Positions 1-32,000 of a stretch of DNA of 32,000 bases are shown in pieces (within the stretch, counting starts at the first letter, position 1; the number at the start of each line of letters is the position of its first letter). The notes below the pieces were generated by a model. It did not search any database. It was not told the origin of the DNA and saw only the letters and a list, made by a program, of their open reading frames with translations. The DNA is taken from the NCBI GenBank assembly GCA_934086185.1, contig CAKOHW010000001.1, positions 75,966 to 107,965 on the forward strand, in the 5' to 3' direction. Origin of the DNA: an uncultured Bacilli bacterium. GTDB taxonomy: Bacteria > Bacillota_I > Bacilli_A > RF39 > UBA660. A program made the position numbers and the translations under genes.

Positions 1-1003
1 CTTGTTTTTCTACTTCAGCTGTTTTATAAAATTCATTTACATTTTTTATAAAATCATTAATATTATGATTTTCTTCATATACGTATTCATTTATTAGTTT
101 GTTTAATTTTGCATTAATATCTTTATATTGTAGTATATTTTCTTTTGTATCATCTATTGCATTTGAATCTATAAAATATGAAAGTGTAAACTCATCTTTT
201 GTATCTTTACTACTATTTGTTATATTTTCATAATCTACAGTTTTGGGATCTCTATATTCAAAATTATCTAGGTTTTCCCATAATGTAAATGCTTTTTTAA
301 AGTTAGGTTCTCTTAGTATCATATTAGTTTTTCTAATAGGATTACGTACTGGTGTACATCCTATTAAACTTTTTATCATTTCTGTATTTTTAAAACCAGA
401 TACTTGTTCATAACATGTTAATATTCTTTCTTTGTAGTTCATACCTTTTTCTGATATTTCATATTCGTTTTCTTCATTCATTTTAAGTTCTATATTTAAT
501 TTTCTATTATCTATTTGTGTTGTTCCTTTATAATTAACTGTTCTTTTTATTTCTTTTTTTGATACTAAATCTATATTTTCAAGTTGCCTTTGCATAAAGT
601 CTTCTAATCTTTTTACTAATGTATATATAAATCTATTTTCATATAAATCTGTAGTATCTTCTTTGTGTACATTTAGTAATTTGTTAGGTCTAACTTCTCC
701 ATTTTCATCAATATCTTGTATATTTTCACTATGTTGTGATAGATGTTTTACAGATTCTTGATTAACACTTTTAATTTTTTCTATTATCATTACATCTTCT
801 TCTTGTATGATAAATCTTCTAGGATTTCTTACTATTTTATCTAAGTTAGGAATAGTATCTTCTAGAACCTCTAACCATGTATAATCTACTTTTGTTTCTT
901 TTATTTCTGATACTGCAGTAAAAGATGCATCCGTCTTTGATAGGAATACATCTAACTCATTTGTATCTAAATTATTCATTACATCTGATATATTTTTTAA
1001 CAT
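1..1003 (-). CDS. DUF2357/McrC-like protein, N-terminal ~334 aa (3' end runs off the window)
   Basis: Absent from the ORF track because it is truncated. My minus-strand translation from ATG 1003-1001 reads MLKNISDVMNNLDTNELDVF...RNPRRFIIQEEDVMIIEKIKSVNQESVKHL...TTDLYENRFIYTLVKRLEDFMQRQL... and stays open to base 1. The RRF..E(E/D)...ES..HL plus D.YENRF block matches my recollection of DUF2357 N-terminal regions of McrC-type partners. It starts 7 nt downstream of the McrB-like gene. Confidence 0.45.
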   Translation of the reverse strand, partial: MLKNISDVMNNLDTNELDVFLSKTDASFTAVSEIKETKVDYTWLEVLEDTIPNLDKIVRNPRRFIIQEEDVMIIEKIKSVNQESVKHLSQHSENIQDIDENGEVRPNKLLNVHKEDTTDLYENRFIYTLVKRLEDFMQRQLENIDLVSKKEIKRTVNYKGTTQIDNRKLNIELKMNEENEYEISEKGMNYKERILTCYEQVSGFKNTEMIKSLIGCTPVRNPIRKTNMILREPNFKKAFTLWENLDNFEYRDPKTVDYENITNSSKDTKDEFTLSYFIDSNAIDDTKENILQYKDINAKLNKLINEYVYEENHNINDFIKNVNEFYKTAEVEKQ

Positions 1004-1010
1004 AATTCAC

Positions 1011-2507
1011 CTATATAGATTTCTTTAATCTAATTATAAATTCTTTACATAGTTTCATATTATCATTACCAAAGTTAACGTTCAAATAATTTATAAATTC
1101 ATCTAATTCATTTTTTATAAATGCTAAATTTAATTGTTCGAACTTTCTTAATATTTTACTTGATATTAAGTAATCAATGGCATCTACTTCAGTACCACCA
1201 CAAGCGATAAATGATGGAACAAACTCTTCTATTTGTCTCATGATACGGTTACCAAAAGATATTCTAAAATGTTCTATTATATATTGATCCAATTCTTCAA
1301 GTTTATTTCTCATTTCACTAGTTAATGGATACTTTTCTTTTGCTTCATCAAATAATTTTTCGAAATGTTCATCTCTAATATTTATTGGATCTGTTTTTTC
1401 AATATCGAATTTTGCACATTTTTCATTAATATCTATTGGCATAGCACGGTCATAAACCTTATCAGTTACCATAAATGTTGAATCATCGTTATTTATTGTT
1501 CCTATATACCACATGTTACCAGGTAATGTAAAATTACCTCCTACAATCTTCTTAGGATCACTTTCCCAAGGAGTTGCAACTAAGTTTACTTTCCATTCGC
1601 TCTTACTTGGCATTTCCATAATAGATAACATTTCAGCAAAGTAATATTCTACACGTGCTATATTCATTTCATCTAGTATTGTTATATATATTTTTTCATT
1701 ATATGTTGCTTCATACATCTTACTTAATAATTCTGTTTCATTAAATCTTTTTGTAAATTCGTTGAAATATCCAAATAACTCTGTTCTATCTCTCCATGAT
1801 GGTTGTACAGATGCTATTATTGAATCATTATTTAAGAATTTACCAAAAGCATATGCAAGTGATGTTTTACCTGTACCAGAAATACCTTGTAAGATTAATA
1901 TTCTTGATGCTCCAAATGCTGAGATAAATAATCTTATTAATTCTGGTGTATAGTAAAGTCCTAATTGACTAGCTGAATATGCTCTAAATTTTTCACATAT
2001 ATCTTTTAGAGTTAATGAATCATCATATTTTGTAGTATCTTTAAATCCTTCATATTTTTGATCAATTTTAGTAAGTTTAAAGAATCTACTTTCACCTTCA
2101 CCAATTTTATTTACTGGATTTCCATCTTCATCTAGTTCTACTTCTTCTTCAGCCATTGCAATTAATTTATCATTTTCTTGTTTTAATTTTATCATGTCAT
2201 AATTTAATTTTTCTACTTCTTCAAGTAAGGCATCTTGCTCATGACCTTTTTTTATTATTCTAATTATTCTTTTAATTACATAGTATATTACAAATGCAAA
2301 TAAACATATTAATAATAACAAGCATATTATTGCAATTATAATAAATACAATATTAACACTACTTTTATATTTATTAACAGTATCTATATAATCTAAAACA
2401 TTAAACATTTTAAATAAACCTTTAAAGAATTCTTTAAATATTGATAATAACCCCTCAAAGAATGGTGTTAAAAAATCCATAAAAAACTTTCCATAATTAT
2501 TACTCAT
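1011..2507 (-). CDS. McrB-family AAA+ NTPase with N-terminal transmembrane anchor and coiled coil
   Basis: Walker A ILILQGISGTGKTSLAYAFG. Walker B/McrB-type block YITILDEMNIARVEYYFAEMLSIME. NMWYIGTINNDDSTFMVTDKVYDRAM resembles the GTMN..D.S...D.AL.RR motif. The N-terminus has the hydrophobic helix VNIVFIIIAIICLLLLICLFAFVIYYVI followed by a basic stretch and a coiled coil (LEEVEKLNYDMIKLKQENDKLIAMAEEE). A strong SD (aggaggt) precedes the ATG. Confidence 0.65.
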   Translation of the reverse strand: MSNNYGKFFMDFLTPFFEGLLSIFKEFFKGLFKMFNVLDYIDTVNKYKSSVNIVFIIIAIICLLLLICLFAFVIYYVIKRIIRIIKKGHEQDALLEEVEKLNYDMIKLKQENDKLIAMAEEEVELDEDGNPVNKIGEGESRFFKLTKIDQKYEGFKDTTKYDDSLTLKDICEKFRAYSASQLGLYYTPELIRLFISAFGASRILILQGISGTGKTSLAYAFGKFLNNDSIIASVQPSWRDRTELFGYFNEFTKRFNETELLSKMYEATYNEKIYITILDEMNIARVEYYFAEMLSIMEMPSKSEWKVNLVATPWESDPKKIVGGNFTLPGNMWYIGTINNDDSTFMVTDKVYDRAMPIDINEKCAKFDIEKTDPINIRDEHFEKLFDEAKEKYPLTSEMRNKLEELDQYIIEHFRISFGNRIMRQIEEFVPSFIACGGTEVDAIDYLISSKILRKFEQLNLAFIKNELDEFINYLNVNFGNDNMKLCKEFIIRLKKSI

Positions 2508-2517
2508 ATTATACCTC

Positions 2518-3699
2518 CTATTTTATCCCCAATAATTTTTTTTCTGATATTTTACTACTCATATCTTTTATAATAAAATTCATAGACATATCTTTCCAAA
2601 CTTCCATATATTTTTCATTAACACTTAAGAAATCTTCTGGAACTACTACATTTTTCATATCCATAAACATATTATAGTTATTTGATTCAAATGTATTTTT
2701 TATATCAATATATAAATCTATATTATTAGATTTATTAAAGTTAACAAAATCATAATCTCCTCTAATTTCTTCAAAATCTACTATAAATTTTATTTTCGAT
2801 AATACTTTTTCATTTTTATTATTAAGTAATTCTAATATTTGTTCATTTGTAAAATTATCTCTTCTTATTGGAAATAATATATTATAATCTATTCCCTTTT
2901 CTAATAATTTAAATGCTGTATAGTAACAATAATCAAATGATATACTAGAGAATCTTCTATACATATCTAGTTTATTAATAACTATTTTAATATCTTTGCC
3001 ATCATAATTATCTAATTCATCTATATCGTATTCATATAATACTTTTAAATATTTATCATTTTTATTTATCTTTATATAAGAATTATGAGATTCAGTAGTC
3101 ATCATATTATTTATGATATCATTAAATTCATTATTTTTTAAAATTATATCTTTTAATTTATTTATTAAAGTTACTAGGTCTTTTTCTTTTTTAAATCTTA
3201 TTTTTTGAAAATTATCTATAACATTATTAATAACTTTTTCTATTTTCTTTGGAGTATCTATATTAGTATACTTATTATTATAAAGTATAATTGATAAATA
3301 TATTAATATTGTTAAATATAGTATTGAACTTTCTTTTTCTTTTATAATACTCTCGTTATTCTTTGAAATATAATAATCTATAATAGACATTAATATACAC
3401 GAAAGTTTTCTATTTATTTTATTATTAAATGTTATATATTCTTTTATTTTATTAAAATCACCAGTATATAAATAATATTTATCATAATATATGTTTATAA
3501 TATTTTTTACTAAATCTGTTAATTCTTCATTTGAGGCCCACAAATTTTGGTCTTGAAATTCTATATTTTTTTCTAATATACTAGAAATATTACATATACT
3601 TTTTTTAGAATATTCAATATATTCACTAATATTATCTTTCATTTTAAGCCTCTTTTCTATTCTACTTAAGATTATATCAAATAATATTTTAGATATCAA
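2518..3699 (-). CDS. hypothetical protein, first gene of the McrB-like operon
   Basis: Long minus-strand ORF with no motif I recognise. The track start at 3699 is a TTG. The in-frame ATG at 3642 (MKDNISEY) has an agagg SD 6 nt upstream and is the more likely start. The stop lies inside the SD region of the downstream McrB-like gene, suggesting an operon. Confidence 0.5.
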   Translation of the reverse strand: MISKILFDIILSRIEKRLKMKDNISEYIEYSKKSICNISSILEKNIEFQDQNLWASNEELTDLVKNIINIYYDKYYLYTGDFNKIKEYITFNNKINRKLSCILMSIIDYYISKNNESIIKEKESSILYLTILIYLSIILYNNKYTNIDTPKKIEKVINNVIDNFQKIRFKKEKDLVTLINKLKDIILKNNEFNDIINNMMTTESHNSYIKINKNDKYLKVLYEYDIDELDNYDGKDIKIVINKLDMYRRFSSISFDYCYYTAFKLLEKGIDYNILFPIRRDNFTNEQILELLNNKNEKVLSKIKFIVDFEEIRGDYDFVNFNKSNNIDLYIDIKNTFESNNYNMFMDMKNVVVPEDFLSVNEKYMEVWKDMSMNFIIKDMSSKISEKKLLGIK

Positions 3700-3766
3700 T
3701 TAGAAAAATGCATAAATACATATTTTATTGAAAGTAAAATAAAACATTTGATAAATAAATCAAATG

Positions 3767-4504
3767 TTAACATATTTCTTTAATGCTATTTAAGAATTTT
3801 TTACTGTTTAAATATAATCCTGTATATCTATCATAATATATGTTTATAAATAAATTTATATTATTTATTACTTTTTCACTTATTTTTAATTCACTTATAC
3901 TACTTATATCTATTAAATAGTATAACCTTAACATTTTTAATGTCTTTTCATCATATATGTATTCGTTAGTGTAACAATTTTTACAAATATAACCACCTAT
4001 ATCTCCATCTATTGTTACTATATCTTTTTTGTTACCACATTTAGAACAACTTTCAAAATTAACTCCTACTCCTAAATAGTCTAATACTTTTAATTCATAT
4101 ATATTTGTTAATACTAGTGGATTTAAGTTATCATTAAGTTTAAGTATAGTATTAATAAATAATTCATATAATTTTTCATAATCATTTGTTTGTTTTGCTA
4201 CTTGGTTAGTTAGTTCTACTATGTAACTTAAATAACTTATTGCTTCTAAACTTGTTTTAATATTATTTAAATCATTTATAACACTAGCTTCTTTAATATA
4301 ATGAAGATTGTTATTATTTTTTTTATTTATTATAAATTTACCATATGTAAATTTTGTAGTATTAACTCTTAGATTACTTTTTAAAGATTTAGCACCTTTA
4401 GCGATACATCCTATAATACCATCTTTTGTAAATATATTAATTATTTTAGATGTATCTCCGTAATCTACTACATTAAATATAAATCCTTCTATACTGTCTA
4501 ACAT
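3767..4504 (-). CDS. recO: DNA repair protein RecO
   Basis: N-terminal OB-fold pattern (EGFIFNVVDYGDTSKIINIFTKDGIIGCIAKGAKS). C-terminal zinc motif CSKCGN...YICKNCY. Conserved position after era-yqzL. Confidence 0.85.
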   Translation of the reverse strand: MLDSIEGFIFNVVDYGDTSKIINIFTKDGIIGCIAKGAKSLKSNLRVNTTKFTYGKFIINKKNNNNLHYIKEASVINDLNNIKTSLEAISYLSYIVELTNQVAKQTNDYEKLYELFINTILKLNDNLNPLVLTNIYELKVLDYLGVGVNFESCSKCGNKKDIVTIDGDIGGYICKNCYTNEYIYDEKTLKMLRLYYLIDISSISELKISEKVINNINLFINIYYDRYTGLYLNSKKFLNSIKEIC

Positions 4505-4508
4505 TTTA

Positions 4509-4586
4509 TCACTTCTTTTTATATTCTAAATAATATTCTATTTTTCCAGTTTTTTTAAATAATTCCCATAATTCACGTTTTTCCAT
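4509..4586 (-). CDS. yqzL: YqzL-like small protein (25 aa)
   Basis: Below the ORF-track size cutoff. My translation is MEKRELWELFKKTGKIEYYLEYKKK*. The W.LF..TG.I..YL.YK pattern and the position between era and recO match the Bacillus yqzL arrangement as I recall it. An aaggg SD lies ~9 nt upstream. The stop is 5 nt before the recO ATG. Confidence 0.55.
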   Translation of the reverse strand: MEKRELWELFKKTGKIEYYLEYKKK

Positions 4587-4632
4587 AATAATTAACCCTT
4601 TCTAATTAAGTATTGGTTAATATATGAAAAAA

Positions 4633-5430
4633 TTATTCACTATTTTTTAAATTTTGTTTTACTATTTCAAATAGATAGTATATATATGGCATTTTATATT
4701 TGTTCATGTAATTGATAATACTTTCTATTTCATTTTTTTTCATTTCTTTATTATTCTTTTTAATTACATTAATAAATTCATTTAATTTTAATTTATTATC
4801 ATACATATGATATTTTTCTAAATAAATGTTTACATTGTCTATTATAAAGTTAGAAAATATTTCATTATTATTTTTTAAATAATATATTAGTAAATTACTA
4901 TCCCATCCTAATACTTGGTAGTATTCATATATATCAAATGGTTTATCATTTACTAAGTCATCACTTATTTTATCTACTACTTCTTTTACCTTATCTAAAT
5001 TTTCTTTATTAAATGTATTTTCTCTTTTTAAGAATTTTCTAAGAGTTGTTTTTTCTTCTTTTGATAAATAATAATGTTCAGTATTGTTTATAAATTTTAT
5101 AAAATTATTATAGTCAATATTATTTGTTTCTATATATTCTTTTATATTATGTTTATCTTCTTTTATGTAATTATTTATTATATTTAGTAGAATTTCTGCT
5201 TCTTTTCTTTTATTAATTTTTTTGTTTTCAGTTTTATTTTTGAATTTTAAGTTATATTCTAAATATAATTTATTAATTTTTTTACTATCTTTTAATTCAT
5301 TTAAATAATCATTAACTATTTCTTTATATTCATTTAAAGTAATATTTTCTTTTTTTATAAATTCTTCTAATTTTTTTAATTCTCCGTTAGATTCGATATA
5401 AAATTTTAAATACTCTTCTTTTTTACTCAT
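4633..5430 (-). CDS. hypothetical Lys/Asn/Glu-rich protein
   Basis: 265-aa ORF. Its ATG overlaps the era stop by 8 nt (gATGAGTAAaa), which suggests translational coupling. No recognisable motif and low-complexity composition. Confidence 0.45.
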   Translation of the reverse strand: MSKKEEYLKFYIESNGELKKLEEFIKKENITLNEYKEIVNDYLNELKDSKKINKLYLEYNLKFKNKTENKKINKRKEAEILLNIINNYIKEDKHNIKEYIETNNIDYNNFIKFINNTEHYYLSKEEKTTLRKFLKRENTFNKENLDKVKEVVDKISDDLVNDKPFDIYEYYQVLGWDSNLLIYYLKNNNEIFSNFIIDNVNIYLEKYHMYDNKLKLNEFINVIKKNNKEMKKNEIESIINYMNKYKMPYIYYLFEIVKQNLKNSE

Positions 5431-6304
5431 CTATAATACCAAATTCTTTTAAATATCTTTCTTTATCTCGCCAATTTTCAATTGTTTTAACATATAATTC
5501 TAAATAAACTTGTTTTCCTAATCTATTTTCTATATCTACTCTAGCACGAGAACCTATTTCTTTTAACATACTACCATGTTTACCGATTATTATTTTTTTA
5601 AGTGATGCTCTACTTACAATTATATCTACACTAATATTAACTATATTAGTTTTTTCTTGATATGATGTTGTAACACATGTTACTGAGTGTGGTACTTCAT
5701 CATTTGTTAGAGATAGTATTTTTTCTCTTACGAATTCGCTTGCTAAAAAATATTTACTAGCATTTGTTATTATTCCGTCATCGTAATATTTAACATTATC
5801 ATTTAAATATGTTTTTAATACTTTTATTAATCTATCTACATTATCATTTTTTAATGCTGATATTGGTATTATTTCTGCAAAGTCATATAAATCTTTATAT
5901 GTATTTATTGAAGACATTATTTGTTCATCGTTCATTTTATCAATTTTGTTTAAGATTAATATTACTGGAACTTCAATATTTTTTAATGCATTTATAATAA
6001 ATTTATCTCCTTTACCAAAGCCACTTGATGCATCTACTAAAAATAAAATAACATCTATATCATCTAAAGAGTTGTAAGCTTCTTTATTTAATTCTTTTCC
6101 TAGTTTATCTACTGGTTTATGTATTCCTGGGGTATCTACAAATACTATTTGAGTATCTTTATCGTTATATACTCCATGTATGGAATTTCTTGTTGTACCA
6201 GCAACATCACTAACTATTGCAATTTTATTATTTACTAATGTGTTTAATAATGTACTTTTACCAGTATTCGGTCTACCAATGATACTTACGAATCCACTTT
6301 TCAT
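5423..6304 (-). CDS. era: GTPase Era
   Basis: MKSGFVSIIGRPNTGKSTLLN (G1), DTPG (G3), NKID (G4), and a C-terminal KH domain (IIIGKHGSMLKEIG). The track ORF extends to 6349, but the ATG at 6304 has a ggag SD 8 nt upstream and gives the canonical Era N-terminus. Confidence 0.93.
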   Translation of the reverse strand: MKSGFVSIIGRPNTGKSTLLNTLVNNKIAIVSDVAGTTRNSIHGVYNDKDTQIVFVDTPGIHKPVDKLGKELNKEAYNSLDDIDVILFLVDASSGFGKGDKFIINALKNIEVPVILILNKIDKMNDEQIMSSINTYKDLYDFAEIIPISALKNDNVDRLIKVLKTYLNDNVKYYDDGIITNASKYFLASEFVREKILSLTNDEVPHSVTCVTTSYQEKTNIVNISVDIIVSRASLKKIIIGKHGSMLKEIGSRARVDIENRLGKQVYLELYVKTIENWRDKERYLKEFGIIDE

Positions 6305-6424
6305 TTTTCTCACTCCTCTAAGTTTCTTAAGAACAATATTATTATACATTATTTTTTCGTAATTTGGTATAAGTAATACTATAAATCTTAAAAATGTTAT
6401 ATGTATTTATAGTTAGAAAATGAA

Positions 6425-6444
6425 AACGTACAATCTTGTACGTT
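6425..6444 (-). terminator. intrinsic terminator-like hairpin after the cdd paralog
   Basis: aacgtaca-atct-tgtacgtt forms an 8-bp stem. On the minus strand it is followed by ttcattttc. It lies 14 nt past the stop at 6458. Confidence 0.5.
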
Positions 6445-6457
6445 AATTATGTTTTTT

Positions 6458-6826
6458 TTAATATATATTATTATATAAATTTCCTACTTTTAATACTCTA
6501 TTTTCTTCATTAAGAGTATATAGTATTACACTTTTTTCTGGTTCAAAAAATTCTGTTATTACTCTTTCATTTAAATATTTTAAGTCACTTATGTTATTTG
6601 TTCCAACCATTATATATATTTTTTCAAAGTCACCTTTTTTATAACCTTCAGTTATAGCACTTGCTATTGCGATTTGTTCTGCATAAATTCCATCTCTATA
6701 AGTTGCGTTTTTTACAGTAACACCTTTAAAGTATGTTCCATCTTTCATTAAAACAATAGATGCAAAGCATGTTTTTTCATATGGTGAATAAGAATTACTT
6801 AATAAATTTTTTAATTCACTAATCAT
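6458..6826 (-). CDS. cytidine deaminase-fold paralog lacking zinc ligands (probably non-catalytic)
   Basis: Collinear with the adjacent cdd (YSPYEKTCFASIVLMKDGTYFKGVTVKNATYRDGIYAEQIAIASAITEGY). It has YAE in place of CAE and no PC..C motif. The likely start is ATG 6826 (MISELK) with a GGAGGAGGA SD inside the last codons of cdd. The 5' extension in the ORF track is an artefact. Confidence 0.6.
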   Translation of the reverse strand: MISELKNLLSNSYSPYEKTCFASIVLMKDGTYFKGVTVKNATYRDGIYAEQIAIASAITEGYKKGDFEKIYIMVGTNNISDLKYLNERVITEFFEPEKSVILYTLNEENRVLKVGNLYNNIY

Positions 6827-7208
6827 GTAAATCCTCCTCCCCAAATACATGTGGACAAAGTTCACTTAAAATAAATTCTTTTTTATTTCCAGATACATCA
6901 TATGAAATTAATTTTTTATCTAATTCAAAAAATTCTACTATTTGTTGTCTACATAAAAAGCATGGTGTAATTATATGATTAGCTTTACTCATTATATAAA
7001 TACTATCAAAGTCATATTTTGTATACCCGTTTGATATAGCTCTTCCTATCGCTACTTCTTCCGCACACATACCATCTTTAAATGATGGATTTTCTACATT
7101 AACTCCTTTAAAATATGTTCCGTCTTTCATTTTTACTATGCATGCTACTTTGAAATTACTGTAAGGTGTATATGCATTATCAATTATTTTTTTTAATTCT
7201 TCAAACAT
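6819..7208 (-). CDS. cdd: cytidine deaminase
   Basis: CAEEVAIGRAI (C/H-A-E zinc/catalytic motif) and PCFLCRQQIVEF (PC..C). The small homotetramer-type size fits. The ATG at 7208 (MFEELKK) has a gggg SD 7 nt upstream, whereas the track start at 7226 is a TTG. Confidence 0.85.
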   Translation of the reverse strand: MFEELKKIIDNAYTPYSNFKVACIVKMKDGTYFKGVNVENPSFKDGMCAEEVAIGRAISNGYTKYDFDSIYIMSKANHIITPCFLCRQQIVEFFELDKKLISYDVSGNKKEFILSELCPHVFGEEDLHD

Positions 7209-7222
7209 TATTTTTCCCCTTT

Positions 7223-7699
7223 TCAATTATTTAAATCTCTTTTTAATTTTTTACAGGTAATACTTATATCTCTTAAATTATCTTCGGTCTTTAAATTGGC
7301 CTTTGAATATTCTTGAATAGATTTTATATTTTTTAAAGTATTACCAAATTTATCTTTCATCCATTTTTGCGATGGCATTAGCCATACATGAAAGTGATAA
7401 TCACTTTTTTCTTCTTGTACTATATTGTAATTTTCACATATTCCATAACTTTTTAATAGTTTTAAAACTTTTGAAATTAATTTTATTAGTTTTAGTTGTT
7501 CTATTTCAGTTAAATCATTTATAGAAGAAATGTGCTTATTTGCTGAAATTATAATAAAGCCATTTATTGGTAATTCGAAATCTTGTGCTACATTAAATGT
7601 TTCATCTTTATATAAAATATTTATATTATTTTTTTCTAAGAAACAACCTAAACATCCATTTATTTCATAGTCTTTCCCATCATAACTAGTTATATTCAT
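7223..7699 (-). CDS. HIT-family (histidine triad-like) protein
   Basis: N-terminal C..C (GCLGCF) and a C-terminal triad-like YHFHVWLMP. The third His of the H.H.H motif is replaced by Trp. The start overlaps the ybeY stop by 4 nt (7696-7699). Confidence 0.65.
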   Translation of the reverse strand: MNITSYDGKDYEINGCLGCFLEKNNINILYKDETFNVAQDFELPINGFIIISANKHISSINDLTEIEQLKLIKLISKVLKLLKSYGICENYNIVQEEKSDYHFHVWLMPSQKWMKDKFGNTLKNIKSIQEYSKANLKTEDNLRDISITCKKLKRDLNN

Positions 7700-8139
7700 G
7701 ATAATATTCCTAACTCATTTAATATTTCTTTTTGTAAGCCAAACATCTCTTCTTCTTCTTTTTTTCCTAATGTATGATCATAACCAAGTAAATGTAATAT
7801 TCCATGTATAGTTAAAAAAGATAATTCTCTTTTTTCACTATGATTGTAGTCTTTAGATTGACTTATCATTTTTGGTATTGATATAAATATATCACCAAGT
7901 GAATTAATTACTGCATCTATATGTTTATTATCATTTAGAGCAAACGATAATACATCTGTAGTTCTATCTATTCCTCTATATTCTTTATTTAATTTATGCA
8001 TTTCTTCATCATCAATAAAAATAATATCAAATACACTATTATTTACATTCATCTTTTTTAATGTATAATCTATTACTTCGTTTAAATAATCATAATCTTT
8101 ATAACCATAGTTATCTATAATATCATATTCGTTATTCAT
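7696..8139 (-). CDS. ybeY: rRNA maturation endoribonuclease YbeY
   Basis: Signature HGILHLLGYDH zinc motif, ~147 aa, conserved neighbourhood with cdd/era. Confidence 0.9.
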   Translation of the reverse strand: MNNEYDIIDNYGYKDYDYLNEVIDYTLKKMNVNNSVFDIIFIDDEEMHKLNKEYRGIDRTTDVLSFALNDNKHIDAVINSLGDIFISIPKMISQSKDYNHSEKRELSFLTIHGILHLLGYDHTLGKKEEEEMFGLQKEILNELGILS

Positions 8140-8753
8140 AAAACCTCCAATATCCCATAATGTTCAAGTACTATAAATATTCCTAAAAGTATTATAATAA
8201 TCCAAATTATATTGAATATCCAATCTTTTTTTAAACATGGTGGTAATTTTTCTTTTATAATATCTAGTACTCTATAAGTTAAATATCCTAATGTACCACC
8301 TATTACATTTAAAATTATGTCATCTATATCAAAACTTCTACCTATAAACATTTGAATACATTCTATACTAGTTGAAGTAATAATTGTAATTAATATATTT
8401 AAAAGTATACTTTTATTTTTTAGAATAGTATTTATAAAGTAACCAAATGGAACAAATAATAGTACATTACCTATTACATTTTTATAAAATAATGGACTAG
8501 ATAAATTATATCTACTTATTTCTTTAAAAGGGATAAAGTTATTTGAAAATGATTCAAAGTCTGTACTTGTAACAAGTTCAAATAATAAAAACATATAAAG
8601 TACAAAGGCTAATGTAAATAAGTCTTTGTATAAAGTAAATTTTTTCTTATTAATTATTACATCTATTATTCTAATGGTACAAACTACTATTATAAATAAA
8701 AGTAGCATTGGCCAAATATCATTTAATACTACATTAACTTCAGTTGGTATCAT
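8136..8753 (-). CDS. VanZ-like membrane protein
   Basis: Multi-pass membrane protein containing NVLLFVPFGYF and DIDDIILNVIGGTLGY, both typical of VanZ-like family members as I recall them. Confidence 0.6.
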   Translation of the reverse strand: MIPTEVNVVLNDIWPMLLLFIIVVCTIRIIDVIINKKKFTLYKDLFTLAFVLYMFLLFELVTSTDFESFSNNFIPFKEISRYNLSSPLFYKNVIGNVLLFVPFGYFINTILKNKSILLNILITIITSTSIECIQMFIGRSFDIDDIILNVIGGTLGYLTYRVLDIIKEKLPPCLKKDWIFNIIWIIIILLGIFIVLEHYGILEVL

Positions 8754-8878
8754 AGTTTGCCTCCATATCTCATATATATTGTACTATTATTTAGTATTTT
8801 TTTAAAGTACTTTATTTTATCATTATAAAATAAAAATGCACAATATGAAGTAAATATTATGCATTTTTATAATAAGTA

Positions 8879-10312
8879 TTACTCTTTAGTTTTCTTTAAG
8901 ACTACTACTCCTCTTTTTTTACAACTGTCTTTTCCTTCTGGGCACGTTTTTAATACTTCACATGATGGCCCAAAAGATTTAGATACTAGAGGGGTTACAT
9001 TTGAAGCTAATCTTACCATTTCTTTAACAATATTTCTTATTTCCCATTGTGCTTTATTGCATGTACGCATTCTGCTAATCCATTCTAATGCTCTAGCGTT
9101 TAATGTTGTTGATACATTTAAACAATTCCCAGATAAATAAAAATATACTAAGTCTTCATCTCGAACACCTTGTTCCTTAAAATAATCTACTAATATTTTG
9201 TTATTTTCAAATATTTCTTTGTATTTTAATTCATGGGTTTTCTTTATACTTTCTGGCATTACATAATTATTTAAATTATTTAAAGGACAAAAATCAGGTA
9301 TCATAAGTGATTGCATTCTATGTCTAGTTAAATGTGTTAATACTGCAAGTGATATAGGAAATTCAAACTTATACATTACACATTCTAATTCTCTTTGATC
9401 TTTTTTATTTATTATTGCATCCATAAGTTTATCTTTTATATCTTTATCTACTCTTATCAATTCATATAAAAGAATACTTGCTTCTTCATATGATATGTCA
9501 TATCTATTTTGTAAAGTGCTGACTAATACTTTAAAATCTCCATTTTCTGTATAGTCTAATAAAGTTACTTTATCTATACTTTCTTCGTTACCTTTTAATT
9601 CATTATTATTAACATATTTATCTACAAAAGATAAATTATCTTTATAATAATCTTTGTTTTCTTCTTTTTTAAATTCTTCACTTAAGTATGGAGCATATTC
9701 TAATATTTTATTTTTTAATTTTGTAGCAAATTCTTTAACTTCAGTTATATTACTGTTTTTTCCATATAATAAATCACAAGTCATACGAATTAGTTCGTGA
9801 GCATCACATCCCATAATAATATTGGAATGGTATGAATATGGCAAAATAAATCTAGCATCTTCTATTGGGATTCCTTCATCATTTAATTCTCCATATTTAT
9901 TAAATAAACTTTGCATGTAATTATTATAGATGTTTTTTAATTTTTCATTATTATGTAAAACATTACCATTTTTATCTTTAAAATCTGGTGTATAAAAACC
10001 TGCATTTCTAAAATCTACATTACGTCTTGATTTTATTGTAAATGATGTTAATCTATAACTAATTATAATTTGTTCTATTATAGGTGTAACATCTTCTATT
10101 GCAAAAACTAAATAATCATGTTCTAATATAGATTTATGACCAGAATTTAAAATAAGTTTTATTAACTTTAAATTTTTTTCATAATCATTTCTACTATTAT
10201 AAACCTCTGTTACTGTTCCGTTTGCTCTTGATAAATTACCTGCTGATGCAACTATTTTTACTCTATTTTCTACTTCATCTTTAGTAGAATTACCTAGCAT
10301 TAATACTTTCAT
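8879..10312 (-). CDS. thyX: tandem (fused double) ThyX-like FAD-dependent thymidylate synthase
   Basis: Two ThyX-like halves. The N-half has SILEHDYLVFAIEDVTPIIEQIIISYRLTSFTIKSRR (RHR degenerated to SYR, S....S.R retained) and EDARFILPY. The C-half has HLTRHRMQSL (RHR..S) and ARALEWISRMRTCNKAQWEIRN. It is about twice the normal ThyX length. Confidence 0.65.
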   Translation of the reverse strand: MKVLMLGNSTKDEVENRVKIVASAGNLSRANGTVTEVYNSRNDYEKNLKLIKLILNSGHKSILEHDYLVFAIEDVTPIIEQIIISYRLTSFTIKSRRNVDFRNAGFYTPDFKDKNGNVLHNNEKLKNIYNNYMQSLFNKYGELNDEGIPIEDARFILPYSYHSNIIMGCDAHELIRMTCDLLYGKNSNITEVKEFATKLKNKILEYAPYLSEEFKKEENKDYYKDNLSFVDKYVNNNELKGNEESIDKVTLLDYTENGDFKVLVSTLQNRYDISYEEASILLYELIRVDKDIKDKLMDAIINKKDQRELECVMYKFEFPISLAVLTHLTRHRMQSLMIPDFCPLNNLNNYVMPESIKKTHELKYKEIFENNKILVDYFKEQGVRDEDLVYFYLSGNCLNVSTTLNARALEWISRMRTCNKAQWEIRNIVKEMVRLASNVTPLVSKSFGPSCEVLKTCPEGKDSCKKRGVVVLKKTKE

Positions 10313-10398
10313 AATAAATTCTCCTTCATTTTTTTCTAGAATTTATTATAACAAATATATTAATTATTTAAGTTATTTTTTACATTTTTTTACACTTT

Positions 10399-11502
10399 TT
10401 ATTCTATTTTTTCAGTATCACTAATTATTTCATTAGTTACTACAAAAACTTCTAATGTTATTTTGTTATTATTTATATTTTTATTTAATATTTTAGTATT
10501 TATAATTTTACCTTTTTTAGATAATTTAGTATTAAATTTATTAGTTAATTCATCTATTCCTTTTTTGATACTATCAGTTTCATTATATTTTTGAGGTATA
10601 AGTTTATATTCTTTTTCCTTATATAATTTAAATATTTTATTTTTAAATATATATTTTTTATCATAGTTAGTATATTTAGTTTTTCTTAATATTTTATTTT
10701 TAATACATATATTAAGTCTATTTTTTTTAGTATATACTTTTTTATAGTATGTTCTTTTTATTTCAATATTCGTTTTATACCAAACATTTCCATATACTAT
10801 TCCAGATGCACATGTAGTACCTGCTACTTCTTCATTTAAATAAATATTTCCATTTATTAATATATCTCCTTTTTTTACAAAGTCATTGTTTTTTACTAAT
10901 ATTTCTCCAGAAGTTGCATATATGTTTGTTATTAATGCGTCTTTTTTAGATATTATGTTACAATTTTTATTTTCTTTTTTTATTTCAGTTAATATTCTTT
11001 CCTCTACTCTTACTATATAAGTCATTCCAACATTAGTAATACTAATCCATTCTAAATCTTCTTTGTTATTTTCTAATATTTTATTTTTAATATTATCTAA
11101 TTCATTAAAATTTTTTTTAATACTATATTTTTTTATTCCATTATTTATTAATTCTTCATATACTAAATCCCTTACATTTTTATTACTGTGTATTACATTA
11201 ACTTTTAAAATAATATTAGAAATAAAATATAAACCTAGTAAACATAATATAAAAGTTAATATTAAATATTTTAAAGTATACAGTTTCTTAATAAAATTGT
11301 CTTTACCTAATAATTTATATATTTCTATTTTAGAAAAATAATTGTATATTTTAATATTCTCATAATCATTTTTATCTATTTTTACTATAATAGAATTAGT
11401 ATTAATATATCTTATACTATATAAATTTATATTATATTTTTTACATTTATCTATAAACCTTTTTATGTTATCTTCTACTTTGATTAATATATATTTATTC
11501 AT
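10399..11502 (-). CDS. yqfD: sporulation protein YqfD
   Basis: ~370 aa with one TM helix after a ~90-aa N-domain (LILTFILCLLGLYFISNIIL). It immediately follows and overlaps a YqfC-like ORF by 8 nt (11495-11502), which is the canonical yqfC-yqfD pair. Confidence 0.7.
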   Translation of the reverse strand: MNKYILIKVEDNIKRFIDKCKKYNINLYSIRYINTNSIIVKIDKNDYENIKIYNYFSKIEIYKLLGKDNFIKKLYTLKYLILTFILCLLGLYFISNIILKVNVIHSNKNVRDLVYEELINNGIKKYSIKKNFNELDNIKNKILENNKEDLEWISITNVGMTYIVRVEERILTEIKKENKNCNIISKKDALITNIYATSGEILVKNNDFVKKGDILINGNIYLNEEVAGTTCASGIVYGNVWYKTNIEIKRTYYKKVYTKKNRLNICIKNKILRKTKYTNYDKKYIFKNKIFKLYKEKEYKLIPQKYNETDSIKKGIDELTNKFNTKLSKKGKIINTKILNKNINNNKITLEVFVVTNEIISDTEKIE

Positions 11503-11734
11503 ATACTTTCTCCAAATTAATTATGTTACCTTTTATTAATAACTCATCTTTTTCCATTTTTGTAATTAATAAATCATTGCCTTTTATATTTAATTTTAAA
11601 TTATTAAATTTTAAACTTATATATGTATCTGTAAATTTTATAATATCTTTATAATTATAAATATATATATAATTAGAATATAAAATAATGTAATATTCTT
11701 CTTTTTTTAAGTAATTTCTAAATATTTCTAACAT
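11495..11734 (-). CDS. yqfC: sporulation protein YqfC (YabP/YqfC family)
   Basis: 79 aa with a beta-rich repeat pattern (ISLKFNNLKLNIKGNDLLITKMEKDELLIKGNIINLE). Position is upstream of yqfD. Confidence 0.65.
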   Translation of the reverse strand: MLEIFRNYLKKEEYYIILYSNYIYIYNYKDIIKFTDTYISLKFNNLKLNIKGNDLLITKMEKDELLIKGNIINLEKVYE

Positions 11735-11859
11735 TATTATTCACCATTAAATTATATGAAATAAGTTATTATTTAACTATTAAATTTTAATATATTAATT
11801 GTTTTTCTAGTTTAATCATGTTAATATATAATATATAAGAATAGAAAGTAAGTGATATA

Positions 11860-13491
11860 GTGAATAATATTTTAATTAAAATTAGTTCTAATTTACTTAC
11901 TTTTTCATTAACTAAAAAAAATAATGAAGACTTGAATAATACTAATATTATTAGTACTAAAGAATTATATTTTGATTTAGATTATATAAAAGATAATATA
12001 GAATTAGTAAGTAGTTTTTTAAATACTATAATAATTAAAAATAATATTGATAAAGTTAGAATAGATAATATAATTATTGTGTGTTTAGTATTAGATTTAG
12101 TTAATAATAGTAATATTAAAAAAATACTTATTAGCGAAAATAAATCTATAAATTATGATATATTTTTAAAATTACTTAATAATCAAAATTTAGAATATTT
12201 AAATTGTTATGATATACCTCCTTTCTTATTTGAAAGATTAAATGTAAATAATACTAATTTAAAAATTGATGTTAGAAGTGAAATATTTTTCTTAAGTAAA
12301 TTTATGGAAGATAATAAATTATATAAATATTCTGATATATATTATAAAAAGAATATAGTTATTAATAGTAATTTTAATCCTCAAGAGTTAGAAGACTTTA
12401 AAACATTTATGAGAATAAATAATTGTTTAAAAGAAATACATATTAAAAATTATACTAATGATTTAATTTATTCTATTATAGATATATTTAAAGAGAATAA
12501 TATTAAAGATAAAATTATAGTATTTTATGAAAATAAAAATATAAATATTATAGTTAATTCTATAAATTATTTAAAAAATATTTATAAAGATTATTTAGAG
12601 AGTAATAATATAGATTTTAAAATTGTTTATTCTAAAGAATATAAAAGAAAAAATATGTTTAAACAAATAAATTTTGTTACTTTAAAATATATATGTTTTG
12701 TACTTATTAGTGGTGCTTTAGTATTTTCTGGATTTGATTTTTATAAAAATTATTCTGCTAAGAAGAAAGTTGATGATATAAATAATTCATTAACAGATAT
12801 TTTAGATGATTTTGAATATACTGATGATACTGAAACTAGTGATGTTGAATATATAGATACAGTAGAAAATGAACAAGCAAATAATATTAATTATAATAGT
12901 AATTATTTAGATTCTTATTATGCTACTTATTCTAAAATGTTTGAAGAATTATCAAATATTAATGATGAAACTGTTGGTTGGATAACTGTTAATAAAACTA
13001 AAGTTAATTATCCTGTTGTACAACATACTGATAATAATTACTATTTGAAACATGATTTTAAAAAGAATAATAATGCTTATGGTTGGATTTTTATGGATTA
13101 TAGAAATAATATATATAATATGAGTGATAATACTATACTTTATGGACATAATTCTGTTAAAGATGCAATGATGTTTGGTTCTTTAAGATATACAACTAAT
13201 GAATCTTGGTATAAAAATTCTGAAAATCAAATTATTACGTTTAATACTAAAGTTAAAAATATGAAATGGAGAATATTTTCTATTTATAGAATACCTGTTA
13301 CAAATGATTATTTATATGCTAACTTTGCTGATAGAAATGAATATCAAACTTTCTTAAATACTTTAAAAGGAAGAAGTATATATGATTTTGGAGTTGAAGT
13401 TAATAGTGATGATCATATATTAACTCTTTCTACTTGTGGAACAAGTGTTGCACAAAGAATGGTTATTCATGCAGTATTGATAAAAGAATAA
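11860..13491 (+). CDS. srtB: class B sortase with ~260-aa N-terminal extension and TM anchor
   Basis: The C-terminal ~200 aa read VGWITVNKTKVNYPVVQHTDNNYYLKHDF...ILYGHN...LTLSTC, with catalytic His and TLSTC Cys. TM helix is YICFVLISGALVFSGFDFY. The start codon is GTG. Confidence 0.72.
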   Translation: MNNILIKISSNLLTFSLTKKNNEDLNNTNIISTKELYFDLDYIKDNIELVSSFLNTIIIKNNIDKVRIDNIIIVCLVLDLVNNSNIKKILISENKSINYDIFLKLLNNQNLEYLNCYDIPPFLFERLNVNNTNLKIDVRSEIFFLSKFMEDNKLYKYSDIYYKKNIVINSNFNPQELEDFKTFMRINNCLKEIHIKNYTNDLIYSIIDIFKENNIKDKIIVFYENKNINIIVNSINYLKNIYKDYLESNNIDFKIVYSKEYKRKNMFKQINFVTLKYICFVLISGALVFSGFDFYKNYSAKKKVDDINNSLTDILDDFEYTDDTETSDVEYIDTVENEQANNINYNSNYLDSYYATYSKMFEELSNINDETVGWITVNKTKVNYPVVQHTDNNYYLKHDFKKNNNAYGWIFMDYRNNIYNMSDNTILYGHNSVKDAMMFGSLRYTTNESWYKNSENQIITFNTKVKNMKWRIFSIYRIPVTNDYLYANFADRNEYQTFLNTLKGRSIYDFGVEVNSDDHILTLSTCGTSVAQRMVIHAVLIKE

Positions 13492-13538
13492 AATGTGTTA
13501 ATAATACTTACATGTTGCAAGTTATTAATAGCACATTT
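13491..13538. terminator. bidirectional terminator-like hairpin between convergent genes
   Basis: aaatgtgttaataa ... ttattaa(tag)cacattt form two 7-bp stem segments with a 3-nt bulge, followed by a T-run. It sits between the sortase stop and the stop of the minus-strand 107-aa ORF. Confidence 0.45.
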
Positions 13539-13862
13539 TTATTTGAATAATTTTTCTAATACTTTGCCTACGTTTTTTAAGCCCTTGTTTAAAACTTTAT
13601 CAATTCCGTCTGATATGTTATAACCTAAATTACTAAATGTATTTCTGTAGTTAGTATCATCTTCTATATATTTTTTTATATCTATATTATTACCGTTTTT
13701 TACATCACTTTCAAATTCTTTTCTCTTTTCTTCTGTTAAAATGCTTTTTTTACTTGCTATATTATAGTAACCTAAATTATCTAGTATATATAAAGATATA
13801 TAAATAATGAAAGTTATCATTAAAACTTTTAAAAAATAGTTTGGTTTCTTTTTTTCTTCCAT
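13539..13862 (-). CDS. small membrane-anchored protein, function unknown
   Basis: 107 aa with a single N-terminal TM helix (FLKVLMITFIIYISLYIL). It lies directly downstream of spoIIP. Confidence 0.4.
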   Translation of the reverse strand: MEEKKKPNYFLKVLMITFIIYISLYILDNLGYYNIASKKSILTEEKRKEFESDVKNGNNIDIKKYIEDDTNYRNTFSNLGYNISDGIDKVLNKGLKNVGKVLEKLFK

Positions 13863-13877
13863 AATAATTTCCTTTCA

Positions 13878-14744
13878 TTAATTTTCATCTATATATTGTT
13901 TTATTGCTAGTGATAATACATCTATTGTGTTAGATATACTTGTAAATGTACTTTCTGGTCCACCAATTTCTATTAATACACAATTTTTATTGAAATCTTG
14001 ATTATATTTATAGCCCCTTGTAAATATTCCTTTGCTAATTGATTTATTAATATTTTCTATATTTTTTATTAAAGTATTAACTACTTTTAGATTTTCACTG
14101 TAGTCATGTCCAGTACCTACTACAAACATTATTTTTGCATAATCTTTTCCATCAACAGTTATATTACTATATTTGTATTCTGGACTATCTCTATGTAAAT
14201 CTATATATAAATCTAAATTATTTAATCCTAAATTTTCTAACCAATTTCTAGATACTGAGTAGGAATCATTATAATTATAACCTAATCTATTTAATTCTTC
14301 TTTCATATTACTTTCTTCTACAATAGCATTTATTCCTAAAGTATTTAATTTATCTTTTAATACATAAGCAGCTGTTAAAACTGTTGGAGTTAAATTATAT
14401 GGCTCTAATGTTTTATATTCTTCTGTTTGATGAGTATTGTAAATATATACTTTGGGATTACCATTAGTATTATTATATTCTTGTTTTTTTATTACTTTTT
14501 TATCTATTTTTATTTTGTCTAATTTATTTAAACTAATATTTAATAAGTAGTTACCTTTTATATCTAAATCTATGTCATGTATTTTATTTAATGATGTATC
14601 ACTAAAGTATTCAATTATTTTAGAGTTATGTAGAAAGTTTATTTTATTTAAAAAATAAGCACATAAAAAAGATATTGTAAGTAATTTTATTATTTTTGTT
14701 AATGTTCTTGTATTAACTTTTTTACTTTTAAATATCTTTTTCAT
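13878..14744 (-). CDS. spoIIP: stage II sporulation protein P (SpoIIP) family
   Basis: N-terminal anchor, then VYIYNTHQTEEY and YIDLHRDS. These match the IYHTH..E.Y / iD.HRD signatures of SpoIIP as I recall them. Confidence 0.68.
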   Translation of the reverse strand: MKKIFKSKKVNTRTLTKIIKLLTISFLCAYFLNKINFLHNSKIIEYFSDTSLNKIHDIDLDIKGNYLLNISLNKLDKIKIDKKVIKKQEYNNTNGNPKVYIYNTHQTEEYKTLEPYNLTPTVLTAAYVLKDKLNTLGINAIVEESNMKEELNRLGYNYNDSYSVSRNWLENLGLNNLDLYIDLHRDSPEYKYSNITVDGKDYAKIMFVVGTGHDYSENLKVVNTLIKNIENINKSISKGIFTRGYKYNQDFNKNCVLIEIGGPESTFTSISNTIDVLSLAIKQYIDEN

Positions 14745-14799
14745 ATTATCACCATATATATATTAATATATATGATTTAAAAACATTGTTTATTTTTGT

Positions 14800-17700
14800 C
14801 TAGAATAAACTTAATTGACTTGATTCTGGTAAATCTTTAAGTATTCCTAAAAGTCTCATTTTTTCTATTGCCGATGTATTAACTTTTCCTCTATTTTGTA
14901 AGTCTTCTATACTTATATATTTACCTTTTTCTCTTTCAAGAGTAATTTGATTACAAACTTGTGCTCCTAAACCATCTAATGCTCTAAATGGCAATATTAA
15001 ACTCTTATTATCTTCATCAACTAAGAAATATCTACTATGTGATTTTTCTATATTAATATTTTTAAATGTAAAACCTCTCGCAGTCATTTCTAGACAAACA
15101 TTTAATACATCTAAAGTATTACTTTCTTTATTTGTGATATCGTAACCTTTTGCTTGTAATTCTTCTATTTTTGCTCGTATTGCTGTTTCTCCTTTTATCA
15201 TTGAATCTACATCAAAATCATCACATCTTATTGAGAAATAAGCTGCATAATACCATAATGGATGATGTACTTTAAAGTATGCGATTCTAAATGCACTTAT
15301 TACATATGCTGCAGCATGGGCTTTAGGGAACATGTATTTTATTTTTCTACATGAATCTATAAACCACTCTTCTATTCCTGCATCACGCATTTCTTTGTCC
15401 CACATTTTCCAAGTTTCTGGATCTTTACTAGCTTTTCCTTTTCTTACAAATTCCATTATTTTAAATGCTTTTTTGGGTTCTAATCCATGATACATTAAGT
15501 AAACCATTATATCGTCACGACATCCTATAACATCTTTGAAATCTACAATATTATTTCTAATAAGTTCTTGTGCATTTCCAAGCCATACATCTGTTCCGTG
15601 TGACAAACCAGATATTTTTATCAATTCTGAAAATGTTGTTGGTTTTGTGTCCATAAGCATTCCGATTACGAATTTTGTACCAAATTCTGGTACTCCTAGT
15701 GTTCCAGTTTGACACATTATTCTTTCGCTATCAACACCTAATGGCTCTGGTGATGAAAATATTCCCATAGTTGCTTTATCATCTAACGGTACTTTTGTAA
15801 CATCCATTCCAGATAAATCTTGTAACATTCTTAATACAGTTGGATCATCGTGTCCAAGAATATCTAGTTTTAATACATCTTGATCTATTGCATGGTAATC
15901 AAAGTGTGTAGTTCTCCAAGCACTTTCTGGATCATCGGCAGGGAATTGGAATGGTGTAAAATCGAATACATCCATGTAACCAGGTATAACAACTATGCCT
16001 CCTGGGTGTTGTCCTGTGGTTCTTTTAATTCCTGTACATCCCATTGCTAATCTTTCTATTTCAACATTTCTTAGATTTATTCCTTTATCTTCACAATAGC
16101 CTTTAACGAATCCAAATGCTGTTTTTTCGGCTACAGTTCCTATTGTTCCTGCTCTATATACATTGTCTACACCGAATAATACTTTTGTATATTCATGTGC
16201 ACTTGCTTGATTATCTCCTGAAAAGTTAAGATCGATATCTGGAACTTTGTCAGCGTTAAATCCTAAGAAAGTAGCGAATGGCATATCTTGTCCTTCTTTA
16301 CTAAATGGTATATGACAATTAGGACATTCTTTATCTGGTAAATCATATCCACTTGAATATTCACTACCCAAACTTCTTCCATCATCAAATGTAAATATAC
16401 TTTTTTTACATTCATGGCATATGTAATGTGCTGGTAATGGATTTACTTCAGTTATACCCATCATTGTTGCGACAAATGAAGATCCTACACTACCACGTGA
16501 ACCAACTAAGTAGCCATCATCATTTGAATGTTTAACAAGTTTTTGGGCAATTAAATAAATAACGTCAAAGCCTCCACCTATTATTCCACCTAAACTTTTT
16601 TTAGTTTCTTTATTTAATTCTTCATCAGTTAATTCATTATTTTTTTCTTTAATACTCTCTTTTGTGATTTCAAAAACTTTATCGTAACCTTCTTTAATAA
16701 TTTTACTCAAAGTTTCATAAAATTTGTCTTCAAAATCATTTTCATTTAAATCTGGAAATTCTAATTTAACTAAATTTTTTATTAGTGCTAATATTCCGTC
16801 TCCATATAGCTCTTGAGCAATTCTACTTTCAATATTTCTAGGAAGTGGATTTCCATATAAACTATATGCTTTATCATAAACTAAGTTATAAACTTCAGTT
16901 CTTGAATCACCCATTTTTGGAGAGAACGGTATACCACCTGTTTCAATTATTACTTCTATTATTTCAACACTATCCGCTATTTTTTTAGGATTATCAATAA
17001 CTAATTCATGTGCTAAATCTTCTCCTAAAAATTTAAAATCTTCTAACATTTCATTAGTTGTTCTAAAATGGTTTTCTGGTATATGTGTAATATTCGTTCT
17101 GCTTAATGGATGTCTTCCACCTCCAGGTACTTTTTGGTTAATAATTATCTCTCTATATATTTTGTCTTCTCTATTTAAATAATGTACATCTCCTGTTGCT
17201 ATAATAATTTTACCTTGGTCTTTTGTACACTCTATTATTTTTTTGATATTTTCTTCTAGTTCAAATTCATTTAAGAAATCTCCTTGATCGATTAAATGTG
17301 TATAACAATCTTTAGGTTGTACTTCTACATAATCATAGAAATCTATTAAAGAACGTAGTTCATCATCACCTTTATTTCTTGCTTCTATGAATACTTCAGA
17401 TTCATAACAACCACTACCAATTAATAAACCATCTCTTAATTCTTCTATTTTACTTCTTAAAATTCTTGGTGTCTTATATAGATATGTAGTATTTGCATAA
17501 CTTATTATTTTAAATAGATTTTTTAAACCAGTTTTATTTTGAACAAGTATATTTATATGATATGTTCTACCATATTTATGAATTTCTTTTTGACTTACAA
17601 GATTATTTAATTCATTAACATTTTTAAATTGTCTGCTTCTTAATTTATTAATCATTTTAGCAAGTACATATGCTGTCCCTTCAGCATCGTAGTCTGCTCT

Positions 17701-19335
17701 ATGATGAGCTGTTTCATCCCATGGTACATCATATCTTTTTACTAATGCAGATAAACCATGTTTAGAATATTCTGGATCTAATGCACGAGACAATTCTAAT
17801 GTATCAATTACACAATTAGTAAATTCTCCTAGGTTATATTTTTCATAACACATTTTTAAGAATGCTGTATCGAATTTTGCGTTATGTGCTACCATTGGAT
17901 AATCTTTAAACCATTCGATAAATCTTTTAACAACAGTTTCTTCATCATCTTTACCTTTTAACATATCGTCTGTGATATTAGTAACTTCAATTATTTTATA
18001 TGGTAAAGGTCTTTTTGGATCTATCAATTCATCAAATCTATCAATTATTTCACCATTTTTTATTAAAACTGCTCCGATTTCAATAATAGAGTCTGCTCCA
18101 CCGGCATTAAAACCAGTTGTTTCTAAATCGAATACACAATATGTAGTTTCTAATAAGTCTTTATCTATAGGTCTTGTTACAATTCTTATTGTGTCATCAA
18201 CCATTGTTAATTCACAACCATAAATTGCTTTGAATTTATCTTTTTCTTCTTTTCCCTTATTATAATCTGTTACGAAATGATATACTTCTGGAAAAGATTG
18301 TGCTCCATTATGGTCTGTTATGCCTATTGCTTTATGTCCCCATTTTGTAGCAGTTTTAAGTAGACTTTTAGCACTTGCGCATCCATCCATTTGACTCATC
18401 ATTGTATGTGCATGAAGTTCGATACGTTTTTCTTCGCTTTCATCTTTAACAGAAACATCTTTACTTGGAATTTCTTCCATATCTCTTATATTTAAAACCA
18501 TATCATGGGCGAATTGATCATTTTTTACATATCCTCTAATTTTATACCAATTACCAGTTGTTATTGATTTAGTTATTTTTTTAAATTCATCTTCATCTTT
18601 TGAAAATATCTTTGCTAAAATACTATCTGTTTTATCACTTACTTTTAGAGTTAATATTTTAAAATTACTTTTAGTAGATTCAAATATATCTATTCCAAAT
18701 ACATATGCTTCTACAGTTATATTATTATCTTCACCAATAATAGTATCTATTGTACTTATTTTACTTTTTATAGTTTCCCCCATTATTACTGTATTTTTAG
18801 TTTCTTCAGTTTTTACTATTTCTACTTTAGTTTCTTTTATTTCTTTTTTTACTTCTGCTTTTAATTCTTCATTATAAATACAATTTATTGTTAGATTACC
18901 AATTCCTAATTTTTCTAATTCTGCTAATATTTTTTTACTTTCTTTTTTTAGAAGTTCTTCTTCTACATTACTTATTACTTCTATATTTATAACATTATTA
19001 TCAACAGTTATTTTATTATTAATAATACTTGATAATGCTGGTGAAACTTTAATTAATTCAGTTAAAAAATATTTAAAATAACTTATAATATCTTCATTTG
19101 TTATGTTATTATTTTTAAAATAAATATTTATTGTTGATACATTATCTATACCTTTTTTTGATATATTAATTAAGTTCATTGCATCTTCTACATTTATAGT
19201 TTTATCATTTTCTATAAATACACTCCAAGAGGAATTTAATTTATTTATAGAAACTTTTATTATTTTAGAAGACTTAAATAGTCCAATATCTGGAAAATTT
19301 ATTTTGTTTAAAAATCTAGTTAACTTCTCATCCAT
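14800..19335 (-). CDS. polC: DNA polymerase III alpha subunit, PolC type
   Basis: 1511 aa. PHP domain (ELHAHTMMSQMDG), inserted DnaQ-like 3'-5' exonuclease (YCVFDLETTGF...HNAKFDTAFL...HHRADYDAE), zinc finger (CHECKK...CPNC), and polymerase core (PDIDLNF, GVPEFGT). Confidence 0.97.
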   Translation of the reverse strand: MDEKLTRFLNKINFPDIGLFKSSKIIKVSINKLNSSWSVFIENDKTINVEDAMNLINISKKGIDNVSTINIYFKNNNITNEDIISYFKYFLTELIKVSPALSSIINNKITVDNNVINIEVISNVEEELLKKESKKILAELEKLGIGNLTINCIYNEELKAEVKKEIKETKVEIVKTEETKNTVIMGETIKSKISTIDTIIGEDNNITVEAYVFGIDIFESTKSNFKILTLKVSDKTDSILAKIFSKDEDEFKKITKSITTGNWYKIRGYVKNDQFAHDMVLNIRDMEEIPSKDVSVKDESEEKRIELHAHTMMSQMDGCASAKSLLKTATKWGHKAIGITDHNGAQSFPEVYHFVTDYNKGKEEKDKFKAIYGCELTMVDDTIRIVTRPIDKDLLETTYCVFDLETTGFNAGGADSIIEIGAVLIKNGEIIDRFDELIDPKRPLPYKIIEVTNITDDMLKGKDDEETVVKRFIEWFKDYPMVAHNAKFDTAFLKMCYEKYNLGEFTNCVIDTLELSRALDPEYSKHGLSALVKRYDVPWDETAHHRADYDAEGTAYVLAKMINKLRSRQFKNVNELNNLVSQKEIHKYGRTYHINILVQNKTGLKNLFKIISYANTTYLYKTPRILRSKIEELRDGLLIGSGCYESEVFIEARNKGDDELRSLIDFYDYVEVQPKDCYTHLIDQGDFLNEFELEENIKKIIECTKDQGKIIIATGDVHYLNREDKIYREIIINQKVPGGGRHPLSRTNITHIPENHFRTTNEMLEDFKFLGEDLAHELVIDNPKKIADSVEIIEVIIETGGIPFSPKMGDSRTEVYNLVYDKAYSLYGNPLPRNIESRIAQELYGDGILALIKNLVKLEFPDLNENDFEDKFYETLSKIIKEGYDKVFEITKESIKEKNNELTDEELNKETKKSLGGIIGGGFDVIYLIAQKLVKHSNDDGYLVGSRGSVGSSFVATMMGITEVNPLPAHYICHECKKSIFTFDDGRSLGSEYSSGYDLPDKECPNCHIPFSKEGQDMPFATFLGFNADKVPDIDLNFSGDNQASAHEYTKVLFGVDNVYRAGTIGTVAEKTAFGFVKGYCEDKGINLRNVEIERLAMGCTGIKRTTGQHPGGIVVIPGYMDVFDFTPFQFPADDPESAWRTTHFDYHAIDQDVLKLDILGHDDPTVLRMLQDLSGMDVTKVPLDDKATMGIFSSPEPLGVDSERIMCQTGTLGVPEFGTKFVIGMLMDTKPTTFSELIKISGLSHGTDVWLGNAQELIRNNIVDFKDVIGCRDDIMVYLMYHGLEPKKAFKIMEFVRKGKASKDPETWKMWDKEMRDAGIEEWFIDSCRKIKYMFPKAHAAAYVISAFRIAYFKVHHPLWYYAAYFSIRCDDFDVDSMIKGETAIRAKIEELQAKGYDITNKESNTLDVLNVCLEMTARGFTFKNINIEKSHSRYFLVDEDNKSLILPFRALDGLGAQVCNQITLEREKGKYISIEDLQNRGKVNTSAIEKMRLLGILKDLPESSQLSLF

Positions 19336-19362
19336 AATTGCCTCACTTATTCCACTTAATAT

Positions 19363-19390
19363 ATTATATCAAATAAGATTGAAGTAACAA
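19363..19390 (-). promoter_or_regulatory. candidate sigmaA promoter of polC
   Basis: Minus strand TTGTTA-16 nt-TATAAT with a TG extension (ttTGaTATAAT). It lies ~28 nt upstream of the gtgagg SD and polC ATG. Confidence 0.45.
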
Positions 19391-19754
19391 AGATATAAAT
19401 TAATTTTTAAATGAAAAAACAACACTAAGTATTATGTTGTCCTTTCAAGTATTCGTGTATTATTTACGAATATTTTGTAGACAATTGCTGTCTACGTTAT
19501 TATTATGATTAGTTTTATTAAATTTATACATATTTTTATATTTTAAAATATTTATTATACTAATATTGTTTTTAACTGTATATCAATTTTTTTATTAAAT
19601 ATTTAAACATGAAAAAAACAACATAATATATTTATATTTATTTGTTATTCTTTTCATAATCTAAAAATATTAGATAATCATTAAATAACAATTAGTTAGT
19701 TAATGAATTATTTGTAGATATTATCTTATCTACATTAGTATTATGTACTAAATA

Positions 19755-20888
19755 TTAGTAATTATACTTTCTCTCTAAATCTGTTTTTAAATTTGTATTA
19801 CTCATTTTTAAGTAACCTTTATAACTACCAGAACTTCTTAAATATTTTTCATAGTCATATAAATAAAGATTATCTAATTTTTTATTAATTCTTCTAATAG
19901 TTTTATTATTATACCTTATAAGCAATTTATTATTTTTATCAATTTTAAATACATAGCCTAAAAAACTAATGCCATTATTTAATTTATATATATTAGATTT
20001 AGCATTTGTAGATAGTTTTAATTCATTTATCTTTTTTTCTATTAATTTAAAATTTTCTTTTAATTTTTCTTTATCTGTATCTATAATTAATAAATCATCC
20101 ATATACCTAATATAATATTTATATTTTAATTCATCTTTAATAAAGTGATCTACATCATTTAAATAAAATATTGCTAGTATTTGACTTGTCATATTTCCTA
20201 TTGGTAAGCCTTTATTATATTCATATAATGGAATTTCATTAATTGTTTTTATTTTTTTAGTTTTTTCATTATCACTTATGTTTAGACTTTTTATATAATT
20301 TATTTTTTCTTTTTTTAGAAATTCTATTCTTTCATTAACATATTTTTCATTAGTAGAATTAATAATTATTTTTAATAGACTTAATGCTTTTTTATCTTTT
20401 ATATATTTTTTTATTTTTTTGAATATGATTTCGTGATCAATATTATAAAAGTATTTTTTTATATCAATTTTTAATATATATATATCTTTATTTAAATATT
20501 TTAATTTATTTATATATTCTATAAATTTTTTAAAAGCGTAACTACTTCCTTTATTAATTCTGGTTGCAACATTAGTATCAATTAATTTACTTTCAAGGCA
20601 TGGTAAAAGTATATATTTACTTACTAAGTGATTTACCAATTTATCAGGAATATTTTCACTCATTATTATTCTATATTTTGGATCTCTTATCATAAATATT
20701 CTATAATAACTAAATTTATACTCGCCTTTATAAAGTTTTGTTAAAATATTAAAAATGTTAGTGTTTAAATTCAATCTAAAATTATAAACTGCCTCTTTAT
20801 TTTTACAATTTCTTTTTATTTTATGAAACATATTTAAAGCATGTTCATAAACTAATATTTCATTATATATATTATCAATTCTTTTCAT
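19755..20888 (-). CDS. DGR-type reverse transcriptase
   Basis: RT motifs are RIIMSENIPDKLVNHLV, ILKIDIKKYFYNIDH, LPIGNMTSQILAIFYLN (the DGR-diagnostic IGxxxSQ in place of the group II intron motif) and YIRYMDDLLII (YMDD). There is no maturase or endonuclease domain. It lies next to the TR/VR pair. Confidence 0.9.
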   Translation of the reverse strand: MKRIDNIYNEILVYEHALNMFHKIKRNCKNKEAVYNFRLNLNTNIFNILTKLYKGEYKFSYYRIFMIRDPKYRIIMSENIPDKLVNHLVSKYILLPCLESKLIDTNVATRINKGSSYAFKKFIEYINKLKYLNKDIYILKIDIKKYFYNIDHEIIFKKIKKYIKDKKALSLLKIIINSTNEKYVNERIEFLKKEKINYIKSLNISDNEKTKKIKTINEIPLYEYNKGLPIGNMTSQILAIFYLNDVDHFIKDELKYKYYIRYMDDLLIIDTDKEKLKENFKLIEKKINELKLSTNAKSNIYKLNNGISFLGYVFKIDKNNKLLIRYNNKTIRRINKKLDNLYLYDYEKYLRSSGSYKGYLKMSNTNLKTDLERKYNY

Positions 20889-21222
20889 CTTTATAATCTA
20901 AACTATATATAATATTTCTAATTTCACCTAACATTTTTACGCATGATAAAAATCTTTTCTTTATTATTAATTTTTTTGTAAAAATCACTTCTAAATAAAA
21001 GTCTATCATCATAATATTTGATTTTATATCATTAATATATTTTTGTCTAATGTTTCCTTTATTAATACTAACTTTTGTAGTATTTTTTATCATTTCATAA
21101 TATTCGTCTATTATTTTTGTTCTTAATTGTTTTTCATTTTTAGGAAAAGATGGCACTATATATTGTTCAAAATATACTAGGAATGCTTTTTCTTTGCCTA
21201 ATACTATAAATTTATCATTCAT
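20875..21222 (-). CDS. avd: Avd-like accessory variability determinant (small helical bundle protein)
   Basis: 115 aa, basic, with a helical heptad-like pattern. It overlaps the RT start by 14 nt, the typical Avd position immediately 5' of the RT. The assignment rests on size, position and composition, not on a strong motif. Confidence 0.6.
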   Translation of the reverse strand: MNDKFIVLGKEKAFLVYFEQYIVPSFPKNEKQLRTKIIDEYYEMIKNTTKVSINKGNIRQKYINDIKSNIMMIDFYLEVIFTKKLIIKKRFLSCVKMLGEIRNIIYSLDYKDEKN

Positions 21223-21610
21223 ACTTCTCTCTTTCTATTCTTTGAATAGTATAGTAACAAATTTATAATAATTTTTGTCAAACTTTGTCGATAATATGCT
21301 TTTTTGCGTTTAAAAGATTAAAATTCGAATCATAATTAATGTATATTTGAATTTTCGACACAAAAATATGTATTTTTAGAATAATGTATATTAATAACTT
21401 TAAATCTACAAATTAAAAACTACGTCAAATAAAAAAGATTACAATTTATAATAAATGTCTTTTCACAATAATATTACTAGCACATTTATATTTTGTAATC
21501 TAATATTTAGGTTTTAGCCAAGGAATTTTGCTTGTTTCAGGTAGGCATCTCTCCAGCATAGCACATAAGTGTTATGAGATAGCCATTAAATATTTGAAAA
21601 TATTTCTTGA

Positions 21611-21735
21611 AATTGCGGGACGGGCACCAATGTTGTTGTCATTGTTGACGTTGTTGTTGTTCAAGTTGCCATCATTGTTCACGTTGAACGCGTTGTCGTT
21701 GTTGTTGTTGAAGTTGGAGCGAGACAAAGACCAAT
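21611..21735 (-). repeat. DGR template repeat (TR), non-coding
   Basis: 125 nt, collinear with 22461-22585 (offset 850). 106 positions are identical. All 19 mismatches are T on the plus strand here, meaning A on the minus (sense) strand. In the VR frame it reads WSLSRSNFNNNNDNAFNVNNDGNLNNNNVNNDNNIGARPAI, with 18 AAY codons. The 76-aa plus-strand ORF 21528-21758 over it is spurious. Confidence 0.92.
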
Positions 21736-21835
21736 CTGTAAAGAGAAGAAAATACTAACTCACCCTAACACCAAGAAGACGACTGCCTCATTAAAGAGCA
21801 AAATCCCTAAATAAATATATAAAATATATTAATAT

Positions 21836-22210
21836 TTATTCCATTATTATTTGTTGAATTGATTTTATCAAATTCAACATTTCGTCACTTTTCATAATAT
21901 CCAAATCTTTTGACAAGATTAATTCATTTATTTTTTTTAATTTTGTTTTTTCATCAATATTATCTGGGATGATAATTTTATAATCGATGCTTTTTTGTTT
22001 TAATAATTCTTCATATTTTGCTATTGAATTTTTTGGAAAACCACATTTATCACAAAAATTTGAAAATTTGGTTAATCTAAAATCAAACATTTCATTCAGT
22101 AATATTGCATCACTATCTAATGCAATATAAAAGTTTCCACATTCAAATAGATATATCGTTGTTTCATTTTTTTCTTTTAAACTTAAATACTTATCATATA
22201 TTTTACTCAT
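21836..22210 (-). CDS. stand-alone MutS domain I (mismatch-binding domain)-like protein, DGR accessory candidate
   Basis: IYDKYLSLKEKNETTIYLFECGNFYIALDSDAILLNEMFDFRLTKF...CGFPKNSIAKYEELLKQKSIDYKII is collinear with the MutS N-terminus as I recall it (M..QYL.lK......lLfFR.GDFYE.F..DA......L.I.LT.R....PM.G.P......Y...L...G..V.I). The Phe of the F-x-E mismatch wedge is kept (NFY) and the Glu is replaced by Ile. It is only 124 aa, with no connector, clamp or ATPase domains. Confidence 0.7.
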   Translation of the reverse strand: MSKIYDKYLSLKEKNETTIYLFECGNFYIALDSDAILLNEMFDFRLTKFSNFCDKCGFPKNSIAKYEELLKQKSIDYKIIIPDNIDEKTKLKKINELILSKDLDIMKSDEMLNLIKSIQQIIME

Positions 22211-22220
22211 AAATATTTTA

Positions 22221-22252
22221 AACTTTTGTCTTCTTTAGTGAAGACAAAAGTT
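22221..22252. other. 13-bp perfect hairpin immediately 5' of the MutS-like ORF start
   Basis: aacttttgtcttc-tttagt-gaagacaaaagtt. On the minus strand it sits between an AAGGAG box (22256-22261) and the ATG at 22210, and is followed by tttaaaatattt. It could be an attenuator or terminator, or a structure that bridges the SD to the start codon. Confidence 0.5.
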
Positions 22253-22267
22253 ATTCTCCTTTAACAA

Positions 22268-22297
22268 ATTATATCACACTATCGTGCAATTTGTTAA
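22268..22297 (-). promoter_or_regulatory. candidate internal promoter for the MutS-like ORF/TR/avd/RT transcript
   Basis: Minus strand TTAACA-18 nt-TATAAT with a perfect extended -10 (TGaTATAAT, 22276-22268). It is embedded in a 10-bp AT inverted repeat (22261-22270 / 22288-22297). Confidence 0.4.
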
Positions 22298-22313
22298 CTC
22301 TTTTTATATTGTT

Positions 22314-22339
22314 GTCCTGTGGAAGGGTTTCCACAGGAC
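22314..22339. other. GC-containing 10-bp hairpin downstream of the DGR target gene
   Basis: gtcctgtgga-agggtt-tccacaggac. It is unusually GC-rich for this genome. The minus-strand side has no T-run, while the plus-strand side has tttt. Confidence 0.55.
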
Positions 22340-22365
22340 TTTTACTAGTTTGCAGTTCAATGTCC

Positions 22366-22383
22366 GTAGGACTAAAGTCCTAC
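22366..22383. other. 7-bp stem / 4-nt loop hairpin 2 nt after the target-gene stop
   Basis: gtaggac-taaa-gtcctac. It shares the gtcct/aggac core with the 22314-22339 hairpin. No T-run follows on the minus strand. Confidence 0.5.
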
Positions 22384-22385
22384 TA

Positions 22386-24260
22386 TTAACTCTCCGTTAC
22401 TTTATATGGATTTCCTATTGTTCCATCTCCACTTGCTATTTGTGCACCAGTGGCTAAAGTAACTGCGGGACGGGCACCAAAGTTGCTGTCATCGTAGACG
22501 CCGTCGTTGTTCAAGCTGCCATCATCGTTCACGCTGAACGCGAGGTCGTCGTAGTCGTCGAAGCGGGAGCGAGACAAAGACCAATAATATGATTGTGCAT
22601 TGTCATATAAATAATAGAATTTATTAGAATAACCAGCCTGTCCTCCTGCGTATGCTATTTCATCTGCTGTTAATGTTCCTATATAATCACTTATGCTGTC
22701 TTCTTCACTTGAACATTTTAATGTTGCGTTTCTTTCTACACCTTTTCCCCATAATCTTTTTCCTGCTGTGTAATAATAAGTTCCATAATCATTTTCTATC
22801 TGTGTTACTTCTGCGTCTGTTAATAACACTCCAGTTGATGAATTATATCTATAATTATCACTTCCACCTAAGCACCATTTTTCATTTTTTAATAATGATT
22901 TCTTATTTTCTAATCCACTTGATGTATACCATGCTTTTAATGTTGTATATAATCCTCCACTATAATTTTTATAATCTGCGTAATATTTGCTATTAATTGT
23001 TTTATAACCATATGCTATTGTTGCTCCATTATTTATTAAAGCTGATTTGGTATCTGATGATGTTATTGTACTACATAATCCTTCTTTGGCTAAGATTATT
23101 TTTATAGATCCATCGCCTTCAACACGTACTATTCTCCAACACATATTATTAAATTCTATGTAATTGTCTTTGACTCCACCTCTATAATAATAAGAGTCGC
23201 CATAATCATCAGTTGTTGCCGATAATGTTGCTTCTGTCGAATATGATACTGCTGACACTCTTTTTGCTTTCATTGTTATTGAACTTGTACTGCTTGCTGG
23301 TGCTGTTGTTACTTTATATATACTTGATAAATTTGTTGTTGTTTTTTGAGTATTTGTACTTGCTGAATTACTACTTGCACTTGTTGATACTATATATTTT
23401 CCTACCAATGTTGTATTACATGTTCCATCATTGTATTTACATGTTGTAACTCCTGTTAATGTGAATTTACCAGTACTTTCATCTATTGTATACCCTGTTC
23501 CATATGTCCAGTAATATCCTTGATATGTTGTTGTTATGCTTACTGAACTTTCGCTTGTTGCTTCATCTACTTGATCAGTATAATATTTATAACTTACTGC
23601 TTGTGCAGGTGTTGTTAATGGAGTTGCACTAAATGTTGTTCCATTTTTTGCTAATTTTGCATTGTTTATTATTGCATATGATAATGATGTTTGTTCATAT
23701 GGCATGAATTCTCCATTACTGTTTTTACCAAATATTTGTAATTTTGCTTGTAATACTTTTCCCATATCTACACTTTGATCTGTATTTGTATCTTTATATG
23801 TAAATTTAAATGTGTATGTATGAGTTTTTTTAGGTTCTATTTCATTTGTTATTAATTGTTTTATTCCATTTGGAAATGTTGTTTCTGTTGTTACTTCATT
23901 ACATGCTATTGTTCCATCTGTTGTGCAATTTAATGTATATTTAACATCATCTACTCTTTCAAATGTATTTATTACATCTATTAAATATACTCCATATTCT
24001 ACATTTGCATTTCCTTCGTTTTTTACTGTGAATGTTTTAGTATATACTGTATCACTTGGTAATAAGTTTTCTCCTCCAATTACTCCATCACTTCCATCGC
24101 CATATACTAATTTTAAATCTGCTGTTGTTACACTGATGCTCTTATCGTTAGTGTTTCCTTGTATTCTTGTTAAAAAGTATGCATATGTTAATCCTAACAA
24201 TGCTAATAATACTATTGTTATTCCTACTACACTAACTATGATTTTTTGTTTTCTATTCAT
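22386..24260 (-). CDS. secreted DGR target protein: SipW/TasA-type signal and N-domain, Thr/Ser-rich linker, C-terminal lectin-like VR domain
   Basis: The likely start is ATG 24260 (MNRKQK) with an aggagg SD; the track extends it to 24293. The signal region IVLLALLGLTYAYFLT resembles the SipW-dependent (TasA/camelysin-type) signal motif ..GTYAYF.. as I recall it. The middle holds S/T-rich tracts (STSASSNSASTNTQKTTTN, APASSTSS). At the C-terminus, ..LTADEIAYAGG...YYWSLS...GARPAV resembles the DUF1566/C-type-lectin-fold ends used by DGR targets. The VR is followed by a 24-aa tail (TLATGAQIASGDGTIGNPYKVTES). Confidence 0.85.
   Translation of the reverse strand: MNRKQKIIVSVVGITIVLLALLGLTYAYFLTRIQGNTNDKSISVTTADLKLVYGDGSDGVIGGENLLPSDTVYTKTFTVKNEGNANVEYGVYLIDVINTFERVDDVKYTLNCTTDGTIACNEVTTETTFPNGIKQLITNEIEPKKTHTYTFKFTYKDTNTDQSVDMGKVLQAKLQIFGKNSNGEFMPYEQTSLSYAIINNAKLAKNGTTFSATPLTTPAQAVSYKYYTDQVDEATSESSVSITTTYQGYYWTYGTGYTIDESTGKFTLTGVTTCKYNDGTCNTTLVGKYIVSTSASSNSASTNTQKTTTNLSSIYKVTTAPASSTSSITMKAKRVSAVSYSTEATLSATTDDYGDSYYYRGGVKDNYIEFNNMCWRIVRVEGDGSIKIILAKEGLCSTITSSDTKSALINNGATIAYGYKTINSKYYADYKNYSGGLYTTLKAWYTSSGLENKKSLLKNEKWCLGGSDNYRYNSSTGVLLTDAEVTQIENDYGTYYYTAGKRLWGKGVERNATLKCSSEEDSISDYIGTLTADEIAYAGGQAGYSNKFYYLYDNAQSYYWSLSRSRFDDYDDLAFSVNDDGSLNNDGVYDDSNFGARPAVTLATGAQIASGDGTIGNPYKVTES
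22461..22585 (-). repeat. DGR variable repeat (VR) inside the 3' end of the target gene
   Basis: Encodes WSLSRSRFDDYDDLAFSVNDDGSLNNDGVYDDSNFGARPAV. It differs from the TR only at TR-adenine positions: 13 A>G, 4 A>T and 2 A>C on the sense strand. The 3' end carries a GC-rich IMH-like tract, GGTGCCCGTCCCGC, identical in TR and VR. Homology stops abruptly at both ends. Confidence 0.92.
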
Positions 24261-24319
24261 ATTAACTCCTCCTAAAAAATAAAATACCAACAACTTCGTG
24301 TATTGTATTTTCTAAAATA

Positions 24320-24348
24320 ATGATACTATATTTTTCGACACATTTCAA
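24320..24348 (-). promoter_or_regulatory. candidate sigmaA promoter of the DGR target gene
   Basis: Minus strand TTGAAA-17 nt-TATCAT, ~55 nt upstream of the aggagg SD/ATG 24260. The spacer contains tgtgtcgaaaa, which recurs upstream of avd. Confidence 0.45.
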
Positions 24349-24440
24349 CATTTTTTTATTTTTTCTTTTAAATAGTGAGTTTATAGCGATTTTTAGTTTA
24401 CTTTTTCTATTTTTGTTAATATAATAGTTATAATTATTTA

Positions 24441-24461
24441 AACCAACTACTTTGTTGTTTT
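24441..24461. promoter_or_regulatory. operator-like inverted repeat, copy 1 (downstream of XRE gene, upstream of DGR target promoter)
   Basis: aaccaacTactttgttgtttt differs at 1 of 21 nt from copy 2 at 24863-24883. A ttgataat box follows at the same 11-nt spacing. The 20/21 match sits inside a looser ~50-nt similarity block. Confidence 0.4.
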
Positions 24462-24589
24462 ATTAATTATTTTGATAATTTTTTCCATAAAAAAAAGTGC
24501 AACTATGCTCCAATTGCCCTTTTTTGTGTCTAAAATGTTTAACTATTTGTTATATGGATATGTTATAATCATATTAGAACTATAAGAAA

Positions 24590-24805
24590 CTATCTTTGAC
24601 GATTAACTAGAAGTAAAGCTGGGTCTATTTTTAAACCTTTTGCAATTTTTTCTACTGTGTCAATTGTCACTTTTCTGTCAGTTCTTTCAATATCTCCAAT
24701 ATAGTTTGCACTCATCCCTGATAATTCGGCTAATCTTTCTTGAGAGATATTTAATTGTCTTCTATAATATTTCACATTTTCTTTAAATACTTGTCTTAAA
24801 GTCAT
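24590..24805 (-). CDS. XRE-family helix-turn-helix transcriptional regulator
   Basis: LNISQERLAELSGMSANYIGDIERTDRKVTIDTVEKIAKGLKIDPALLL is a classic Cro/C1-type HTH. The ATG at 24805 (MTLRQ) has GGAGG 10 nt upstream, whereas the track start at 24814 is too close to the SD. Confidence 0.8.
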   Translation of the reverse strand: MTLRQVFKENVKYYRRQLNISQERLAELSGMSANYIGDIERTDRKVTIDTVEKIAKGLKIDPALLLVNRQR

Positions 24806-24862
24806 TTTAACCATACCTCCATCTCATTAATATTATGGTATGATTTTTTTGAAATTATAACA

Positions 24863-24883
24863 ACCAACAACTTTGTTGTTTTC
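24863..24883. promoter_or_regulatory. operator-like inverted repeat, copy 2 (XRE / orphan-ORF divergent intergenic region)
   Basis: aaccaacAactttgttgtttt contains aacaac-ttt-gttgtt (6-bp arms). It is followed by an extended -10-like tTGaTAATAT (24892-24901) facing the plus-strand ORF at 24924. Confidence 0.4.
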
Positions 24884-24923
24884 GGCAAAAAATTGATAAT
24901 ATTTATAAGGAGTTGAGTAAAAA

Positions 24924-25187
24924 ATGAATAGAATTGATTTAATTATTGATATTATTGTAAATGATATTATTAAAAATAATGAAAGATATTTGAAAAATGG
25001 TTTTATAATTTTTTTGAATGGTGATGAAATAGAAATTGATTATAAAGATAAAATTTATTTTTTAACTATTCATGAAGAAGATAATAATATTTTTTGGTTA
25101 ATAAAATGTAATGAAAAAATTATAAAATTAAAAATAACTGATAATTTTGATGAAGTGTTAGATTTTATTATCAATAGTATTAATTAA
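24924..25187 (+). CDS. hypothetical 87-aa protein divergent from the XRE gene
   Basis: An aaggag SD lies upstream of the ATG. No recognisable motif. Confidence 0.45.
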   Translation: MNRIDLIIDIIVNDIIKNNERYLKNGFIIFLNGDEIEIDYKDKIYFLTIHEEDNNIFWLIKCNEKIIKLKITDNFDEVLDFIINSIN

Positions 25188-25257
25188 ATATTTAAGCGTA
25201 TTATGATTAGTGACTAGTAATATACTTAAATTATTTATTTGACTTCAGTGTCTAAAT

Positions 25258-25312
25258 AAAAAGAACAGTTATTTATTCTTAATGACTTTGGAATGGTAAC
25301 TGTTCTTTTTTT
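25258..25312. terminator. bidirectional terminator-like hairpin
   Basis: aaaaagaacagtta ... taactgttcttttt forms a ~14-bp stem with a large loop. It is flanked by an A-run and a T-run, between the plus-strand 87-aa ORF and the minus-strand tRNA. Confidence 0.45.
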
Positions 25313-25328
25313 ATTTTGGGTATTTAAA

Positions 25329-25349
25329 AACTCCTATAAATTAGGAGTT
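25329..25349 (-). terminator. hairpin 3' of tRNA-Arg
   Basis: aactccta-taaat-taggagtt forms an 8-bp stem, 12 nt past the tRNA CCA end. It is followed by ttt on the minus strand. Confidence 0.45.
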
Positions 25350-25361
25350 AATAAACTAAAA

Positions 25362-25438
25362 TGGTGTCCTCGGAGCGACTCGAACGCTCGACCGTACGCT
25401 TAGAAGGCGTATGCTCTATCCAGCTGAGCTACGAAGAC
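25362..25438 (-). tRNA. tRNA-Arg (anticodon TCT), CCA encoded
   Basis: The reverse complement GTCTTCGTAGCTCAGCTGGATAGAGCATACGCCTTCTAAGCGTACGGTCGAGCGTTCGAGTCGCTCCGAGGACACCA folds as a cloverleaf. Acceptor stem GTCTTCG/CGAGGAC, D-arm GCTC/GAGC, anticodon stem TACGC/GCGTA with loop CTTCTAA, T-arm GAGCG-TTCGAGT-CGCTC. Confidence 0.95.
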
Positions 25439-25559
25439 ATAACTCATTACAAAGATGATTATATAATAAATTGAATATTATTTCAAGCATTTTTATTCAC
25501 TTTTTAATTATTTTTGATATAAAAAAAAGGAAATACAAAAAAGTTGATAATAATTTATA

Positions 25560-26456
25560 GTGAGAGGAGTTGTTCGTTTGAATAACAATTTAAAAATTTT
25601 GTATGATGCTTATTTTAAATATATTTTTAATAAGCGTTTTGGAATTATGTATATGTCTCGTATTATCTCTACTCTATTTGATTTAGATTATGATGATTTG
25701 GTAAATAATATTGTAGTTGCTAGCACTGAACATGTTAGAAGTAAGTCTATTAAATCTAGTTTTAGTGATGTTATTTATATGTATAGAAATAAAAGATTTA
25801 TTATTGAAATGAACAATTCTTATACTTCTGAAATTGTTTATAAAAATCATTTCTATTTATTTTATCATCATATATTTGATGCCGAAAATAAGAATTCATA
25901 TAATAGCAACATAGAAACTTATTTAATCGATATAGATAATTTTGATATACTTGATAAGTTACATAAAAAAGATATGAAACATGAATTTATTTATCAATCA
26001 AGATTAATATTAGATAATACATTATATAGTTTATATCCCAATATACGAGCTGTTAGAATAAATCTTGATTATTTAAAGAAGAAACAGTATAATTATGGTA
26101 TGTTAAGTGATATAGAAAGAGATTGTCTTATATTTACAACAAATGATTTAAATGTTTTAAGAAAAGAGACAAAGGTCGAAAATATTGAAGGAGTGATTGA
26201 AATGTTTAAGATGGTATATGAAAATGGAGAGATATATCCAGTATTCGATGAAGAAAAGTTTCATGAGGCAGAAAAGAGAGACATGTACAGACAAGGTGAA
26301 GAAGATGGTATTGAGAAAGGTATTGAACAAGGCATTGAGCAAGGTTCTGTAAATGAAAAAATATCAATTGCAAAAATTTTAAGAAAGAAAAATTTCACTG
26401 ATAAAGATATTATGGAGATTACTGGTATTACTAAATCTCAAATAAAGAGTATTTAA
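25560..26456 (+). CDS. Rpn-family recombination-promoting nuclease / PD-(D/E)XK putative transposase
   Basis: N-terminal D.YFKYIF, a core resembling D(V)...(R)FIIEMN (PD-(D/E)XK-like), and a C-terminal GIEKGIEQGIEQG repeat followed by IAKILRKKNFTDKDIMEITGITKSQIKSI. That C-terminal pattern is typical of this family as I recall it. The real start is probably TTG 25578, 7 nt after a GAGGAG SD. Confidence 0.65.
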   Translation: MRGVVRLNNNLKILYDAYFKYIFNKRFGIMYMSRIISTLFDLDYDDLVNNIVVASTEHVRSKSIKSSFSDVIYMYRNKRFIIEMNNSYTSEIVYKNHFYLFYHHIFDAENKNSYNSNIETYLIDIDNFDILDKLHKKDMKHEFIYQSRLILDNTLYSLYPNIRAVRINLDYLKKKQYNYGMLSDIERDCLIFTTNDLNVLRKETKVENIEGVIEMFKMVYENGEIYPVFDEEKFHEAEKRDMYRQGEEDGIEKGIEQGIEQGSVNEKISIAKILRKKNFTDKDIMEITGITKSQIKSI

Positions 26457-26480
26457 AAAAGAGTATAATTTTACTCTTTT
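26457..26480. terminator. bidirectional intrinsic terminator between Rpn-like gene and trxA
   Basis: aaaagagta-taattt-tactctttt forms a 9-bp stem with A/T runs on both sides. Confidence 0.55.
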
Positions 26481-26770
26481 TATATATTATTAATTAATTC
26501 ATTAATTTCTTCTTTACTTTTAAAACCGATAAATTTTGTTTTTAATTCCTTGTCTTTGTAAATTAATACAGTTGGTATACTCATTACACCAAATTTTTGT
26601 GCTAATTCTTGATGTTCATCAGTGTTAATTTTTATAACGTTTAAATCCATAGTTTCTAAAACACTACCCAACATCTTACAAGGACCACACCAATCAGCAT
26701 AAAAGTCTACTAAAATTAAATCATTTGTTAATAATTCTTCTAATTGTTCATTTTTTAAATATTTTATCAT
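26480..26770 (-). CDS. trxA: thioredoxin
   Basis: LVDFYADWCGPCKML active site (WCGPC), plus MSIPTVLIYKD. Confidence 0.9.
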   Translation of the reverse strand: MIKYLKNEQLEELLTNDLILVDFYADWCGPCKMLGSVLETMDLNVIKINTDEHQELAQKFGVMSIPTVLIYKDKELKTKFIGFKSKEEINELINNI

Positions 26771-27497
26771 TTTCTTCTCCTTTATATTTTTCTATTATTT
26801 CCTCTACTCCATTAATATTTAATTTTTTAGAATTATATAATTTTTGTGCTGAATCATAACTTAATATGTTATATTTCATTAAAATATCTATACTTTCTAA
26901 ATTAGCCTTATTAGTATCATTGTCATTCTTTATTATTACGTTATACACTTCGTTTACACTATTTGTAAAATTACTTGTTACATCACTTATTATTGGTAAA
27001 TCTTTAAATATAATACTTCCATATTTACTTTCAATTACGTATTTTGAAGTAGTATTAATTGTAGATGCTATAAATAATAAAATAAAACAATATAATATAC
27101 CTTCAATAATACCAACTACTGCTCCTATTATTTTACTTGGTAAATTTAAAAATAATGTTATACTTAAAATATTATTTAAACCAATTGATACTTTTTTCAA
27201 AATCATAAATATTATAGTTAATAATGTAATTGTAAGTCCATATGCTATTGCTTCATAAAATAATATGTTTATTGCTACTATACCTTTAAATATACCACCA
27301 AAACTTAAAAATGGTAAGTTTTCATAAAGAAGTATAGATAAGGGTTGTTTTAAATAAAATGCAATAATAAATATTAAAAATGAACCTGCTAAATTTACTA
27401 ATGTTGGTATTAAACCATCTTTAAAACCTTTTAAAGCACTAAGTAATAGTAAAACAATAATAATATAGTCAACTATATTCATTTTATCACCATCCAT
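26748..27497 (-). CDS. cvpA: CvpA-family membrane protein
   Basis: MNIVDYIIIVLLLLSALKGFKDGLI is a typical CvpA N-terminus, with 4-5 TM helices. The start is probably ATG 27482. Confidence 0.7.
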   Translation of the reverse strand: MDGDKMNIVDYIIIVLLLLSALKGFKDGLIPTLVNLAGSFLIFIIAFYLKQPLSILLYENLPFLSFGGIFKGIVAINILFYEAIAYGLTITLLTIIFMILKKVSIGLNNILSITLFLNLPSKIIGAVVGIIEGILYCFILLFIASTINTTSKYVIESKYGSIIFKDLPIISDVTSNFTNSVNEVYNVIIKNDNDTNKANLESIDILMKYNILSYDSAQKLYNSKKLNINGVEEIIEKYKGEENDKIFKK

Positions 27498-27564
27498 TTT
27501 AATTATATTATAAACTTAATGAAAAAGAAAGAATAATATGTTAAAATAATTAAGAGGTGAAATT

Positions 27565-28518
27565 ATGGCTCAAACAACTATAGTATTTAAACTAAGTGAC
27601 AATTTGAAAAATGAAGTAATTGATTTTTATCAAGATAGAGCAACTTCAAAAAAACCACCATATAGTGTATTTCAAGTAAAAGAATTTGATTGTGTAACTA
27701 CGTTATATGAATCAGGAAAAATTATGTTTCAAGGAATGAGCGCTGATATAGAGGCATCATTTTGGATTGAAAGAGAAAGAATTAAAAATAATCGTAATGT
27801 TAGTGAAGAAATTGCTAAAGATATGAAAAAGAAAGAAGATAAAAACAAAGAACTTAATGATACAAGATTTAAATATATTTCTACAATGGGTTCTGATGAA
27901 GTCGGTACTGGTGATTATTTTGGTCCAATTGTTGTAACAGCTAGTTATGTTGATATAAAAGATAAGTTTAAAGTTGAAGAATTAGGTGTACGTGATTCTA
28001 AAAAACTTAATGATGATAAAATAATGAAAATCGCACCTAAATTAATAAAAGAAATACCACATGTAACATTTATATTAACTGATAAAGAATATAATGAAAA
28101 AGGCTTAACAAATATGAATCAAATTAAAGCAATATTACATAATAAAGTTCTATATAATCTTACTCAAAAAGATAATTATGATTATAAACATATTGTTGTT
28201 GATCAATTTGTTTATCCACAAAAATATTATGAACATATAAAAAATGTAACTAATAAAGTTACAAATATAACTTTTACTACACATGCTGAAGATAAATGTT
28301 TATCTGTTGCGGTATCTAGTATTATTTCAAGATATATATTTTTAACTAAGATGGATGAAATGAGTAAAGAATTAGGTTTTAATCTTCTTAAGGGCGCTAG
28401 TGAAGCAGTTGATGATCAAGCAGTTTTGATAGTTAAAAAATATGGTTTTGATAAATTAAAAGACATAGCAAAACTAAATTTTAAAAATACTGAGAAAATT
28501 AAATTTAAATTAAATTAA
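27565..28518 (+). CDS. rnhC: ribonuclease HIII
   Basis: N-terminal TBP-like domain, then GSDEVGTGDYFGPIVV (the DEDD first-Asp motif) and an RNase HII/HIII core. Size is ~317 aa. A gaggtg SD lies upstream. Confidence 0.88.
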   Translation: MAQTTIVFKLSDNLKNEVIDFYQDRATSKKPPYSVFQVKEFDCVTTLYESGKIMFQGMSADIEASFWIERERIKNNRNVSEEIAKDMKKKEDKNKELNDTRFKYISTMGSDEVGTGDYFGPIVVTASYVDIKDKFKVEELGVRDSKKLNDDKIMKIAPKLIKEIPHVTFILTDKEYNEKGLTNMNQIKAILHNKVLYNLTQKDNYDYKHIVVDQFVYPQKYYEHIKNVTNKVTNITFTTHAEDKCLSVAVSSIISRYIFLTKMDEMSKELGFNLLKGASEAVDDQAVLIVKKYGFDKLKDIAKLNFKNTEKIKFKLN

Positions 28519-28519
28519 A

Positions 28520-28547
28520 CCACATAAATTATTATGTGGCTTTTTTT
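28520..28547. terminator. intrinsic terminator after rnhC (shared with convergent gene)
   Basis: ccacataa-atta-ttatgtgg forms an 8-bp stem, followed by c and ttttttt. Confidence 0.7.
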
Positions 28548-29922
28548 AAAATTTTAAAACTTCTATATTAGAATTATTATCTTTTAATACTTCTGGTTTA
28601 TTTTTGCTTTTTGTCTTTTTTTGTTTTTTTGGCTTTTCTTTTTTTAAAGTTGTCTTAGGATTATTTTTATTATTTGATTTTATAAATATCATAATTACTA
28701 AAATTACAATTATAAAACTTATTATACTTACTGTTATTAATAATGTTAAACTTATTTTATTCTTTTTTATTATAGTTATAAAATATGTTGTACTTGAACC
28801 ATCTTTTCCAGTAACAATTATTTTTATAACACTACCATTTTTTAAATCTTGGTTTCCTTCTACAGTTACTGTATCTTTATCAGGATTTAATGGTACTTTT
28901 GTTATTTGAAGCTCATTAATATTACTATCAATGGTTATCGTATAATTAAAAATATCTTGTTTAAAATCTATTTCATACCCACCTATTATTAAAGTTTTTA
29001 GATAATGAGTTTCTTCTAATGTTTCTCCTTTTTTTAATCTTGTTACTTTTAATGTATATGTTACTTCATTATTATTTTTATCTGTTAATTTTATTTTTAT
29101 AGTGTTTTCTCCGACAATTAATTTTTCATTATTTTCTAATGTAACTGTAGTACCTTCTATAGATTTAGTATCTATTAATAATGATTCTACTTCGTTTAAT
29201 ACTTTAAATTCATATTCAAATACTTTAGCATCAAAGTCTCCAAAATCTATTTCCTTGTTTGTTTTTTTGTCAGTTATTTTTAAATCAGTTAATGAAAGTG
29301 TATTATTATTGTTATTTGATACATTATTGTAGCATGCATAATATGTTGTATTTTTTTCTACTTTAATTGTTCCACGTGATCCTTCTTTACATGTAGCCTG
29401 TGTACCCCATCCATTAAAACCATCTTTATCTAATGTTGGTAATGTTATTGAACATGTCGAGCCACTTGAAACTTCACATTTTTTTTCTGTTTTTTCTTCC
29501 TTATCTTGTAATATAACAGTATATGTTGTTTTATTTGCATTTGTGGTAGTTGTAGTAGTTTCTTGTTCTTTAACAGTAGTAGATACATAGTTAGGATTTT
29601 TCATTTTAATTGCAGTTTTATTATTAGAATCACTTATCTCTATTATTGCTACTTCTATATTTGAGAATTTTTTTATGTAATCTTTATTCTTTACCTTAAC
29701 TTTTATTTCAGAATTTTCATTTTTTGATCCAATTTCAAAAAATGATGTTATATCTTCTCCGTTATGATTGAACGTTAAAGTATCTCCAACTACTCCAGTA
29801 CATGTAAAATTTTTTATTGTATTTGGATCCATTACATTTTCTGAGCCACATTTAAGTGCTTTAGCATTTACAAATGGTATAAACGTAAACATTAAAAATA
29901 TAACTAGTTTAAGTTTTTTCAT
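28546..29922 (-). CDS. surface protein with two cadherin-like beta-sandwich domains and a C-terminal TM anchor
   Basis: Signal peptide MKKLKLVIFLMFTFIPFVNA. Two modules have the pattern L..L.I......F....F.Y...V.....L.I......G..V.....L..GEN.I.I.....N....Y.L.V.R. C-terminal TM helix ISLTLLITVSIISFIIVILVIMIFI, then a Lys-rich tail. No LPxTG motif. Confidence 0.6.
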   Translation of the reverse strand: MKKLKLVIFLMFTFIPFVNAKALKCGSENVMDPNTIKNFTCTGVVGDTLTFNHNGEDITSFFEIGSKNENSEIKVKVKNKDYIKKFSNIEVAIIEISDSNNKTAIKMKNPNYVSTTVKEQETTTTTTNANKTTYTVILQDKEEKTEKKCEVSSGSTCSITLPTLDKDGFNGWGTQATCKEGSRGTIKVEKNTTYYACYNNVSNNNNNTLSLTDLKITDKKTNKEIDFGDFDAKVFEYEFKVLNEVESLLIDTKSIEGTTVTLENNEKLIVGENTIKIKLTDKNNNEVTYTLKVTRLKKGETLEETHYLKTLIIGGYEIDFKQDIFNYTITIDSNINELQITKVPLNPDKDTVTVEGNQDLKNGSVIKIIVTGKDGSSTTYFITIIKKNKISLTLLITVSIISFIIVILVIMIFIKSNNKNNPKTTLKKEKPKKQKKTKSKNKPEVLKDNNSNIEVLKF

Positions 29923-29980
29923 TATATCACCCTTTACTATTCATAATAATATTAACATATATTTTCAAAAAAGAAAATAA

Positions 29981-30001
29981 TAAAAAAAGGCTTTTGAGCC
30001 T
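29981..30001 (-). terminator. intrinsic terminator after the lipoprotein gene
   Basis: The minus strand reads aggct-caaa-agcct followed by ttttttt. The hairpin overlaps the stop codon. Confidence 0.55.
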
Positions 30002-30539
30002 AATATTCATATACACCATGAATTTTTTCTAATTGTTCATTTGTTAAATCTTTTAATTGCCATTTGTTATCTACTTTTGTTAATTGAAACTCTATAGTAT
30101 AATCTACTTTTTTATCTGTATTTTCTAGTTTTTCTAATTTATAATTAGTAAATAATTCTTCATCATATTTATCATCTTTTTTAAATTTATCTGGATTTTT
30201 TACTAAGTAATCATTTGCTTCTTTATCTACAGTATAATAATCATATACTGTAATTTGAGCAGTTACTGTAGCAGAATCTCCATCAATTTTTTCATCTTTT
30301 ATTTCGTATTTCATATCTTTGAATTGTTTTAGATAAATATTTTTATATTTTTTACTTTGTTCATCCGTTAAATTATTATCATTAATATAATCATCTAATT
30401 CTACTACTATTTCTTCATCTTGATTATTATATTTAGATAATAATTTTTCTACAGCACTAGTTGGTGTATTTCCTAATGAACAAGCAGTCGTTATTAACAA
30501 TAGTAAACAAATAGAAAAAAGTCCAATTTTCTTTTTCAT
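30000..30539 (-). CDS. probable lipoprotein, function unknown
   Basis: Signal peptide plus a lipobox-like LLITTAC|S. Hydrophilic mature part. Confidence 0.6.
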   Translation of the reverse strand: MKKKIGLFSICLLLLITTACSLGNTPTSAVEKLLSKYNNQDEEIVVELDDYINDNNLTDEQSKKYKNIYLKQFKDMKYEIKDEKIDGDSATVTAQITVYDYYTVDKEANDYLVKNPDKFKKDDKYDEELFTNYKLEKLENTDKKVDYTIEFQLTKVDNKWQLKDLTNEQLEKIHGVYEY

Positions 30540-30586
30540 ATATCTCTCCTCATAATTAATATGAGTGATAATTTAGTTTTTATACA

Positions 30587-31564
30587 TTATTTTAAGAAAG
30601 TTTCTATACAAGTAGTTTGATTATTACTTACTATTTTTACATATGATCCGTTTATAATAGTCATTTTAGGTGCTACATGACCTATATCTATATCATATAC
30701 TATTTTTATATCAGGTATAACTTCTTTTAATATATCTTCATATGTTTTTTTAGTATAACCGTTTTTAAATAAAATTCTACCTATTAAAATACATTTAGTA
30801 TATTTAAAATATCCTGCATACTTAAACTTGTAAAGTATATTATATAGTGATTCTTTAGATATGCTAAATATATCGAAGAACCATATTATGCCTTCTTTTT
30901 TATATCTATTTATAAATTCTTTTGTATAATCATACTCTGTTCCAATAATATTATCTATTACATCTAAGCAACCACCTATTATTCTTCCTTCAACACATAC
31001 ATCACCATTTAAATTTTTTATTATTACTGGTTCAGTTAAATTATAAGAATTATCATCCTTTTTTTCTAATTCATAAAAATCATATTTATATTGAGGAAGT
31101 ACTTGTCCTTTAAGTAAATTTATATTGTATAAAAGTGATTTATGTAATACTGTTTGATCAAAACTAGTCGCATTATTGCCATATATAGTTGCTATATCAT
31201 ATTTAGTTGTAACGTAGTATAAAATACTTGTTGGGTCACTATAGCCTTCTATCCATTTTGGATTTTTTTTTATTAAATCAAAATCTATATATTCTAATGA
31301 ACTTATACAAAAATCTCCACCACATGCATTTAATATACATTTTACGTTTTTATTTTCTAATAATTCATTAAATTCTTTTCCTCTATTTTGACTAATAGTA
31401 CTTATTTCATTTTCATTTCTAACACTTTTTGTTTCTATAATATTGAAATATTTTTTTAAATTATTAATAGATTTTATATAATTATTAAGTTTGTGTCCTA
31501 CACCGCTTGATGGTGCAGTTATACCAATTAAATCTTTATCTTTTAAAAATTCTGGATATATCAT
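30587..31564 (-). CDS. LD-carboxypeptidase (peptidase S66 family)
   Basis: IGITAPSSGV N-terminus, nucleophile motif WIEGYSDPT, and C-terminal DIDIGHVAPKMTIINGS (His of the Ser-His-Glu triad). Confidence 0.72.
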   Translation of the reverse strand: MIYPEFLKDKDLIGITAPSSGVGHKLNNYIKSINNLKKYFNIIETKSVRNENEISTISQNRGKEFNELLENKNVKCILNACGGDFCISSLEYIDFDLIKKNPKWIEGYSDPTSILYYVTTKYDIATIYGNNATSFDQTVLHKSLLYNINLLKGQVLPQYKYDFYELEKKDDNSYNLTEPVIIKNLNGDVCVEGRIIGGCLDVIDNIIGTEYDYTKEFINRYKKEGIIWFFDIFSISKESLYNILYKFKYAGYFKYTKCILIGRILFKNGYTKKTYEDILKEVIPDIKIVYDIDIGHVAPKMTIINGSYVKIVSNNQTTCIETFLK

Positions 31565-31566
31565 AC

Positions 31567-31974
31567 TTATTTCTTGTCCTTTAATAAATCTCTTATCTCT
31601 GTTAAAAGAATCTCTTCATTTGATTTTTTTGGTTCTTCTTTTTCTTCTACTTTATTTTTCTTTAATTTTTTATCTGCATCTTCTTTAATCTTATTAAATA
31701 TTTTTACTATTATAAAAATACAAAATGCCATTAATAAAAAGTCTATTATGTTTTGGATAAAAACTCCATAATTAATTGTTGCATCTTTAAATTTAATAGT
31801 TAAATTTGAAAAATCATGTCCTCCTGTTATTATACCTAGTATTGGCATAAAAATATCTGATACTAAACTTGATACTATTTTTTGAAATGCTCCACCAATA
31901 ATTACACCTACTGCTAAATCTAATACGTTACCTTTACTAATAAAGTCTTTAAATTCATTTAATAATTTTTTCAT
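31567..31974 (-). CDS. mscL: large-conductance mechanosensitive channel MscL
   Basis: [40 protein letters not shown] is the canonical MscL TM1 region. ~135 aa with a charged C-terminal helix. Confidence 0.9.
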
Positions 31975-32000
31975 ATTTTTACCTCTTTCTTTTTTTTATT

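Follow-up and report, generated by a model that had tools for sequence, protein, structure and literature searches.

The locus described here lies at one end of the window, as we call the whole 32-kb stretch of DNA that was analysed, and consists of three co-directional open reading frames on the minus strand, g1, g2 and g3, situated downstream of recO. The genes, the elements adjoining them and the segments recognized in the product of g2 are as follows:

1..1003, minus strand: g3, McrC-N-like, DUF2357 only, with 334 of its 363 aa inside the window
1011..2507, minus strand: g2, 498 aa, a membrane-anchored McrB-like AAA+ protein, probably a GTPase
1482..1493, minus strand: signature NNDD of g2, aa 339-342, invariant in the alignment
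1662..1676, minus strand: Walker B of g2, LDEMN, aa 278-282, of the McrB type (DEINRA-like), invariant
1863..1886, minus strand: Walker A of g2, GISGTGKT, aa 208-215, invariant in the alignment and aligning with the McrB P-loop
2139..2243, minus strand: heptad-like helical linker of g2, aa 89-123, between the transmembrane helix and the NTPase
2274..2351, minus strand: single transmembrane helix of g2, aa 53-78, by Kyte-Doolittle hydropathy
2394..2495, minus strand: Phe-rich amphipathic N-terminal segment of g2, aa 5-38, predicted to lie outside the cytoplasm
2518..3642, minus strand: g1, 374 aa, cytoplasmic, with a predicted degenerate EAL-like TIM-barrel fold
3671..3699, minus strand: promoter-like site of the operon, TTGATA, 17 nt and a TG-extended TATAAT (TTGATA-17-TGnTATAAT)
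3736..3768, minus strand: AT-rich hairpin with a T-run just past the recO stop codon, read from the sequence
3767-4504: recO (RecO_N/RecO_C)

The three genes constitute a transcription unit of their own. The promoter-like site, which came top of the promoter scan with 11 of 12 matches, is located 29 nt upstream of the ATG codon of g1, and the Shine-Dalgarno sequence of this gene is AAGAGG. The stop codon of g1 overlaps the Shine-Dalgarno sequence of g2 (TAGGAGGtataatATG), and a gap of 7 nt separates g2 from g3; the three-gene operon, tightly packed on the minus strand next to recO, that had been proposed from the sequence is thus borne out. The hairpin (aacatttgat-ttattt-atcaaatgtt-ttatttt) escaped the terminator scan, which demands G+C-rich stems; it probably serves as the recO terminator and would set the operon apart from recO. 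The era-recO housekeeping block flanks the operon on one side (yqfD and spoIIP are also among its neighbours in the window), and a secreted-protein gene, GH31 and an ABC transporter on the other. The same housekeeping context was found in all contigs read of this species. No defence genes adjoin the operon, the only defence-type gene of the window being a reverse transcriptase about 16 kb away, and neither the 32-kb window nor the adjoining 10 kb encodes a signal peptidase.

The product of g2 is an McrB-type P-loop NTPase equipped with an amphipathic segment, one transmembrane helix and a helical linker. The original prediction had recognized an McrB-type AAA+ protein, and the profile searches agree: the motifs GISGTGKT, ILDEMNIARVEYYF and GTINNDDS are present, the McrB equivalog NF008457 is matched at 3e-6, and E. 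coli McrB (1e-7) is the only sequence relative in PDB; the match to AAA_5 of Pfam is weak. The NNDD signature admits two readings, NxxD or NxD with a further D behind it, and HMMER aligns it ungapped to NTAD of E. coli McrB. The suggested membrane anchor is likewise upheld by the strong transmembrane helix (mean Kyte-Doolittle value of 3.6, with a 19-residue maximum of 3.63 at residue 53) and by the amphipathic segment preceding it, whose hydrophobic moment is 1.5-1.9 and in which F8, F12, P15, F16, F17, G19, F35 and N36 are conserved. A positive cluster, KRIIRIIKKGH, follows the helix on its C-terminal side, and the NTPase domain is therefore assigned to the cytoplasm. As to the coiled coil predicted in the linker, the a/d positions can be read as L-V-L-M-L-N-L-A, and E97, L101, N102, L108 and K114 are invariant, but a crude heptad test was not significant. 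The supposition that g2 has no DNA reader agrees with the finding that its N-terminal 125 aa match no DNA-binding family of Pfam; the amphipathic segment, the transmembrane helix and the helical linker are present there instead.

The partner of this NTPase, g3, is an McrC N-domain (DUF2357) protein with a long terminal helix and no nuclease. Its similarity to DUF2357, noticed previously, was confirmed with Pfam PF09823 (6.4e-11; 42 bits, the cut-off being 23). It had also been assumed that a nuclease half would follow beyond the window. The stop codon of g3 is located 29 codons outside the window (89 nt beyond position 1 encode the remaining 29 aa and the stop codon), so that the full-length protein has 363 aa. 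This was seen in three contigs of 99.5-99.8% identity, whose g3 agrees exactly in the 334 aa shared; the protein contains no nuclease. Nuclease families are matched by 0 of 78 orthologues and DUF2357 by 60 of them. Homologues in Bacilli have about 356-394 aa and PF09823 only; the sole addition in the long Clostridial forms is a charged helical tail of about 350 aa, which matches coiled-coil families. In the AF2 model of g3 (pLDDT 77) long beta-hairpins are accompanied by a C-terminal helix of 48 aa, and no McrC structure was recovered with this model by Foldseek. The reading of the locus as a defence operon is unsupported, because it rested on a nuclease half outside the window which does not exist; besides, the NTPase/DUF2357 pair of the relatives sits among envelope genes, within conserved cell-envelope clusters. 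These are largely the findings that had been named beforehand as speaking against such a reading.

The first gene was described previously as encoding a protein of 374-393 aa with no recognizable domain. The shorter variant, 374 aa, is the correct one, because all the homologues have about 375 aa and the TTG at 3699, from which the longer one would start, belongs to the -35 box; profile searches indeed gave no Pfam, PADLOC or NCBIfam match. The AF2 model of g1 has a pLDDT of 89.8 and a pTM of 0.88. When it was compared with PDB structures by Foldseek, the top 44 matches were all EAL domains, FimX included (probability 1.0, TM up to 0.50 on the target), and the profile of the broad g1 family matches a designed TIM barrel at 1.4e-7. 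At the level of sequence, g1 does not match the Pfam EAL family and is weakly linked to the true EAL genes found near related loci (hhalign 20%); in this alignment the EAL motif positions are not conserved, and no c-di-GMP-binding residues can be identified in g1. As judged from the model, g1 is thus predicted to be an EAL-like barrel devoid of EAL catalytic residues. The idea that the first gene is part of the system proved sound: the g1 family is homologous to the c7 family, whose members lie upstream of g2 in a second subgroup of loci, group B (hhalign 99.4%, E 1.6e-21), and this homology points to g1 as the conserved third partner.

The system is widespread. More than 8000 database proteins show 49-81% identity to g2, and among GTDB species representatives the NTPase/DUF2357 pair is carried by at least 591 species, all of them gut Bacilli and Clostridia. 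Between the two classes g2 retains about 50% identity, its N-terminus being conserved over the full length. Of 80 related loci, 78 have g2 and g3 side by side. A SipW-type peptidase (peptidases of this type score 75, 57 and 87 bits with TIGR02228, above its cut-off of 51.85) is encoded within 6 kb in 17/17 loci of group B and 34/36 of group C, i.e. in 51 of the 53 loci outside the subgroup to which the window belongs, but in 2 of the 28 inside it. The clusters of relatives contain many secreted proteins with TasA/CalY-like "TYAWF" signal peptides, and neighbouring paralogue families carry an N-terminal ...ATYAWF(T/S) motif; an aromatic end motif is a feature of the TasA and CalY signal peptides. 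These secreted proteins match no curated family above threshold and no PDB sequence, and we infer their pilin nature only from the signal-peptide motif. In addition, a true EAL+HD_5 gene (Pfam 1.7e-50) is present in 11 of 36 Clostridial loci, and such EAL/HD-GYP genes hint at c-di-GMP control.

Since SipW is nearby so rarely in the subgroup of the window, the link of this subgroup to the envelope consists of orthology and of the adjacent secreted proteins. The 653-aa product of the gene downstream of the operon and its 635-aa paralogue in the window share the beta-domain of c5, the product of a fourth gene of the sister loci (hhalign 97.4%), and the 635-aa protein shows a sub-threshold match to the camelysin/TasA family. 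Nearly every locus of the subgroup possesses the gene for c5 itself, yet neither the gene nor its remnant was found at the window locus. The subgroup represents a reduced form of the system. One could go further and regard the locus as a decaying remnant of a larger cluster, deprived of SipW, the pilin-like genes and c5 and no longer functional, as the absence of both c5 and a nearby SipW might indicate. This is very improbable, since the three ORFs are intact, a promoter-like site, Shine-Dalgarno sequences and a terminator accompany them, and four contigs obtained from different samples carry the same g3. Purifying selection is moreover indicated by the comparison of g2 with its closest relatives, to which it is 78-81% identical, every motif being invariant.

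The larger cluster in question corresponds to the CoCoPALM systems, named and described in three sentences, though otherwise uncharacterised, by Bell, Makarova, Wolf and Koonin (eLife 2024, PMC11090510). According to these authors, an McrB-like GTPase of the NxD branch with an N-terminal FtsB-like TM/coiled-coil module is combined in them with an McrC homologue bearing a coiled-coil extension, and the genes are associated with those of signal-peptidase-family proteins. Our locus resembles this description in the fusion of the McrB-like GTPase to an N-terminal transmembrane and helical module, in the helical extension of g3 (the 48-aa helix, or the Clostridial tails) and, at the level of the family, in the association with a signal peptidase; the g2 motif reads as NxD and a second D, the form which these authors give for the NxD branch, yet it aligns without gaps to NTAD as well. 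It differs in having no signal peptidase within reach, in the absence of the c5 gene of its sister loci, and in its first gene of EAL-like fold, which is not mentioned in PMC11090510.

The FtsB-like designation of the N-terminal module raises the question of whether the operon is an accessory of cell division or sporulation, in which the anchor would take the NTPase to the divisome or the forespore membrane, the link to secreted proteins being secondary. The position of the operon among yqfD, spoIIP, era and recO would agree with such a role, and the high conservation of g2 suits a cellular function. We find this unlikely, however: g2 does not match Pfam DivIC/FtsB at E up to 1, none of the 80 related loci keeps the sporulation and recO neighbours, and the conserved partners are SipW and the AWF-signal proteins.

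A further question is whether the operon might protect the cell from phages even though no nuclease families were found in g1, g2, g3 or those proteins of the main neighbouring gene families that were sampled. In a nuclease-free anti-phage or abortive-infection system, the membrane-anchored ring of g2, together with g3, would sense an infection cue, possibly via g1, and then either disturb the membrane through its transmembrane helix and amphipathic N-terminus, killing or arresting the cell, or block DNA entry. Membrane effectors are common in defence systems, and the flanking genes vary even among close relatives. The McrBC systems, the nearest characterised relatives, are restriction systems, and CoCoNuTs are predicted to be such (PMC11090510). 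In the PADLOC check g2 matched PDC-M26A at 1e-39; this model is an untested candidate, the literature yielded no description of PDC-M26, and g1 and g3 gave no match, so the subunit set of PDC-M26 is incomplete. On the other hand, profile searches detected no effector domain of a known kind in g1, g2 or g3, the conservation and spread of g2 far exceed those of a typical defence gene, the link to SipW/secreted-protein clusters is consistent, and the housekeeping context is identical in all strains read. An anti-phage role thus appears rather unlikely, albeit somewhat less so than one in division or sporulation.

Comparison with E. coli McrBC (PDB 6HZ4, 6UT6, 7VSR) indicates what was kept and what was replaced. 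The g2 core agrees with it in Walker A, Walker B and the N..D signature, and its partner has the DUF2357 N-domain which in McrC activates the ring; however, the transmembrane anchor stands in place of the N-terminal DNA-binding domain, g3 lacks the PD-(D/E)xK nuclease, a conserved third subunit is present, and the genomic partners are envelope genes rather than restriction-modification genes. CoCoNuTs share with our system the McrB-like GTPase with helical or coiled-coil additions, and their McrC homologues often have no active nuclease, but they always include another nuclease (HEPN, PLD or similar) and RNA-binding domains (PMC11090510), both absent here, and have no membrane anchor. In relatives, SipW, a dedicated signal peptidase I of archaeal type, is encoded beside secreted beta-rich proteins as in tapA-sipW-tasA of Bacillus and sipW-bsaA of Clostridium perfringens; these matrix-fibre operons contain no NTPase, and the secreted proteins found here match neither the TasA nor the camelysin family above threshold. 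Growth of TasA/SipW-type fibres is thought to need no cytoplasmic energy. Finally, the predicted EAL-like fold of g1, with unconserved catalytic residues, recalls degenerate EAL receptors of c-di-GMP such as FimX and LapD, by which pili or adhesins are controlled, and like them g1 is encoded with a presumed surface-structure machine, a true EAL/HD-GYP gene taking its place in Clostridial loci; unlike them, it is undetectable as EAL by sequence.

In our opinion, the locus is most likely a reduced CoCoPALM, in which a restriction-enzyme motor has been reused at the envelope, rather than an anti-phage system. It is fairly probable that this motor derives from McrBC by loss of nuclease and DNA reader and operates at the cytoplasmic membrane, and its most likely function is that of a GTP-driven, possibly c-di-GMP-linked, module of envelope or fibre assembly. 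By analogy with E. coli McrBC, g2 would form a hexameric ring under the membrane, held by its transmembrane helices, and g3 would insert into this ring and stimulate GTP hydrolysis. The work might then pass via the linker and the transmembrane helix to the outer face of the membrane, and there help to process, extract or polymerise SipW-dependent surface or fibre proteins, the likely substrates in this species being the 653-aa and 635-aa paralogues. A regulatory or scaffold role, possibly that of a nucleotide (c-di-GMP-type) sensor, could be played by g1. We propose only tentatively, as a bolder version, that the McrB GTPase ring and the McrC finger have become the cytoplasmic engine of a hitherto unrecognised SipW-dependent surface-fibre machine of Gram-positive bacteria, coupled by g1 to cyclic-dinucleotide signalling, of which the window would contain the minimal three-gene core.

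The conserved third subunit with its EAL-like fold, the true EAL/HD-GYP genes in Clostridial loci and the reduced three-gene subtype are what the present analysis adds to the knowledge of this class. They come with a warning for annotation, namely that an McrB/DUF2357 pair is insufficient as evidence of a restriction or defence system. Among restriction enzymes that depend on GTP, McrBC is the textbook example. If the proposed mechanism is true, the system would show clearly that a defence motor has been put to use in cell-surface biogenesis, and would provide the first energy-consuming component tied to TasA/SipW-type fibres.

The operon comprises g1 (a 374-aa protein), g2 (a 498-aa McrB-type NTPase) and g3 (a DUF2357, or McrC N-domain, protein), and lies in a window of very low G+C content (approximately 16-32% per kb) from a gut Bacilli metagenome-assembled genome. 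Its features are as follows.

Features of the operon and its upstream neighbour
3767-4504, minus-strand reading: recO, upstream of the operon
3699-3671, minus strand: promoter-like site TTGATA-17-TGnTATAAT, the best site in the region scan, 29 nt upstream of the g1 ATG
3642-2518, minus strand: g1, with ATG start at 3642 and ribosome-binding site AAGAGG
2507-1011, minus strand: g2
1003 to the window edge, minus strand: g3, 334 aa within the window

The tight packing of three minus-strand genes beside recO, which underlay the original prediction, holds true and goes well beyond chance: the stop codon of g1 overlaps the ribosome-binding site of g2 (TAGGAGGtataatATG), and only 7 nt separate g2 from g3. 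The length of g1, previously given as 374-393 aa, can be fixed at 374 aa, since the TTG at 3699 from which the 393-aa form would start is the -35 box of the promoter, and g1 homologues are all about 375 aa long. Co-transcription with recO is unlikely, given the AT-rich hairpin and T-run directly after recO and the operon's own promoter. The synteny with recO is not kept either, as recO adjoins g2-g3 in none of 80 related loci.

An identical g2 protein was found on 22 contigs from several human gut samples, with the same neighbours in all of those inspected. Three of these contigs, which match the window at 99.5-99.8% identity over 4.6 kb, continue beyond its edge. Each encodes a g3 that does not differ in the 334 aa held in common and that ends after 29 further codons, for a full length of 363 aa; downstream come first a hairpin with a T-run, then a small convergent ORF. 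Thus, g1-g2-g3 is a complete transcription unit with no room for a g3 nuclease, and the nuclease half that had been supposed to lie beyond the window does not exist. The assignment of the third gene to DUF2357 was correct (Pfam, 6.4e-11). Close g3 homologues are all 356-394 aa long with PF09823 as sole domain, and among 78 g3 orthologues from related loci 60 matched DUF2357 and none a nuclease family. Clostridial forms reach 600-900 aa, their only addition being a long K/E/A/R-rich helical tail. Such tails (e.g. at locus L068, 7560-9734) comprise about 350 residues, nearly all K, E, A or R, of the single-alpha-helix or coiled-coil type; the length of Clostridial g3 varies greatly (600-895 aa overall), the tails being variable as a spacer or ruler would be. 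The AF2 model of g3 (pLDDT 77, pTM 0.49) contains long beta-hairpins and a 48-residue C-terminal helix, residues 67-116 being conserved yet poorly predicted. Its Foldseek search against the PDB did not find the McrC structure and gave no significant match, only spurious TolC-like ones, so the link to McrC rests on the Pfam profile.

The identification of g2 as an AAA+ protein with McrB-type motifs proved sound. GISGTGKT, LDEMNIARVEYYF and GTINNDDS are invariant across the family, the NCBIfam McrB equivalog is matched at 3e-6, and the sole sequence relative in the PDB is E. coli McrB (1e-7). The membrane anchor is likewise present, as a single very hydrophobic helix (residues 53-78) with KRIIRIIKKGH behind it. 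Under the positive-inside rule, the NTPase domain would be cytoplasmic, and residues 1-45, amphipathic and rich in Phe, would lie outside the cell. As to the coiled coil proposed behind the helix, residues 89-123 can be read as heptads (a/d positions L, V, L, M, L, N, L, A), but a crude heptad shuffle test was not significant. PADLOC's own McrB models did not match g2, which instead matched the untested candidate model PDC-M26A (1e-39); we found no literature on PDC-M26. With no nuclease in the third gene, an outcome that the original prediction had itself named as refuting it, the reading of the operon as a defence system is left unsupported, and a defence role exerted by a nuclease-free operon seems to us improbable.

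The g2 family is very large, with at least 8000 candidates, all scored ones being significant. The best 120 matches are full-length with at least 52% identity, and all but three cover at least 98% of the query. At least 591 loci were confirmed among GTDB species representatives, in uncultured Bacilli, Erysipelotrichaceae, Oscillospiraceae, Ruminococcus, Acutalibacteraceae and Christensenellaceae. Bacilli and Clostridia versions share about 50% identity over the full length, N-terminal membrane module included, and the order g2 then g3 is kept in 78 of 80 loci. Clustering of neighbouring ORFs in related loci yielded three layouts. Group A (28 loci, the window's type) has g1-g2-g3 followed by c5, a membrane protein of about 420-450 aa in which a cytoplasmic head and a TM helix are combined with DxDxDG repeats and a beta-domain at the C-terminus. 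Group B (17 loci) is a cluster of about ten genes, in which a large surface protein, the archaeal-type signal peptidase I SipW, small secreted proteins, c9 and c7 precede g2 and g3, and a second SipW and further secreted proteins follow. In group C (36 loci, mostly Clostridia), two or three paralogous secreted proteins, SipW, g2 and a long g3 are followed by two or three more paralogues.

The neighbouring peptidases score above the curated threshold of TIGR02228, the model for archaeal-type signal peptidase I (75, 57 and 87 bits vs 51.85). When an HMM built from them was searched within 6 kb of each locus, SipW was found in 17/17 loci of group B and 34/36 of group C, and in only 2/28 of group A. 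The paralogous secreted neighbours have in common a hydrophobic stretch at the N-terminus, with ...(S/T)ATYAWF(T/S) at its end. SipW-cognate signal peptides carry GGGTWAAFND in TasA and GGGTFAYFSD in CalY, which we take the AWF motif to resemble. The secreted neighbours matched no NCBIfam or Pfam family, nor the SipW-cognate signal model, and a PDB sequence search with their profile matched nothing; hence the likeness to TasA and CalY remains a reading of the sequence. The partnership with SipW and the AWF-signal proteins is itself conserved in orthologous loci.

In the window species c5 is missing, with no remnant downstream of g3, and SipW was found neither in the window, nor in the contig L001 or the 10 kb before the window start, nor in the 10 kb past the other end. 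That the operon is a decaying remnant is nevertheless very improbable in our judgement. The gene after g3 (L001, 13346-15307) encodes 653 aa, or 663 aa in some strains, with the N-terminus ...LSLTYGYYL, and hhalign (97.4%) shows homology between the N-terminal domain of this protein and the beta-domain at the C-terminus of c5. The window itself encodes a 635-aa paralogue, which shows a sub-threshold camelysin/TasA-family (Peptidase_M73) match over its N-terminus. Both paralogues are large and secreted, with TasA-like "LTYGYY" N-termini, and have the beta-domain in common with c5. Type IV pilus/competence genes (T2SSF/PilC-like and prepilin peptidase A24; L085, 85-2471) lie some 8-10 kb beyond window position 32000, so a conventional pilus machine is present in the organism as well. 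Leaving aside one reverse transcriptase and several ORFs matching no family, the other identified window genes are of housekeeping or sporulation type, including era, cdd, ybeY, thyX, yqfD, spoIIP, polC, RNase HII, cvpA and mscL; we regard a role of the operon in cell division or sporulation as unlikely, more so than nuclease-free defence.

Further genes in the window
4633-5430, minus strand: 265-aa Lys/Asn-rich protein between era and recO, overlapping the era stop; no family match
6458-7226, minus strand: cytidine deaminase, two tandem overlapping 135-aa ORFs, both dCMP_cyt_deam matches in the contig annotation
8879-10312, minus strand: ThyX, 477 aa with two Thy1 stretches, apparently a duplicated or fused flavin-dependent thymidylate synthase
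11860-13491, plus strand: 543-aa protein with C-terminal sortase domain, the sole long plus-strand gene in this part of the window, within a stretch of 14-16% G+C
19755-21222 and 21836-22210, minus strand: region of the reverse transcriptase/115-aa ORF and the MutS-domain ORF
22386-24293, minus strand: 635-aa paralogue of the 653-aa protein

The 377-aa reverse transcriptase (RVT_1 3.9e-17; PADLOC generic RT, UG4 and UG17 models) overlaps the 115-aa ORF, and the pair is flanked by polC and a 124-aa ORF with MutS domain I only, which may be a mutS cut short. Since a search of the window with Rfam gave no group II intron RNA, the reverse transcriptase could be a defence-type enzyme or a retron.

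As for g1, it has no TM segment and matched no Pfam, PADLOC or NCBIfam family. Its high-confidence AF2 model (pLDDT 89.8, pTM 0.88) gave EAL domains as all of the top 44 Foldseek PDB matches, RocR, FimX, YahA and Bd1971 among them (probability 1.0, best E-value 3.6e-4, TM up to 0.50 on target). A narrow g1 profile matched nothing among PDB sequences, and shallow alignments compared by hhalign did not link g1 to c7, the gene immediately upstream of g2 in group B. However, a deeper profile (73 representative clusters from 1.84 billion proteins, all about 350-395 aa, plus the locus copies) matched c7 at 99.4% (E 1.6e-21, 298 columns) and, at 96.6%, a 380-aa protein from another subgroup of Bacilli. 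By this profile homology to c7, g1 belongs to the system. The broad g1/c7 profile matches a designed TIM barrel at 1.4e-7, and the most fitting description of g1 is a degenerate EAL-like barrel, probably non-catalytic. Clostridial loci lack g1; in 11 of 36 an upstream gene encodes a true EAL domain (Pfam 1.7e-50) with HD_5 (HD-GYP-like), to which g1 showed a weak profile match (20%), yet a colinear one: strands of g1 fall on those of the EAL motifs, and the catalytic residues are not conserved. In these clusters (L031, L035, L039, L043, L044, L050, L053, L058, L060, L062 and L073) the EAL motifs look partly degenerate (EAL box without E, DNYG for DDFG, KGVD for EGVE), so that the protein looks more like a receptor for c-di-GMP than an enzyme.

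Bell, Makarova, Wolf and Koonin (eLife 2024, PMC11090510) described a large clade in which McrB-like GTPases bear a fused FtsB-like TM and coiled-coil domain, and in which the McrB and McrC homologues usually both have coiled coils; they named its systems CoCoPALM and left them for a later paper. The clade was placed in the NxD branch, in which an E or a second D usually comes after NxD (PMC11090510). We found no follow-up literature, and the supplement text of PMC11090510 has no CoCoPALM entries. NNDD of g2 would fit the pattern of NxD then D, but it also aligns gap-free to NTAD of E. coli McrB. The family-level match of g2-g3 is good; the window locus lacks the defining peptidase neighbour, and we therefore file it as a reduced CoCoPALM variant. 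It is not canonical McrBC, because a nuclease and a DNA reader were looked for and are absent, and not CoCoNuT, because it has no accessory nuclease.

We consider it reasonably likely that g2, g3 and g1 form an envelope motor working on signal-anchored precursors or SipW. By analogy with E. coli McrBC structures (Niu et al. 2020, as cited in PMC11090510), g2 would be a hexamer, into whose ring a finger of g3 would insert and stimulate GTP hydrolysis through the N..D motif. The ring would hang under the membrane by six TM helices and linkers and could hand conformational work to the extracytoplasmic amphipathic segment of g2. By acting on SipW or on signal-anchored precursors embedded in the membrane, this segment might promote processing, release or polymerisation, and g1 may gate the motor, perhaps upon a nucleotide signal. 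The McrBC motor would then have been reused widely at the cell envelope, in a so far uncharacterised way, and what our analysis adds is a newly recognised, putatively EAL-like third subunit, g1, and a reduced three-gene subtype.

Follow-up and report, generated by a model that had tools for sequence, protein, structure and literature searches.

A chromosomal diversity-generating retroelement with a MutS-like accessory gene in an uncultured gut Bacilli bacterium, and a proposed mechanism for its copying

Does the cluster of genes and repeats next to polC in an uncultured human-gut Bacilli bacterium form a complete and working diversity-generating retroelement (DGR), does it belong to the cell or to a phage, and is it of a new kind? 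The window, by which we mean the whole 32-kb stretch of DNA analysed (22.8% GC, with sporulation genes present), was compared with about 80 related DGR loci. On its minus strand a 624-aa target gene, with the VR inside it, is followed by a 124-aa msl gene, the TR, a structured spacer, avd, a 377-aa RT gene and polC (Table 1). An earlier note on this DNA had described a complete DGR of five co-oriented parts; every item listed there was found, in place and on the minus strand, and completeness is borne out by an RT of DGR type together with a TR/VR pair that differs at adenines only. We are highly confident that the element is a chromosomally encoded, currently active DGR of MSL-containing architecture, for which a probable manner of copying is proposed below.

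Table 1. Features of the DGR locus and its surroundings (positions are those of the window).
Feature	Position	Strand	Description
polC	14800-19335	minus	start 419 nt after RT stop
DGR RT	19755-20888	minus	377 aa; IGNMTSQ and YMDD motifs
avd	20875-21222	minus	115 aa; accessory variability determinant
Spacer RNA module	21504-21541	minus	CCUGAAA, CAAG linker, AGCAAAAUUCCUU, short stem-loop, A-rich run
TR	21611-21735	minus	non-coding, 125 nt; 43 adenines, the majority in AAC codons
Upstream strand of long-range RNA duplex bracketing TR	21797-21809	minus	UAGGGAUUUUGCU; analogue of 'cPRT stop' duplex
msl	21836-22210	minus	124 aa; MutS domain I only; between VR and TR
Promoter-like site upstream of msl	22268-22297	minus	TTAACA, 18-nt spacer, TG-extended TATAAT
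Hairpin	22314-22339	minus	GTCCTGTGGAA-ACCC-TTCCACAGGAC; 122 nt beyond VR end, just past target stop codon
Target (variable-protein) gene	22386-24260	minus	ORF, 624 aa; start ATG at 24260
VR	22461-22585	minus	125 nt; recipient of mutagenised cDNA; encodes aa 559-600 of target
GC-rich VR 3' end, IMH-like	22464-22480	minus	TTGGTGCCCGTCCCGCA; same in TR at 21614-21630

The RT matches RVT_1 (3.9e-17), and the two motifs already noticed in it, IGNMTSQ (aa 230-236) and YMDD (aa 262-265), are invariant in 26 homologues; the protein stops after the thumb and lacks maturase and endonuclease domains, as had been claimed. Its top match among solved structures is PDB 8ub7 ('Reverse transcriptase', 328 aa, 1e-28), which we take to be the Bordetella phage bRT, and solved group II intron RTs scored 1e-7 or weaker. 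Adenine-biased TR/VR pairs adjoin more than 40 of the RT homologues. The 115-aa ORF and the RT gene share 14 nt at the RT start, and the former is a member of the Avd family, in agreement with its earlier assignment. The window's own protein matches NCBIfam DivGenRetAVD at 2.6e-6, under the curated cutoff, and has a weak precomputed match to PF22296 bAvd. Among 35 members of the family, hits to bAvd were obtained for 27 (the strongest at 1.2e-15) and to DivGenRetAVD for 30 (the strongest at 1.6e-14). Searching by sequence with the Avd family profile found no solved Avd.

The 125-nt non-coding repeat was found together with its match at the 3' end of the target gene, the two lying 850 nt apart. 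All 19 mismatches between TR and VR fall at TR adenines (hypergeometric probability 8e-11), and all occupy codon position 1 or 2. The motif TTGGTGCCCGTCCCGCA occurs in the window in two copies only, where none is expected by chance, and in a register alignment the similarity of TR and VR stops immediately downstream of it. A further 24 codons follow the VR to the end of the target, whose ORF is lengthened to a TTG at 24293 in the ORF listing. The target begins with a hydrophobic signal or anchor and a weak TasA/camelysin-like similarity (Peptidase_M73, 1.8e-4, under the Pfam cutoff), continues through a Ser/Thr-rich middle region and ends in a DUF6273-like, C-type-lectin-like domain (aa 341-624). 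The sequence of this domain in the window matches no Pfam model, and PF19789 DUF6273 is matched by some of the homologues; an AF2 model reached pLDDT 95.8, and Foldseek gave matches to DUF6273 proteins and to the T. ramosa IgA peptidase, the N-terminal domain of which is DUF6273. DUF6273 in DGR targets has been reported to be C-type-lectin-like (PMC10743442). The VR lies within a DUF6273-type, C-type-lectin-like domain at the C-terminus of a lectin-like surface protein, whose tip the DGR rewrites.

The additional 124-aa ORF between VR and TR is present as described, and it can now be named as the MutS-like (MSL) accessory, which is Architecture D of Wu et al. 2018 (PMC5758913). It matches Pfam MutS_I at 2.4e-11, and its family profile matches domain I of Taq MutS, E. 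coli MutS and MSH6. Homologues occur in at least 52 of the 80 related loci, and in at least 13 relatives MSL is fused to the RT. Host MutS reduces retrohoming 5- to 10-fold in Bacteroides (bioRxiv 10.1101/2024.11.15.621889), which makes a competitor role the simplest reading: most likely, this stand-alone mismatch-binding domain binds the densely mismatched cDNA:VR heteroduplex and prevents the host's mismatch repair from reverting it to the parental sequence. It is also quite conceivable, if less probable, that MSL is no such shield and instead aids cDNA integration, for example through recognition or stabilisation of the mismatched heteroduplex of cDNA and target or through recruitment of MutL-type nicking, or that it acts on the RNP itself. 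The fusions suggest that MSL acts together with the RNP and not as a competitor on its own. In the GxFY motif the Gly and the Phe wedge do not vary, but the position that corresponds to the Glu needed by MutS for mismatch discrimination (Glu38) does. Against this stands the same antagonism by host MutS in Bacteroides, and we continue to favour the shielding of the heteroduplex.

Just beyond the target stop codon lies a hairpin that we regard, by analogy, as a candidate target-recognition hairpin or cruciform. Of 42 related loci, 35 have an equivalent hairpin at a distance of 80-122 nt downstream of the VR, compared with 5% of background windows; its stems covary and its loops are conserved as ACCC, CTCC or CTCT. 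The hairpin might alternatively act in the transcript, as a terminator, attenuator or mRNA stabiliser, given that it stands directly past a stop codon and ahead of a promoter-like site for msl, and at a distance from the VR that exceeds the 4-34 bp published for VR hairpins with GRNA loops (Guo et al., PMC3240598). We consider such a role rather unlikely, however: the sense strand carries no T-tract (U-tract in the transcript), the stem covaries while the loop sequence is kept, and the structure accompanies the VR, whereas no equivalent follows the TR, as in published DGR target hairpins. The promoter-like site matches the consensus at 11 of 12 positions, a degree of matching that is not enriched over shuffled sequence, and may drive a transcript of msl, TR RNA, avd and RT.

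The TR is surrounded by RNA elements that agree with the cis-priming architecture published by Handa et al. (bioRxiv 10.1101/2023.10.23.563531). In the long-range duplex 12 bp join 21797-21809 to 21520-21532, AGCAAAAUUCCUU being the downstream strand, and the duplex covaries: across 28 loci, more than one pair type is seen at 11 of the 12 positions, and the mean energy of cognate strands is -14.7 kcal/mol versus -8.6 kcal/mol for non-cognate strands (p = 1e-17). A candidate template:primer duplex is formed by the spacer sequence CCUGAAA with AUUUCA at the TR 3' end, by 5 bp only in the window; across loci cognate partners pair better than non-cognate ones (p = 1.5e-6). An AAACA(A/G)G anchor is present in 33 of 42 family loci, and a stem-loop followed by A-rich sequence in 26 of 32, with 20 different stems. 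The TR region folded as a whole is no better than shuffled sequence (z = -0.3).

From these elements we propose the following course of events. An RNA from about 21809 to 21504 would be transcribed, possibly along with msl; its segment just upstream of the TR would form the 12-bp duplex with the spacer, followed by the stem-loop and A-rich run, and the TR 3' end would pair with the spacer segment ending in GAAA. There the RT-Avd complex would cis-prime the cDNA and copy the TR, misincorporating opposite adenines. The cDNA would then replace the VR of the target gene, guided by the GC-rich 3' boundary that TR and VR have in common and by the conserved hairpin beyond the target stop codon, while MSL would keep host mismatch repair off the heteroduplex. 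Up to about 20 codons, mostly AAC, could in this way be re-randomised in what is presumably the ligand-binding domain of a secreted or surface protein.

That the DGR is cellular, as the earlier note had held, agrees with its setting: the flanking genes on both sides are housekeeping genes, no capsid, tail, terminase or integrase genes were found in the 32-kb window, contigs of 128-466 kb show the same chromosomal context, and no RT from a phage record exceeds about 32% identity to the RT of this element. The placement directly upstream of polC stands in a limited sense: four relatives with polC 79-84% identical keep the polC-spoIIP-sortase block and have no DGR at that position, which is therefore specific to this lineage. 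A lineage-specific position would also suit a prophage remnant or mobile island whose target is a receptor-binding protein, as would the DUF6273 targets common in gut phages and the tRNA-Arg, Rpn-family nuclease/transposase-like gene and small HTH gene just upstream. We nevertheless judge a phage or mobile-element origin very improbable in view of the setting just described and of a target that has an N-terminal signal or anchor and no tail-fibre architecture.

The check suggested earlier, carried out on public metagenomes, showed an invariant TR and a VR that differs from sample to sample at the positions of TR adenines. In nine independent human-gut contigs the TR is identical and the VR occurs, at the DNA level, in six different versions; in the four VRs of equal length, 83 of 85 changes lie at TR adenines and the other two at non-adenine positions, and the length variants have one codon more or less. 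The flanks of the contigs carrying these alleles are 99.4-100% identical across 6.5-10.5 kb. Two contigs begin immediately past the 3' end of the VR, which is what an assembly collapsing at a hypervariable stretch would give. Fifteen target proteins grouped in a single 90% cluster differ very little except within aa 566-594, and at the protein level at least seven VR alleles occur in otherwise near-identical genes. The DGR is thus active in nature, as diversification between populations. That the TR/VR pair is a fossil in a decayed or domesticated remnant, a reading to which the single VR allele of the window itself would lend itself, is scarcely tenable against six alleles beside an identical TR in such similar flanks, unbroken ORFs and conserved RNA and hairpin elements.

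The system belongs to a kind already described, of which it is a well-preserved example, and is not a new one. The earlier note had called several of its traits unusual, which in point of novelty goes too far: the 'extra' ORF is the published accessory, and the other traits are documented too, RT-MSL fusions, DUF6273 targets and VR hairpins being, like MSL-containing DGRs, already in print. The element departs from published DGRs in small ways: in the loop of the hairpin and how far the hairpin lies from the VR, in the VR length variants of one codon more or less, and in the near-universal MSL of related loci.

The DGR of Bordetella phage BPP-1 has the order mtd-avd-TR-brt. It shares with the present element the adenine-specific transfer from TR to VR, the GC-rich common 3' boundary, the pair of Avd and RT (8ub7, the best structural match, presumably being bRT), a variable domain resembling C-type lectins, a long-range duplex that brackets the TR, and a stem-loop and adenosines in the spacer. 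Unlike the phage-borne BPP-1 element, ours is chromosomal, contains an MSL gene and has 24 more codons after the VR; its TR lies upstream of avd, so that the upstream duplex strand is non-coding and not the avd 3' end, and its hairpin has an ACCC loop at 122 nt, compared with GAAA a few bp after the VR.

Also among the closest known systems are the MSL-containing DGRs (PMC5758913), including those of Bacteroides with Msl (bioRxiv 10.1101/2024.11.15.621889), in which target, msl, TR, avd and RT are likewise co-oriented, the small MSL consists of MutS domain I only and occurs with avd, there is no HRDC gene, and RT-MutS_I fusions are found among relatives. The present locus differs in its host, an uncultured gut Bacilli bacterium of 23% GC, in the position of MSL between VR and TR, and in the frequency of MSL in its family, against 16 of 372 DGRs in the 2018 survey (PMC5758913). 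With the DUF6273 targets of gut phages (tentaclins and Faecalibacterium prophage targets; PMC10743442, PMC11792537) the target shares the lectin-like fold with the VR on its surface; it differs from them in lacking a Pfam match of its own, PF19789 appearing only in some homologues, and in belonging to the cell, as a secreted or anchored protein whose N-terminus is TasA/camelysin-like, rather than being a phage tail component.

All parts of the cassette are read from the minus strand, in the order target gene, msl, template repeat (TR), spacer, avd and RT, with polC next on the same strand, and the ORF list, the repeat search and the alignment bore out in every detail the parts, the coordinates and the repeat that the earlier note had described. 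The single outstanding direct repeat of the window in the repeat search was the pair formed by the TR and the variable repeat (VR), the latter encoding aa 559-600 of the 624-aa target, near the 3' end of the gene. When the two copies were aligned on the coding strand, the non-coding copy (TR) carried adenine at all 19 positions at which they differ, a restriction with p = 8e-11 for 43 adenines among 123 positions, and each of the 19 differences fell on the first or second codon position of the target ORF. The GC-rich 3' end common to both repeats is a 17-nt sequence, TTGGTGCCCGTCCCGCA, found in exactly two copies in the window and in none of the shuffles; directly past it the repeats part, with GTTAC in the VR and ATTTC in the TR. 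Judged by sequence, this is the arrangement of an IMH, the GC-rich boundary at the 3' end of a VR, with a diverged IMH* in the TR. The TR and VR are also the local GC maxima (34-40%), compared with 15-20% for the RT and avd genes, approximately 20% for msl, 26-30% for polC (17000-18600) and a window mean of 22.8%.

Coordinates of the cassette and of two VR length alleles (positions in the window unless a related locus, L086 or L088, is named)
Feature	Coordinates	Strand	Remarks
Target ORF	22386-24293	-	635 aa as the longest ORF; 624 aa from the ATG at 24260 (gene callers)
TR and VR direct repeat	21611-21735 and 22461-22585	-	125 nt; 85% identity; spacing 850 nt
Target-side hairpin	22314-22339	-	directly past the stop codon; sense strand without a U-tract
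msl ORF	21836-22210	-	124 aa
avd ORF	20875-21222	-	115 aa
RT ORF	19755-20888	-	377 aa; 14-nt overlap with the 115-aa ORF
polC	14800-19335	-	1511 aa
VR length alleles	L086:5676-5803 and L088:5676-5797		compared with window 22461-22585

RVT_1 (3.9e-17) was the sole domain found in the 377-aa RT, with no maturase or endonuclease domain, and the IGNMTSQ (aa 230-236) and YMDD (aa 262-265) motifs are unchanged in 26 homologues. The best match among solved structures was PDB 8ub7, a 328-aa 'Reverse transcriptase' that we take to be the Bordetella phage bRT (1e-28), compared with a strength of 1e-7 at most for group II intron RTs. Both the motifs and this best structure match argue for a DGR-clade RT. 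The top PADLOC match was a generic RT model (8.9e-31), with RT_UG4 (1e-27) and RT_UG17 (1e-25) close behind, so this search alone does not separate the enzyme from defence RTs; in NCBIfam, the scores for retron RTs and for the Drt3a defence RT were far under the cutoffs, and that for a group II intron RT (group_II_RT_mat) was 98.6 bits against a cutoff of 300. A search of the 32-kb window with Rfam returned one tRNA only, and no intron or retron RNA. A defence RT (Abi, DRT), a retron and a group II intron are all rejected for this enzyme.

The earlier note had named as decisive the question of whether VR polymorphism lies at TR adenines, and the comparison between samples supports a DGR that is active. 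At least 21 metagenome contigs encode exactly this RT protein, and nine same-species loci, mostly from Hadza and other human-gut samples, were recovered, which share 99.4-100% identity with the window across 6.5-10.5 kb. Gut metagenomes with this contig include ERZ4568013, ERZ4560783, ERZ4562234 and ERZ28613922. All nine loci have the same TR sequence, and six different VRs occur among the seven VR-containing loci and the window. Four VRs of equal length each differ from the TR at 19-23 positions; 83 of these 85 differences are at TR adenines, as are 38 of the 40 columns that vary among the four. The VR alleles thus vary at TR adenines over a constant TR, as expected of ongoing diversification. 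At the protein level, 15 members of the 90%-identity cluster of target proteins are near-identical outside aa 566-594 and comprise at least seven VR variants. Two contigs start directly 3' of the VR; a contig start at a hypervariable stretch is the usual sign of assembly collapse. Two further alleles are longer or shorter than the unchanged TR by one codon, both changes falling within the (AAC)4-GAC-AAC run, which suggests slippage in cDNA synthesis or integration. We are confident that the element is a real and active DGR, in which every defining feature open to testing by sequence appears to be present.

A scan of the GTDB species representatives with the RT alignment yielded at least 80 related loci, which we refer to as the family. 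Among the matches listed, the hosts are almost all uncultured gut 'Bacilli', 'Tenericutes' or CAG-type MAGs (human, rabbit, chicken and ruminant), and the closest RT among the GTDB matches listed is 73% identical. Self-comparison found an adenine-biased TR/VR pair in 48 of 89 loci, and the usual order is VR, TR, avd, RT. In the closest other species among the matches listed (L061:4177-6366 and L006, RT 73% identical), an insert of approximately 3 kb with fragmented IS256/Mutator-family transposase ORFs lies between the TR RNA module and avd.

The 115-aa protein encoded beside the RT matches the NCBIfam model DivGenRetAVD at 2.6e-6, under the curated cutoff; in a set of 35 homologues taken from related loci, Pfam bAvd matches 27 (best 1.2e-15) and DivGenRetAVD matches 30 (best 1.6e-14). 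Neither a profile of the homologues nor phmmer matched a solved Avd by sequence; the protein is assigned to Avd by the Pfam and NCBIfam matches across the family.

The seemingly extra 124-aa ORF is the published MSL accessory. The protein matches Pfam MutS_I at 2.4e-11, and a profile of 31 MSL homologues aligns to MutS domain I of Taq, E. coli and MSH6. Within its GxFY motif the Gly and the Phe are invariant and the position of the MutS Glu is variable; the Phe (Phe27) is the residue that MutS wedges into a mismatch. A phmmer search of the PDB with MSL returned Legionella RavZ (1.6e-5) instead of MutS, a match that we judge to be probably spurious because the family profile matches MutS domain I instead; MSL is also carried by a Legionella DGR. 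The short msl (85 aa) of one relative (L005) is the result of a scaffold gap of Ns, not of a frameshift. Domain searches of the cassette ORFs gave no match to HRDC, and the combination of a MutS_I protein with avd, and without HRDC, is that of an MSL-type DGR, the 'Architecture D' that was defined for the 16 of 372 DGRs with MSL, in a study that also noted RT-MutS_I fusions (Wu et al. 2018, PMC5758913).

MSL homologues are found in at least 52 of the 80 loci listed, before avd, after the RT or fused, and in at least 13 loci the fusion is to the RT C-terminus. Bacteroides DGRs encode Msl too, and in Bacteroides VR mutagenesis goes up 5- to 10-fold, with an all-or-nothing pattern, once the host mutS is deleted (bioRxiv 10.1101/2024.11.15.621889). 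Because of this effect of mutS, MSL, as a lone mismatch-binding domain that the cassette encodes by itself or joined to the RT, would most simply be read as a shield of the cDNA:VR heteroduplex. The alternative is a positive role in integration, for which both the non-conserved Glu and the RT-MSL fusions leave room.

The C-terminal 284 residues of the target have no Pfam or NCBIfam match of their own, and several target homologues carry PF19789 DUF6273. An AlphaFold2 model of this C-terminal domain (68 sequences, pLDDT 95.8), which is common across the family, matched viral DUF6273 proteins with a probability of 1.0 and a TM-score of only ~0.4, and also matched the IgA peptidase of Thomasclavelia ramosa, which has DUF6273 as its N-terminal domain; the link of the target to DUF6273 runs through the homologues and the predicted fold. 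An earlier study had described DUF6273 in DGR targets as C-type-lectin-like (PMC10743442), and the VR lies within such a variable domain near the 3' end of the target gene. The N-terminus carries a hydrophobic signal or anchor that weakly resembles the N-terminal region of camelysin/TasA (1.8e-4, under the Pfam cutoff).

Folding of the TR region of the window alone gave no signal (z = -0.3), and a conserved module 3' of the TR surfaced only through cross-locus alignment. Most family loci have an AAACA(A/G)G anchor at 50-110 nt 3' of the TR, and the segment before it pairs with sequence at and just past the TR 3' end; cognate pairings are more stable than non-cognate ones (p = 1.5e-6), and compensatory variants of TR end and spacer occur (UUUCCUC/GAGGAAA, UUUCUUCA/UGAAGAAA and UUUGAUAA/UUAUCAAA). 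In the window itself this pairing is weak, at 5 bp only. Past the anchor, 12-13 nt form a long-range duplex with sequence upstream of the TR (21797-21809 with 21520-21532 in the window, 12 bp); this duplex is unbroken in 28 of 32 loci, shows two or more pair types at 11 of 12 positions and has a mean energy of -14.7 kcal/mol for cognate versus -8.6 for non-cognate pairs (p = 1e-17). Since the TR precedes avd, the upstream strand of the duplex is non-coding. A stem-loop and then an A-rich run come next in 26 of the 32 loci, with 20 different stems. The layout in the window and the family matches that seen by cryo-EM in Bordetella, namely a template:primer duplex, an adjoining duplex of the spacer with sequence upstream of the TR, and then a stem-loop and adenosines, which its authors predicted in equal form in 207 other DGRs (bioRxiv 10.1101/2023.10.23.563531). 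The sequences around the TR thus have the elements of a cis-priming RNA architecture and, because of the match to the Bordetella layout, we infer that reverse transcription would be cis-primed in this element as well.

On the target side, 35 of 42 family loci have a perfect hairpin of 9-15 bp at 80-122 nt after the VR, a feature present in only 5% of 260-nt background windows; the stems vary from locus to locus and covary, and the loops are ACCC, CTCC or CTCT. In BPP-1, efficient retrohoming requires a hairpin or cruciform past the VR, and such structures are frequent in DGRs, the published ones having a GC-rich stem of 7-10 bp and a GRNA loop at 4-34 bp from the VR (Guo et al., PMC3240598); the hairpin of the family fits this concept, but its loop sequence and distance depart from those published. 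The hairpins were rejected as intrinsic terminators of the minus-strand genes, the terminator scan having called them on the plus strand only. The stretch from a promoter-like site to the start codon of msl holds a second perfect hairpin of 13 bp (AACTTTTGTCTTC-ACTAAA-GAAGACAAAAGTT, window 22221-22252), and several relatives have a second hairpin 130-220 nt past the VR. Promoter-like matches showed no enrichment over shuffled sequence (69 found, 60 expected), and promoter assignments are therefore tentative.

There are no phage structural genes in the 32-kb window, and no RT among 50,697 phage records exceeds ~32% identity to the RT of the DGR. One side of the DGR carries recO, era, cytidine deaminases, ybeY, thyX, yqfD, a long sortase, spoIIP and polC; the other carries genes for a small HTH protein, tRNA-Arg(TCT), an Rpn-family protein and thioredoxin, then cvpA, RNase HIII and mscL. 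In four relatives with polC 79-84% identical, the polC-spoIIP-107aa-sortase block is kept and the DGR is absent upstream, a relA/spoT-family gene occupying its position in three of the four. One of these genomes carries its DGR on another contig (L007 and L093, from the same MAG), and in two more distant relatives (L025 and L013) a DGR adjoins polC on one side or the other. The place of the DGR upstream of polC, which by gene order is at a synteny break, is lineage-specific, because the four close relatives have no DGR there. The statement of the earlier note that the DGR was 'inserted' upstream of polC agrees with this break, although gain here as opposed to loss elsewhere is not proven; its description of the host as a sporeformer is plausible from yqfD and spoIIP.

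Several other features of the neighbourhood were observed. The long sortase (11860-13491, plus strand; 540-550 aa, with the sortase domain at the C-terminus only) is kept beside polC-spoIIP in all relatives examined (L090-L093). Two cytidine/deoxycytidylate deaminase ORFs of 135 aa each overlap in tandem (6458-6865 and 6819-7226), and the 477-aa ThyX (8879-10312) has two Thy1-matching stretches. Beyond the target gene, a 52-nt direct repeat (24432-24483 and 24853-24904, 75% identical) flanks a 74-aa HTH gene (24590-24814) that matches 'control protein' models of restriction-modification/defence systems (5e-16), with an unannotated 87-aa ORF (24924-25187, plus strand) beside it. The tRNA-Arg(TCT) gene (25362-25438) and the Rpn-family gene (recombination-promoting nuclease/putative transposase, 25560-26456) lie between the DGR and the thioredoxin-cvpA block, a stretch that is possibly a rearrangement hot spot. 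In one scaffold (L001:1-2628, set against window 24261 onward) infB immediately precedes the target gene, and the homology to the window begins at the ATG of that gene; another contig (L002) starts exactly at the target-gene ATG. The infB junction may reflect a true rearrangement at the cassette's 5' edge or may be a scaffolding chimera; the context in the window is common to four other long contigs.

Taken jointly, an MSL integral to the retrohoming machinery and a lineage-specific hairpin might define a mechanistically distinct DGR subtype that evades mismatch repair, a proposal that we regard as tentative and rather doubtful. MSL, which nearly all members of this lineage of Bacilli DGRs have and which is fused to the RT in several of them, would bind the mismatched cDNA:VR heteroduplex through its invariant Phe wedge, so that host mismatch repair would be blocked or redirected, and the hairpin, with an ACCC or CTCY loop, lies some 100 nt from the VR. 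If this proposal is true, the one-codon VR length variants would represent slippage on the (AAC)n template, with the TR unchanged.

The element gives a clear example from nature of a cellular DGR that is active in an uncultured low-GC member of the human-gut Bacilli. Because VR alleles differ between people's metagenomes, the target, a secreted lectin-like protein, is a candidate factor by which strains may adapt their surface binding in the gut. The family provides comparative evidence on the cis-priming RNA architecture outside Proteobacteria and Cyanobacteria, for a variant target hairpin and for a functional connection of DGRs with a MutS-derived domain, the last bearing on the open question of how DGR heteroduplexes escape mismatch repair. 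The general picture of DGRs is unchanged by these results: MSL-type DGRs, RT-MSL fusions, DUF6273 targets, cellular DGRs of gut Firmicutes and the RNA architecture are already in the literature, and the departures from described systems are confined to secondary features, namely the loop and distance of the hairpin, the placement of the TR before avd and the VR length variants.

Follow-up and report, generated by a model that had tools for sequence, protein, structure and literature searches.

A covarying 12-bp RNA helix encloses the TR of a DGR from an uncultured Bacilli bacterium and resembles the cPRT-Stop duplex of BPP-1

The DGR RNA of BPP-1 has been described by cryo-EM (Handa et al., bioRxiv 10.1101/2023.10.23.563531). 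In the BPP-1 spacer, an Avd-binding stem-loop (Sp3-33) is followed by a primer strand (Sp47-56) that is paired to the 3′ end of the TR, and the priming A56 is separated by a 2-nt linker from Sp59-70, which forms with 11 nt upstream of the TR the 11-bp cPRT-Stop duplex. Next come a 2-bp stem-loop and adenosines making A-minor contacts to G-C pairs of the duplex, and further 3′ a single-stranded 'thumb ring' and a long bRT-binding stem-loop. Compensatory mutations in the duplex failed to restore activity, so that pairing alone may not suffice. The same study predicted duplexes between upstream and downstream sequences in 207 of 278 Avd-type DGRs, with an average of 13 bp and, in 47 of the predicted cases, with an adjacent stem-loop followed by adenosines; these were single-sequence MxFold2 predictions on concatenations of 40 nt and 100 nt (bioRxiv 10.1101/2023.10.23.563531). 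Among the structured RNA motifs RT-1 to RT-19, RT-10 is the BPP-1 spacer, and the other RT motifs were guessed to be DGR-related (Weinberg et al., 2017). DGRs that contain an MSL gene were assigned to architecture D, and RT-MutS_I fusions were noted as well (Wu et al., 2018).

The window analyzed here is a stretch of 32,000 nt from an uncultured Bacilli bacterium (GCA_934086185.1, CAKOHW010000001.1:75966-107965). It carries a DGR, as revealed by adenine-specific TR/VR mismatches together with an RT, an MSL gene and an avd-like ORF that homology connects with bAvd. The minus strand is the sense strand, and all the features below lie on it. The order on this strand is the target gene (a 635-aa ORF at 22386-24293 with a C-terminal VR at 22461-22585), an ORF comprising MutS domain I alone (the MSL accessory gene, 124 aa, 21836-22210; Pfam MutS_I, E = 2.4e-11), 100 nt, the TR (21611-21735), 388 nt, the avd-like gene (115 aa, 20875-21222) and the RT gene (377 aa, 19755-20888; Pfam RVT_1, E = 3.9e-17). 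This gene order with its 100-nt and 388-nt spacers, as well as the sequences and positions of the two complementary arms discussed below, agreed throughout with the original prediction. The TR and VR are 85% identical over 125 nt, and 19 of the 19 mismatches fall at TR adenines; one each of TR, VR and spacer core is present in the window. The avd-like ORF gave no direct Pfam match even at E ≤ 10, and it is 61% identical to the syntenic ORF of locus L082, which does match PF22296 bAvd. The RT translation carries IGNMTSQ, which fits [LIV]GxxxSQ, which we take to be the DGR RT signature. More than 2500 RT homologues were found, with RT-MutS_I fusions among them, and homologues sit in loci that bear TR/VR pairs. 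The MSL gene is syntenic in L081, L083, L089 and L090-92. Since PolC and a tRNA are encoded nearby and the nearest relatives are gut 'Bacilli/Tenericutes' MAGs, the element is taken to be chromosomal, in a very AT-rich Firmicute-like organism. The sequences flanking the TR had been described as richer in GC than other intergenic DNA, and this was borne out, the block 21490-21810 having 30-45% GC and its surroundings 13-22%.

Homologous loci were taken from 80 genome loci and from 12 metagenome loci with closer RTs (70-76% identity). In most loci, the TR was located by TR/VR detection 500-1100 nt upstream of the RT, and an Avd-sized ORF was present between spacer and RT in 58 of the 61 distinct loci carrying the RNA, so that the order TR-spacer-avd-RT is the norm of the clade. 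The TR placement had been called non-canonical, which holds relative to BPP-1 (target-MSL-TR-avd-RT in the window, target-avd-TR-RT in BPP-1) but not within the clade, where it is the rule; like the window, architecture D of Wu et al. (2018) combines a small MutS-domain-I protein with avd. Tandem arrays of whole cassettes were seen in relatives, in one of which a 334-nt unit, lying between the target gene and avd-RT, is present in 7.5 copies. When the window was aligned with the related loci L001 and L002, the 3′ flank of the TR was strongly conserved and the 5′ flank could not be aligned. With iterated nhmmer searches, the 3′ element could be followed into at least 15 loci; its core is AAACAAG-n-UAUUUCCUUGG ... 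UUAGUAG ... GAAAG. The 3′ flank is conserved as an RNA, the 5′ flank solely as its pairing partner.

The TR is enclosed, on the minus strand, by two paired segments, AGGGAUUUUGCU (21808-21797) and AGCAAAAUUCCU (21532-21521). When minus-strand 21480-21840 was folded with RNAfold, as suggested in the original prediction, this closing helix of 12 bp including one G-U was obtained in the MFE structure and again in the centroid; the z-score of the whole fold was only -1.1, not unusually stable. The 30-nt spacer core was then set against the 360-nt upstream flank and gave -20.1 kcal/mol, compared with -13.3 ± 2.4 for shuffles, of which 1% were as good. A partner search for the strand that follows GAAAC returned a 5′ motif, UAGG(G/A)-n-CU, just upstream of the TR, and the variable middle of this motif complements the variable middle of the 3′ strand locus by locus: AUUUUGC/GCAAAAU in the window, AAACGC/GCGUUU in L012, AAUAAAC/GUUUAUU in L016, AUUGUGUC/GACACAAU in L047 and GGGGCUAAUCU/AGAUUAGCCC in L062.

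In order to measure covariation, as had also been suggested, an ungapped alignment (A4) of 61 distinct mini-constructs was used, in each of which the 18 nt up to the inner end of the 5′ strand were joined to a 30-nt segment anchored on GAAAC. The arms of L001 were set by hand, and L002, L009, L025, L054 and L061 were left out, as permissive motif regexes took decoy helices in a few loci. With 5′ segments chosen by RNAduplex, so that pair counts lean towards structure, 93.2% of the cells in the helix were paired across the 61 loci, compared with 69.5% in shuffles (0/500). Double changes were observed at all 12 of the 12 pairs, and single columns held as many as six pair types; the covariation score was 0.766 (shuffles 0.303, 0/500), and pairing fell to 38-54% when the partner was slid by 1-3 columns. 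The best-conserved pairs were the G-C pairs beside a short stem-loop (A4 columns 7/40 and 8/39).

Two controls independent of this choice of segments were run. In the first, each spacer strand was tested against the 250-nt 5′ flank of every locus; cognate flanks gave -14.5 and non-cognate flanks -9.2 kcal/mol. In 27 of 55 cases the cognate flank was the best, and in 41 of 55 it was among the top three; the window's own flank came first of 55. In the second, RNAalifold on a plain, unfitted MAFFT alignment of the full element from eight close relatives returned the same long-range helix. RNAduplex on the whole 130/150-nt flanks was uninformative, long loose duplexes being dominant, and a hairpin 5′ of the 5′ strand had weak consensus support (-1.9 kcal/mol). 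The 12-bp RNA helix is thus real: it exceeds chance expectation in the window and has been conserved, with covariation, in evolution. The proposal that the arms close a domain of roughly 290 nt around the TR was upheld by the folds, the covariation and the match to the BPP-1 cryo-EM structure.

The region 21521-21610 had been proposed as the equivalent of the BPP-1 spacer. In function this assignment was supported, and the stretch 3′ of the TR very probably provides the site of priming; in extent it falls short, the spacer running beyond 21521 to about 21431. Downstream of the TR, the elements are in order UUUCA, an AT hairpin, a hairpin at 21544-21584, UAC, UGAAA, CA and the 3′ strand of the 12-bp helix (hereafter the stop strand), and after it GG-CUAAAA-CC, UAAAU, a long hairpin and U6. 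UUUCA (21608-21612) lies at the 3′ boundary of the TR and would be the template side of a predicted template:primer duplex, of which UGAAA (21535-21539), with which it pairs, would be the primer-side strand; UGAAA is followed by the fixed 2-nt CA linker (21533-21534). GAAAC was invariant or nearly so in the 61 loci, and the spacing of GAAAC-A to the stop strand was fixed. An unconstrained partner search for the primer strand was noisy, and an alignment of 36 loci anchored only on the UUUC (TR/VR boundary) and GAAA motifs was used instead. In this alignment, the four UUUC/GAAA pairs were invariant and three extension pairs showed AU, UA, CG and GC, with 84% of cells paired against 70% in shuffles (0/500) and a covariation score of 0.333 against 0.098. 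The duplex of the window itself is weak, with 5 AU-rich bp and -2.5 kcal/mol. By analogy with BPP-1, A21535 is the predicted priming nucleotide, presumably through its 2′-OH, and A21613 the predicted first templated base, which fits the observation that the TR adenine directly 5′ of UUUC is G in the VR.

Further spacer elements were conserved as well. For the hairpin GGC-U-AUCUC ... GAGAU-GCC (21544-21584), RNAalifold returned 7 pairs with compensatory changes (C-G to U-A and U-A to C-G), and its position, compared with Sp3-33 of BPP-1, makes it the best candidate for an Avd-binding stem-loop. The short stem-loop GG-CUAAAA-CC followed by UAAAU (21505-21520) showed GGU/ACC to GGG/CCC changes in relatives; a hairpin and then an A-rich pentamer after the stop strand were found in 54 of the 61 loci, with 20 expected from shuffles, and the UAAAU adenosines are candidates for A-minor contacts to the duplex. 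The long terminal hairpin (21437-21500) has a conserved apical UAGUA...GAA and 22 RNAalifold pairs with many double changes, and it is a candidate for an RT-binding stem-loop, a terminator stem or both. A terminator-like U6 tract (21431-21436) follows it directly, and a U-run was present in eight of eight close relatives; the terminator scan did not call the long hairpin with U6, as the stem has fewer than three G-C pairs by the rule of the scan. About 200 nt of AT-rich DNA separate the U-tract from avd, and the end in a hairpin and U-run at this distance points to separate transcription of the TR RNA. The sole promoter-like site upstream (21871-21843, 10/12 matches) is weak evidence in such AT-rich DNA.

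Taken element by element, the predicted RNA of the window resembles that of BPP-1. In both RNAs, sequence upstream of the TR pairs with the downstream spacer (11 bp in BPP-1, 12 bp in the window) and the TR is looped out; a purine-rich primer strand, paired to the 3′ end of the TR, stands 2 nt before the stop strand; the duplex leads into a very short stem-loop and then unpaired adenosines; G-C pairs are conserved at the duplex end beside this stem-loop, where they are the A-minor receptors in BPP-1; and the stretch from the TR to the primer strand contains a hairpin, a long interrupted one being found at the spacer 3′ end. Sequence similarity between the two RNAs is undetectable. They differ in that the upstream strand is the avd 3′ end in BPP-1 and intergenic, after MSL, in the window; in that the 5′ strand lies 61 nt from the TR in the window and roughly 5-10 nt in BPP-1; and in the U-tract end of the window spacer with about 200 nt of AT-rich DNA before avd, unlike BPP-1. 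Compared with the 207 predicted DGRs, the duplex is of the same class, and the helix of the window rests on covariation in 61 loci of one clade.

A search of Rfam at the gathering score gave no match in the window or in 36 relatives, RT families included. Below threshold, the whole RT-14 model (RF02921) matched 21448-21569 on the correct strand with 19.2 bits and E = 2.8, the gathering score being 48.1; RT-14 shares with the window AUUCCUU, a small hairpin, UAAA and a long hairpin with UAGUA...GAA. The RT-14 model leaves the stop strand unpaired because its partner lies beyond the TR. A wider parallel is provided by the retron msr-msd RNA, in which the flanking a1/a2 inverted repeats close the template and the 2′-OH of a branch-point purine, a G at the end of the a1/a2 duplex, primes cDNA. 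Closing inverted repeats and a 2′-OH priming purine beside the closing duplex are common to the retron and to the model for the window, a comparison already made for DGR RNA (bioRxiv 10.1101/2023.10.23.563531), whereas the retron belongs to another RT clade and is without Avd, adenine mutagenesis and a VR target.

On these grounds, we consider it likely that minus-strand 21808-21431 is the non-coding RNA of the DGR and that its 12-bp helix is the counterpart of the cPRT-Stop-type duplex. The RNA would be ordered as 5′ strand, linker, TR and spacer, and the 12-bp duplex would loop out the TR and place UUUCA on UGAAA, 2 nt upstream of the stop strand. RT-Avd would bind the spacer hairpins, cDNA synthesis would be cis-primed from the last adenosine of GAAA, A21535, the TR would be copied with adenine-specific errors, and synthesis would be halted at or before the duplex, which may be buttressed by the adjacent short stem-loop and the UAAAU adenosines. 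As the 5′ strand lies 61 nt upstream of the TR/VR homology, a cDNA that stopped at the duplex would carry a long non-homologous tail, and the duplex may therefore mainly set geometry.

It is unlikely that the helix, though real, has a role other than positioning or stopping reverse transcription, such as stabilizing or processing the transcript or folding the TR RNA in general. Covariation proves pairing and not function, a long linker of variable length joins the 5′ strand to the TR, and the RNA resembles a separate, terminator-bounded unit, all of which such a role would accommodate. However, the fixed 2-nt spacing to the invariant GAAA and the adjacent stem-loop with adenosines are as in BPP-1, and the conserved terminal G-C pairs match the BPP-1 cPRT-Stop geometry element by element; moreover, 12 bp would generally be regarded as short for an RNase III site.

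The closing stem had originally been drawn as a composite, in which the 12-bp helix was continued inward by helices of 3 bp and 5 bp (21521-21547 with 21784-21808). The inner helices are present in the sequence, and the window MFE even extends the closing stem inward to about 28 bp. Their pairing energy was nevertheless at chance level in the window (-10.9 against -8.1 ± 2.8 kcal/mol for shuffles, 15% of which were as good). The inner arms (21784-21796) lie in the linker of 61 nt (21736-21796) that separates the 5′ strand from the point where TR/VR homology starts, and they fall, with AGGCA, inside a window-specific insertion of about 25 nt (alignment A6); linker length ranges across the clade from -7 to 61 nt with a median of 31. 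The inner complementarity was absent in six of seven close relatives, although the 3′ partner GAYGCCUACCUGAAAC was invariant. The 3′ residues are used elsewhere: the GCC of UGCCU pairs locally with GGC in the hairpin 21544-21584, whose adjoining pairs show compensatory changes, and UGAAA co-varies with the TR 3′ end. The inner helices were thus rejected as functional parts, and the composite stem of 12 + 3 + 5 bp is very unlikely to be the functional structure. Pairing of the 5′ linker with the TR interior was not significant either (cognate -19.6, non-cognate -17.5 kcal/mol, ranks scattered).

The AT hairpin AAAUAUU-UUCA-AAUAUUU (21588-21605), which had been noted as abutting the TR 3′ end, is present and folds in the delta-TR mini RNA. 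It was found only in the window and L001, as a lineage-specific insertion, and is gapped in nine other close relatives, which have a 17-20-nt unstructured linker instead. It was rejected as a functional part for want of conservation.

G-U pairs made up roughly one-eighth of the paired cells (about 90 cells in the 61 loci), from which it follows that the 12-bp helix is an RNA helix of the RT-sense strand and not a DNA palindrome. Two complementary arms that flank a 260-nt segment might also be expected of a DNA-level inverted repeat around the TR (a cruciform, a recombination site or the ends of a mobile element), but in DNA, or on the opposite strand, the G-U pairs would become A-C mismatches, the arms have diverged freely in sequence without losing their pairing, the 3′ arm forms part of a larger RNA that is conserved and structured, and the partner strand is always on the RT-sense strand; the probability of such an element is minimal. 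Chance complementarity in AT-rich DNA, for which the overall z-score of -1.1 and the many 70-75% complementary inverted repeats of the AT-rich window might speak, is refuted by the excess over shuffles, the preference for the own flank and the covariation in 61 loci, and its probability is negligible.

A further and tentative reading of the likely DGR RNA, to which we give somewhat less than even chances, is that it forms an autonomous, trans-acting non-coding RNA cassette, transcribed apart from avd-RT and made modular by its self-contained closing helix. The tandem arrays of whole cassettes in relatives would fit this reading. If it is true, one RT-Avd would serve several template RNAs, and the window would be the single-cassette form of a multi-template system.

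The helix matches the known DGR 'stop duplex' and is a well-supported further example of it rather than a new mechanism, since the upstream:spacer duplex of DGR RNAs was already solved structurally and predicted to be widespread in 2023-24 (bioRxiv 10.1101/2023.10.23.563531). Three details of the original prediction were corrected, namely the inner helices, the AT hairpin and the extent of the spacer, and an element map, a predicted priming adenosine and predicted RNA boundaries were added; with the priming site and boundaries so precisely predicted, the DGR and its compact RNA cassette become testable and are potentially reprogrammable. The work provides independent evolutionary confirmation, from a large uncultured gut Bacilli clade with another gene order and an MSL accessory gene, of a DGR-RNA architecture known by cryo-EM in one phage. 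Because the compensatory mutants were inactive in BPP-1, the relative importance of pairing and sequence was unsettled there; the natural covariation demonstrates selection on pairing itself, which the compensatory phage mutants could not show. What is selected can be read from the features that are kept while the 12 pairs vary: the G-C pairs at the end of the helix, the gap of 2 nt to GAAA, and the stem-loop with its adenosines.

In the sense orientation (minus strand) we read by eye a short linker motif, (G/A)UCGU(U), lying 12-20 nt past the 5′ strand of the bracket helix that encloses the TR and complementary to a TR-internal ACGA(C/U); in the window the motif occupies 21772-21782 and its partner 21668-21674. 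As judged by eye, the two elements change together across the window and the homologous DGR loci L001, L081-L083, L085 and L089, the linker/TR combination being GUCGU/ACGAC in the window and L081, AUCGU/ACGAU in L001, L082, L083 and L089, and GUCAU/AUGAC in L085. A general test of linker:TR pairing over 33 loci was not significant.

On its own 5′ side the 5′ strand is adjoined by a small AT-rich hairpin with a U-run (21809-21840, minus strand), which overlaps the stop codon of MSL, the ORF carrying only a MutS_I domain. The stems found at this position vary among relatives (AAGUC/GACUU in L081, GGUCC/GGGCU in L083 and AAAGUA/UACUUU in L001), and consensus support for the hairpin was weak (-1.9 kcal/mol). 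It could either act as the MSL terminator or belong to the TR RNA as a 5′ hairpin. Two further hairpins, both perfect, were observed at 22314-22339 and about 22365-22382, just downstream of the target-gene stop codon and 120-150 nt past the VR, one of them being GTCCTGTGGAA-GGGT-TTCCACAGGAC with 11 bp. They are reminiscent of hairpin/cruciform elements that have been described close to the target sites of DGRs; alternatively, they may be terminators.

On the minus strand, 21448-21569 matched the Rfam family RT-14 below threshold (19 bits against a gathering score of 48). This match, which spans the full length of the model in the correct orientation, suggests that a sister clade of DGRs has RT-14 as its spacer RNA.

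Whole TR-spacer cassettes were found arrayed in tandem in the relatives L075, L078, L037, L042 and L058. The L075 array (2113-4613) consists of 7.5 copies of a 334-nt unit with 83% matches and is flanked by the target ORF (8-1945) and avd/RT (4622-6128), while eight spacer cores were counted in L037, five each in L078 and L042, and four in L058. A single RT-Avd may serve several template RNAs. In L033, L041 and L049 the TR-spacer unit lies 115-170 nt directly upstream of the RT, and no Avd-sized ORF was found between the two in these three relatives. Upstream of the RTs of L003-L009, which are 58-66% identical to the window RT, neither a TR/VR pair nor a spacer core with the GAAAC motif was found; the cassette may be laid out differently at these loci, or their contigs may be too short.

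In several RT homologues (P0082, P0087, P0089, P0092, P0095, P0096, P0098, P0106 and P0108; 55-58% identity) a MutS domain I is fused to the C-terminus of the RT, whereas in the window MutS_I forms a stand-alone ORF upstream of the TR. The fused and separate forms are a gene fission/fusion pair, which ties MSL functionally to the RT.

What the first reader, a model, noticed from the sequence alone, without database searches (positions are those of the whole stretch)
21836..22210. Stand-alone MutS mismatch-binding-domain (domain I) homolog encoded between VR and TR
The 124-aa ORF aligns along its first ~85 residues with the N-terminal mismatch-recognition domain of MutS. Shared blocks are YL.LK, the GNFY block at the position of GDFYE, DA, the LTK(F) block at the position of LT.R, and CG.P at the position of M.G.P. 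It lacks every other MutS domain (connector, core, clamp, ATPase).

The wedge Phe of the F-x-E motif is conserved, but the Glu that contacts the mismatched base is Ile.

A DGR creates A:N mismatches when mutagenised cDNA replaces the VR, so a mismatch-binding module inside the cassette is mechanistically suggestive. It could shield heteroduplex intermediates from host MutS/MutL, recruit the cDNA to its target, or bias repair toward the cDNA strand.

I have a vague recollection that large DGR surveys listed a MutS-like accessory ORF class. I know of no functional study, and I cannot verify either point from here.

The ORF has no SD within 15 nt of its ATG. Instead an AAGGAG box is separated from the ATG by a perfect 13-bp hairpin.
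Basis: partly seen in the sequence, partly recalled or inferred. Interest (0 to 1): 0.85.

Follow-up and report, generated by a model that had tools for sequence, protein, structure and literature searches.

The report
MutS-like (MSL) accessory gene of DGR
A small gene inside a diversity-generating retroelement encodes only the mismatch-sensing head, plus a worn-down copy of the assembly tail, of the repair protein MutS. This gene class (MSL) was catalogued in 2017 but has not been tested in any paper I found, and it most likely stops mismatch repair from erasing the element's deliberate mutations.

Summary
The ORF at 21836-22210 (minus strand, 124 aa) matches Pfam MutS_I (E 2.4e-11). Its predicted structure overlays MutS domain I at 1.4-2.0 Å. 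It lies between the VR and TR of a genuine DGR, where 19 of 19 TR/VR differences fall on TR adenines.

It is not a new kind of gene. Wu et al. 2018 (PMC5758913) defined this accessory class as MSL ("MutS-like", Architecture D). Bacteroides DGRs also carry it. I found no functional study.

Three points go beyond the finding:
- The family is large: 230 clusters at 50% identity with E≤1e-10, and the best 150 are all short proteins.
- It is tightly linked to DGRs. A DGR-type RT lies within 0.3-4.2 kb in 60 of 62 distinct loci.
- The wedge Phe is kept in 341 of 343 members, and the Glu38 position is never Glu.

The tail of MSL proteins is homologous to the MutS C-terminal oligomerisation domain (38 bits, p 4e-14 against Bacteroides MutS). 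MSL is therefore a "mini-MutS", head plus tail. In this window's subfamily the tail is degenerate.

The most likely role is a signalling-dead mismatch binder that shields the cDNA:VR heteroduplex from host MutS. This is inferred, not shown.

The parts
21836..22210 (-). MSL gene (MutS-like DGR accessory protein, 124 aa). Residues ~1-80 are the MutS domain I fold, with wedge Phe27 and with Ile29 at the Glu38 position. Residues ~87-123 form two helices, a degenerate copy of the MutS C-terminal domain.
22221..22252 (-). Perfect 13-bp hairpin with a 6-nt loop, ending 10 nt before the MSL ATG. The equivalent position in 8 homologous loci also holds a 10-13 bp hairpin, with at least 5 different stem sequences.
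22256..22261 (-). AAGGAG box 45 nt upstream of the ATG. It lies at about the predicted transcript 5' end. Homologs carry only a purine-rich stretch here (GGAAG, GGAAA, GAAAGAG, GGGAA).
22268..22297 (-). Best sigma-70-like promoter match in the 5.3-kb DGR region: TTAACA, 18 nt, TG-TATAAT (11 of 12). It would start an MSL-TR(-avd-RT) transcript at about 22261.
   Evidence: consensus match only
22314..22339 (-). 11-bp hairpin with loop ACCC between the target stop codon and MSL. The loop and upper stem are conserved and the lower stem covaries across 8 loci.
22386..24293 (-). DGR target gene (635 aa) with an N-terminal signal/TM segment and a weak camelysin/TasA-like match. The VR lies at its 3' end.
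22461..22585 (-). Variable region (VR)
21611..21735 (-). Template region (TR). It is 85% identical to the VR, and all 19 differences are at TR adenines. The GC-rich 3' block TTGGTGCCCGTCCCGCA is shared with the VR.
20875..21222 (-). avd (115 aa), overlapping the RT start by 14 nt
   Evidence: NF033474, E 2.6e-6, below its cut-off; orthologs carry PF22296 bAvd
19755..20888 (-). DGR reverse transcriptase (377 aa) containing IGNMTSQ
24590..24814 (-). Cro/C1-type HTH gene upstream of the target. An HTH gene accompanies MSL in both architectures seen, so it may be a regulator of the cassette.
   Evidence: association only

Best explanation
Identity (confidence about 0.95): this is a member of the MSL (MutS-like) class of DGR accessory genes.

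The cassette reads target/VR, MSL, TR, avd, RT on the minus strand. This matches the class defined by Wu et al. 2018 as Architecture D.

At family level the protein is a 'mini-MutS'. The mismatch-recognition domain I is joined by a short variable linker directly to the MutS C-terminal helix-loop-helix oligomerisation domain. Residues ~90-825 of MutS are missing: connector, lever/core, clamp and ATPase.

Mechanism (inferred, confidence about 0.4):
- During mutagenic retrohoming the adenine-mutagenised cDNA pairs with the parental VR and creates a dense run of mismatches.
- MSL binds this heteroduplex through the conserved Phe wedge, probably as a dimer or higher oligomer.
- It has no ATPase and none of the MutS domains II-V, so by established MutS mechanism (my inference) it cannot form the sliding clamp that licenses repair.
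- It would therefore occupy the mismatches without signalling, and hold off host MutS until replication fixes the new VR sequence.

Shown here: fold, motifs, domain composition, genomic linkage to DGRs.

Inferred: DNA binding, oligomerisation, antagonism of mismatch repair.
For: Identity:
- Pfam MutS_I at E 2.4e-11.
- Predicted structure on MutS domain I at 1.4-2.0 Å. A phage-type member gives the same fold.
- The class is described in PMC5758913 and, for Bacteroides, in 10.1101/2024.11.15.621889.

Selection:
- 1077 representatives (clusters at 50% identity) match at E≤1e-3 and 230 at E≤1e-10. The best 150 are all 61-237 aa and most align over their whole length.
- G25, F27 and D34 are invariant in 99 diverse members.

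Linkage:
- target-MSL-TR-avd-RT synteny holds in the Bacilli subfamily.
- 60 of 62 distinct loci have a DGR-type RT within 0.3-4.2 kb.

Binder without signalling:
- The wedge Phe is present in 341 of 343 members. The Glu38 position is I/N/L/V/Y/T/C and never Glu.
- E38A, E38Q and E38T MutS were still crystallised on a G·T mismatch, according to the PDB titles.
- Glu38 is listed among the residues that couple DNA binding to the ATPase (PMC3848065).

Tail:
- A profile of MSL tails alone finds E. coli MutS C-terminal-domain entries as the top 5 of 177,635 PDB sequences (best E 0.0035).
- The same profile scores 38.4 bits (p 4e-14) on residues 830-859 of the 862-aa Bacteroides finegoldii MutS.
- The isolated E. 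coli CTD oligomerises by itself (PMC1636413).

Mismatch repair opposes DGRs:
- Deleting mutS raises Bacteroides retrohoming 5-10 fold in an all-or-nothing manner.
- Engineered DGRs use dominant-negative MutL for the same purpose.
Against: - The literature search found no experiment on any MSL.
- Most DGRs lack MSL (356 of 372 in PMC5758913), although mismatch repair is widespread. The BPP-1 phage DGR does not need MutS.
- E38Q is reported to abolish discrimination between matched and mismatched DNA (PMC3848065). A Glu-less domain may therefore bind DNA without mismatch specificity.
- In MutS most DNA contacts come from the clamp domain (own knowledge), so a lone domain I may bind weakly.
- The window protein is acidic (pI 5.3, net charge about -2).
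- In the window's subfamily the tail has lost the T-P and Ala signature. It is recognised only by profile-profile comparison (P 5e-5, probability 67%) and not on its own. Oligomerisation is therefore uncertain for this particular protein.
- I could not determine whether this host has mutS or mutL.
- Two loci have MSL with no RT nearby (L014, L022).
Confidence: 0.4

Rival explanations
1. Poison or adaptor subunit. MSL acts on the host MutS protein rather than on DNA. Its MutS-type C-terminal domain would co-assemble with the C-terminal domain of host MutS. This would either disturb MutS tetramers (a dominant-negative effect) or tether an extra mismatch head to them, altering mismatch repair or anti-recombination around the VR.
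For: The canonical MSL tail is nearly the same motif as a real MutS C-terminus: [23 protein letters not shown] against [23 protein letters not shown] (38.4 bits). It aligns with E. coli 828-852. That stretch contains D835 and P839, the positions mutated in the 'D835R' and 'P839E dimer mutant' structures (titles; PMC1636413). According to the abstract of PMC1636413, the CTD is critical for MutS function in mismatch repair and anti-recombination.
Against: The tail is poorly conserved across MSL subfamilies. [TS]P-type tails make up about 43 of 99, S[VI]-type 16 and others 40. The phage type has T-F and the window has K-S, which argues against one fixed host partner. Domain I with its invariant Phe is the best-conserved part, and a pure MutS-binding protein would not need it. 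No interaction data exist.
Confidence: 0.15
2. Positive homing factor. MSL recognises a distorted DNA structure at the target and promotes cDNA integration, or biases resolution towards the cDNA strand, rather than blocking repair. The structure could be the cDNA:VR heteroduplex, a D-loop, or a hairpin/cruciform near the VR.
For: MSL is placed directly next to the VR in this subfamily. The VR-MSL spacer carries conserved, covarying hairpins. From my own knowledge, the BPP-1 DGR needs a hairpin/cruciform downstream of its VR. MSL always comes with avd and RT.
Against: In the phage-type subfamily MSL sits 2.2-4.2 kb from the RT on the other strand, beyond the lysis genes, so proximity to the VR is not general. 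Most DGRs home without MSL. There is no nuclease, ligase or recombinase motif.
Confidence: 0.2
3. A role not specific to DGR chemistry. One example is a small DNA-binding partner of the adjacent HTH regulator, controlling expression of the cassette or prophage. Another is a general phage anti-repair or anti-recombination factor that happens to travel with DGR-bearing elements.
For: An HTH gene accompanies MSL in both architectures. In the phage type it overlaps the MSL start by 4 nt. In the window and in L005 an HTH gene lies upstream of the target. Two loci have MSL without an RT (L014, L022). Small 'MutS domain I' proteins are present in phage and giant-virus proteomes.
Against: 60 of 62 loci have a DGR RT next door, across three different architectures. 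Wu et al. also found the gene through DGRs. Conservation is centred on the mismatch-wedge motif.
Confidence: 0.1
4. Non-functional remnant of a mutS gene, such as an N-terminal fragment left by a deletion.
For: It contains only pieces of MutS.
Against: There are hundreds of diverged clusters of the same length and the same head-plus-tail design. The start (MSK[LI]Y) and core residues are conserved, and the gene is present in several cassette architectures. The ORF is intact even in cassettes whose RT is truncated.
Confidence: 0.02

Closest known systems
MSL (MutS-like) accessory proteins of DGRs, Architecture D (Wu et al. 2018, PMC5758913); Msl of the Bacteroides Bfr, Bth and Bun DGRs (10.1101/2024.11.15.621889)
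   Same: A small protein with MutS domain I homology, encoded in a DGR that also has avd and has no HRDC gene. The size lies within the published 112-283 aa range.
   Different: This is a distinct Bacilli subfamily, no closer than about 54% identical to anything in the GTDB species genomes scanned. It is more acidic (pI 5.3 against the published 7.2±1.7). Its C-terminal motif is degenerate. Neither of the two papers read that describe MSL/Msl mentions the MutS C-terminal-domain homology or the systematic loss of Glu38.
MutS domain I (PF01624), the mismatch-recognition domain of bacterial MutS, MSH6 and MSH3
   Same: Same fold (rmsd 1.4-2.0 Å), the same G-x-F-Y wedge hairpin, and the same D-A, L-T-K and G-F/I-P blocks.
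   Different: MSL has no connector, core, clamp or ATPase domain. The Glu of F-x-E is replaced by Ile here and is never Glu in 343 relatives. It is therefore not a mismatch-repair MutS.
MutS C-terminal tetramerisation domain (E. coli residues 801-853; PDB 2OK2 and 3ZLJ chain C; PMC1636413)
   Same: The family tail motif [IL]D.n.LTP.eAl..L..LK matches E. coli LDPDSLTPRQALEWIYRLK and Bacteroides [20 protein letters not shown] at the extreme C-terminus. It is predicted as helix-loop-helix.
   Different: In the window protein the motif reads KDLDIMKSDEMLNLIKSIQ, with T-P and Ala lost. No β-clamp-binding QLSFF-type motif precedes it. Oligomerisation is untested.
Dominant-negative MutL E32K and mutS deletion, as used in engineered DGR and retron editing
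   Same: If the shielding model is right, the purpose is the same: stop mismatch repair from undoing RT-templated edits.
   Different: Those are artificial and act on the whole genome. MSL would be a natural, element-encoded and possibly local solution. No homology to MutL.
Other DGR accessory proteins: Avd and HRDC
   Same: Small non-enzymatic accessory proteins of DGR cassettes.
   Different: Unrelated folds. Avd is basic and works with the RT. MSL co-occurs with Avd and was not found together with HRDC.

Membership tests
DGR accessory class MSL (Wu et al. 2018) | Small protein (112-283 aa) with detectable MutS homology | tested here: met
   124 aa. Pfam MutS_I E 2.4e-11, above the gathering score. 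Foldseek hits to MutS domain I.
DGR accessory class MSL (Wu et al. 2018) | Encoded within or next to a DGR cassette | tested here: met
   The gene lies between VR and TR. Relatives are linked to an RT in 60 of 62 loci.
DGR accessory class MSL (Wu et al. 2018) | Co-occurs with avd and not with HRDC | tested here: met
   avd lies at 20875-21222 (orthologs carry PF22296). No HRDC domain was found in the four cassette proteins.
DGR accessory class MSL (Wu et al. 2018) | Near-neutral charge (pI 7.2±1.7) | tested here: inconclusive
   Window protein pI 5.3. The median of 99 relatives is 7.7, with a range of 4.5-9.7.
Diversity-generating retroelement | TR/VR repeat pair whose differences are confined to TR adenines | tested here: met
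   19 of 19 differences fall on TR adenines across 125 nt. There is only one VR in the window.
Diversity-generating retroelement | DGR-type reverse transcriptase adjacent to the TR | tested here: met
   RVT_1 E 3.9e-17. The sequence contains IGNMTSQ (that this motif marks DGR RTs is from my own knowledge). It is 71-73% identical to RTs of syntenic cassettes.
MutS mismatch-repair ATPase (MutS1) | ABC ATPase domain V plus the core and clamp domains | tested here: not met
   Only domain I of Pfam and NCBIfam models matches. The protein is 124 aa long.
MutS mismatch-repair ATPase (MutS1) | Phe-x-Glu mismatch motif | tested here: not met
   Phe is present and Glu is replaced by Ile. Glu is absent in 343 of 343 relatives.
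MutS C-terminal oligomerisation domain | C-terminal helix-loop-helix with the LD..LTP..AL..L..LK signature | tested here: inconclusive
   The feature is met for the MSL family. For the window protein the evidence is limited to profile-profile support (P 5e-5), a predicted two-helix tail and a retained D-L-D. Single-sequence scoring is not significant.
MutS C-terminal oligomerisation domain | Forms dimers or tetramers | not testable with these tools
   This needs SEC-MALS or AUC, or a multimer structure prediction.

The most novel reading that the evidence does not exclude
MSL proteins are natural 'mini-MutS' inhibitors of mismatch repair. They would consist of a signalling-dead mismatch head (Phe kept, Glu lost) fused directly to the MutS oligomerisation tail. 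The retroelement would carry this gene to protect its mismatch-dense cDNA:VR heteroduplex. It could do so by coating the mismatches as an oligomer or by plugging into host MutS through tail-tail contacts. If so, this would be, to my knowledge, a previously undescribed kind of mobile-element-encoded factor built from pieces of MutS itself. It would also be a ready-made part for DGR and retron genome-editing tools.
Probability: 0.35. Interest if true: 0.7.

Novelty: new member of a known kind. Interest (0 to 1): 0.38.

Why it matters
How DGRs get dozens of simultaneous mismatches past mismatch repair is an open question. Recent work shows that host MutS cuts Bacteroides retrohoming 5-10 fold, all-or-nothing, and engineers now disable mismatch repair to make DGRs work in E. 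coli.

MSL is the obvious natural candidate for this job, yet I found no published test of it. This window adds a clean chromosomal example from a spore-forming, very AT-rich gut Bacillota.

The family analysis gives concrete handles for experiments:
- an invariant wedge Phe;
- a Glu that is always missing;
- a tail that is a copy of the MutS oligomerisation domain.

If the shielding model holds, MSL could replace genome-wide inactivation of mismatch repair in DGR- and retron-based editing.

Tried and rejected
- RavZ similarity. A phmmer search of PDB gave Legionella RavZ at E 1.6e-5. The hit is absent from the family profile search and from the Foldseek hits, so I treat it as chance or composition.
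- Narrow subfamily profile (A2) against PDB gave no hit. The 99-member profile was needed.
- The window subfamily is absent from IMG/VR. Neither the window protein nor the phage-type P0315 has a tblastn match in GenBank phages.
- The only plasmid-collection hit was a full-length Bacteroides MutS. I then used it as an independent test sequence for the tail.
- No dedicated PHROG family exists, only a full-length MutS-like phrog. There is no PADLOC defence family.
- Foldseek cannot address the tail, because domain I dominates all hits for both models.
- Scoring the window tail alone with the canonical tail profile is not significant and falls out of register.
- No β-clamp-binding motif is present in the linker.
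- The supplements of Wu et al. are not held, so their MSL list could not be compared.
- MAFFT mis-aligned the fourth hairpin, so its covariation was judged from individual folds.
- I considered the hairpin as a bridge bringing AAGGAG close to the ATG. I rejected this because AAGGAG is not conserved and some homologs have their own GGAG after the hairpin.
- I considered the hairpin as an intrinsic terminator on the sense strand. I rejected this because no U-tract follows it.

Full report
**1. The observation**

The ORF at 21836..22210 on the minus strand (ATG start, 124 aa) is as described.

- It scores 44.3 bits (E 2.4e-11) on Pfam MutS_I, above the gathering score of 20.6. Residues 6-94 align with profile positions 5-95 of 113.
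- NCBIfam's full-length MutS models match only through their first ~95 positions.
- An AlphaFold2 model built on 32 homologs has mean pLDDT 90.7. It shows a β-α-β core (residues 1-80) followed by two helices at 87-99 and 108-123.
- The top 50 Foldseek hits in the PDB are all domain I of E. coli or Taq MutS, MSH3 or MSH6, with rmsd 1.4-2.0 Å over about 80 residues.

**2. The setting is a genuine DGR**

- On the minus strand the order is: target gene (22386-24293), MSL, TR (21611-21735), avd (20875-21222), RT (19755-20888).
- TR and VR (22461-22585) are 85% identical. All 19 differences lie at TR adenines.
- The GC-rich 3' block of the repeat occurs only twice in the window, so there is one VR.
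- The neighbours are chromosomal: PolC, SpoIIP, YqfD, ThyX, RNase HIII-like. The window has 22.8% G+C.
- The exact protein is found on contigs of up to 327 kb.
- Relatives come from uncultured gut Bacilli MAGs. The subfamily is absent from IMG/VR. This is therefore a chromosomal DGR of a spore-forming gut Bacillota, not a phage DGR.

**3. It is already a named class**

- Wu et al. 2018 (PMC5758913) describe four accessory gene classes of DGRs. One of them is MSL ("MutS-like"): 16 of 372 DGRs, 112-283 aa, pI 7.2±1.7, always with avd, never with HRDC, forming "Architecture D".
- Macadangdang et al. (10.1101/2024.11.15.621889) note Msl in three Bacteroides DGRs.
- A 2021 review lists it.
- A 2026 preprint cites these homologs as the reason for suppressing mismatch repair in an engineered DGR.
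- None of the papers found reports a functional test.

**4. Family size and selection**

- A word-seeded search returned 132 close relatives, the 120 listed being 50-98% identical; most are 117-139 aa (some are shorter fragments) and all listed carry PF01624.
- An exhaustive profile search of 1.84 billion representatives gave 1077 hits at E≤1e-3 and 230 at E≤1e-10. The best 150 are all 61-237 aa and most align over the full length.
- In 99 diverse members, G25, F27 and D34 are invariant.
- The family therefore consists of independent small genes under selection, not of mutS fragments.

**5. Linkage to DGRs**

- In the Bacilli subfamily the order target-MSL-(TR)-avd-RT is conserved. Some loci have passenger insertions between MSL and avd.
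- A second subfamily places MSL directly upstream of and overlapping avd-RT (L017, L023, L024).
- A third, phage-borne subfamily has 68 IMG/VR loci. MSL sits beside an HTH gene at the prophage end. It is 2.2-4.2 kb from the RT, on the opposite strand and beyond the lysis genes. The RT lies next to a tail-fibre gene.
- Counting each distinct MSL DNA sequence once, 60 of 62 loci with enough flank have a DGR-type RT within 0.3-4.2 kb.
- The two exceptions are L014 and L022, a Clostridia prophage.
- The loci are not phylogenetically independent. Even so, three different architectures and a near-total association exclude chance.

**6. The mismatch motif**

- The family profile aligns GiFYi with E. 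coli GDFYE.
- In 343 family members the wedge Phe is present in 341. The Glu38 position is I (225), N (78), L (25), V (10), Y (3), T (1) or C (1), and never Glu.
- According to the review PMC3848065, Phe36 stacks on the mismatched base. Glu38 hydrogen-bonds to that base and is among the residues that couple DNA binding to the ATPase. E38Q loses mismatch discrimination.
- E38A, E38Q and E38T MutS were nevertheless crystallised on a G·T mismatch (titles).
- The pattern fits a protein that inserts the wedge but has nothing to signal to. It also warns that mismatch specificity may be weak.

**7. A point the finding missed: the tail**

- The 99-member profile matched E. coli MutS twice. The head matched residues 13-96 (E 2.8e-9) and, weakly, the tail matched residues 816-851.
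- A profile made from the tails alone (56 sequences) was searched against all 177,635 distinct PDB sequences. The top five hits were all E. coli MutS C-terminal-domain entries: 2OK2 (MBP-CTD fusion, E 0.0035), 3ZLJ chain C (the 53-residue CTD, E 0.016) and full-length MutS.
- A Bacteroides finegoldii MutS turned up by chance in the plasmid search and served as an independent test sequence. The tail profile scores 38.4 bits (p 4e-14) on residues 830-859 of 862: [30 protein letters not shown] against the consensus [30 protein letters not shown].
- This region is the MutS tetramerisation domain. The isolated CTD oligomerises, and D835R reduces tetramers to dimers (PMC1636413). The conserved T-P aligns with T838-P839, and P839E is the "dimer mutant" of PDB 6I5F.
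- MSL is therefore MutS with residues ~90-825 removed: head plus oligomerisation tail. I found no mention of this in the papers that describe MSL.

*Caveat for this window.* Its subfamily has a degenerate tail, KDLDIMKSDEMLNLIKSIQ.
- It keeps the D-x-D but has lost T-P and Ala.
- It is linked to the canonical tails by profile-profile comparison (P 5e-5, probability 67%, in register).
- One subfamily member with an L-S-V type tail bridges the two groups.
- It is not recognised by single-sequence scoring.

**8. Mechanism**

*Best-supported reading (inferred).* An oligomeric, signalling-dead mismatch binder occupies the adenine-derived mismatches of the cDNA:VR heteroduplex. It keeps host MutS off until replication fixes the change.

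Supporting context:
- Host MutS lowers Bacteroides retrohoming 5-10 fold in an all-or-nothing way.
- Engineered systems remove mutS or poison MutL.

Evidence against:
- Most DGRs lack MSL, and BPP-1 does not need MutS.
- The Glu-less domain may not discriminate mismatches.
- The window protein is acidic (pI 5.3).
- The host's mismatch-repair status is unknown.

Rivals:
- Docking onto host MutS through the tail.
- A positive role in cDNA integration or structure recognition.
- A function tied to the neighbouring HTH regulator rather than to DGR chemistry.
- Gene decay, which the family-wide conservation effectively excludes.

**9. The SD/hairpin remark**

- The 13-bp hairpin at 22221-22252 is real and unusually stable (z -5.4).
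- All eight homologous loci examined have a 10-13 bp hairpin ending roughly 10-19 nt before the MSL ATG, with at least five unrelated stem sequences.
- The AAGGAG box is not conserved as an SD. Homologs show only purine-rich stretches there, and some have their own GGAG after the hairpin.
- The best promoter-like site of the region (TTAACA, 18 nt, TG-TATAAT; 22297-22268) would start the transcript at about 22261. That would put AAGGAG and the hairpin at the very 5' end of an MSL-TR RNA.
- My preferred reading, from my own knowledge of Bacillus 5' stem-loops and the cryIIIA STAB-SD, is a 5' RNA stabiliser for the DGR transcript rather than a bridged ribosome-binding site. This is untested.

**10. 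Verdict**

- The element belongs to a known but functionally unexplored class, so the finding itself is of moderate interest.
- The added value here is threefold: the head-plus-tail "mini-MutS" architecture, the family-wide Phe-kept/Glu-lost rule, and the quantified DGR linkage. Together these make the anti-mismatch-repair hypothesis directly testable.

Noticed in passing
window 22314-22339 (also L001, L005, L009-L013, L015): An 11-bp hairpin about 45 nt after the target stop codon. The ACCC loop and the GAAA/TTTC upper stem are conserved, and the lower stem covaries: 8 of its 12 pairs show compensatory changes in 8 loci. A T-run follows it on the antisense (+) strand only. It could be an antisense terminator or a DGR target-site hairpin/cruciform. 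Unresolved.
   Followed up: partly
window 22366-22383 and about 22275-22287: Two more hairpins are conserved in position in the target-MSL spacer. One lies right after the stop codon (GTAGGAC-TTTA-GTCCTAC) and has different stems in homologs. The other is a short tetraloop hairpin (GATA here; GTAA or GAAA in homologs) inside the spacer of the predicted promoter.
   Followed up: partly
window 24590-24814 (-); L005 5289-5519; L018 5771-6004: A Cro/C1-type HTH gene travels with MSL in both architectures. It lies upstream of the target gene in the Bacilli type. In the phage type it overlaps the MSL start codon by 4 nt. It may be a regulator of DGR activity.
   Followed up: no
window 22386-24293 (-); L014 4525-5986: The DGR target has an N-terminal signal/TM segment with a weak camelysin/TasA-like match (Peptidase_M73, E 0.0012, below threshold). 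In L014 a 243-aa protein with the same N-terminus is followed by a signal-peptidase-like ORF and an intact MSL gene, with no RT, avd or VR domain. This looks like an orphan MSL.
   Followed up: partly
L001-L004 (for example L001 9238-11372): The RT gene is cut off at about residue 130 and is followed by a 511-aa serine recombinase (Resolvase/Recombinase/Zn_ribbon_recom). This is a decayed or interrupted DGR that still keeps intact MSL and avd, and it is seen in many Hadza gut samples.
   Followed up: partly
L010 7249-8139: A 296-aa ORF of unknown function is inserted between MSL and avd. L009, L011 and L012 likewise have 2.3-3.8 kb between MSL and avd.
   Followed up: no
L018-L021, L025-L092 (IMG/VR): The phage-type MSL subfamily sits at the prophage end, between the lysis genes and the integrase. 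It is on the opposite strand to the DGR RT, which lies next to a tail-fibre gene. Its tail motif is T-F rather than T-P, and the Glu38 position is Asn. There is no dedicated PHROG family for it.
   Followed up: partly
window 25365-25438 (-): A tRNA gene (Rfam RF00005, 64.6 bits) lies about 1.1 kb upstream of the DGR target gene. Between them are the HTH gene and an 87-aa ORF. I did not check whether the cassette is an insertion next to the tRNA.
   Followed up: no
window 21836-22210 (protein residues 12-90): A phmmer search of PDB gives Legionella RavZ at E 1.6e-5, and Pfam RavZ_cat at E 0.066. The hit is not seen with the family profile or in the fold search, so it is probably chance or composition.
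   Followed up: yes
L093 (NZ_OY725927.1, 'plasmid 25' of Bacteroides finegoldii): This record is labelled as a plasmid, but the stretch examined carries housekeeping genes (mutS, lgt, ychF). It may be a mislabelled chromosome fragment.
   Followed up: no

Follow-up and report, generated by a model that had tools for sequence, protein, structure and literature searches.

The two 125-nt repeats carried by the window (the whole 32,000-nt stretch of DNA analysed here) are almost certainly the TR and VR of a complete and currently active DGR in the chromosome of a human-gut Bacilli bacterium, judging by the organization of the locus and its natural variation. The host, an uncultured and spore-forming member of the gut Bacilli, has a G+C content of 22.8%. 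On the minus strand, the elements follow one another in the order target gene with its VR, gene for the MutS-like protein (MSL), TR, structured spacer RNA, avd and reverse transcriptase (RT), and the RT, avd, MSL and target ORFs are all intact (Table 1). A prophage setting was ruled out since the flanking genes are housekeeping genes (polC, spoIIP, yqfD, thyX, era, recO, rnhB, cvpA, and a thioredoxin gene).

Table 1. Features of the DGR locus, in order along the window.
Feature	Position	Strand	Description
DGR reverse transcriptase	19755..20888	-	377 aa; IGNMTSQ and YMDD motifs; RVT_1, phrog_1423, Brt alignment
avd	20875..21222	-	115 aa; basic, pI 9.5; 3' end overlaps RT start by 14 nt
Intrinsic-terminator-like element	21427..21501	-	long hairpin, then T-run; several compensatory pairs
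Structured spacer (Sp) RNA	21504..21616	-	abuts TR; covariation-supported fold
Conserved spacer tail	21504-21528	-	
Spacer helix P1	21606-21616 with 21530-21541	-	GCAAUUUCA (TR 3' flank) pairs with UGAAACAAGC; RNAalifold
Spacer hairpin P2	21544-21584	-	enclosed by P1
TR	21611..21735	-	43 adenines; identical in 10/10 recovered loci of this species
MSL	21836..22210	-	124 aa; MutS domain I only; pI 5.3; Pfam MutS_I E = 2.4e-11; NCBIfam MutS N-terminus
Promoter-like site	22268..22297	-	TTAACA-18-TATAAT, extended -10 TG; 11/12 consensus match
Hairpin/cruciform candidate	22314..22339	-	11-bp stem, 4-nt loop ACCC; about 121 nt past repeat end, 46 nt past stop
Second hairpin	22366..22383	-	7-bp stem, loop TTTA; overlaps end of target stop-codon region
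DGR target gene	22386..24260	-	624 aa; ATG with good RBS; VR near 3' end
VR	22461..22585	-	residues ~559-600 of the 624-aa target protein
IMH-like GC-rich tract	22465-22478	-	GGTGCCCGTCCCGC; same in TR and VR

The first-pass annotation had described the divergence between the two repeats as restricted to adenines, and a recount bears this out. TR and VR align without gaps at a constant offset of 850 and differ by 19 mismatches, at all of which (19/19) the plus-strand TR base is a T, that is, an A on the sense strand. On that strand the changes are 13 A>G, four A>T, and two A>C, and all of them fall among the 43 TR adenines; none of the 82 other positions is changed, leaving in the window no non-adenine mismatch of the kind that the annotation had named as evidence against its reading. 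The probability that 19 of 19 mismatches land on the 43 adenines by chance is 5.9e-11 (hypergeometric). In the VR frame, the TR contains 18 AAY codons, 14 of which are changed together with two ATT codons, and both the proposed figure of 16^18 variants for the AAY positions and the remark that NNY codons never become stops are correct. The TR adenines occupy codon position 1 in 20 cases, position 2 in 22, and position 3 in one. The VR lies inside a coding gene with the AAY bias expected of a DGR (42/43 adenines at codon positions 1/2). Outside the 125 nt, TR/VR homology drops to background on either side, as had been stated.

The diversified tract covers sense positions 21-105 (VR coordinates 22481-22565). 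One mismatch lies apart from it: at sense position 123 (VR plus-strand coordinate 22463), the TR has an A and the VR a G in 6/6 alleles. Because it is located 3' of the GC tract, this A>G is probably a fixed IMH/IMH* (TR/VR flank) difference rather than a product of mutagenesis, and since it is invariant among the VR alleles, 18 of the 19 mismatches remain as candidate mutagenesis events. Together with the adjacent RT and Avd, the VR at the 3' end of an ORF, and a TR that stays invariant across independent metagenomes in which the VR is hypervariable (see below), the pattern supports the view that the TR/VR pair was diversified by adenine-specific mutagenic retrohoming in a DGR.

Relatives of the locus were gathered by exact-protein look-ups and by an RT-based scan. 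An identical RT protein is encoded on at least 21 metagenome contigs, and gut metagenomes contain at least six VR alleles for one invariant TR. Compared with this TR, the six alleles show 130 A>N changes, among them 50 A>T and 4 A>C, and two non-A changes, both synonymous. Between sense positions 21 and 105, 39 of the 40 adenine sites vary among the alleles, which include ±1-codon length variants and keep the reading frame in all cases. Apart from the VR, the strains with differing alleles share 99.7-100% identity over 6.5-10.5 kb. Between the window and one of these loci (L001), we counted 34 differences in 10.5 kb; 26 of them lie in the VR, each at a TR-adenine site, and the ~8.4 kb extending over MSL-TR-avd-RT-polC-spoIIP has no difference at all. 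Likewise, 16 target proteins grouped in one 90% cluster vary almost wholly in the VR. On a wider scale, 80 related loci were found in gut Bacilli MAGs, 79 with avd, 38 with MSL, and 35 with A-specific TR/VR pairs. When genome contigs and JGI metagenome contigs were scanned for exact copies of the TR/VR border patterns, no match came up.

Such data bear on whether the locus could be a fossil DGR, a cassette that diversified the VR in the past but has since ceased to work and left the TR/VR differences frozen. One window by itself cannot tell past from present activity, and decay does occur in this family, as one relative (L041) has a truncated RT and a spacer interrupted by 2.5 kb of inserted DNA. 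Here, however, the four ORFs are intact, the same TR is found in 10 loci next to six VR alleles among near-identical strains, and nearly every adenine site of the tract varies. The annotation had regarded identical VRs and degraded TRs in related strains as the mark of a fossil, and we observed the reverse, VRs that differ and TRs that are identical. We consider a fossil very unlikely; the DGR is evidently active, as indicated by the polymorphism between samples.

The same alleles speak to explanations that involve no retroelement, either ordinary mutation under strong diversifying selection or gene conversion and recombination with a silent TR cassette. Recombination does act on the target gene, since SNPs are clustered in its 5' 540 nt and homology breaks at the start codon. 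However, ordinary mutation is not expected to place 130 of 132 changes at the adenines of a second, non-coding copy 850 nt off, and gene conversion from the TR would bring AAC codons into the VR instead of replacing them. An A-to-I style deaminase would yield only A>G, at odds with the A>T and A>C changes seen. Moreover, a DGR RT and Avd adjoin the repeats. The substitution pattern effectively refutes this group of explanations, which we hold to be extremely improbable.

Finally, the repeat pair or its differences could arise from mis-assembly or faulty binning. Assemblers do struggle at this locus, since two Logan contigs stop 24 nt from the VR and one scaffold has an N-run in MSL. Against this, contigs as long as ~470 kb, produced by independent studies and assemblers, show the cassette with unchanged spacing, and the frame is kept in every allele, so that the probability of an artefact is practically negligible. 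The ends of the two Logan contigs (L003 and L004) are also compatible with VR heterogeneity within a sample; as the break point does not fall exactly on the first variable site, they were not counted as evidence.

The RT adjoining the repeats is of DGR type, as indicated by its motifs, its profile matches and its alignment to Brt of BPP-1. It matches RVT_1 (E = 3.9e-17) and phrog_1423 (E = 1e-72) and aligns with Brt over its full length (25% identity, E = 2e-36), PIGNMTSQ facing PIGSLTSQ and YMDD facing YMDD. The roles of Brt I181, G182, and Q187 have been described (10.1101/2023.10.23.563531). The window Avd matches NCBIfam NF033474 'DGR protein Avd' with E = 2.6e-6 and 27.7 bits, below the cut-off of 80; its search against Pfam and the PHROGs library gave no match, and a weak precomputed match to PF22296 (bAvd) is recorded. 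Among its homologues, 39 of 54 match PF22296 (best 7e-13), and the family profile weakly matches 4DWL and 8UB7 (E = 0.08-0.5). The assignment to Avd holds at the family level, the window sequence alone being sub-threshold.

At their sense-strand 3' end, both repeats carry a tract which the annotation had called GC-only and likened to the IMH. The IMH-like character and the 3' location stand; the tract is not GC-only since GGTGCCCGTCCCGC has 12 G+C out of 14. That its identity in TR and VR would set the locus apart from BPP-1 is wrong, as the (G/C)14 of BPP-1 is also the same in both repeats. None of the six VR alleles has a variable site beyond sense position 105, and 3' of the A/G difference at position 123 the TR and VR flanks are unrelated; the locus thus has an IMH-type element with a non-identical TR counterpart. 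In BPP-1, the IMH/IMH* differences likewise sit downstream of the GC tract. An extended IMH of the BPP-1 type, in which GC14 is followed by a 21-bp element that is still homologous in the TR (~75% similar, 5 mismatches), is absent from the window, where homology stops 4 nt past the tract. The extended BPP-1-type IMH is a feature of the prototype and is not common to all DGRs. Identical IMH/IMH* tracts are also known from other DGRs (Wu et al., PMC5758913).

The annotation had placed the discrimination between donor and recipient in the divergent 3' flanks, and the comparison of relatives supports this: the flank of the TR pairs with the spacer RNA in a helix that covaries, and only the VR has, further downstream, a hairpin whose loop is conserved. 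These two elements are the likely determinants of directionality.

On the TR side, a covariance model of the spacer (R1) gave 24 matches, all of them abutting TR 3' ends wherever a TR was detected, and the spacer is ~82% identical at the nucleotide level in relatives whose RTs are ~71% identical. In an alignment fitted to this model, itself built from six sequences of which three come from one locus, 95.9% of cells are paired compared with 36-53% in slid controls, compensatory changes occur at 17 of 23 pairs, and helix P1 covaries at its two variable pairs. The structure is seen only by comparison, single-sequence folding of the TR region being no better than that of shuffles (z = -0.02). No Rfam family covers the TR/spacer region, and the sole Rfam match in the window is a tRNA. 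A search for a conserved segment upstream of the TR, as a candidate 'cPRT stop' duplex partner, showed that BLAST conservation begins only at the TR itself. [quoted passage not shown] The promoter-like site upstream of MSL, a consensus match, probably marks where the MSL-TR-spacer transcript (the DGR RNA) begins, and the hairpin with its T-run would form its terminator-like end.

On the VR side, the intergenic DNA around the ACCC-loop hairpin has a marked folding propensity (z = -9.8). Hairpins of the same class, in which the stem varies and the loop is conserved, follow 15 of 36 VRs and none of 36 TRs, the background rate being 0.8% per 200 nt; the loop classes were picked after the data were seen. 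The locus thus has an inverted repeat downstream of the VR that is missing after the TR, at a distance (81-121 nt here) and with a loop unlike those of phage DGRs of shown function (4-34 bp, GRNA). For the 7-bp TTTA hairpin, conservation was not found in the family survey.

MSL is recognised as a DGR accessory factor, though an uncharacterised one. Wu et al. (2018, PMC5758913) defined MSL proteins as MutS domain I homologues of 112-283 aa that always occur with avd, and the window protein agrees with this definition by its length, its MutS_I match and the avd of its cassette; its pI falls at the acidic end of the published 7.2 ± 1.7. A PHROGs library search gave no match. The family profile aligns with residues 13-85 of E. 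coli MutS. As in canonical MutS, MSL has a GxFY segment, whose mismatch-stacking Phe (F27) is conserved in 90% or more of 36 sequences, followed by a G-[FIV]-P turn. At the Glu position of Phe-X-Glu, the residue varies across the family and is an Ile in the window, leaving the motif incomplete, and no further MutS domains were found: the connector, core, clamp, and ATPase domains of canonical MutS are all missing. Judged by this domain content, MSL cannot by itself be a repair enzyme. An apparent MSL truncation in locus L005, considered as a natural knockout, was rejected since it results from the N-run in the scaffold. In Bacteroides, the host MutS cuts DGR output 5-10-fold (10.1101/2024.11.15.621889). 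Our best guess, purely inferential, is that MSL could bind the densely mismatched cDNA:VR heteroduplex and limit its reversal by host MutS. The order VR-MSL-TR-avd-RT is shared by the window with only two (L008 and L009) of 35 surveyed relatives having a TR/VR pair; the commoner MSL arrangement among them is VR-TR-msl-avd-RT.

The target protein begins with a TM/signal helix, continues with a beta-sandwich domain and a linker rich in Ser and Thr, and ends in a domain of ~300 aa of ligand-binding type, which carries the VR. AlphaFold modelled the protein with a pLDDT of 83 over its full length and 93.5 for the C-terminal 304 aa. In the model, the fold of the C-terminal domain best resembles DUF6273-type phage proteins and also matches a domain of the IgA peptidase of T. 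ramosa (9qa6, E = 5e-5). A C-type lectin fold was considered for the variable domain and is not clearly supported, the C-type lectins in the fold search all having E > 1 and aligning over ~35 residues. The variable domain has no Pfam match, the target has no match in the PHROGs library, and its N-terminus has a borderline match to Peptidase_M73/camelysin. The target would be a secreted or membrane-anchored surface protein whose VR lies in a C-terminal binding surface, of which up to ~1e24 DNA variants, or ~4e23 protein variants, could be reached.

Diversification could proceed as follows. A single transcript would extend over MSL, TR and the ~180-nt spacer, between the predicted promoter and terminator. 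In this RNA, the spacer fold would pair the TR 3' flank with a downstream segment, the fold being supported by covariation and its function suggested by analogy with BPP-1. RT-Avd would then cis-prime cDNA synthesis at a putative site inside the GC tract and miscopy opposite TR adenines, an adenine specificity that the substitution pattern makes plain. The cDNA would replace the VR as far as the GC tract, as the limits of allele variation indirectly indicate. Only the VR would serve as recipient, being devoid of the RNA-forming flank and followed by the ACCC-loop hairpin, to which we attribute a presumptive role.

More speculatively, two readings that we consider rather unlikely take the distal hairpin as the element by which the recipient site is recognized and MSL as an anti-mismatch-repair factor. 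The hairpin may act through a 10-13 bp stem with a sequence-specific ACCC or CTCY loop about 80-120 nt past the VR, and may amount to the BPP-1 cruciform rule with another loop code and spacing. MSL, with its stacking Phe kept and the catalytically coupled Glu lost, may shield new alleles from the 'all-or-nothing' reversal by host MutS described in Bacteroides (10.1101/2024.11.15.621889). If both were true, the locus would be a natural system in which to study how DGRs escape repair and select a target. It offers in any case a clean, intact and evidently active chromosomal DGR with a natural allele series across people, useful as a reference for the poorly understood MSL accessory factor, for the extent of the BPP-1 RNA-priming and target-hairpin rules in Firmicutes DGRs, and for the kinds of surface proteins that gut Bacilli diversify.

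The locus is real, correctly classified and explained by known biology. It resembles the prototype, the BPP-1 DGR (mtd-avd-TR-brt), in the adenine-specific transfer from TR to VR, in the location of the VR at the 3' end of the target ORF, in the GC-rich tract that is the same in TR and VR and bounds mutagenesis 3', in an IGxxxSQ/YMDD RT with an Avd partner, and in an inverted repeat with a 4-nt loop present downstream of the VR only; the pairing of the BPP-1 TR 3' flank with spacer RNA is predicted here as well. The BPP-1 DGR is phage-borne whereas that of the window is chromosomal, with avd between spacer and RT and with MSL upstream of the TR. The BPP-1 hairpin, with its GRNA loop, lies ~25 nt past the GC tract, and that of the window about 121 nt away, with an ACCC loop and an AT-richer 11-bp stem. 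The variable domain of Mtd has a C-type lectin fold, while that of the window resembles DUF6273 proteins. The combination of a small MutS-domain-I protein with avd is that of Architecture D DGRs (Wu et al. 2018, PMC5758913) and of the Bacteroides Bfr, Bth and Bun DGRs with Msl (10.1101/2024.11.15.621889), and one-codon in-frame VR indels beside AAC runs, seen here, are also reported by Wu et al. for some lineages (PMC5758913). The host differs, being an uncultured low-GC gut Bacilli lineage. MSL genes, in-frame indels and IMH tracts shared by TR and VR have each been published before, and the locus adds no new principle to these systems.

We realigned the template repeat (TR) and the variable region (VR) of the diversity-generating retroelement (DGR) and observed 19 mismatches at an offset of 850 throughout and no gaps, as the first-pass annotation had stated. 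All of them are a T in the plus-strand TR, corresponding to A on the sense (minus) strand, and from TR to VR they comprise 13 A>G, 4 A>T and 2 A>C changes. The TR contains 43 adenines, and a recount of its remaining 82 positions gave no difference; 19 random mismatches would all land on these adenines with a probability of 5.9e-11. With the TR read in the frame of the VR-bearing ORF on the minus strand, 42 of its 43 adenines occupy codon positions 1 or 2, 14 of the 18 AAY codons are changed in the VR, and two ATT codons are changed as well; the codon counts previously proposed, and the number of DNA variants calculated from them, were thus correct. Identity between the two repeats drops to background level in the 60 bases flanking each side, confirming the sharp homology borders. 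The repeats form local GC islands (VR 57% G+C, TR 45%), the reverse transcriptase (RT) gene having 16.7% G+C.

Features of the DGR cassette and its surroundings, with the modelled parts of the target protein
Feature	Position	Strand	Remarks
ThyX homologue	8879-10312		477 aa, two Thy1 stretches, ~2x usual length; unrelated to the DGR
RT ORF, 377 aa	19755-20888	minus	RVT_1; phrog_1423 at 1e-72
Insertion in RT relative to Brt	20220-20360 (residues ~176-220)		Lys-rich, ~38 aa, directly before IGxxxSQ
avd ORF, 115 aa	20875-21222	minus	basic, pI 9.5
Non-coding stretch, 388 nt	between TR and 115-aa ORF	minus	
Pairing partner of TR 3' flank, UGAAACAAGC	21530-21541		RNAalifold prediction
TR 3' flank, GCAAUUUCA	21606-21616		RNAalifold prediction
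TR	21611-21735	minus	after MSL ORF in cassette order
MSL ORF, 124 aa	21836-22210	minus	MutS domain I, Pfam E = 2.4e-11
Three hairpins and strong promoter-like site	between target ORF and MSL ORF	minus	sequence prediction
Hairpin after VR	22314-22339		11-bp stem, loop ACCC
VR	22461-22585	minus	
Target ORF, 624 aa	22386-24260	minus	VR near C-terminus
Palindromic motif CAACAAAGTTGTTG (sense strand)	24286-24299, 24442-24455, 24863-24876		three copies in 600 nt
Xre-type HTH gene	24590-24814	minus	
tRNA-Arg(TCT)	25362-25438	minus	~1.1 kb upstream of target gene
Target, TM/signal helix	residues 3-31		AlphaFold model
Target, beta-sandwich	residues 43-180		AlphaFold model; borderline Pfam camelysin/TasA-family match
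Target, Ser/Thr-rich linker	after beta-sandwich		AlphaFold model; disordered
Target, C-terminal domain, 300 aa			AlphaFold model, pLDDT 93.5; VR folds as beta-hairpins

The exact RT protein is present on at least 21 metagenome contigs, the samples being human gut metagenomes, many from Hadza cohorts, and the 90% cluster of the target protein holds 16 sequences, which vary mainly in the VR. Ten loci recovered at the DNA level share one TR sequence and carry among them six distinct VR alleles, over which we counted 130 A>N substitutions (76 G, 50 T and 4 C) and two changes outside TR adenines, both synonymous; 39 of the 40 adenine sites within sense positions 21-105 vary. Between the window and L001, another metagenome locus, 34 positions differ in 10.5 kb, 26 of them inside the 125-nt VR, every one at a TR-adenine site, and 8 in the 5' part of the target gene, while no difference was found over ~8.4 kb covering the genes for the MutS-like accessory protein (MSL) and the accessory variability determinant (Avd), the TR, RT, polC and spoIIP. 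A fossil element, which the first-pass annotation had proposed to recognize by identical VRs and degraded TRs in related strains, is therefore rejected, since the TR is invariant and the VR polymorphism between strains is almost entirely restricted to adenines. Judged from these comparisons, the DGR is intact and active. Two VRs differ in length from the unchanged 125-nt TR (L006, 9676-9803, 128 nt; L007, 9676-9797, 122 nt), their one-codon indels being placed in an (AAC)4 run; such indels were described by Wu et al. 2018 and blamed on RT slippage (PMC5758913), with which ours are consistent.

Some neighboring observations concern the assemblies and the lineage. Two independent Logan contigs (L003 and L004) both end at window position 22437, 24 nt from the VR 3' edge, which would be compatible with assemblies breaking at a mixed population of VRs and is not proof of it. 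Homology between the window and L001 starts exactly at the start codon of the target gene, upstream of which L001 (1-2628) has infB and the window has the HTH gene and tRNA-Arg, and the non-VR SNPs between strains all cluster at the 5' end of the target gene, within ~540 nt (23721-24260). This pattern points to recombination at the break or to alternative promoters, or possibly to a chimeric scaffold. The lineage also includes a decaying DGR (L041), in which a ~2.5-kb insertion splits the spacer (4619-4840 and 7408-7488) and the RT ORF is truncated (7992-8576).

Of the 19 mismatches, 18 remain candidates for mutagenesis. At sense position 123, the site of one A>G change, 6/6 VR alleles have G, A122 is invariant in all six, and both positions are 3' of the GC-rich tract GGTGCCCGTCCCGC; position 123 thus most likely marks a constant difference between the flanks and not a mutagenesis event. 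The first-pass annotation had set the identical GC tract of TR and VR against that of BPP-1, the Bordetella phage with the prototype DGR. We aligned the annotated BPP-1 repeats (AY029185) and found its (G/C)14 equally identical in both copies, so that this contrast was mistaken. The five differences between its VR and TR 3' elements (IMH and IMH*) lie within the 21 bp directly after the (G/C)14, whereas TR/VR homology in the window ends 4 nt past the tract. Identical IMH/IMH* tracts were reported in other DGRs by Wu et al., discrimination then being necessarily downstream (PMC5758913). Related loci resemble the window in this respect: where TR/VR pairs could be detected (35 loci), a GC-rich tract coding for G-x-R-P typically closes the repeats, and the flanks beyond it are unrelated.

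The placing of donor/recipient discrimination in these divergent 3' flanks is supported by two predicted distinctions, a TR flank lying within a conserved RNA and a hairpin after the VR only. The TR and ~180 nt downstream retain ~82% identity in relatives with an RT identity of only ~71%. RNAalifold pairs the TR 3' flank with a spacer segment, enclosing an internal hairpin, and a terminator stem with compensatory changes follows this helix. A search of 81 sources with a covariance model of the 113-nt core gave 24 matches. Every one is on the RT strand and, in loci with a detected TR, directly adjoins the 3' end of a TR. In the alignment fitted to this model, paired cells reach 95.9% versus 36-53% in slid controls, compensatory changes occur in 17 of 23 pairs, and both variable pairs of the TR-flank helix covary. 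In BPP-1, TR 118-129 pairs with positions 47-56 of the spacer RNA (Sp), with Sp A56 priming a cDNA whose synthesis begins at TR G117, within the GC tract (PMC6182149; 10.1101/2023.10.23.563531). The TR-flank/spacer helix is a positional analogue of this pairing, and its position predicts that cDNA initiation would occur inside the GC tract, in agreement with zero variation 3' of the tract. In one related MAG locus (L009, RT 71% identical), three tandemly spaced copies of TR and spacer RNA lie between MSL and avd (5414-5687, 5837-6131 and 7251-7540), all three strong matches to the covariance model; multiple TRs per cassette are unusual.

On the recipient side, hairpins with a 10-13 bp stem and an ACCC, CTCT or CTCC loop, a loop set picked after data inspection, follow 15 of 36 VRs at 81-121 nt and none of 36 TRs (background 0.8% per 200 nt), their stems being unrelated in sequence among loci. 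Both loop and distance differ from the BPP-1 target cruciform, for which Guo et al. gave the rule 'stem structure, loop sequence', with a GRNA loop at 4-34 bp (PMC3240598).

The neighboring genes (polC, spoIIP, yqfD, thyX, era, recO, rnhB, cvpA and thioredoxin) and the 22.8% G+C of the window indicate that the DGR is chromosomal, in a low-GC spore-former, and rule out a prophage location. Its RT, whose ORF overlaps that of avd by 14 nt, aligns end to end with the BPP-1 RT (Brt) at 25% identity (E = 2e-36), with PIGNMTSQ opposite PIGSLTSQ and YMDD opposite YMDD. Profile searches identify the product of the 115-aa ORF as a divergent Avd: it matches NCBIfam 'DGR protein Avd' at E = 2.6e-6, under the curated cut-off, and has a weak precomputed bAvd match. 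Pfam bAvd is matched by 39 of 54 homologues from related loci, and the family profile weakly matches the Avd structures 4DWL and 8UB7.

MutS-like genes were found in 16 of 372 DGRs by Wu et al., always with avd, MutS_I being in a few cases a C-terminal extension of the RT (PMC5758913), and Msl is also encoded in Bacteroides DGRs (10.1101/2024.11.15.621889). Of the 80 loci sampled in this RT family, 38 have MSL. Two relatives carry the MutS-like domain as a fusion to the RT C-terminus (L016, 2349-3869; L030, 1402-2877), matching the extensions of Wu et al., and a third, L038 (9131-9547), encodes it in a gene of its own downstream of the RT. An apparent 85-aa truncated MSL in L005 (~1730-1740) reflects 10 consecutive N in the scaffold and no real frameshift. 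The MSL family profile aligns to residues 13-85 of E. coli MutS; the mismatch-stacking Phe is nearly invariant, and the Glu of Phe-X-Glu is not conserved. Since deletion of mutS in the B. ovatus host raises DGR output 5-10-fold (10.1101/2024.11.15.621889), we suggest by inference that MSL may shield the mismatched heteroduplex.

The target, whose AlphaFold models were built on 76-104 homologues, is probably a binding protein that is secreted or displayed at the surface. The best structural matches of its C-terminal domain are DUF6273 phage proteins and a Thomasclavelia ramosa IgA peptidase domain (E = 5e-5), C-type lectins giving faint partial matches only. Upstream, one copy of CAACAAAGTTGTTG lies over the HTH gene promoter, one is intergenic, and the third stands between the promoter-like site and the RBS of the target gene. 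At two mismatches or fewer, the window contains 4 matches versus 0.32 expected, and 0 of 100 shuffles reach 4. This palindrome is a candidate operator that might tie the HTH regulator to target expression.

Taken together, the DGR interpretation of the first-pass annotation is essentially right, the corrections being position 123 and the BPP-1 contrast. Adenine mutagenesis, AAY bias, an IMH-like tract and Avd and MSL accessories are already established DGR biology, as are AAC-adjacent in-frame indels and a downstream inverted repeat. To these, our analysis makes modest additions: a natural VR allele series, a covarying TR-flank/spacer helix in a Firmicutes DGR family, and a predicted distal target hairpin whose loop consensus is unlike that of BPP-1.

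Follow-up and report, generated by a model that had tools for sequence, protein, structure and literature searches.

The locus raised the question of what a diversity-generating retroelement (DGR) rewrites in an uncultured Bacilli bacterium, and of how the rewritten protein is presented. The window, the whole stretch of DNA that was analysed, is 32 kb long. For one of its genes the original prediction had proposed a DGR target combining a SipW/TasA-type secretion signal with a C-terminal lectin-like VR, so that the element would diversify the tip of a fibre or matrix-type protein. Our analysis makes it highly probable that the locus holds a chromosomal MSL/Avd DGR rewriting the DUF6273-type, lectin-like head of an exported, probably cell-associated ligand-binding protein. 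Of a very large group of paralogues in uncultured low-GC gut Bacilli, the target is the member linked to the DGR.

The analysis confirmed that the retroelement is a complete, chromosomal cellular DGR with its target at 22386-24260 on the minus strand. The cassette runs in the order target/VR, MutS-like ORF, TR, avd, RT, and comprises the following features.

24268..24273, minus strand: Shine-Dalgarno AGGAGG, 7 nt upstream of the ATG at 24260, read directly from the sequence
22386..24260, minus strand: DGR target gene, 624 amino acids plus stop codon, from the ORF list and the upstream ribosome-binding site
22461..22585, minus strand: VR, residues 559-600, 85% identical to the TR
22464..22480, minus strand: GC-rich stretch at the 3' end of the VR, shared unchanged with the TR (TTGGTGCCCGTCCCGCA), a candidate IMH, from the TR/VR alignment
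22366..22383, minus strand: inverted repeat with an 8-bp stem, directly after the target stop codon, from a repeat search
22314..22339, minus strand: GC-rich hairpin with an 11-bp stem and a 4-nt loop, from a repeat search and a terminator scan
22268..22297, minus strand: promoter-like site in front of the MSL-TR-avd-RT unit, TTAACA-18-TGnTATAAT (11/12), from a consensus scan only
21836..22210, minus strand: MSL accessory gene, MutS-domain-I-like, 124 amino acids (Pfam MutS_I, E 2.4e-11)
21611..21735, minus strand: TR, forming a repeat pair with the VR
20875..21222, minus strand: avd accessory gene, 115 amino acids (NCBIfam NF033474 DivGenRetAVD, E 2.6e-6, below the cutoff)
19755..20888, minus strand: DGR reverse transcriptase, 377 amino acids (Pfam RVT_1, E 3.9e-17)

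The ATG at 24260 is the likely start of the target gene, and not the upstream TTG at 24293, because AGGAGG precedes the ATG. A sequence search found an identical protein (P0001) in public data. The TR and the VR are 125 nt each, and their alignment contains 19 mismatches, all of them (19/19) at TR adenines. With the RT, Avd and MSL genes found alongside, these adenine-only mismatches bear out the proposal that the gene is a DGR target. Nearly all TR adenines (42/43) fall at codon positions 1 or 2. Read in the VR frame, the TR holds 18 AAY, 3 GAY and 2 ATT codons, which gives ~10^24 possible variants, and a stop codon is impossible in any TR-derived variant. The reverse transcriptase contains IGNMTSQ and YMDD, the DGR-type combination of [ILV]GxxxSQ with YMDD. 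MSL is a known class of DGR accessory gene (Wu et al. 2018, PMC5758913) and is conserved in related DGR loci. The orthologue of avd is weakly annotated as PF22296 bAvd, and the cassette as a whole is conserved at orthologous loci. By analogy with the general DGR model, the GC-rich 3' end of the VR may serve as IMH; the hairpin at 22314..22339 is a candidate DGR target-recognition hairpin or terminator.

Variation between samples followed the same pattern. Among 15 proteins at least 90% identical from different assemblies, ~22 VR positions were multi-allelic with up to ~8 residues each, and the variable sites outside the VR were biallelic. The variation in these near-identical proteins of other metagenomes was confined almost wholly to the VR. 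The adenine-only differences between TR and VR, together with this VR-restricted variation between samples, demonstrate diversification of the VR. As the general DGR model would have it, the RT, Avd and the small MutS-domain-I protein would copy TR RNA with adenine-specific errors, and the resulting cDNA would replace the VR, so that up to 23 codons in the surface beta-hairpins of the head could be rewritten. Among the paralogues on the 527-kb contig of the orthologous locus described below no target for the TR in trans was found.

The gene context decided whether the element belongs to a phage. It lies in the chromosome between polC and housekeeping genes, with polC, spoIIP, thioredoxin and RNase HIII as neighbours, and this synteny is conserved on a 527-kb contig of ERZ4567635. 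An exact look-up of the target, as 624 or as 635 residues, gave no record in the assembly index, and the locus comparison used orthologue P0004. Its flanks contain no genes for phage structural proteins, terminase or integrase. The N-terminus of the target itself is of signal/TM type, and its family is chromosomal, with more than a dozen paralogues in each genome. A phage or prophage element that diversifies a phage receptor-binding protein would suit the frequency of DUF6273 heads among the DGR targets of gut phages (PMC10743442) and the finding that the top BFVD matches of the head are phage proteins, but with these flanks we give it practically no chance, and a phage origin was rejected as effectively refuted.

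The target protein was divided into four parts. It would consist of a Sec-type N-terminal signal or anchor (T-Y-A↓Y-F), a small beta-sandwich (D1), a spacer beta domain (D2) and a distal lectin-like head (D3).

24180..24260, minus strand: signal peptide or signal-anchor, residues 1-27, with n-region MNRKQK, h-region at residues 7-24 and c-region T25-Y26-A27
23646..24179, minus strand: D1, residues 28-205, a conserved N-terminal segment unstructured in the model, then a nine-strand beta-sandwich
23256..23645, minus strand: helix and D2, residues 206-335, a compact S/T-rich beta domain with AF2 pLDDT 93-97 at residues 230-335
22389..23255, minus strand: D3, residues 336-624, a DUF6273-like, C-type-lectin-like head with the VR (AF2 pLDDT 92.3, pTM 0.89)

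No Pfam or NCBIfam threshold was reached for any domain by the query itself; export, cleavage and ligand binding of the target are predicted from its sequence and the models. The motifs LTADEI (residues 530-535), YYWS (557-560) and GARPAV (595-600), named in the original prediction, are all present and conserved in the family. The VR stops short of the C-terminal end as had been noted, with exactly 24 residues after it, including GDGTIGNPY. In the AF2 model of D3 the VR forms surface beta-hairpins (model residues 235-278). D3 also contains the conserved cysteines C374, C396, C463 and C516, and such conserved pairs would fit an extracytoplasmic protein.

Structure comparison of D3 with Foldseek gave one significant PDB match, the N-terminal domain (NTD) of the Thomasclavelia ramosa IgA protease (9qa6; E 2.9e-4, prob 1.0, 314 columns), at 12% identity and a TM-score of ~0.4. 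The papers on this NTD call it a CTLD core and assign it to DUF6273 (PMC12237041, PMC12402451). The TM-scores of D3 were modest throughout (0.35-0.42, normalised to the query), and the canonical DGR CLec structures Mtd and TvpA were absent from the matches listed. A PDB sequence search with the family profile retrieved neither TasA nor Mtd nor TvpA; its single result was an insignificant phage tail match (E 0.21). In BFVD the top matches were DUF6273 phage proteins, down to E 2.6e-5, and 5/7 of the matches at E<1e-3 were DUF6273 proteins. The fold of D3 is taken to be lectin-like because its matches are DUF6273 or C-type-lectin-like domains only. The proposal of a lectin-like VR domain is thereby upheld by the confident model, the IgA protease match and the BFVD ranking.

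The proposed assignment to DUF1566 was not upheld. Pfam PF07603 had no match in the query (E<=1) or in 148 relatives (E<=0.01), and the one trace was a BFVD phage protein at E 0.11. Pfam DUF6273 (PF19789) had no match in the query either. In relatives it matched weakly (5/70 and 2/78; best 21.5 bits against a GA of 23.5), and these matches are limited to the model's C-terminal third. The closest family of D3 is DUF6273, not DUF1566.

DUF6273 has already been described as a DGR target domain (PMC10743442). The tentaclins of gut phages and the Mtd-like proteins of Faecalibacterium phages (PMC10743442, PMC11792537) share with D3 the DUF6273-like CLec fold and a VR in surface beta-hairpins. They too are diversified by adenine-specific TR/VR mutagenesis, and their setting is again Firmicutes of the human gut. 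Tentaclins, however, are phage proteins with an N-terminal head followed by Ig domains, whereas here the element is cellular and chromosomal, and its target has a C-terminal head preceded by a signal/TM N-terminus, a TasA-like beta-sandwich and a spacer domain. The locus adds a cellular, chromosomal case to the DUF6273-type lectin heads diversified by DGRs, which until now have been described mainly for gut phages. The IgA protease NTD of T. ramosa is also a domain of ~290 residues with a DUF6273/CTLD core in a gut Bacillota surface protein, but no DGR diversifies it, and it is joined to an M64 peptidase bearing an LPXTG-type anchor.

D2 follows D1 and a helix. The original prediction had placed S/T-rich linkers after the first domain; for the most part these are not linkers, since residues 230-335 form the compact beta domain listed above. 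D2 is variable or absent in paralogues, and BLAST ranges revealed paralogues of ~518 residues that do not have this region.

At the N-terminus, both the quoted start (KIIVSVVGITIVLLALLGLTYAYFLT) and the stretch L.PSD....TFTVKNEG were found in the protein. The TasA/camelysin-type character claimed for them stood only in part: over residues 1-84 the profiles and the cleavage sites align, but the fold match is weak and the Pfam match lies below GA. Two readings were weighed. According to one, D1 is a true TasA-type subunit that would be cleaved in a SipW-type manner at A27↓Y28. The highly conserved N-terminal strand thus freed would enter the next subunit by donor-strand exchange, giving fibres or matrix with a lectin head on each subunit, one kind of them DGR-diversified; we consider this unlikely. 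According to the other, which is on balance probable, the resemblance is convergent or compositional, residues 1-33 would be a common Sec signal or a type II anchor that stays uncleaved, and D1 would be a generic Ig/CARDB-like stalk. The target would then be a membrane-tethered DGR adhesin of standard type, as described by Roux et al.

The likeness is greatest around the signal. Cleavage is predicted before Y28, and T-Y-A↓Y is in exact register with T-W-A↓A of TasA in the hhalign alignment; mature TasA in PDB 8aur begins at A28. The c-region T-Y-A↓Y-F would mimic that of the TasA/CalY family. With TasA/CalY/camelysin (PF12389) the target shares the c-region and cleavage position (T-[WY]-A↓x-F, residues 25-29) as well as the following strand and the L.PGD...F.v.N.G motif. 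Against 40 TasA/CalY proteins hhalign gave 87% with P 3.8e-6 over columns 1-84, signal peptides included. Lined up exactly at T-x-A↓x-F, this alignment favours a TasA-type subunit and speaks against convergence. Without signal peptides, however, the value fell to 26% over 23 columns, so the evidence for TasA is mostly borne by the signal peptide, and beyond it the likeness is largely limited to a single short motif. The rest of the sandwich has no detectable homology to TasA/CalY/camelysin, and the ~420 residues after D1 would give each subunit a load unlike known TasA-type fibres.

Pfam Peptidase_M73 (PF12389) matched query residues 4-88 at E 1.2e-3 and 19.1 bits, below the GA of 22.5, and the match covers only profile positions 3-79 of 196 (the first ~40%). 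Peptidase_M73 was the sole Pfam family recurrent among relatives, in 28/70 and 17/78 of two independent samples (E<=0.01), and paralogue P0077 scored above its GA with 25 bits, which again argues for a TasA-type subunit and against convergence. The best NCBIfam match was the membrane-anchor N-terminus of KdpC, and D1 had weak Ig-like Pfam matches to N_BRCA1_IG; both point to an anchor and a generic stalk, as does the single continuous helix modelled by AF2 at residues 3-33.

D1 is TasA/camelysin-like at its start. The strands lie at residues 51-179, and residues 30-46 have a pLDDT <50. Conservation in the family peaks in the first 50 residues, which suggests a specific interaction over a generic signal. 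Residues 28-50 hardly vary, yet the monomer model leaves them without structure, as would be expected of a donor strand. Foldseek was run with D1 and D2 as one model, so that the domain aligned by the top sandwich matches is not separable. It listed the TasA fibre 8aur_A (E 5e-3, prob 1.0, TM 0.27/0.37) at rank 11 with the longest alignment, 216 columns, and the archaeal TasA-like pilin 7ueg_A (E 1e-2, prob 0.97). Their presence is consistent with a TasA-type subunit, but both have TM <0.4 and rank below generic carbohydrate-binding and tail-fibre sandwiches, which is what a generic stalk would give.

The SipW-type signal that had been proposed was not recovered. TIGR04088 had no match at E<=10 in the 60-residue N-terminus, the 205-residue D1 or three paralogues, in a search where the filters of HMMER may discard very short models. 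A sipW-type signal peptidase, suggested as a check on the prediction, was not found either: a motif scan for the ER/archaeal-type SPase (SipW, TIGR02228) of the 32-kb window and of 1.27 Mb around 80 related loci came up empty. The same scan detected two ordinary bacterial P-type SPase I genes (TIGR02227, E 6.3e-48), neither of them adjacent. Both results weigh against TasA/SipW-type export, and the lack of a sipW nearby fits the convergent resemblance. A 'major subunit' consisting of D1 only was not found among the family; its short members stop mid-domain and look truncated. Formation of a fibre or matrix by polymerisation is putative, being read from the sequence and a monomer model.

No lipobox, LPXTG motif or C-terminal TM segment was found in the 624-residue protein, which leaves the N-terminus to hold it at the cell. 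There, either the signal would stay uncleaved as an anchor, or D1 would mediate assembly; the lack of any other anchoring signal agrees with a TasA-type subunit. An anchor or generic stalk is the more likely of these. Most cellular DGR targets carry an N-terminal TM segment or signal peptide with adhesion domains (Roux et al. 2021, PMC8144416), and with an N-terminus that is not of TasA/SipW type the present target would be a DGR adhesin of this ordinary, membrane-tethered kind. Were it a true assembly signal of TasA/SipW type, DGR hypervariation would be tied to fibre or matrix biology. Should D1 be a minimal TasA-type donor-strand subunit, for which the chances appear small, an extracellular fibre or matrix would bear a lectin-like (or LRR) head on every subunit. 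More than a dozen paralogues would supply the heads, and the DGR would continuously rewrite one of these, giving a hypervariable adhesive fibre that joins two systems not previously linked.

In the literature searched we found no paper combining diversity-generating retroelements and TasA. The novelty of joining such an N-terminus to a DGR head is weakened by the targets described by Roux et al. and by those of Wu et al. 2018 (PMC5758913), who list DUF1566-class DGR targets with a fused fimbrial-subunit domain. Legionella LdtA and the category 'd' (DUF1566/CLec2) targets (PMC5758913) likewise belong to cellular DGRs with avd and MSL and are exported surface proteins with a C-terminal CLec-type VR, and some category 'd' members have adhesion or fimbrial N-terminal domains. 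The present target differs from them in that DUF1566 is undetected, a lipobox is lacking, and the N-terminal module is TasA-like in place of a lipoprotein signal or P_gingi_FimA.

The paralogues of the target, over a dozen copies per genome, have the same N-terminal module. Judged by sequence, the family appears to be a very large, unannotated group of exported adhesin-like proteins with an unusually conserved TasA-like N-terminus. It comprises ~3,500 clusters at 50% identity from uncultured low-GC human-gut Bacilli, including Hadza and Nepali samples.

The target gene lies in a DGR cassette whose genes follow one another on a single strand in the order target, MSL (a MutS-domain-I-like accessory gene), template repeat (TR), avd (a DGR accessory gene) and reverse transcriptase (RT).

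22386-24260, minus strand: target ORF, 624 aa
21836-22210, minus strand: MSL ORF, 124 aa, between target and TR (MutS_I, Pfam E 2.4e-11)
21611-21735, minus strand: TR, 125 nt, forming a repeat pair with the variable repeat (VR)
22461-22585, minus strand: VR, encoding target aa 559-600
downstream of TR, minus strand: avd-like ORF (NF033474 E 2.6e-6, below cutoff)
downstream of avd, minus strand: RT ORF (RVT_1 E 3.9e-17; IGNMTSQ and YMDD motifs)

The ATG at 24260 was taken as the likely start of the target rather than the TTG at 24293, because AGGAGG is located 7 nt upstream of it. All sequence features listed in the original prediction were found in the translated ORF, including the 24 aa after the VR with their GDGTIGNPY motif. 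In the repeat alignment TR and VR were 85% identical, and 19 of the 19 differences fell at TR adenines. Codon positions 1 or 2 hold 42 of the 43 TR adenines. Read in the VR frame the TR comprises 18 AAY, 3 GAY and 2 ATT codons, and thus allows about 10^24 protein variants, while a stop codon is impossible. The mechanism is that of a standard DGR acting on the CLec-type head of an exported protein. The MSL ORF, which belongs to a rarely discussed accessory class (Wu et al. 2018, PMC5758913), was kept in related DGR loci, and the MSL and Avd arrangement corresponds to 'architecture D' of the same study.

The 90%-identity cluster of the target contained 16 sequences from different assemblies, 15 of which were aligned. 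Approximately 22 VR positions carried many alternative residues, and variable sites outside the VR were biallelic strain differences. Such multi-residue positions across assemblies are population-level evidence of a DGR that is active, or recently was. The cassette is flanked by polC/spoIIP on one side and by an XRE regulator, thioredoxin and RNase HIII on the other; no phage genes were seen in the gene context around it. An 88%-identical orthologue with the same synteny was present on a 527-kb gut-metagenome contig.

Further observations concern related loci (local coordinates). Locus L012 (JAZLAK010000132) contained three TR-like copies (2629-2925, 3066-3360 and 4445-4745) of 88-90% mutual identity between the MSL and avd genes. 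Compared with the otherwise 97-99% identical L018 cassette, L044 carried an insertion of about 2.6 kb (11691-14259) in the interval between TR region and avd. The L018 TR was matched at 81-94% identity by VR- or TR-like sequences at L008:11763-11851, L046:11685-11805 and L045:12140-12314; tblastn detected no RT in these three loci. Their repeats may be remnants of decayed cassettes, or else targets that are orphaned or served from a distance. In L030 an RT fragment only was present.

The C-terminal head (D3, aa 336-624) was modelled with AlphaFold2 from a 104-sequence alignment (pLDDT 92.3, pTM 0.89), and the VR was placed on surface beta-hairpins (model residues 235-278). With E 2.9e-4 and prob 1.0 over 314 columns, 9qa6, the Thomasclavelia ramosa IgA peptidase, was the sole significant PDB match in Foldseek; the others had E>1, several being classical C-type lectin domains. 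The output for 9qa6 came without target ranges, and judged by domain size and type the matched region is presumably the N-terminal domain of the peptidase. This domain has a C-type-lectin-like core akin to the Legionella Lcl C-terminal domain according to its depositors (PMC12237041), and was named DUF6273 by a second group (PMC12402451). Among the BFVD matches with E<1e-3, five of seven were DUF6273 phage proteins, and the best DUF1566 protein reached only E 0.11. Pfam matched neither family in the target; a few relatives gave sub-threshold DUF6273 matches and none matched DUF1566. Four conserved cysteines are compatible with an extracytoplasmic CTLD. On these Foldseek, BFVD and Pfam results the predicted lectin-like fold of the head is supported, with DUF6273, rather than the proposed DUF1566, as the closest family. 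DUF6273 heads are known DGR targets in gut phages (PMC10743442).

The AlphaFold2 model of aa 1-335 (pLDDT 83) contained the following elements.

aa 3-33: N-terminal helix
aa 30-46: low-confidence segment
aa 51-179: nine-strand sandwich
aa 193-203: second helix
aa 230-335: compact beta domain, very confident

The S/T-rich stretches, earlier read as linkers, are therefore mostly part of the folded domain at aa 230-335.

The N-terminus had been proposed to be of SipW/TasA type. Residues 28-261 of the TasA sequence used here agreed with PDB 8aur. A relationship is favoured by Peptidase_M73, which aligned with target residues 4-88 (E 1.2e-3; 19.1 bits against a Pfam GA of 22.5), was the sole Pfam family to recur among relatives (E<=0.01 in 28/70 and in 17/78) and exceeded GA in one paralogue. 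A D1 profile (aa 28-205 plus N-terminus; 11 sequences) aligned with a profile of 40 TasA/CalY proteins at 87% probability (P 3.8e-6; columns 1-84 on 1-81), placing target T25-Y26-A27|Y28-F29 in exact register with TasA T25-W26-A27|A28-F29; mature TasA begins at A28 (PDB 8aur). Foldseek placed the TasA fibre among its matches (prob 1.0, 216 columns), as well as AbpA, a TasA-like pilin of archaea, but these TasA-type matches were weak (E 5e-3 to 1e-2, TM <0.4) and were outranked by generic carbohydrate-binding and tail-fibre sandwiches. Other results also spoke against a relationship. Without signal peptides hhalign dropped to 26% over 23 columns. TIGR04088, the SipW-cognate signal model, did not match the target N-terminus, and no ER/archaeal-type signal peptidase was found in the window or in 1.27 Mb around 80 related loci; the search yielded only two SPase I genes, both P-type and neither adjacent. 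On balance a TasA-like signal with the first strands is plausible. A TasA fold for the entire D1 is unproven, and neither SipW dependence nor the formation of fibres is supported. We consider a DGR-diversified TasA-type fibre improbable.

More than 1,100 relatives of the full-length target were found, and the D1 profile retrieved 3,488 cluster representatives (50% identity, E<=1e-3). Among the best 150 of these, D1 without exception began no more than about 20 residues from the N-terminus. The family, very large and unannotated, had 208 copies in about 11 species-representative MAGs of uncultured gut 'Bacilli/Tenericutes', the richest with a dozen or more each. Its architecture is D1, then D2 (helix and S/T-rich beta domain, variable or absent), then D3; one member contained BspA-type LRRs. 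An RT adjoined the family gene in 5 of 77 loci, so the DGR diversifies roughly one member per genome. Residues 1-50 were nearly invariant and formed the most conserved part (column identity 0.81-0.84 versus 0.42-0.66 elsewhere), which argues for a specific N-terminal function. Since lipobox, LPXTG motif and C-terminal TM segment were all absent from the target, cell association would have to stem from the N-terminus, via an uncleaved anchor or D1-mediated assembly.

Most cellular DGR targets combine an N-terminal TM or signal peptide with adhesion domains (Roux et al. 2021, PMC8144416), and the DUF1566-class targets listed by Wu et al. 2018 (PMC5758913) include fusions with a fimbrial-subunit domain. 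Our literature search found no paper linking DGRs with TasA, and the specific domain combination therefore appears undescribed, its TasA component being only weakly established. The observation behind the original prediction was confirmed, and its interpretation supported in part.

The window also encodes a 543-aa sortase-domain protein (11860-13491, plus strand; C-terminal sortase, Pfam E 3.6e-13). The 370-aa N-terminal extension ahead of the sortase domain is unannotated, and the gene keeps its synteny in the orthologous contig. The DGR target lacks a sorting motif. G+C fell to 14-19% at 10001-13000, and the GC skew changed sign at 12001-13000 (+0.40 versus about -0.2 to -0.3 elsewhere), coinciding with the sortase gene on the plus strand. 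Two overlapping 135-aa ORFs in tandem at 6458-7226 (minus strand), cytidine deaminase-like by eye, may be a tandem duplication. At 1011-3699 (minus strand) a 498-aa ORF with a weak, below-threshold AAA_5 (dynein-related AAA) match adjoins a 393-aa unannotated ORF; the two may form an McrBC-like restriction pair. Near the DGR target, a second surface protein (28546-29922, minus strand) combines an N-terminal signal with cadherin-like domains of beta-sandwich fold (Pfam E 2.8e-10); close to its C-terminus a hydrophobic segment precedes a tail rich in lysine, which resembles a membrane anchor.
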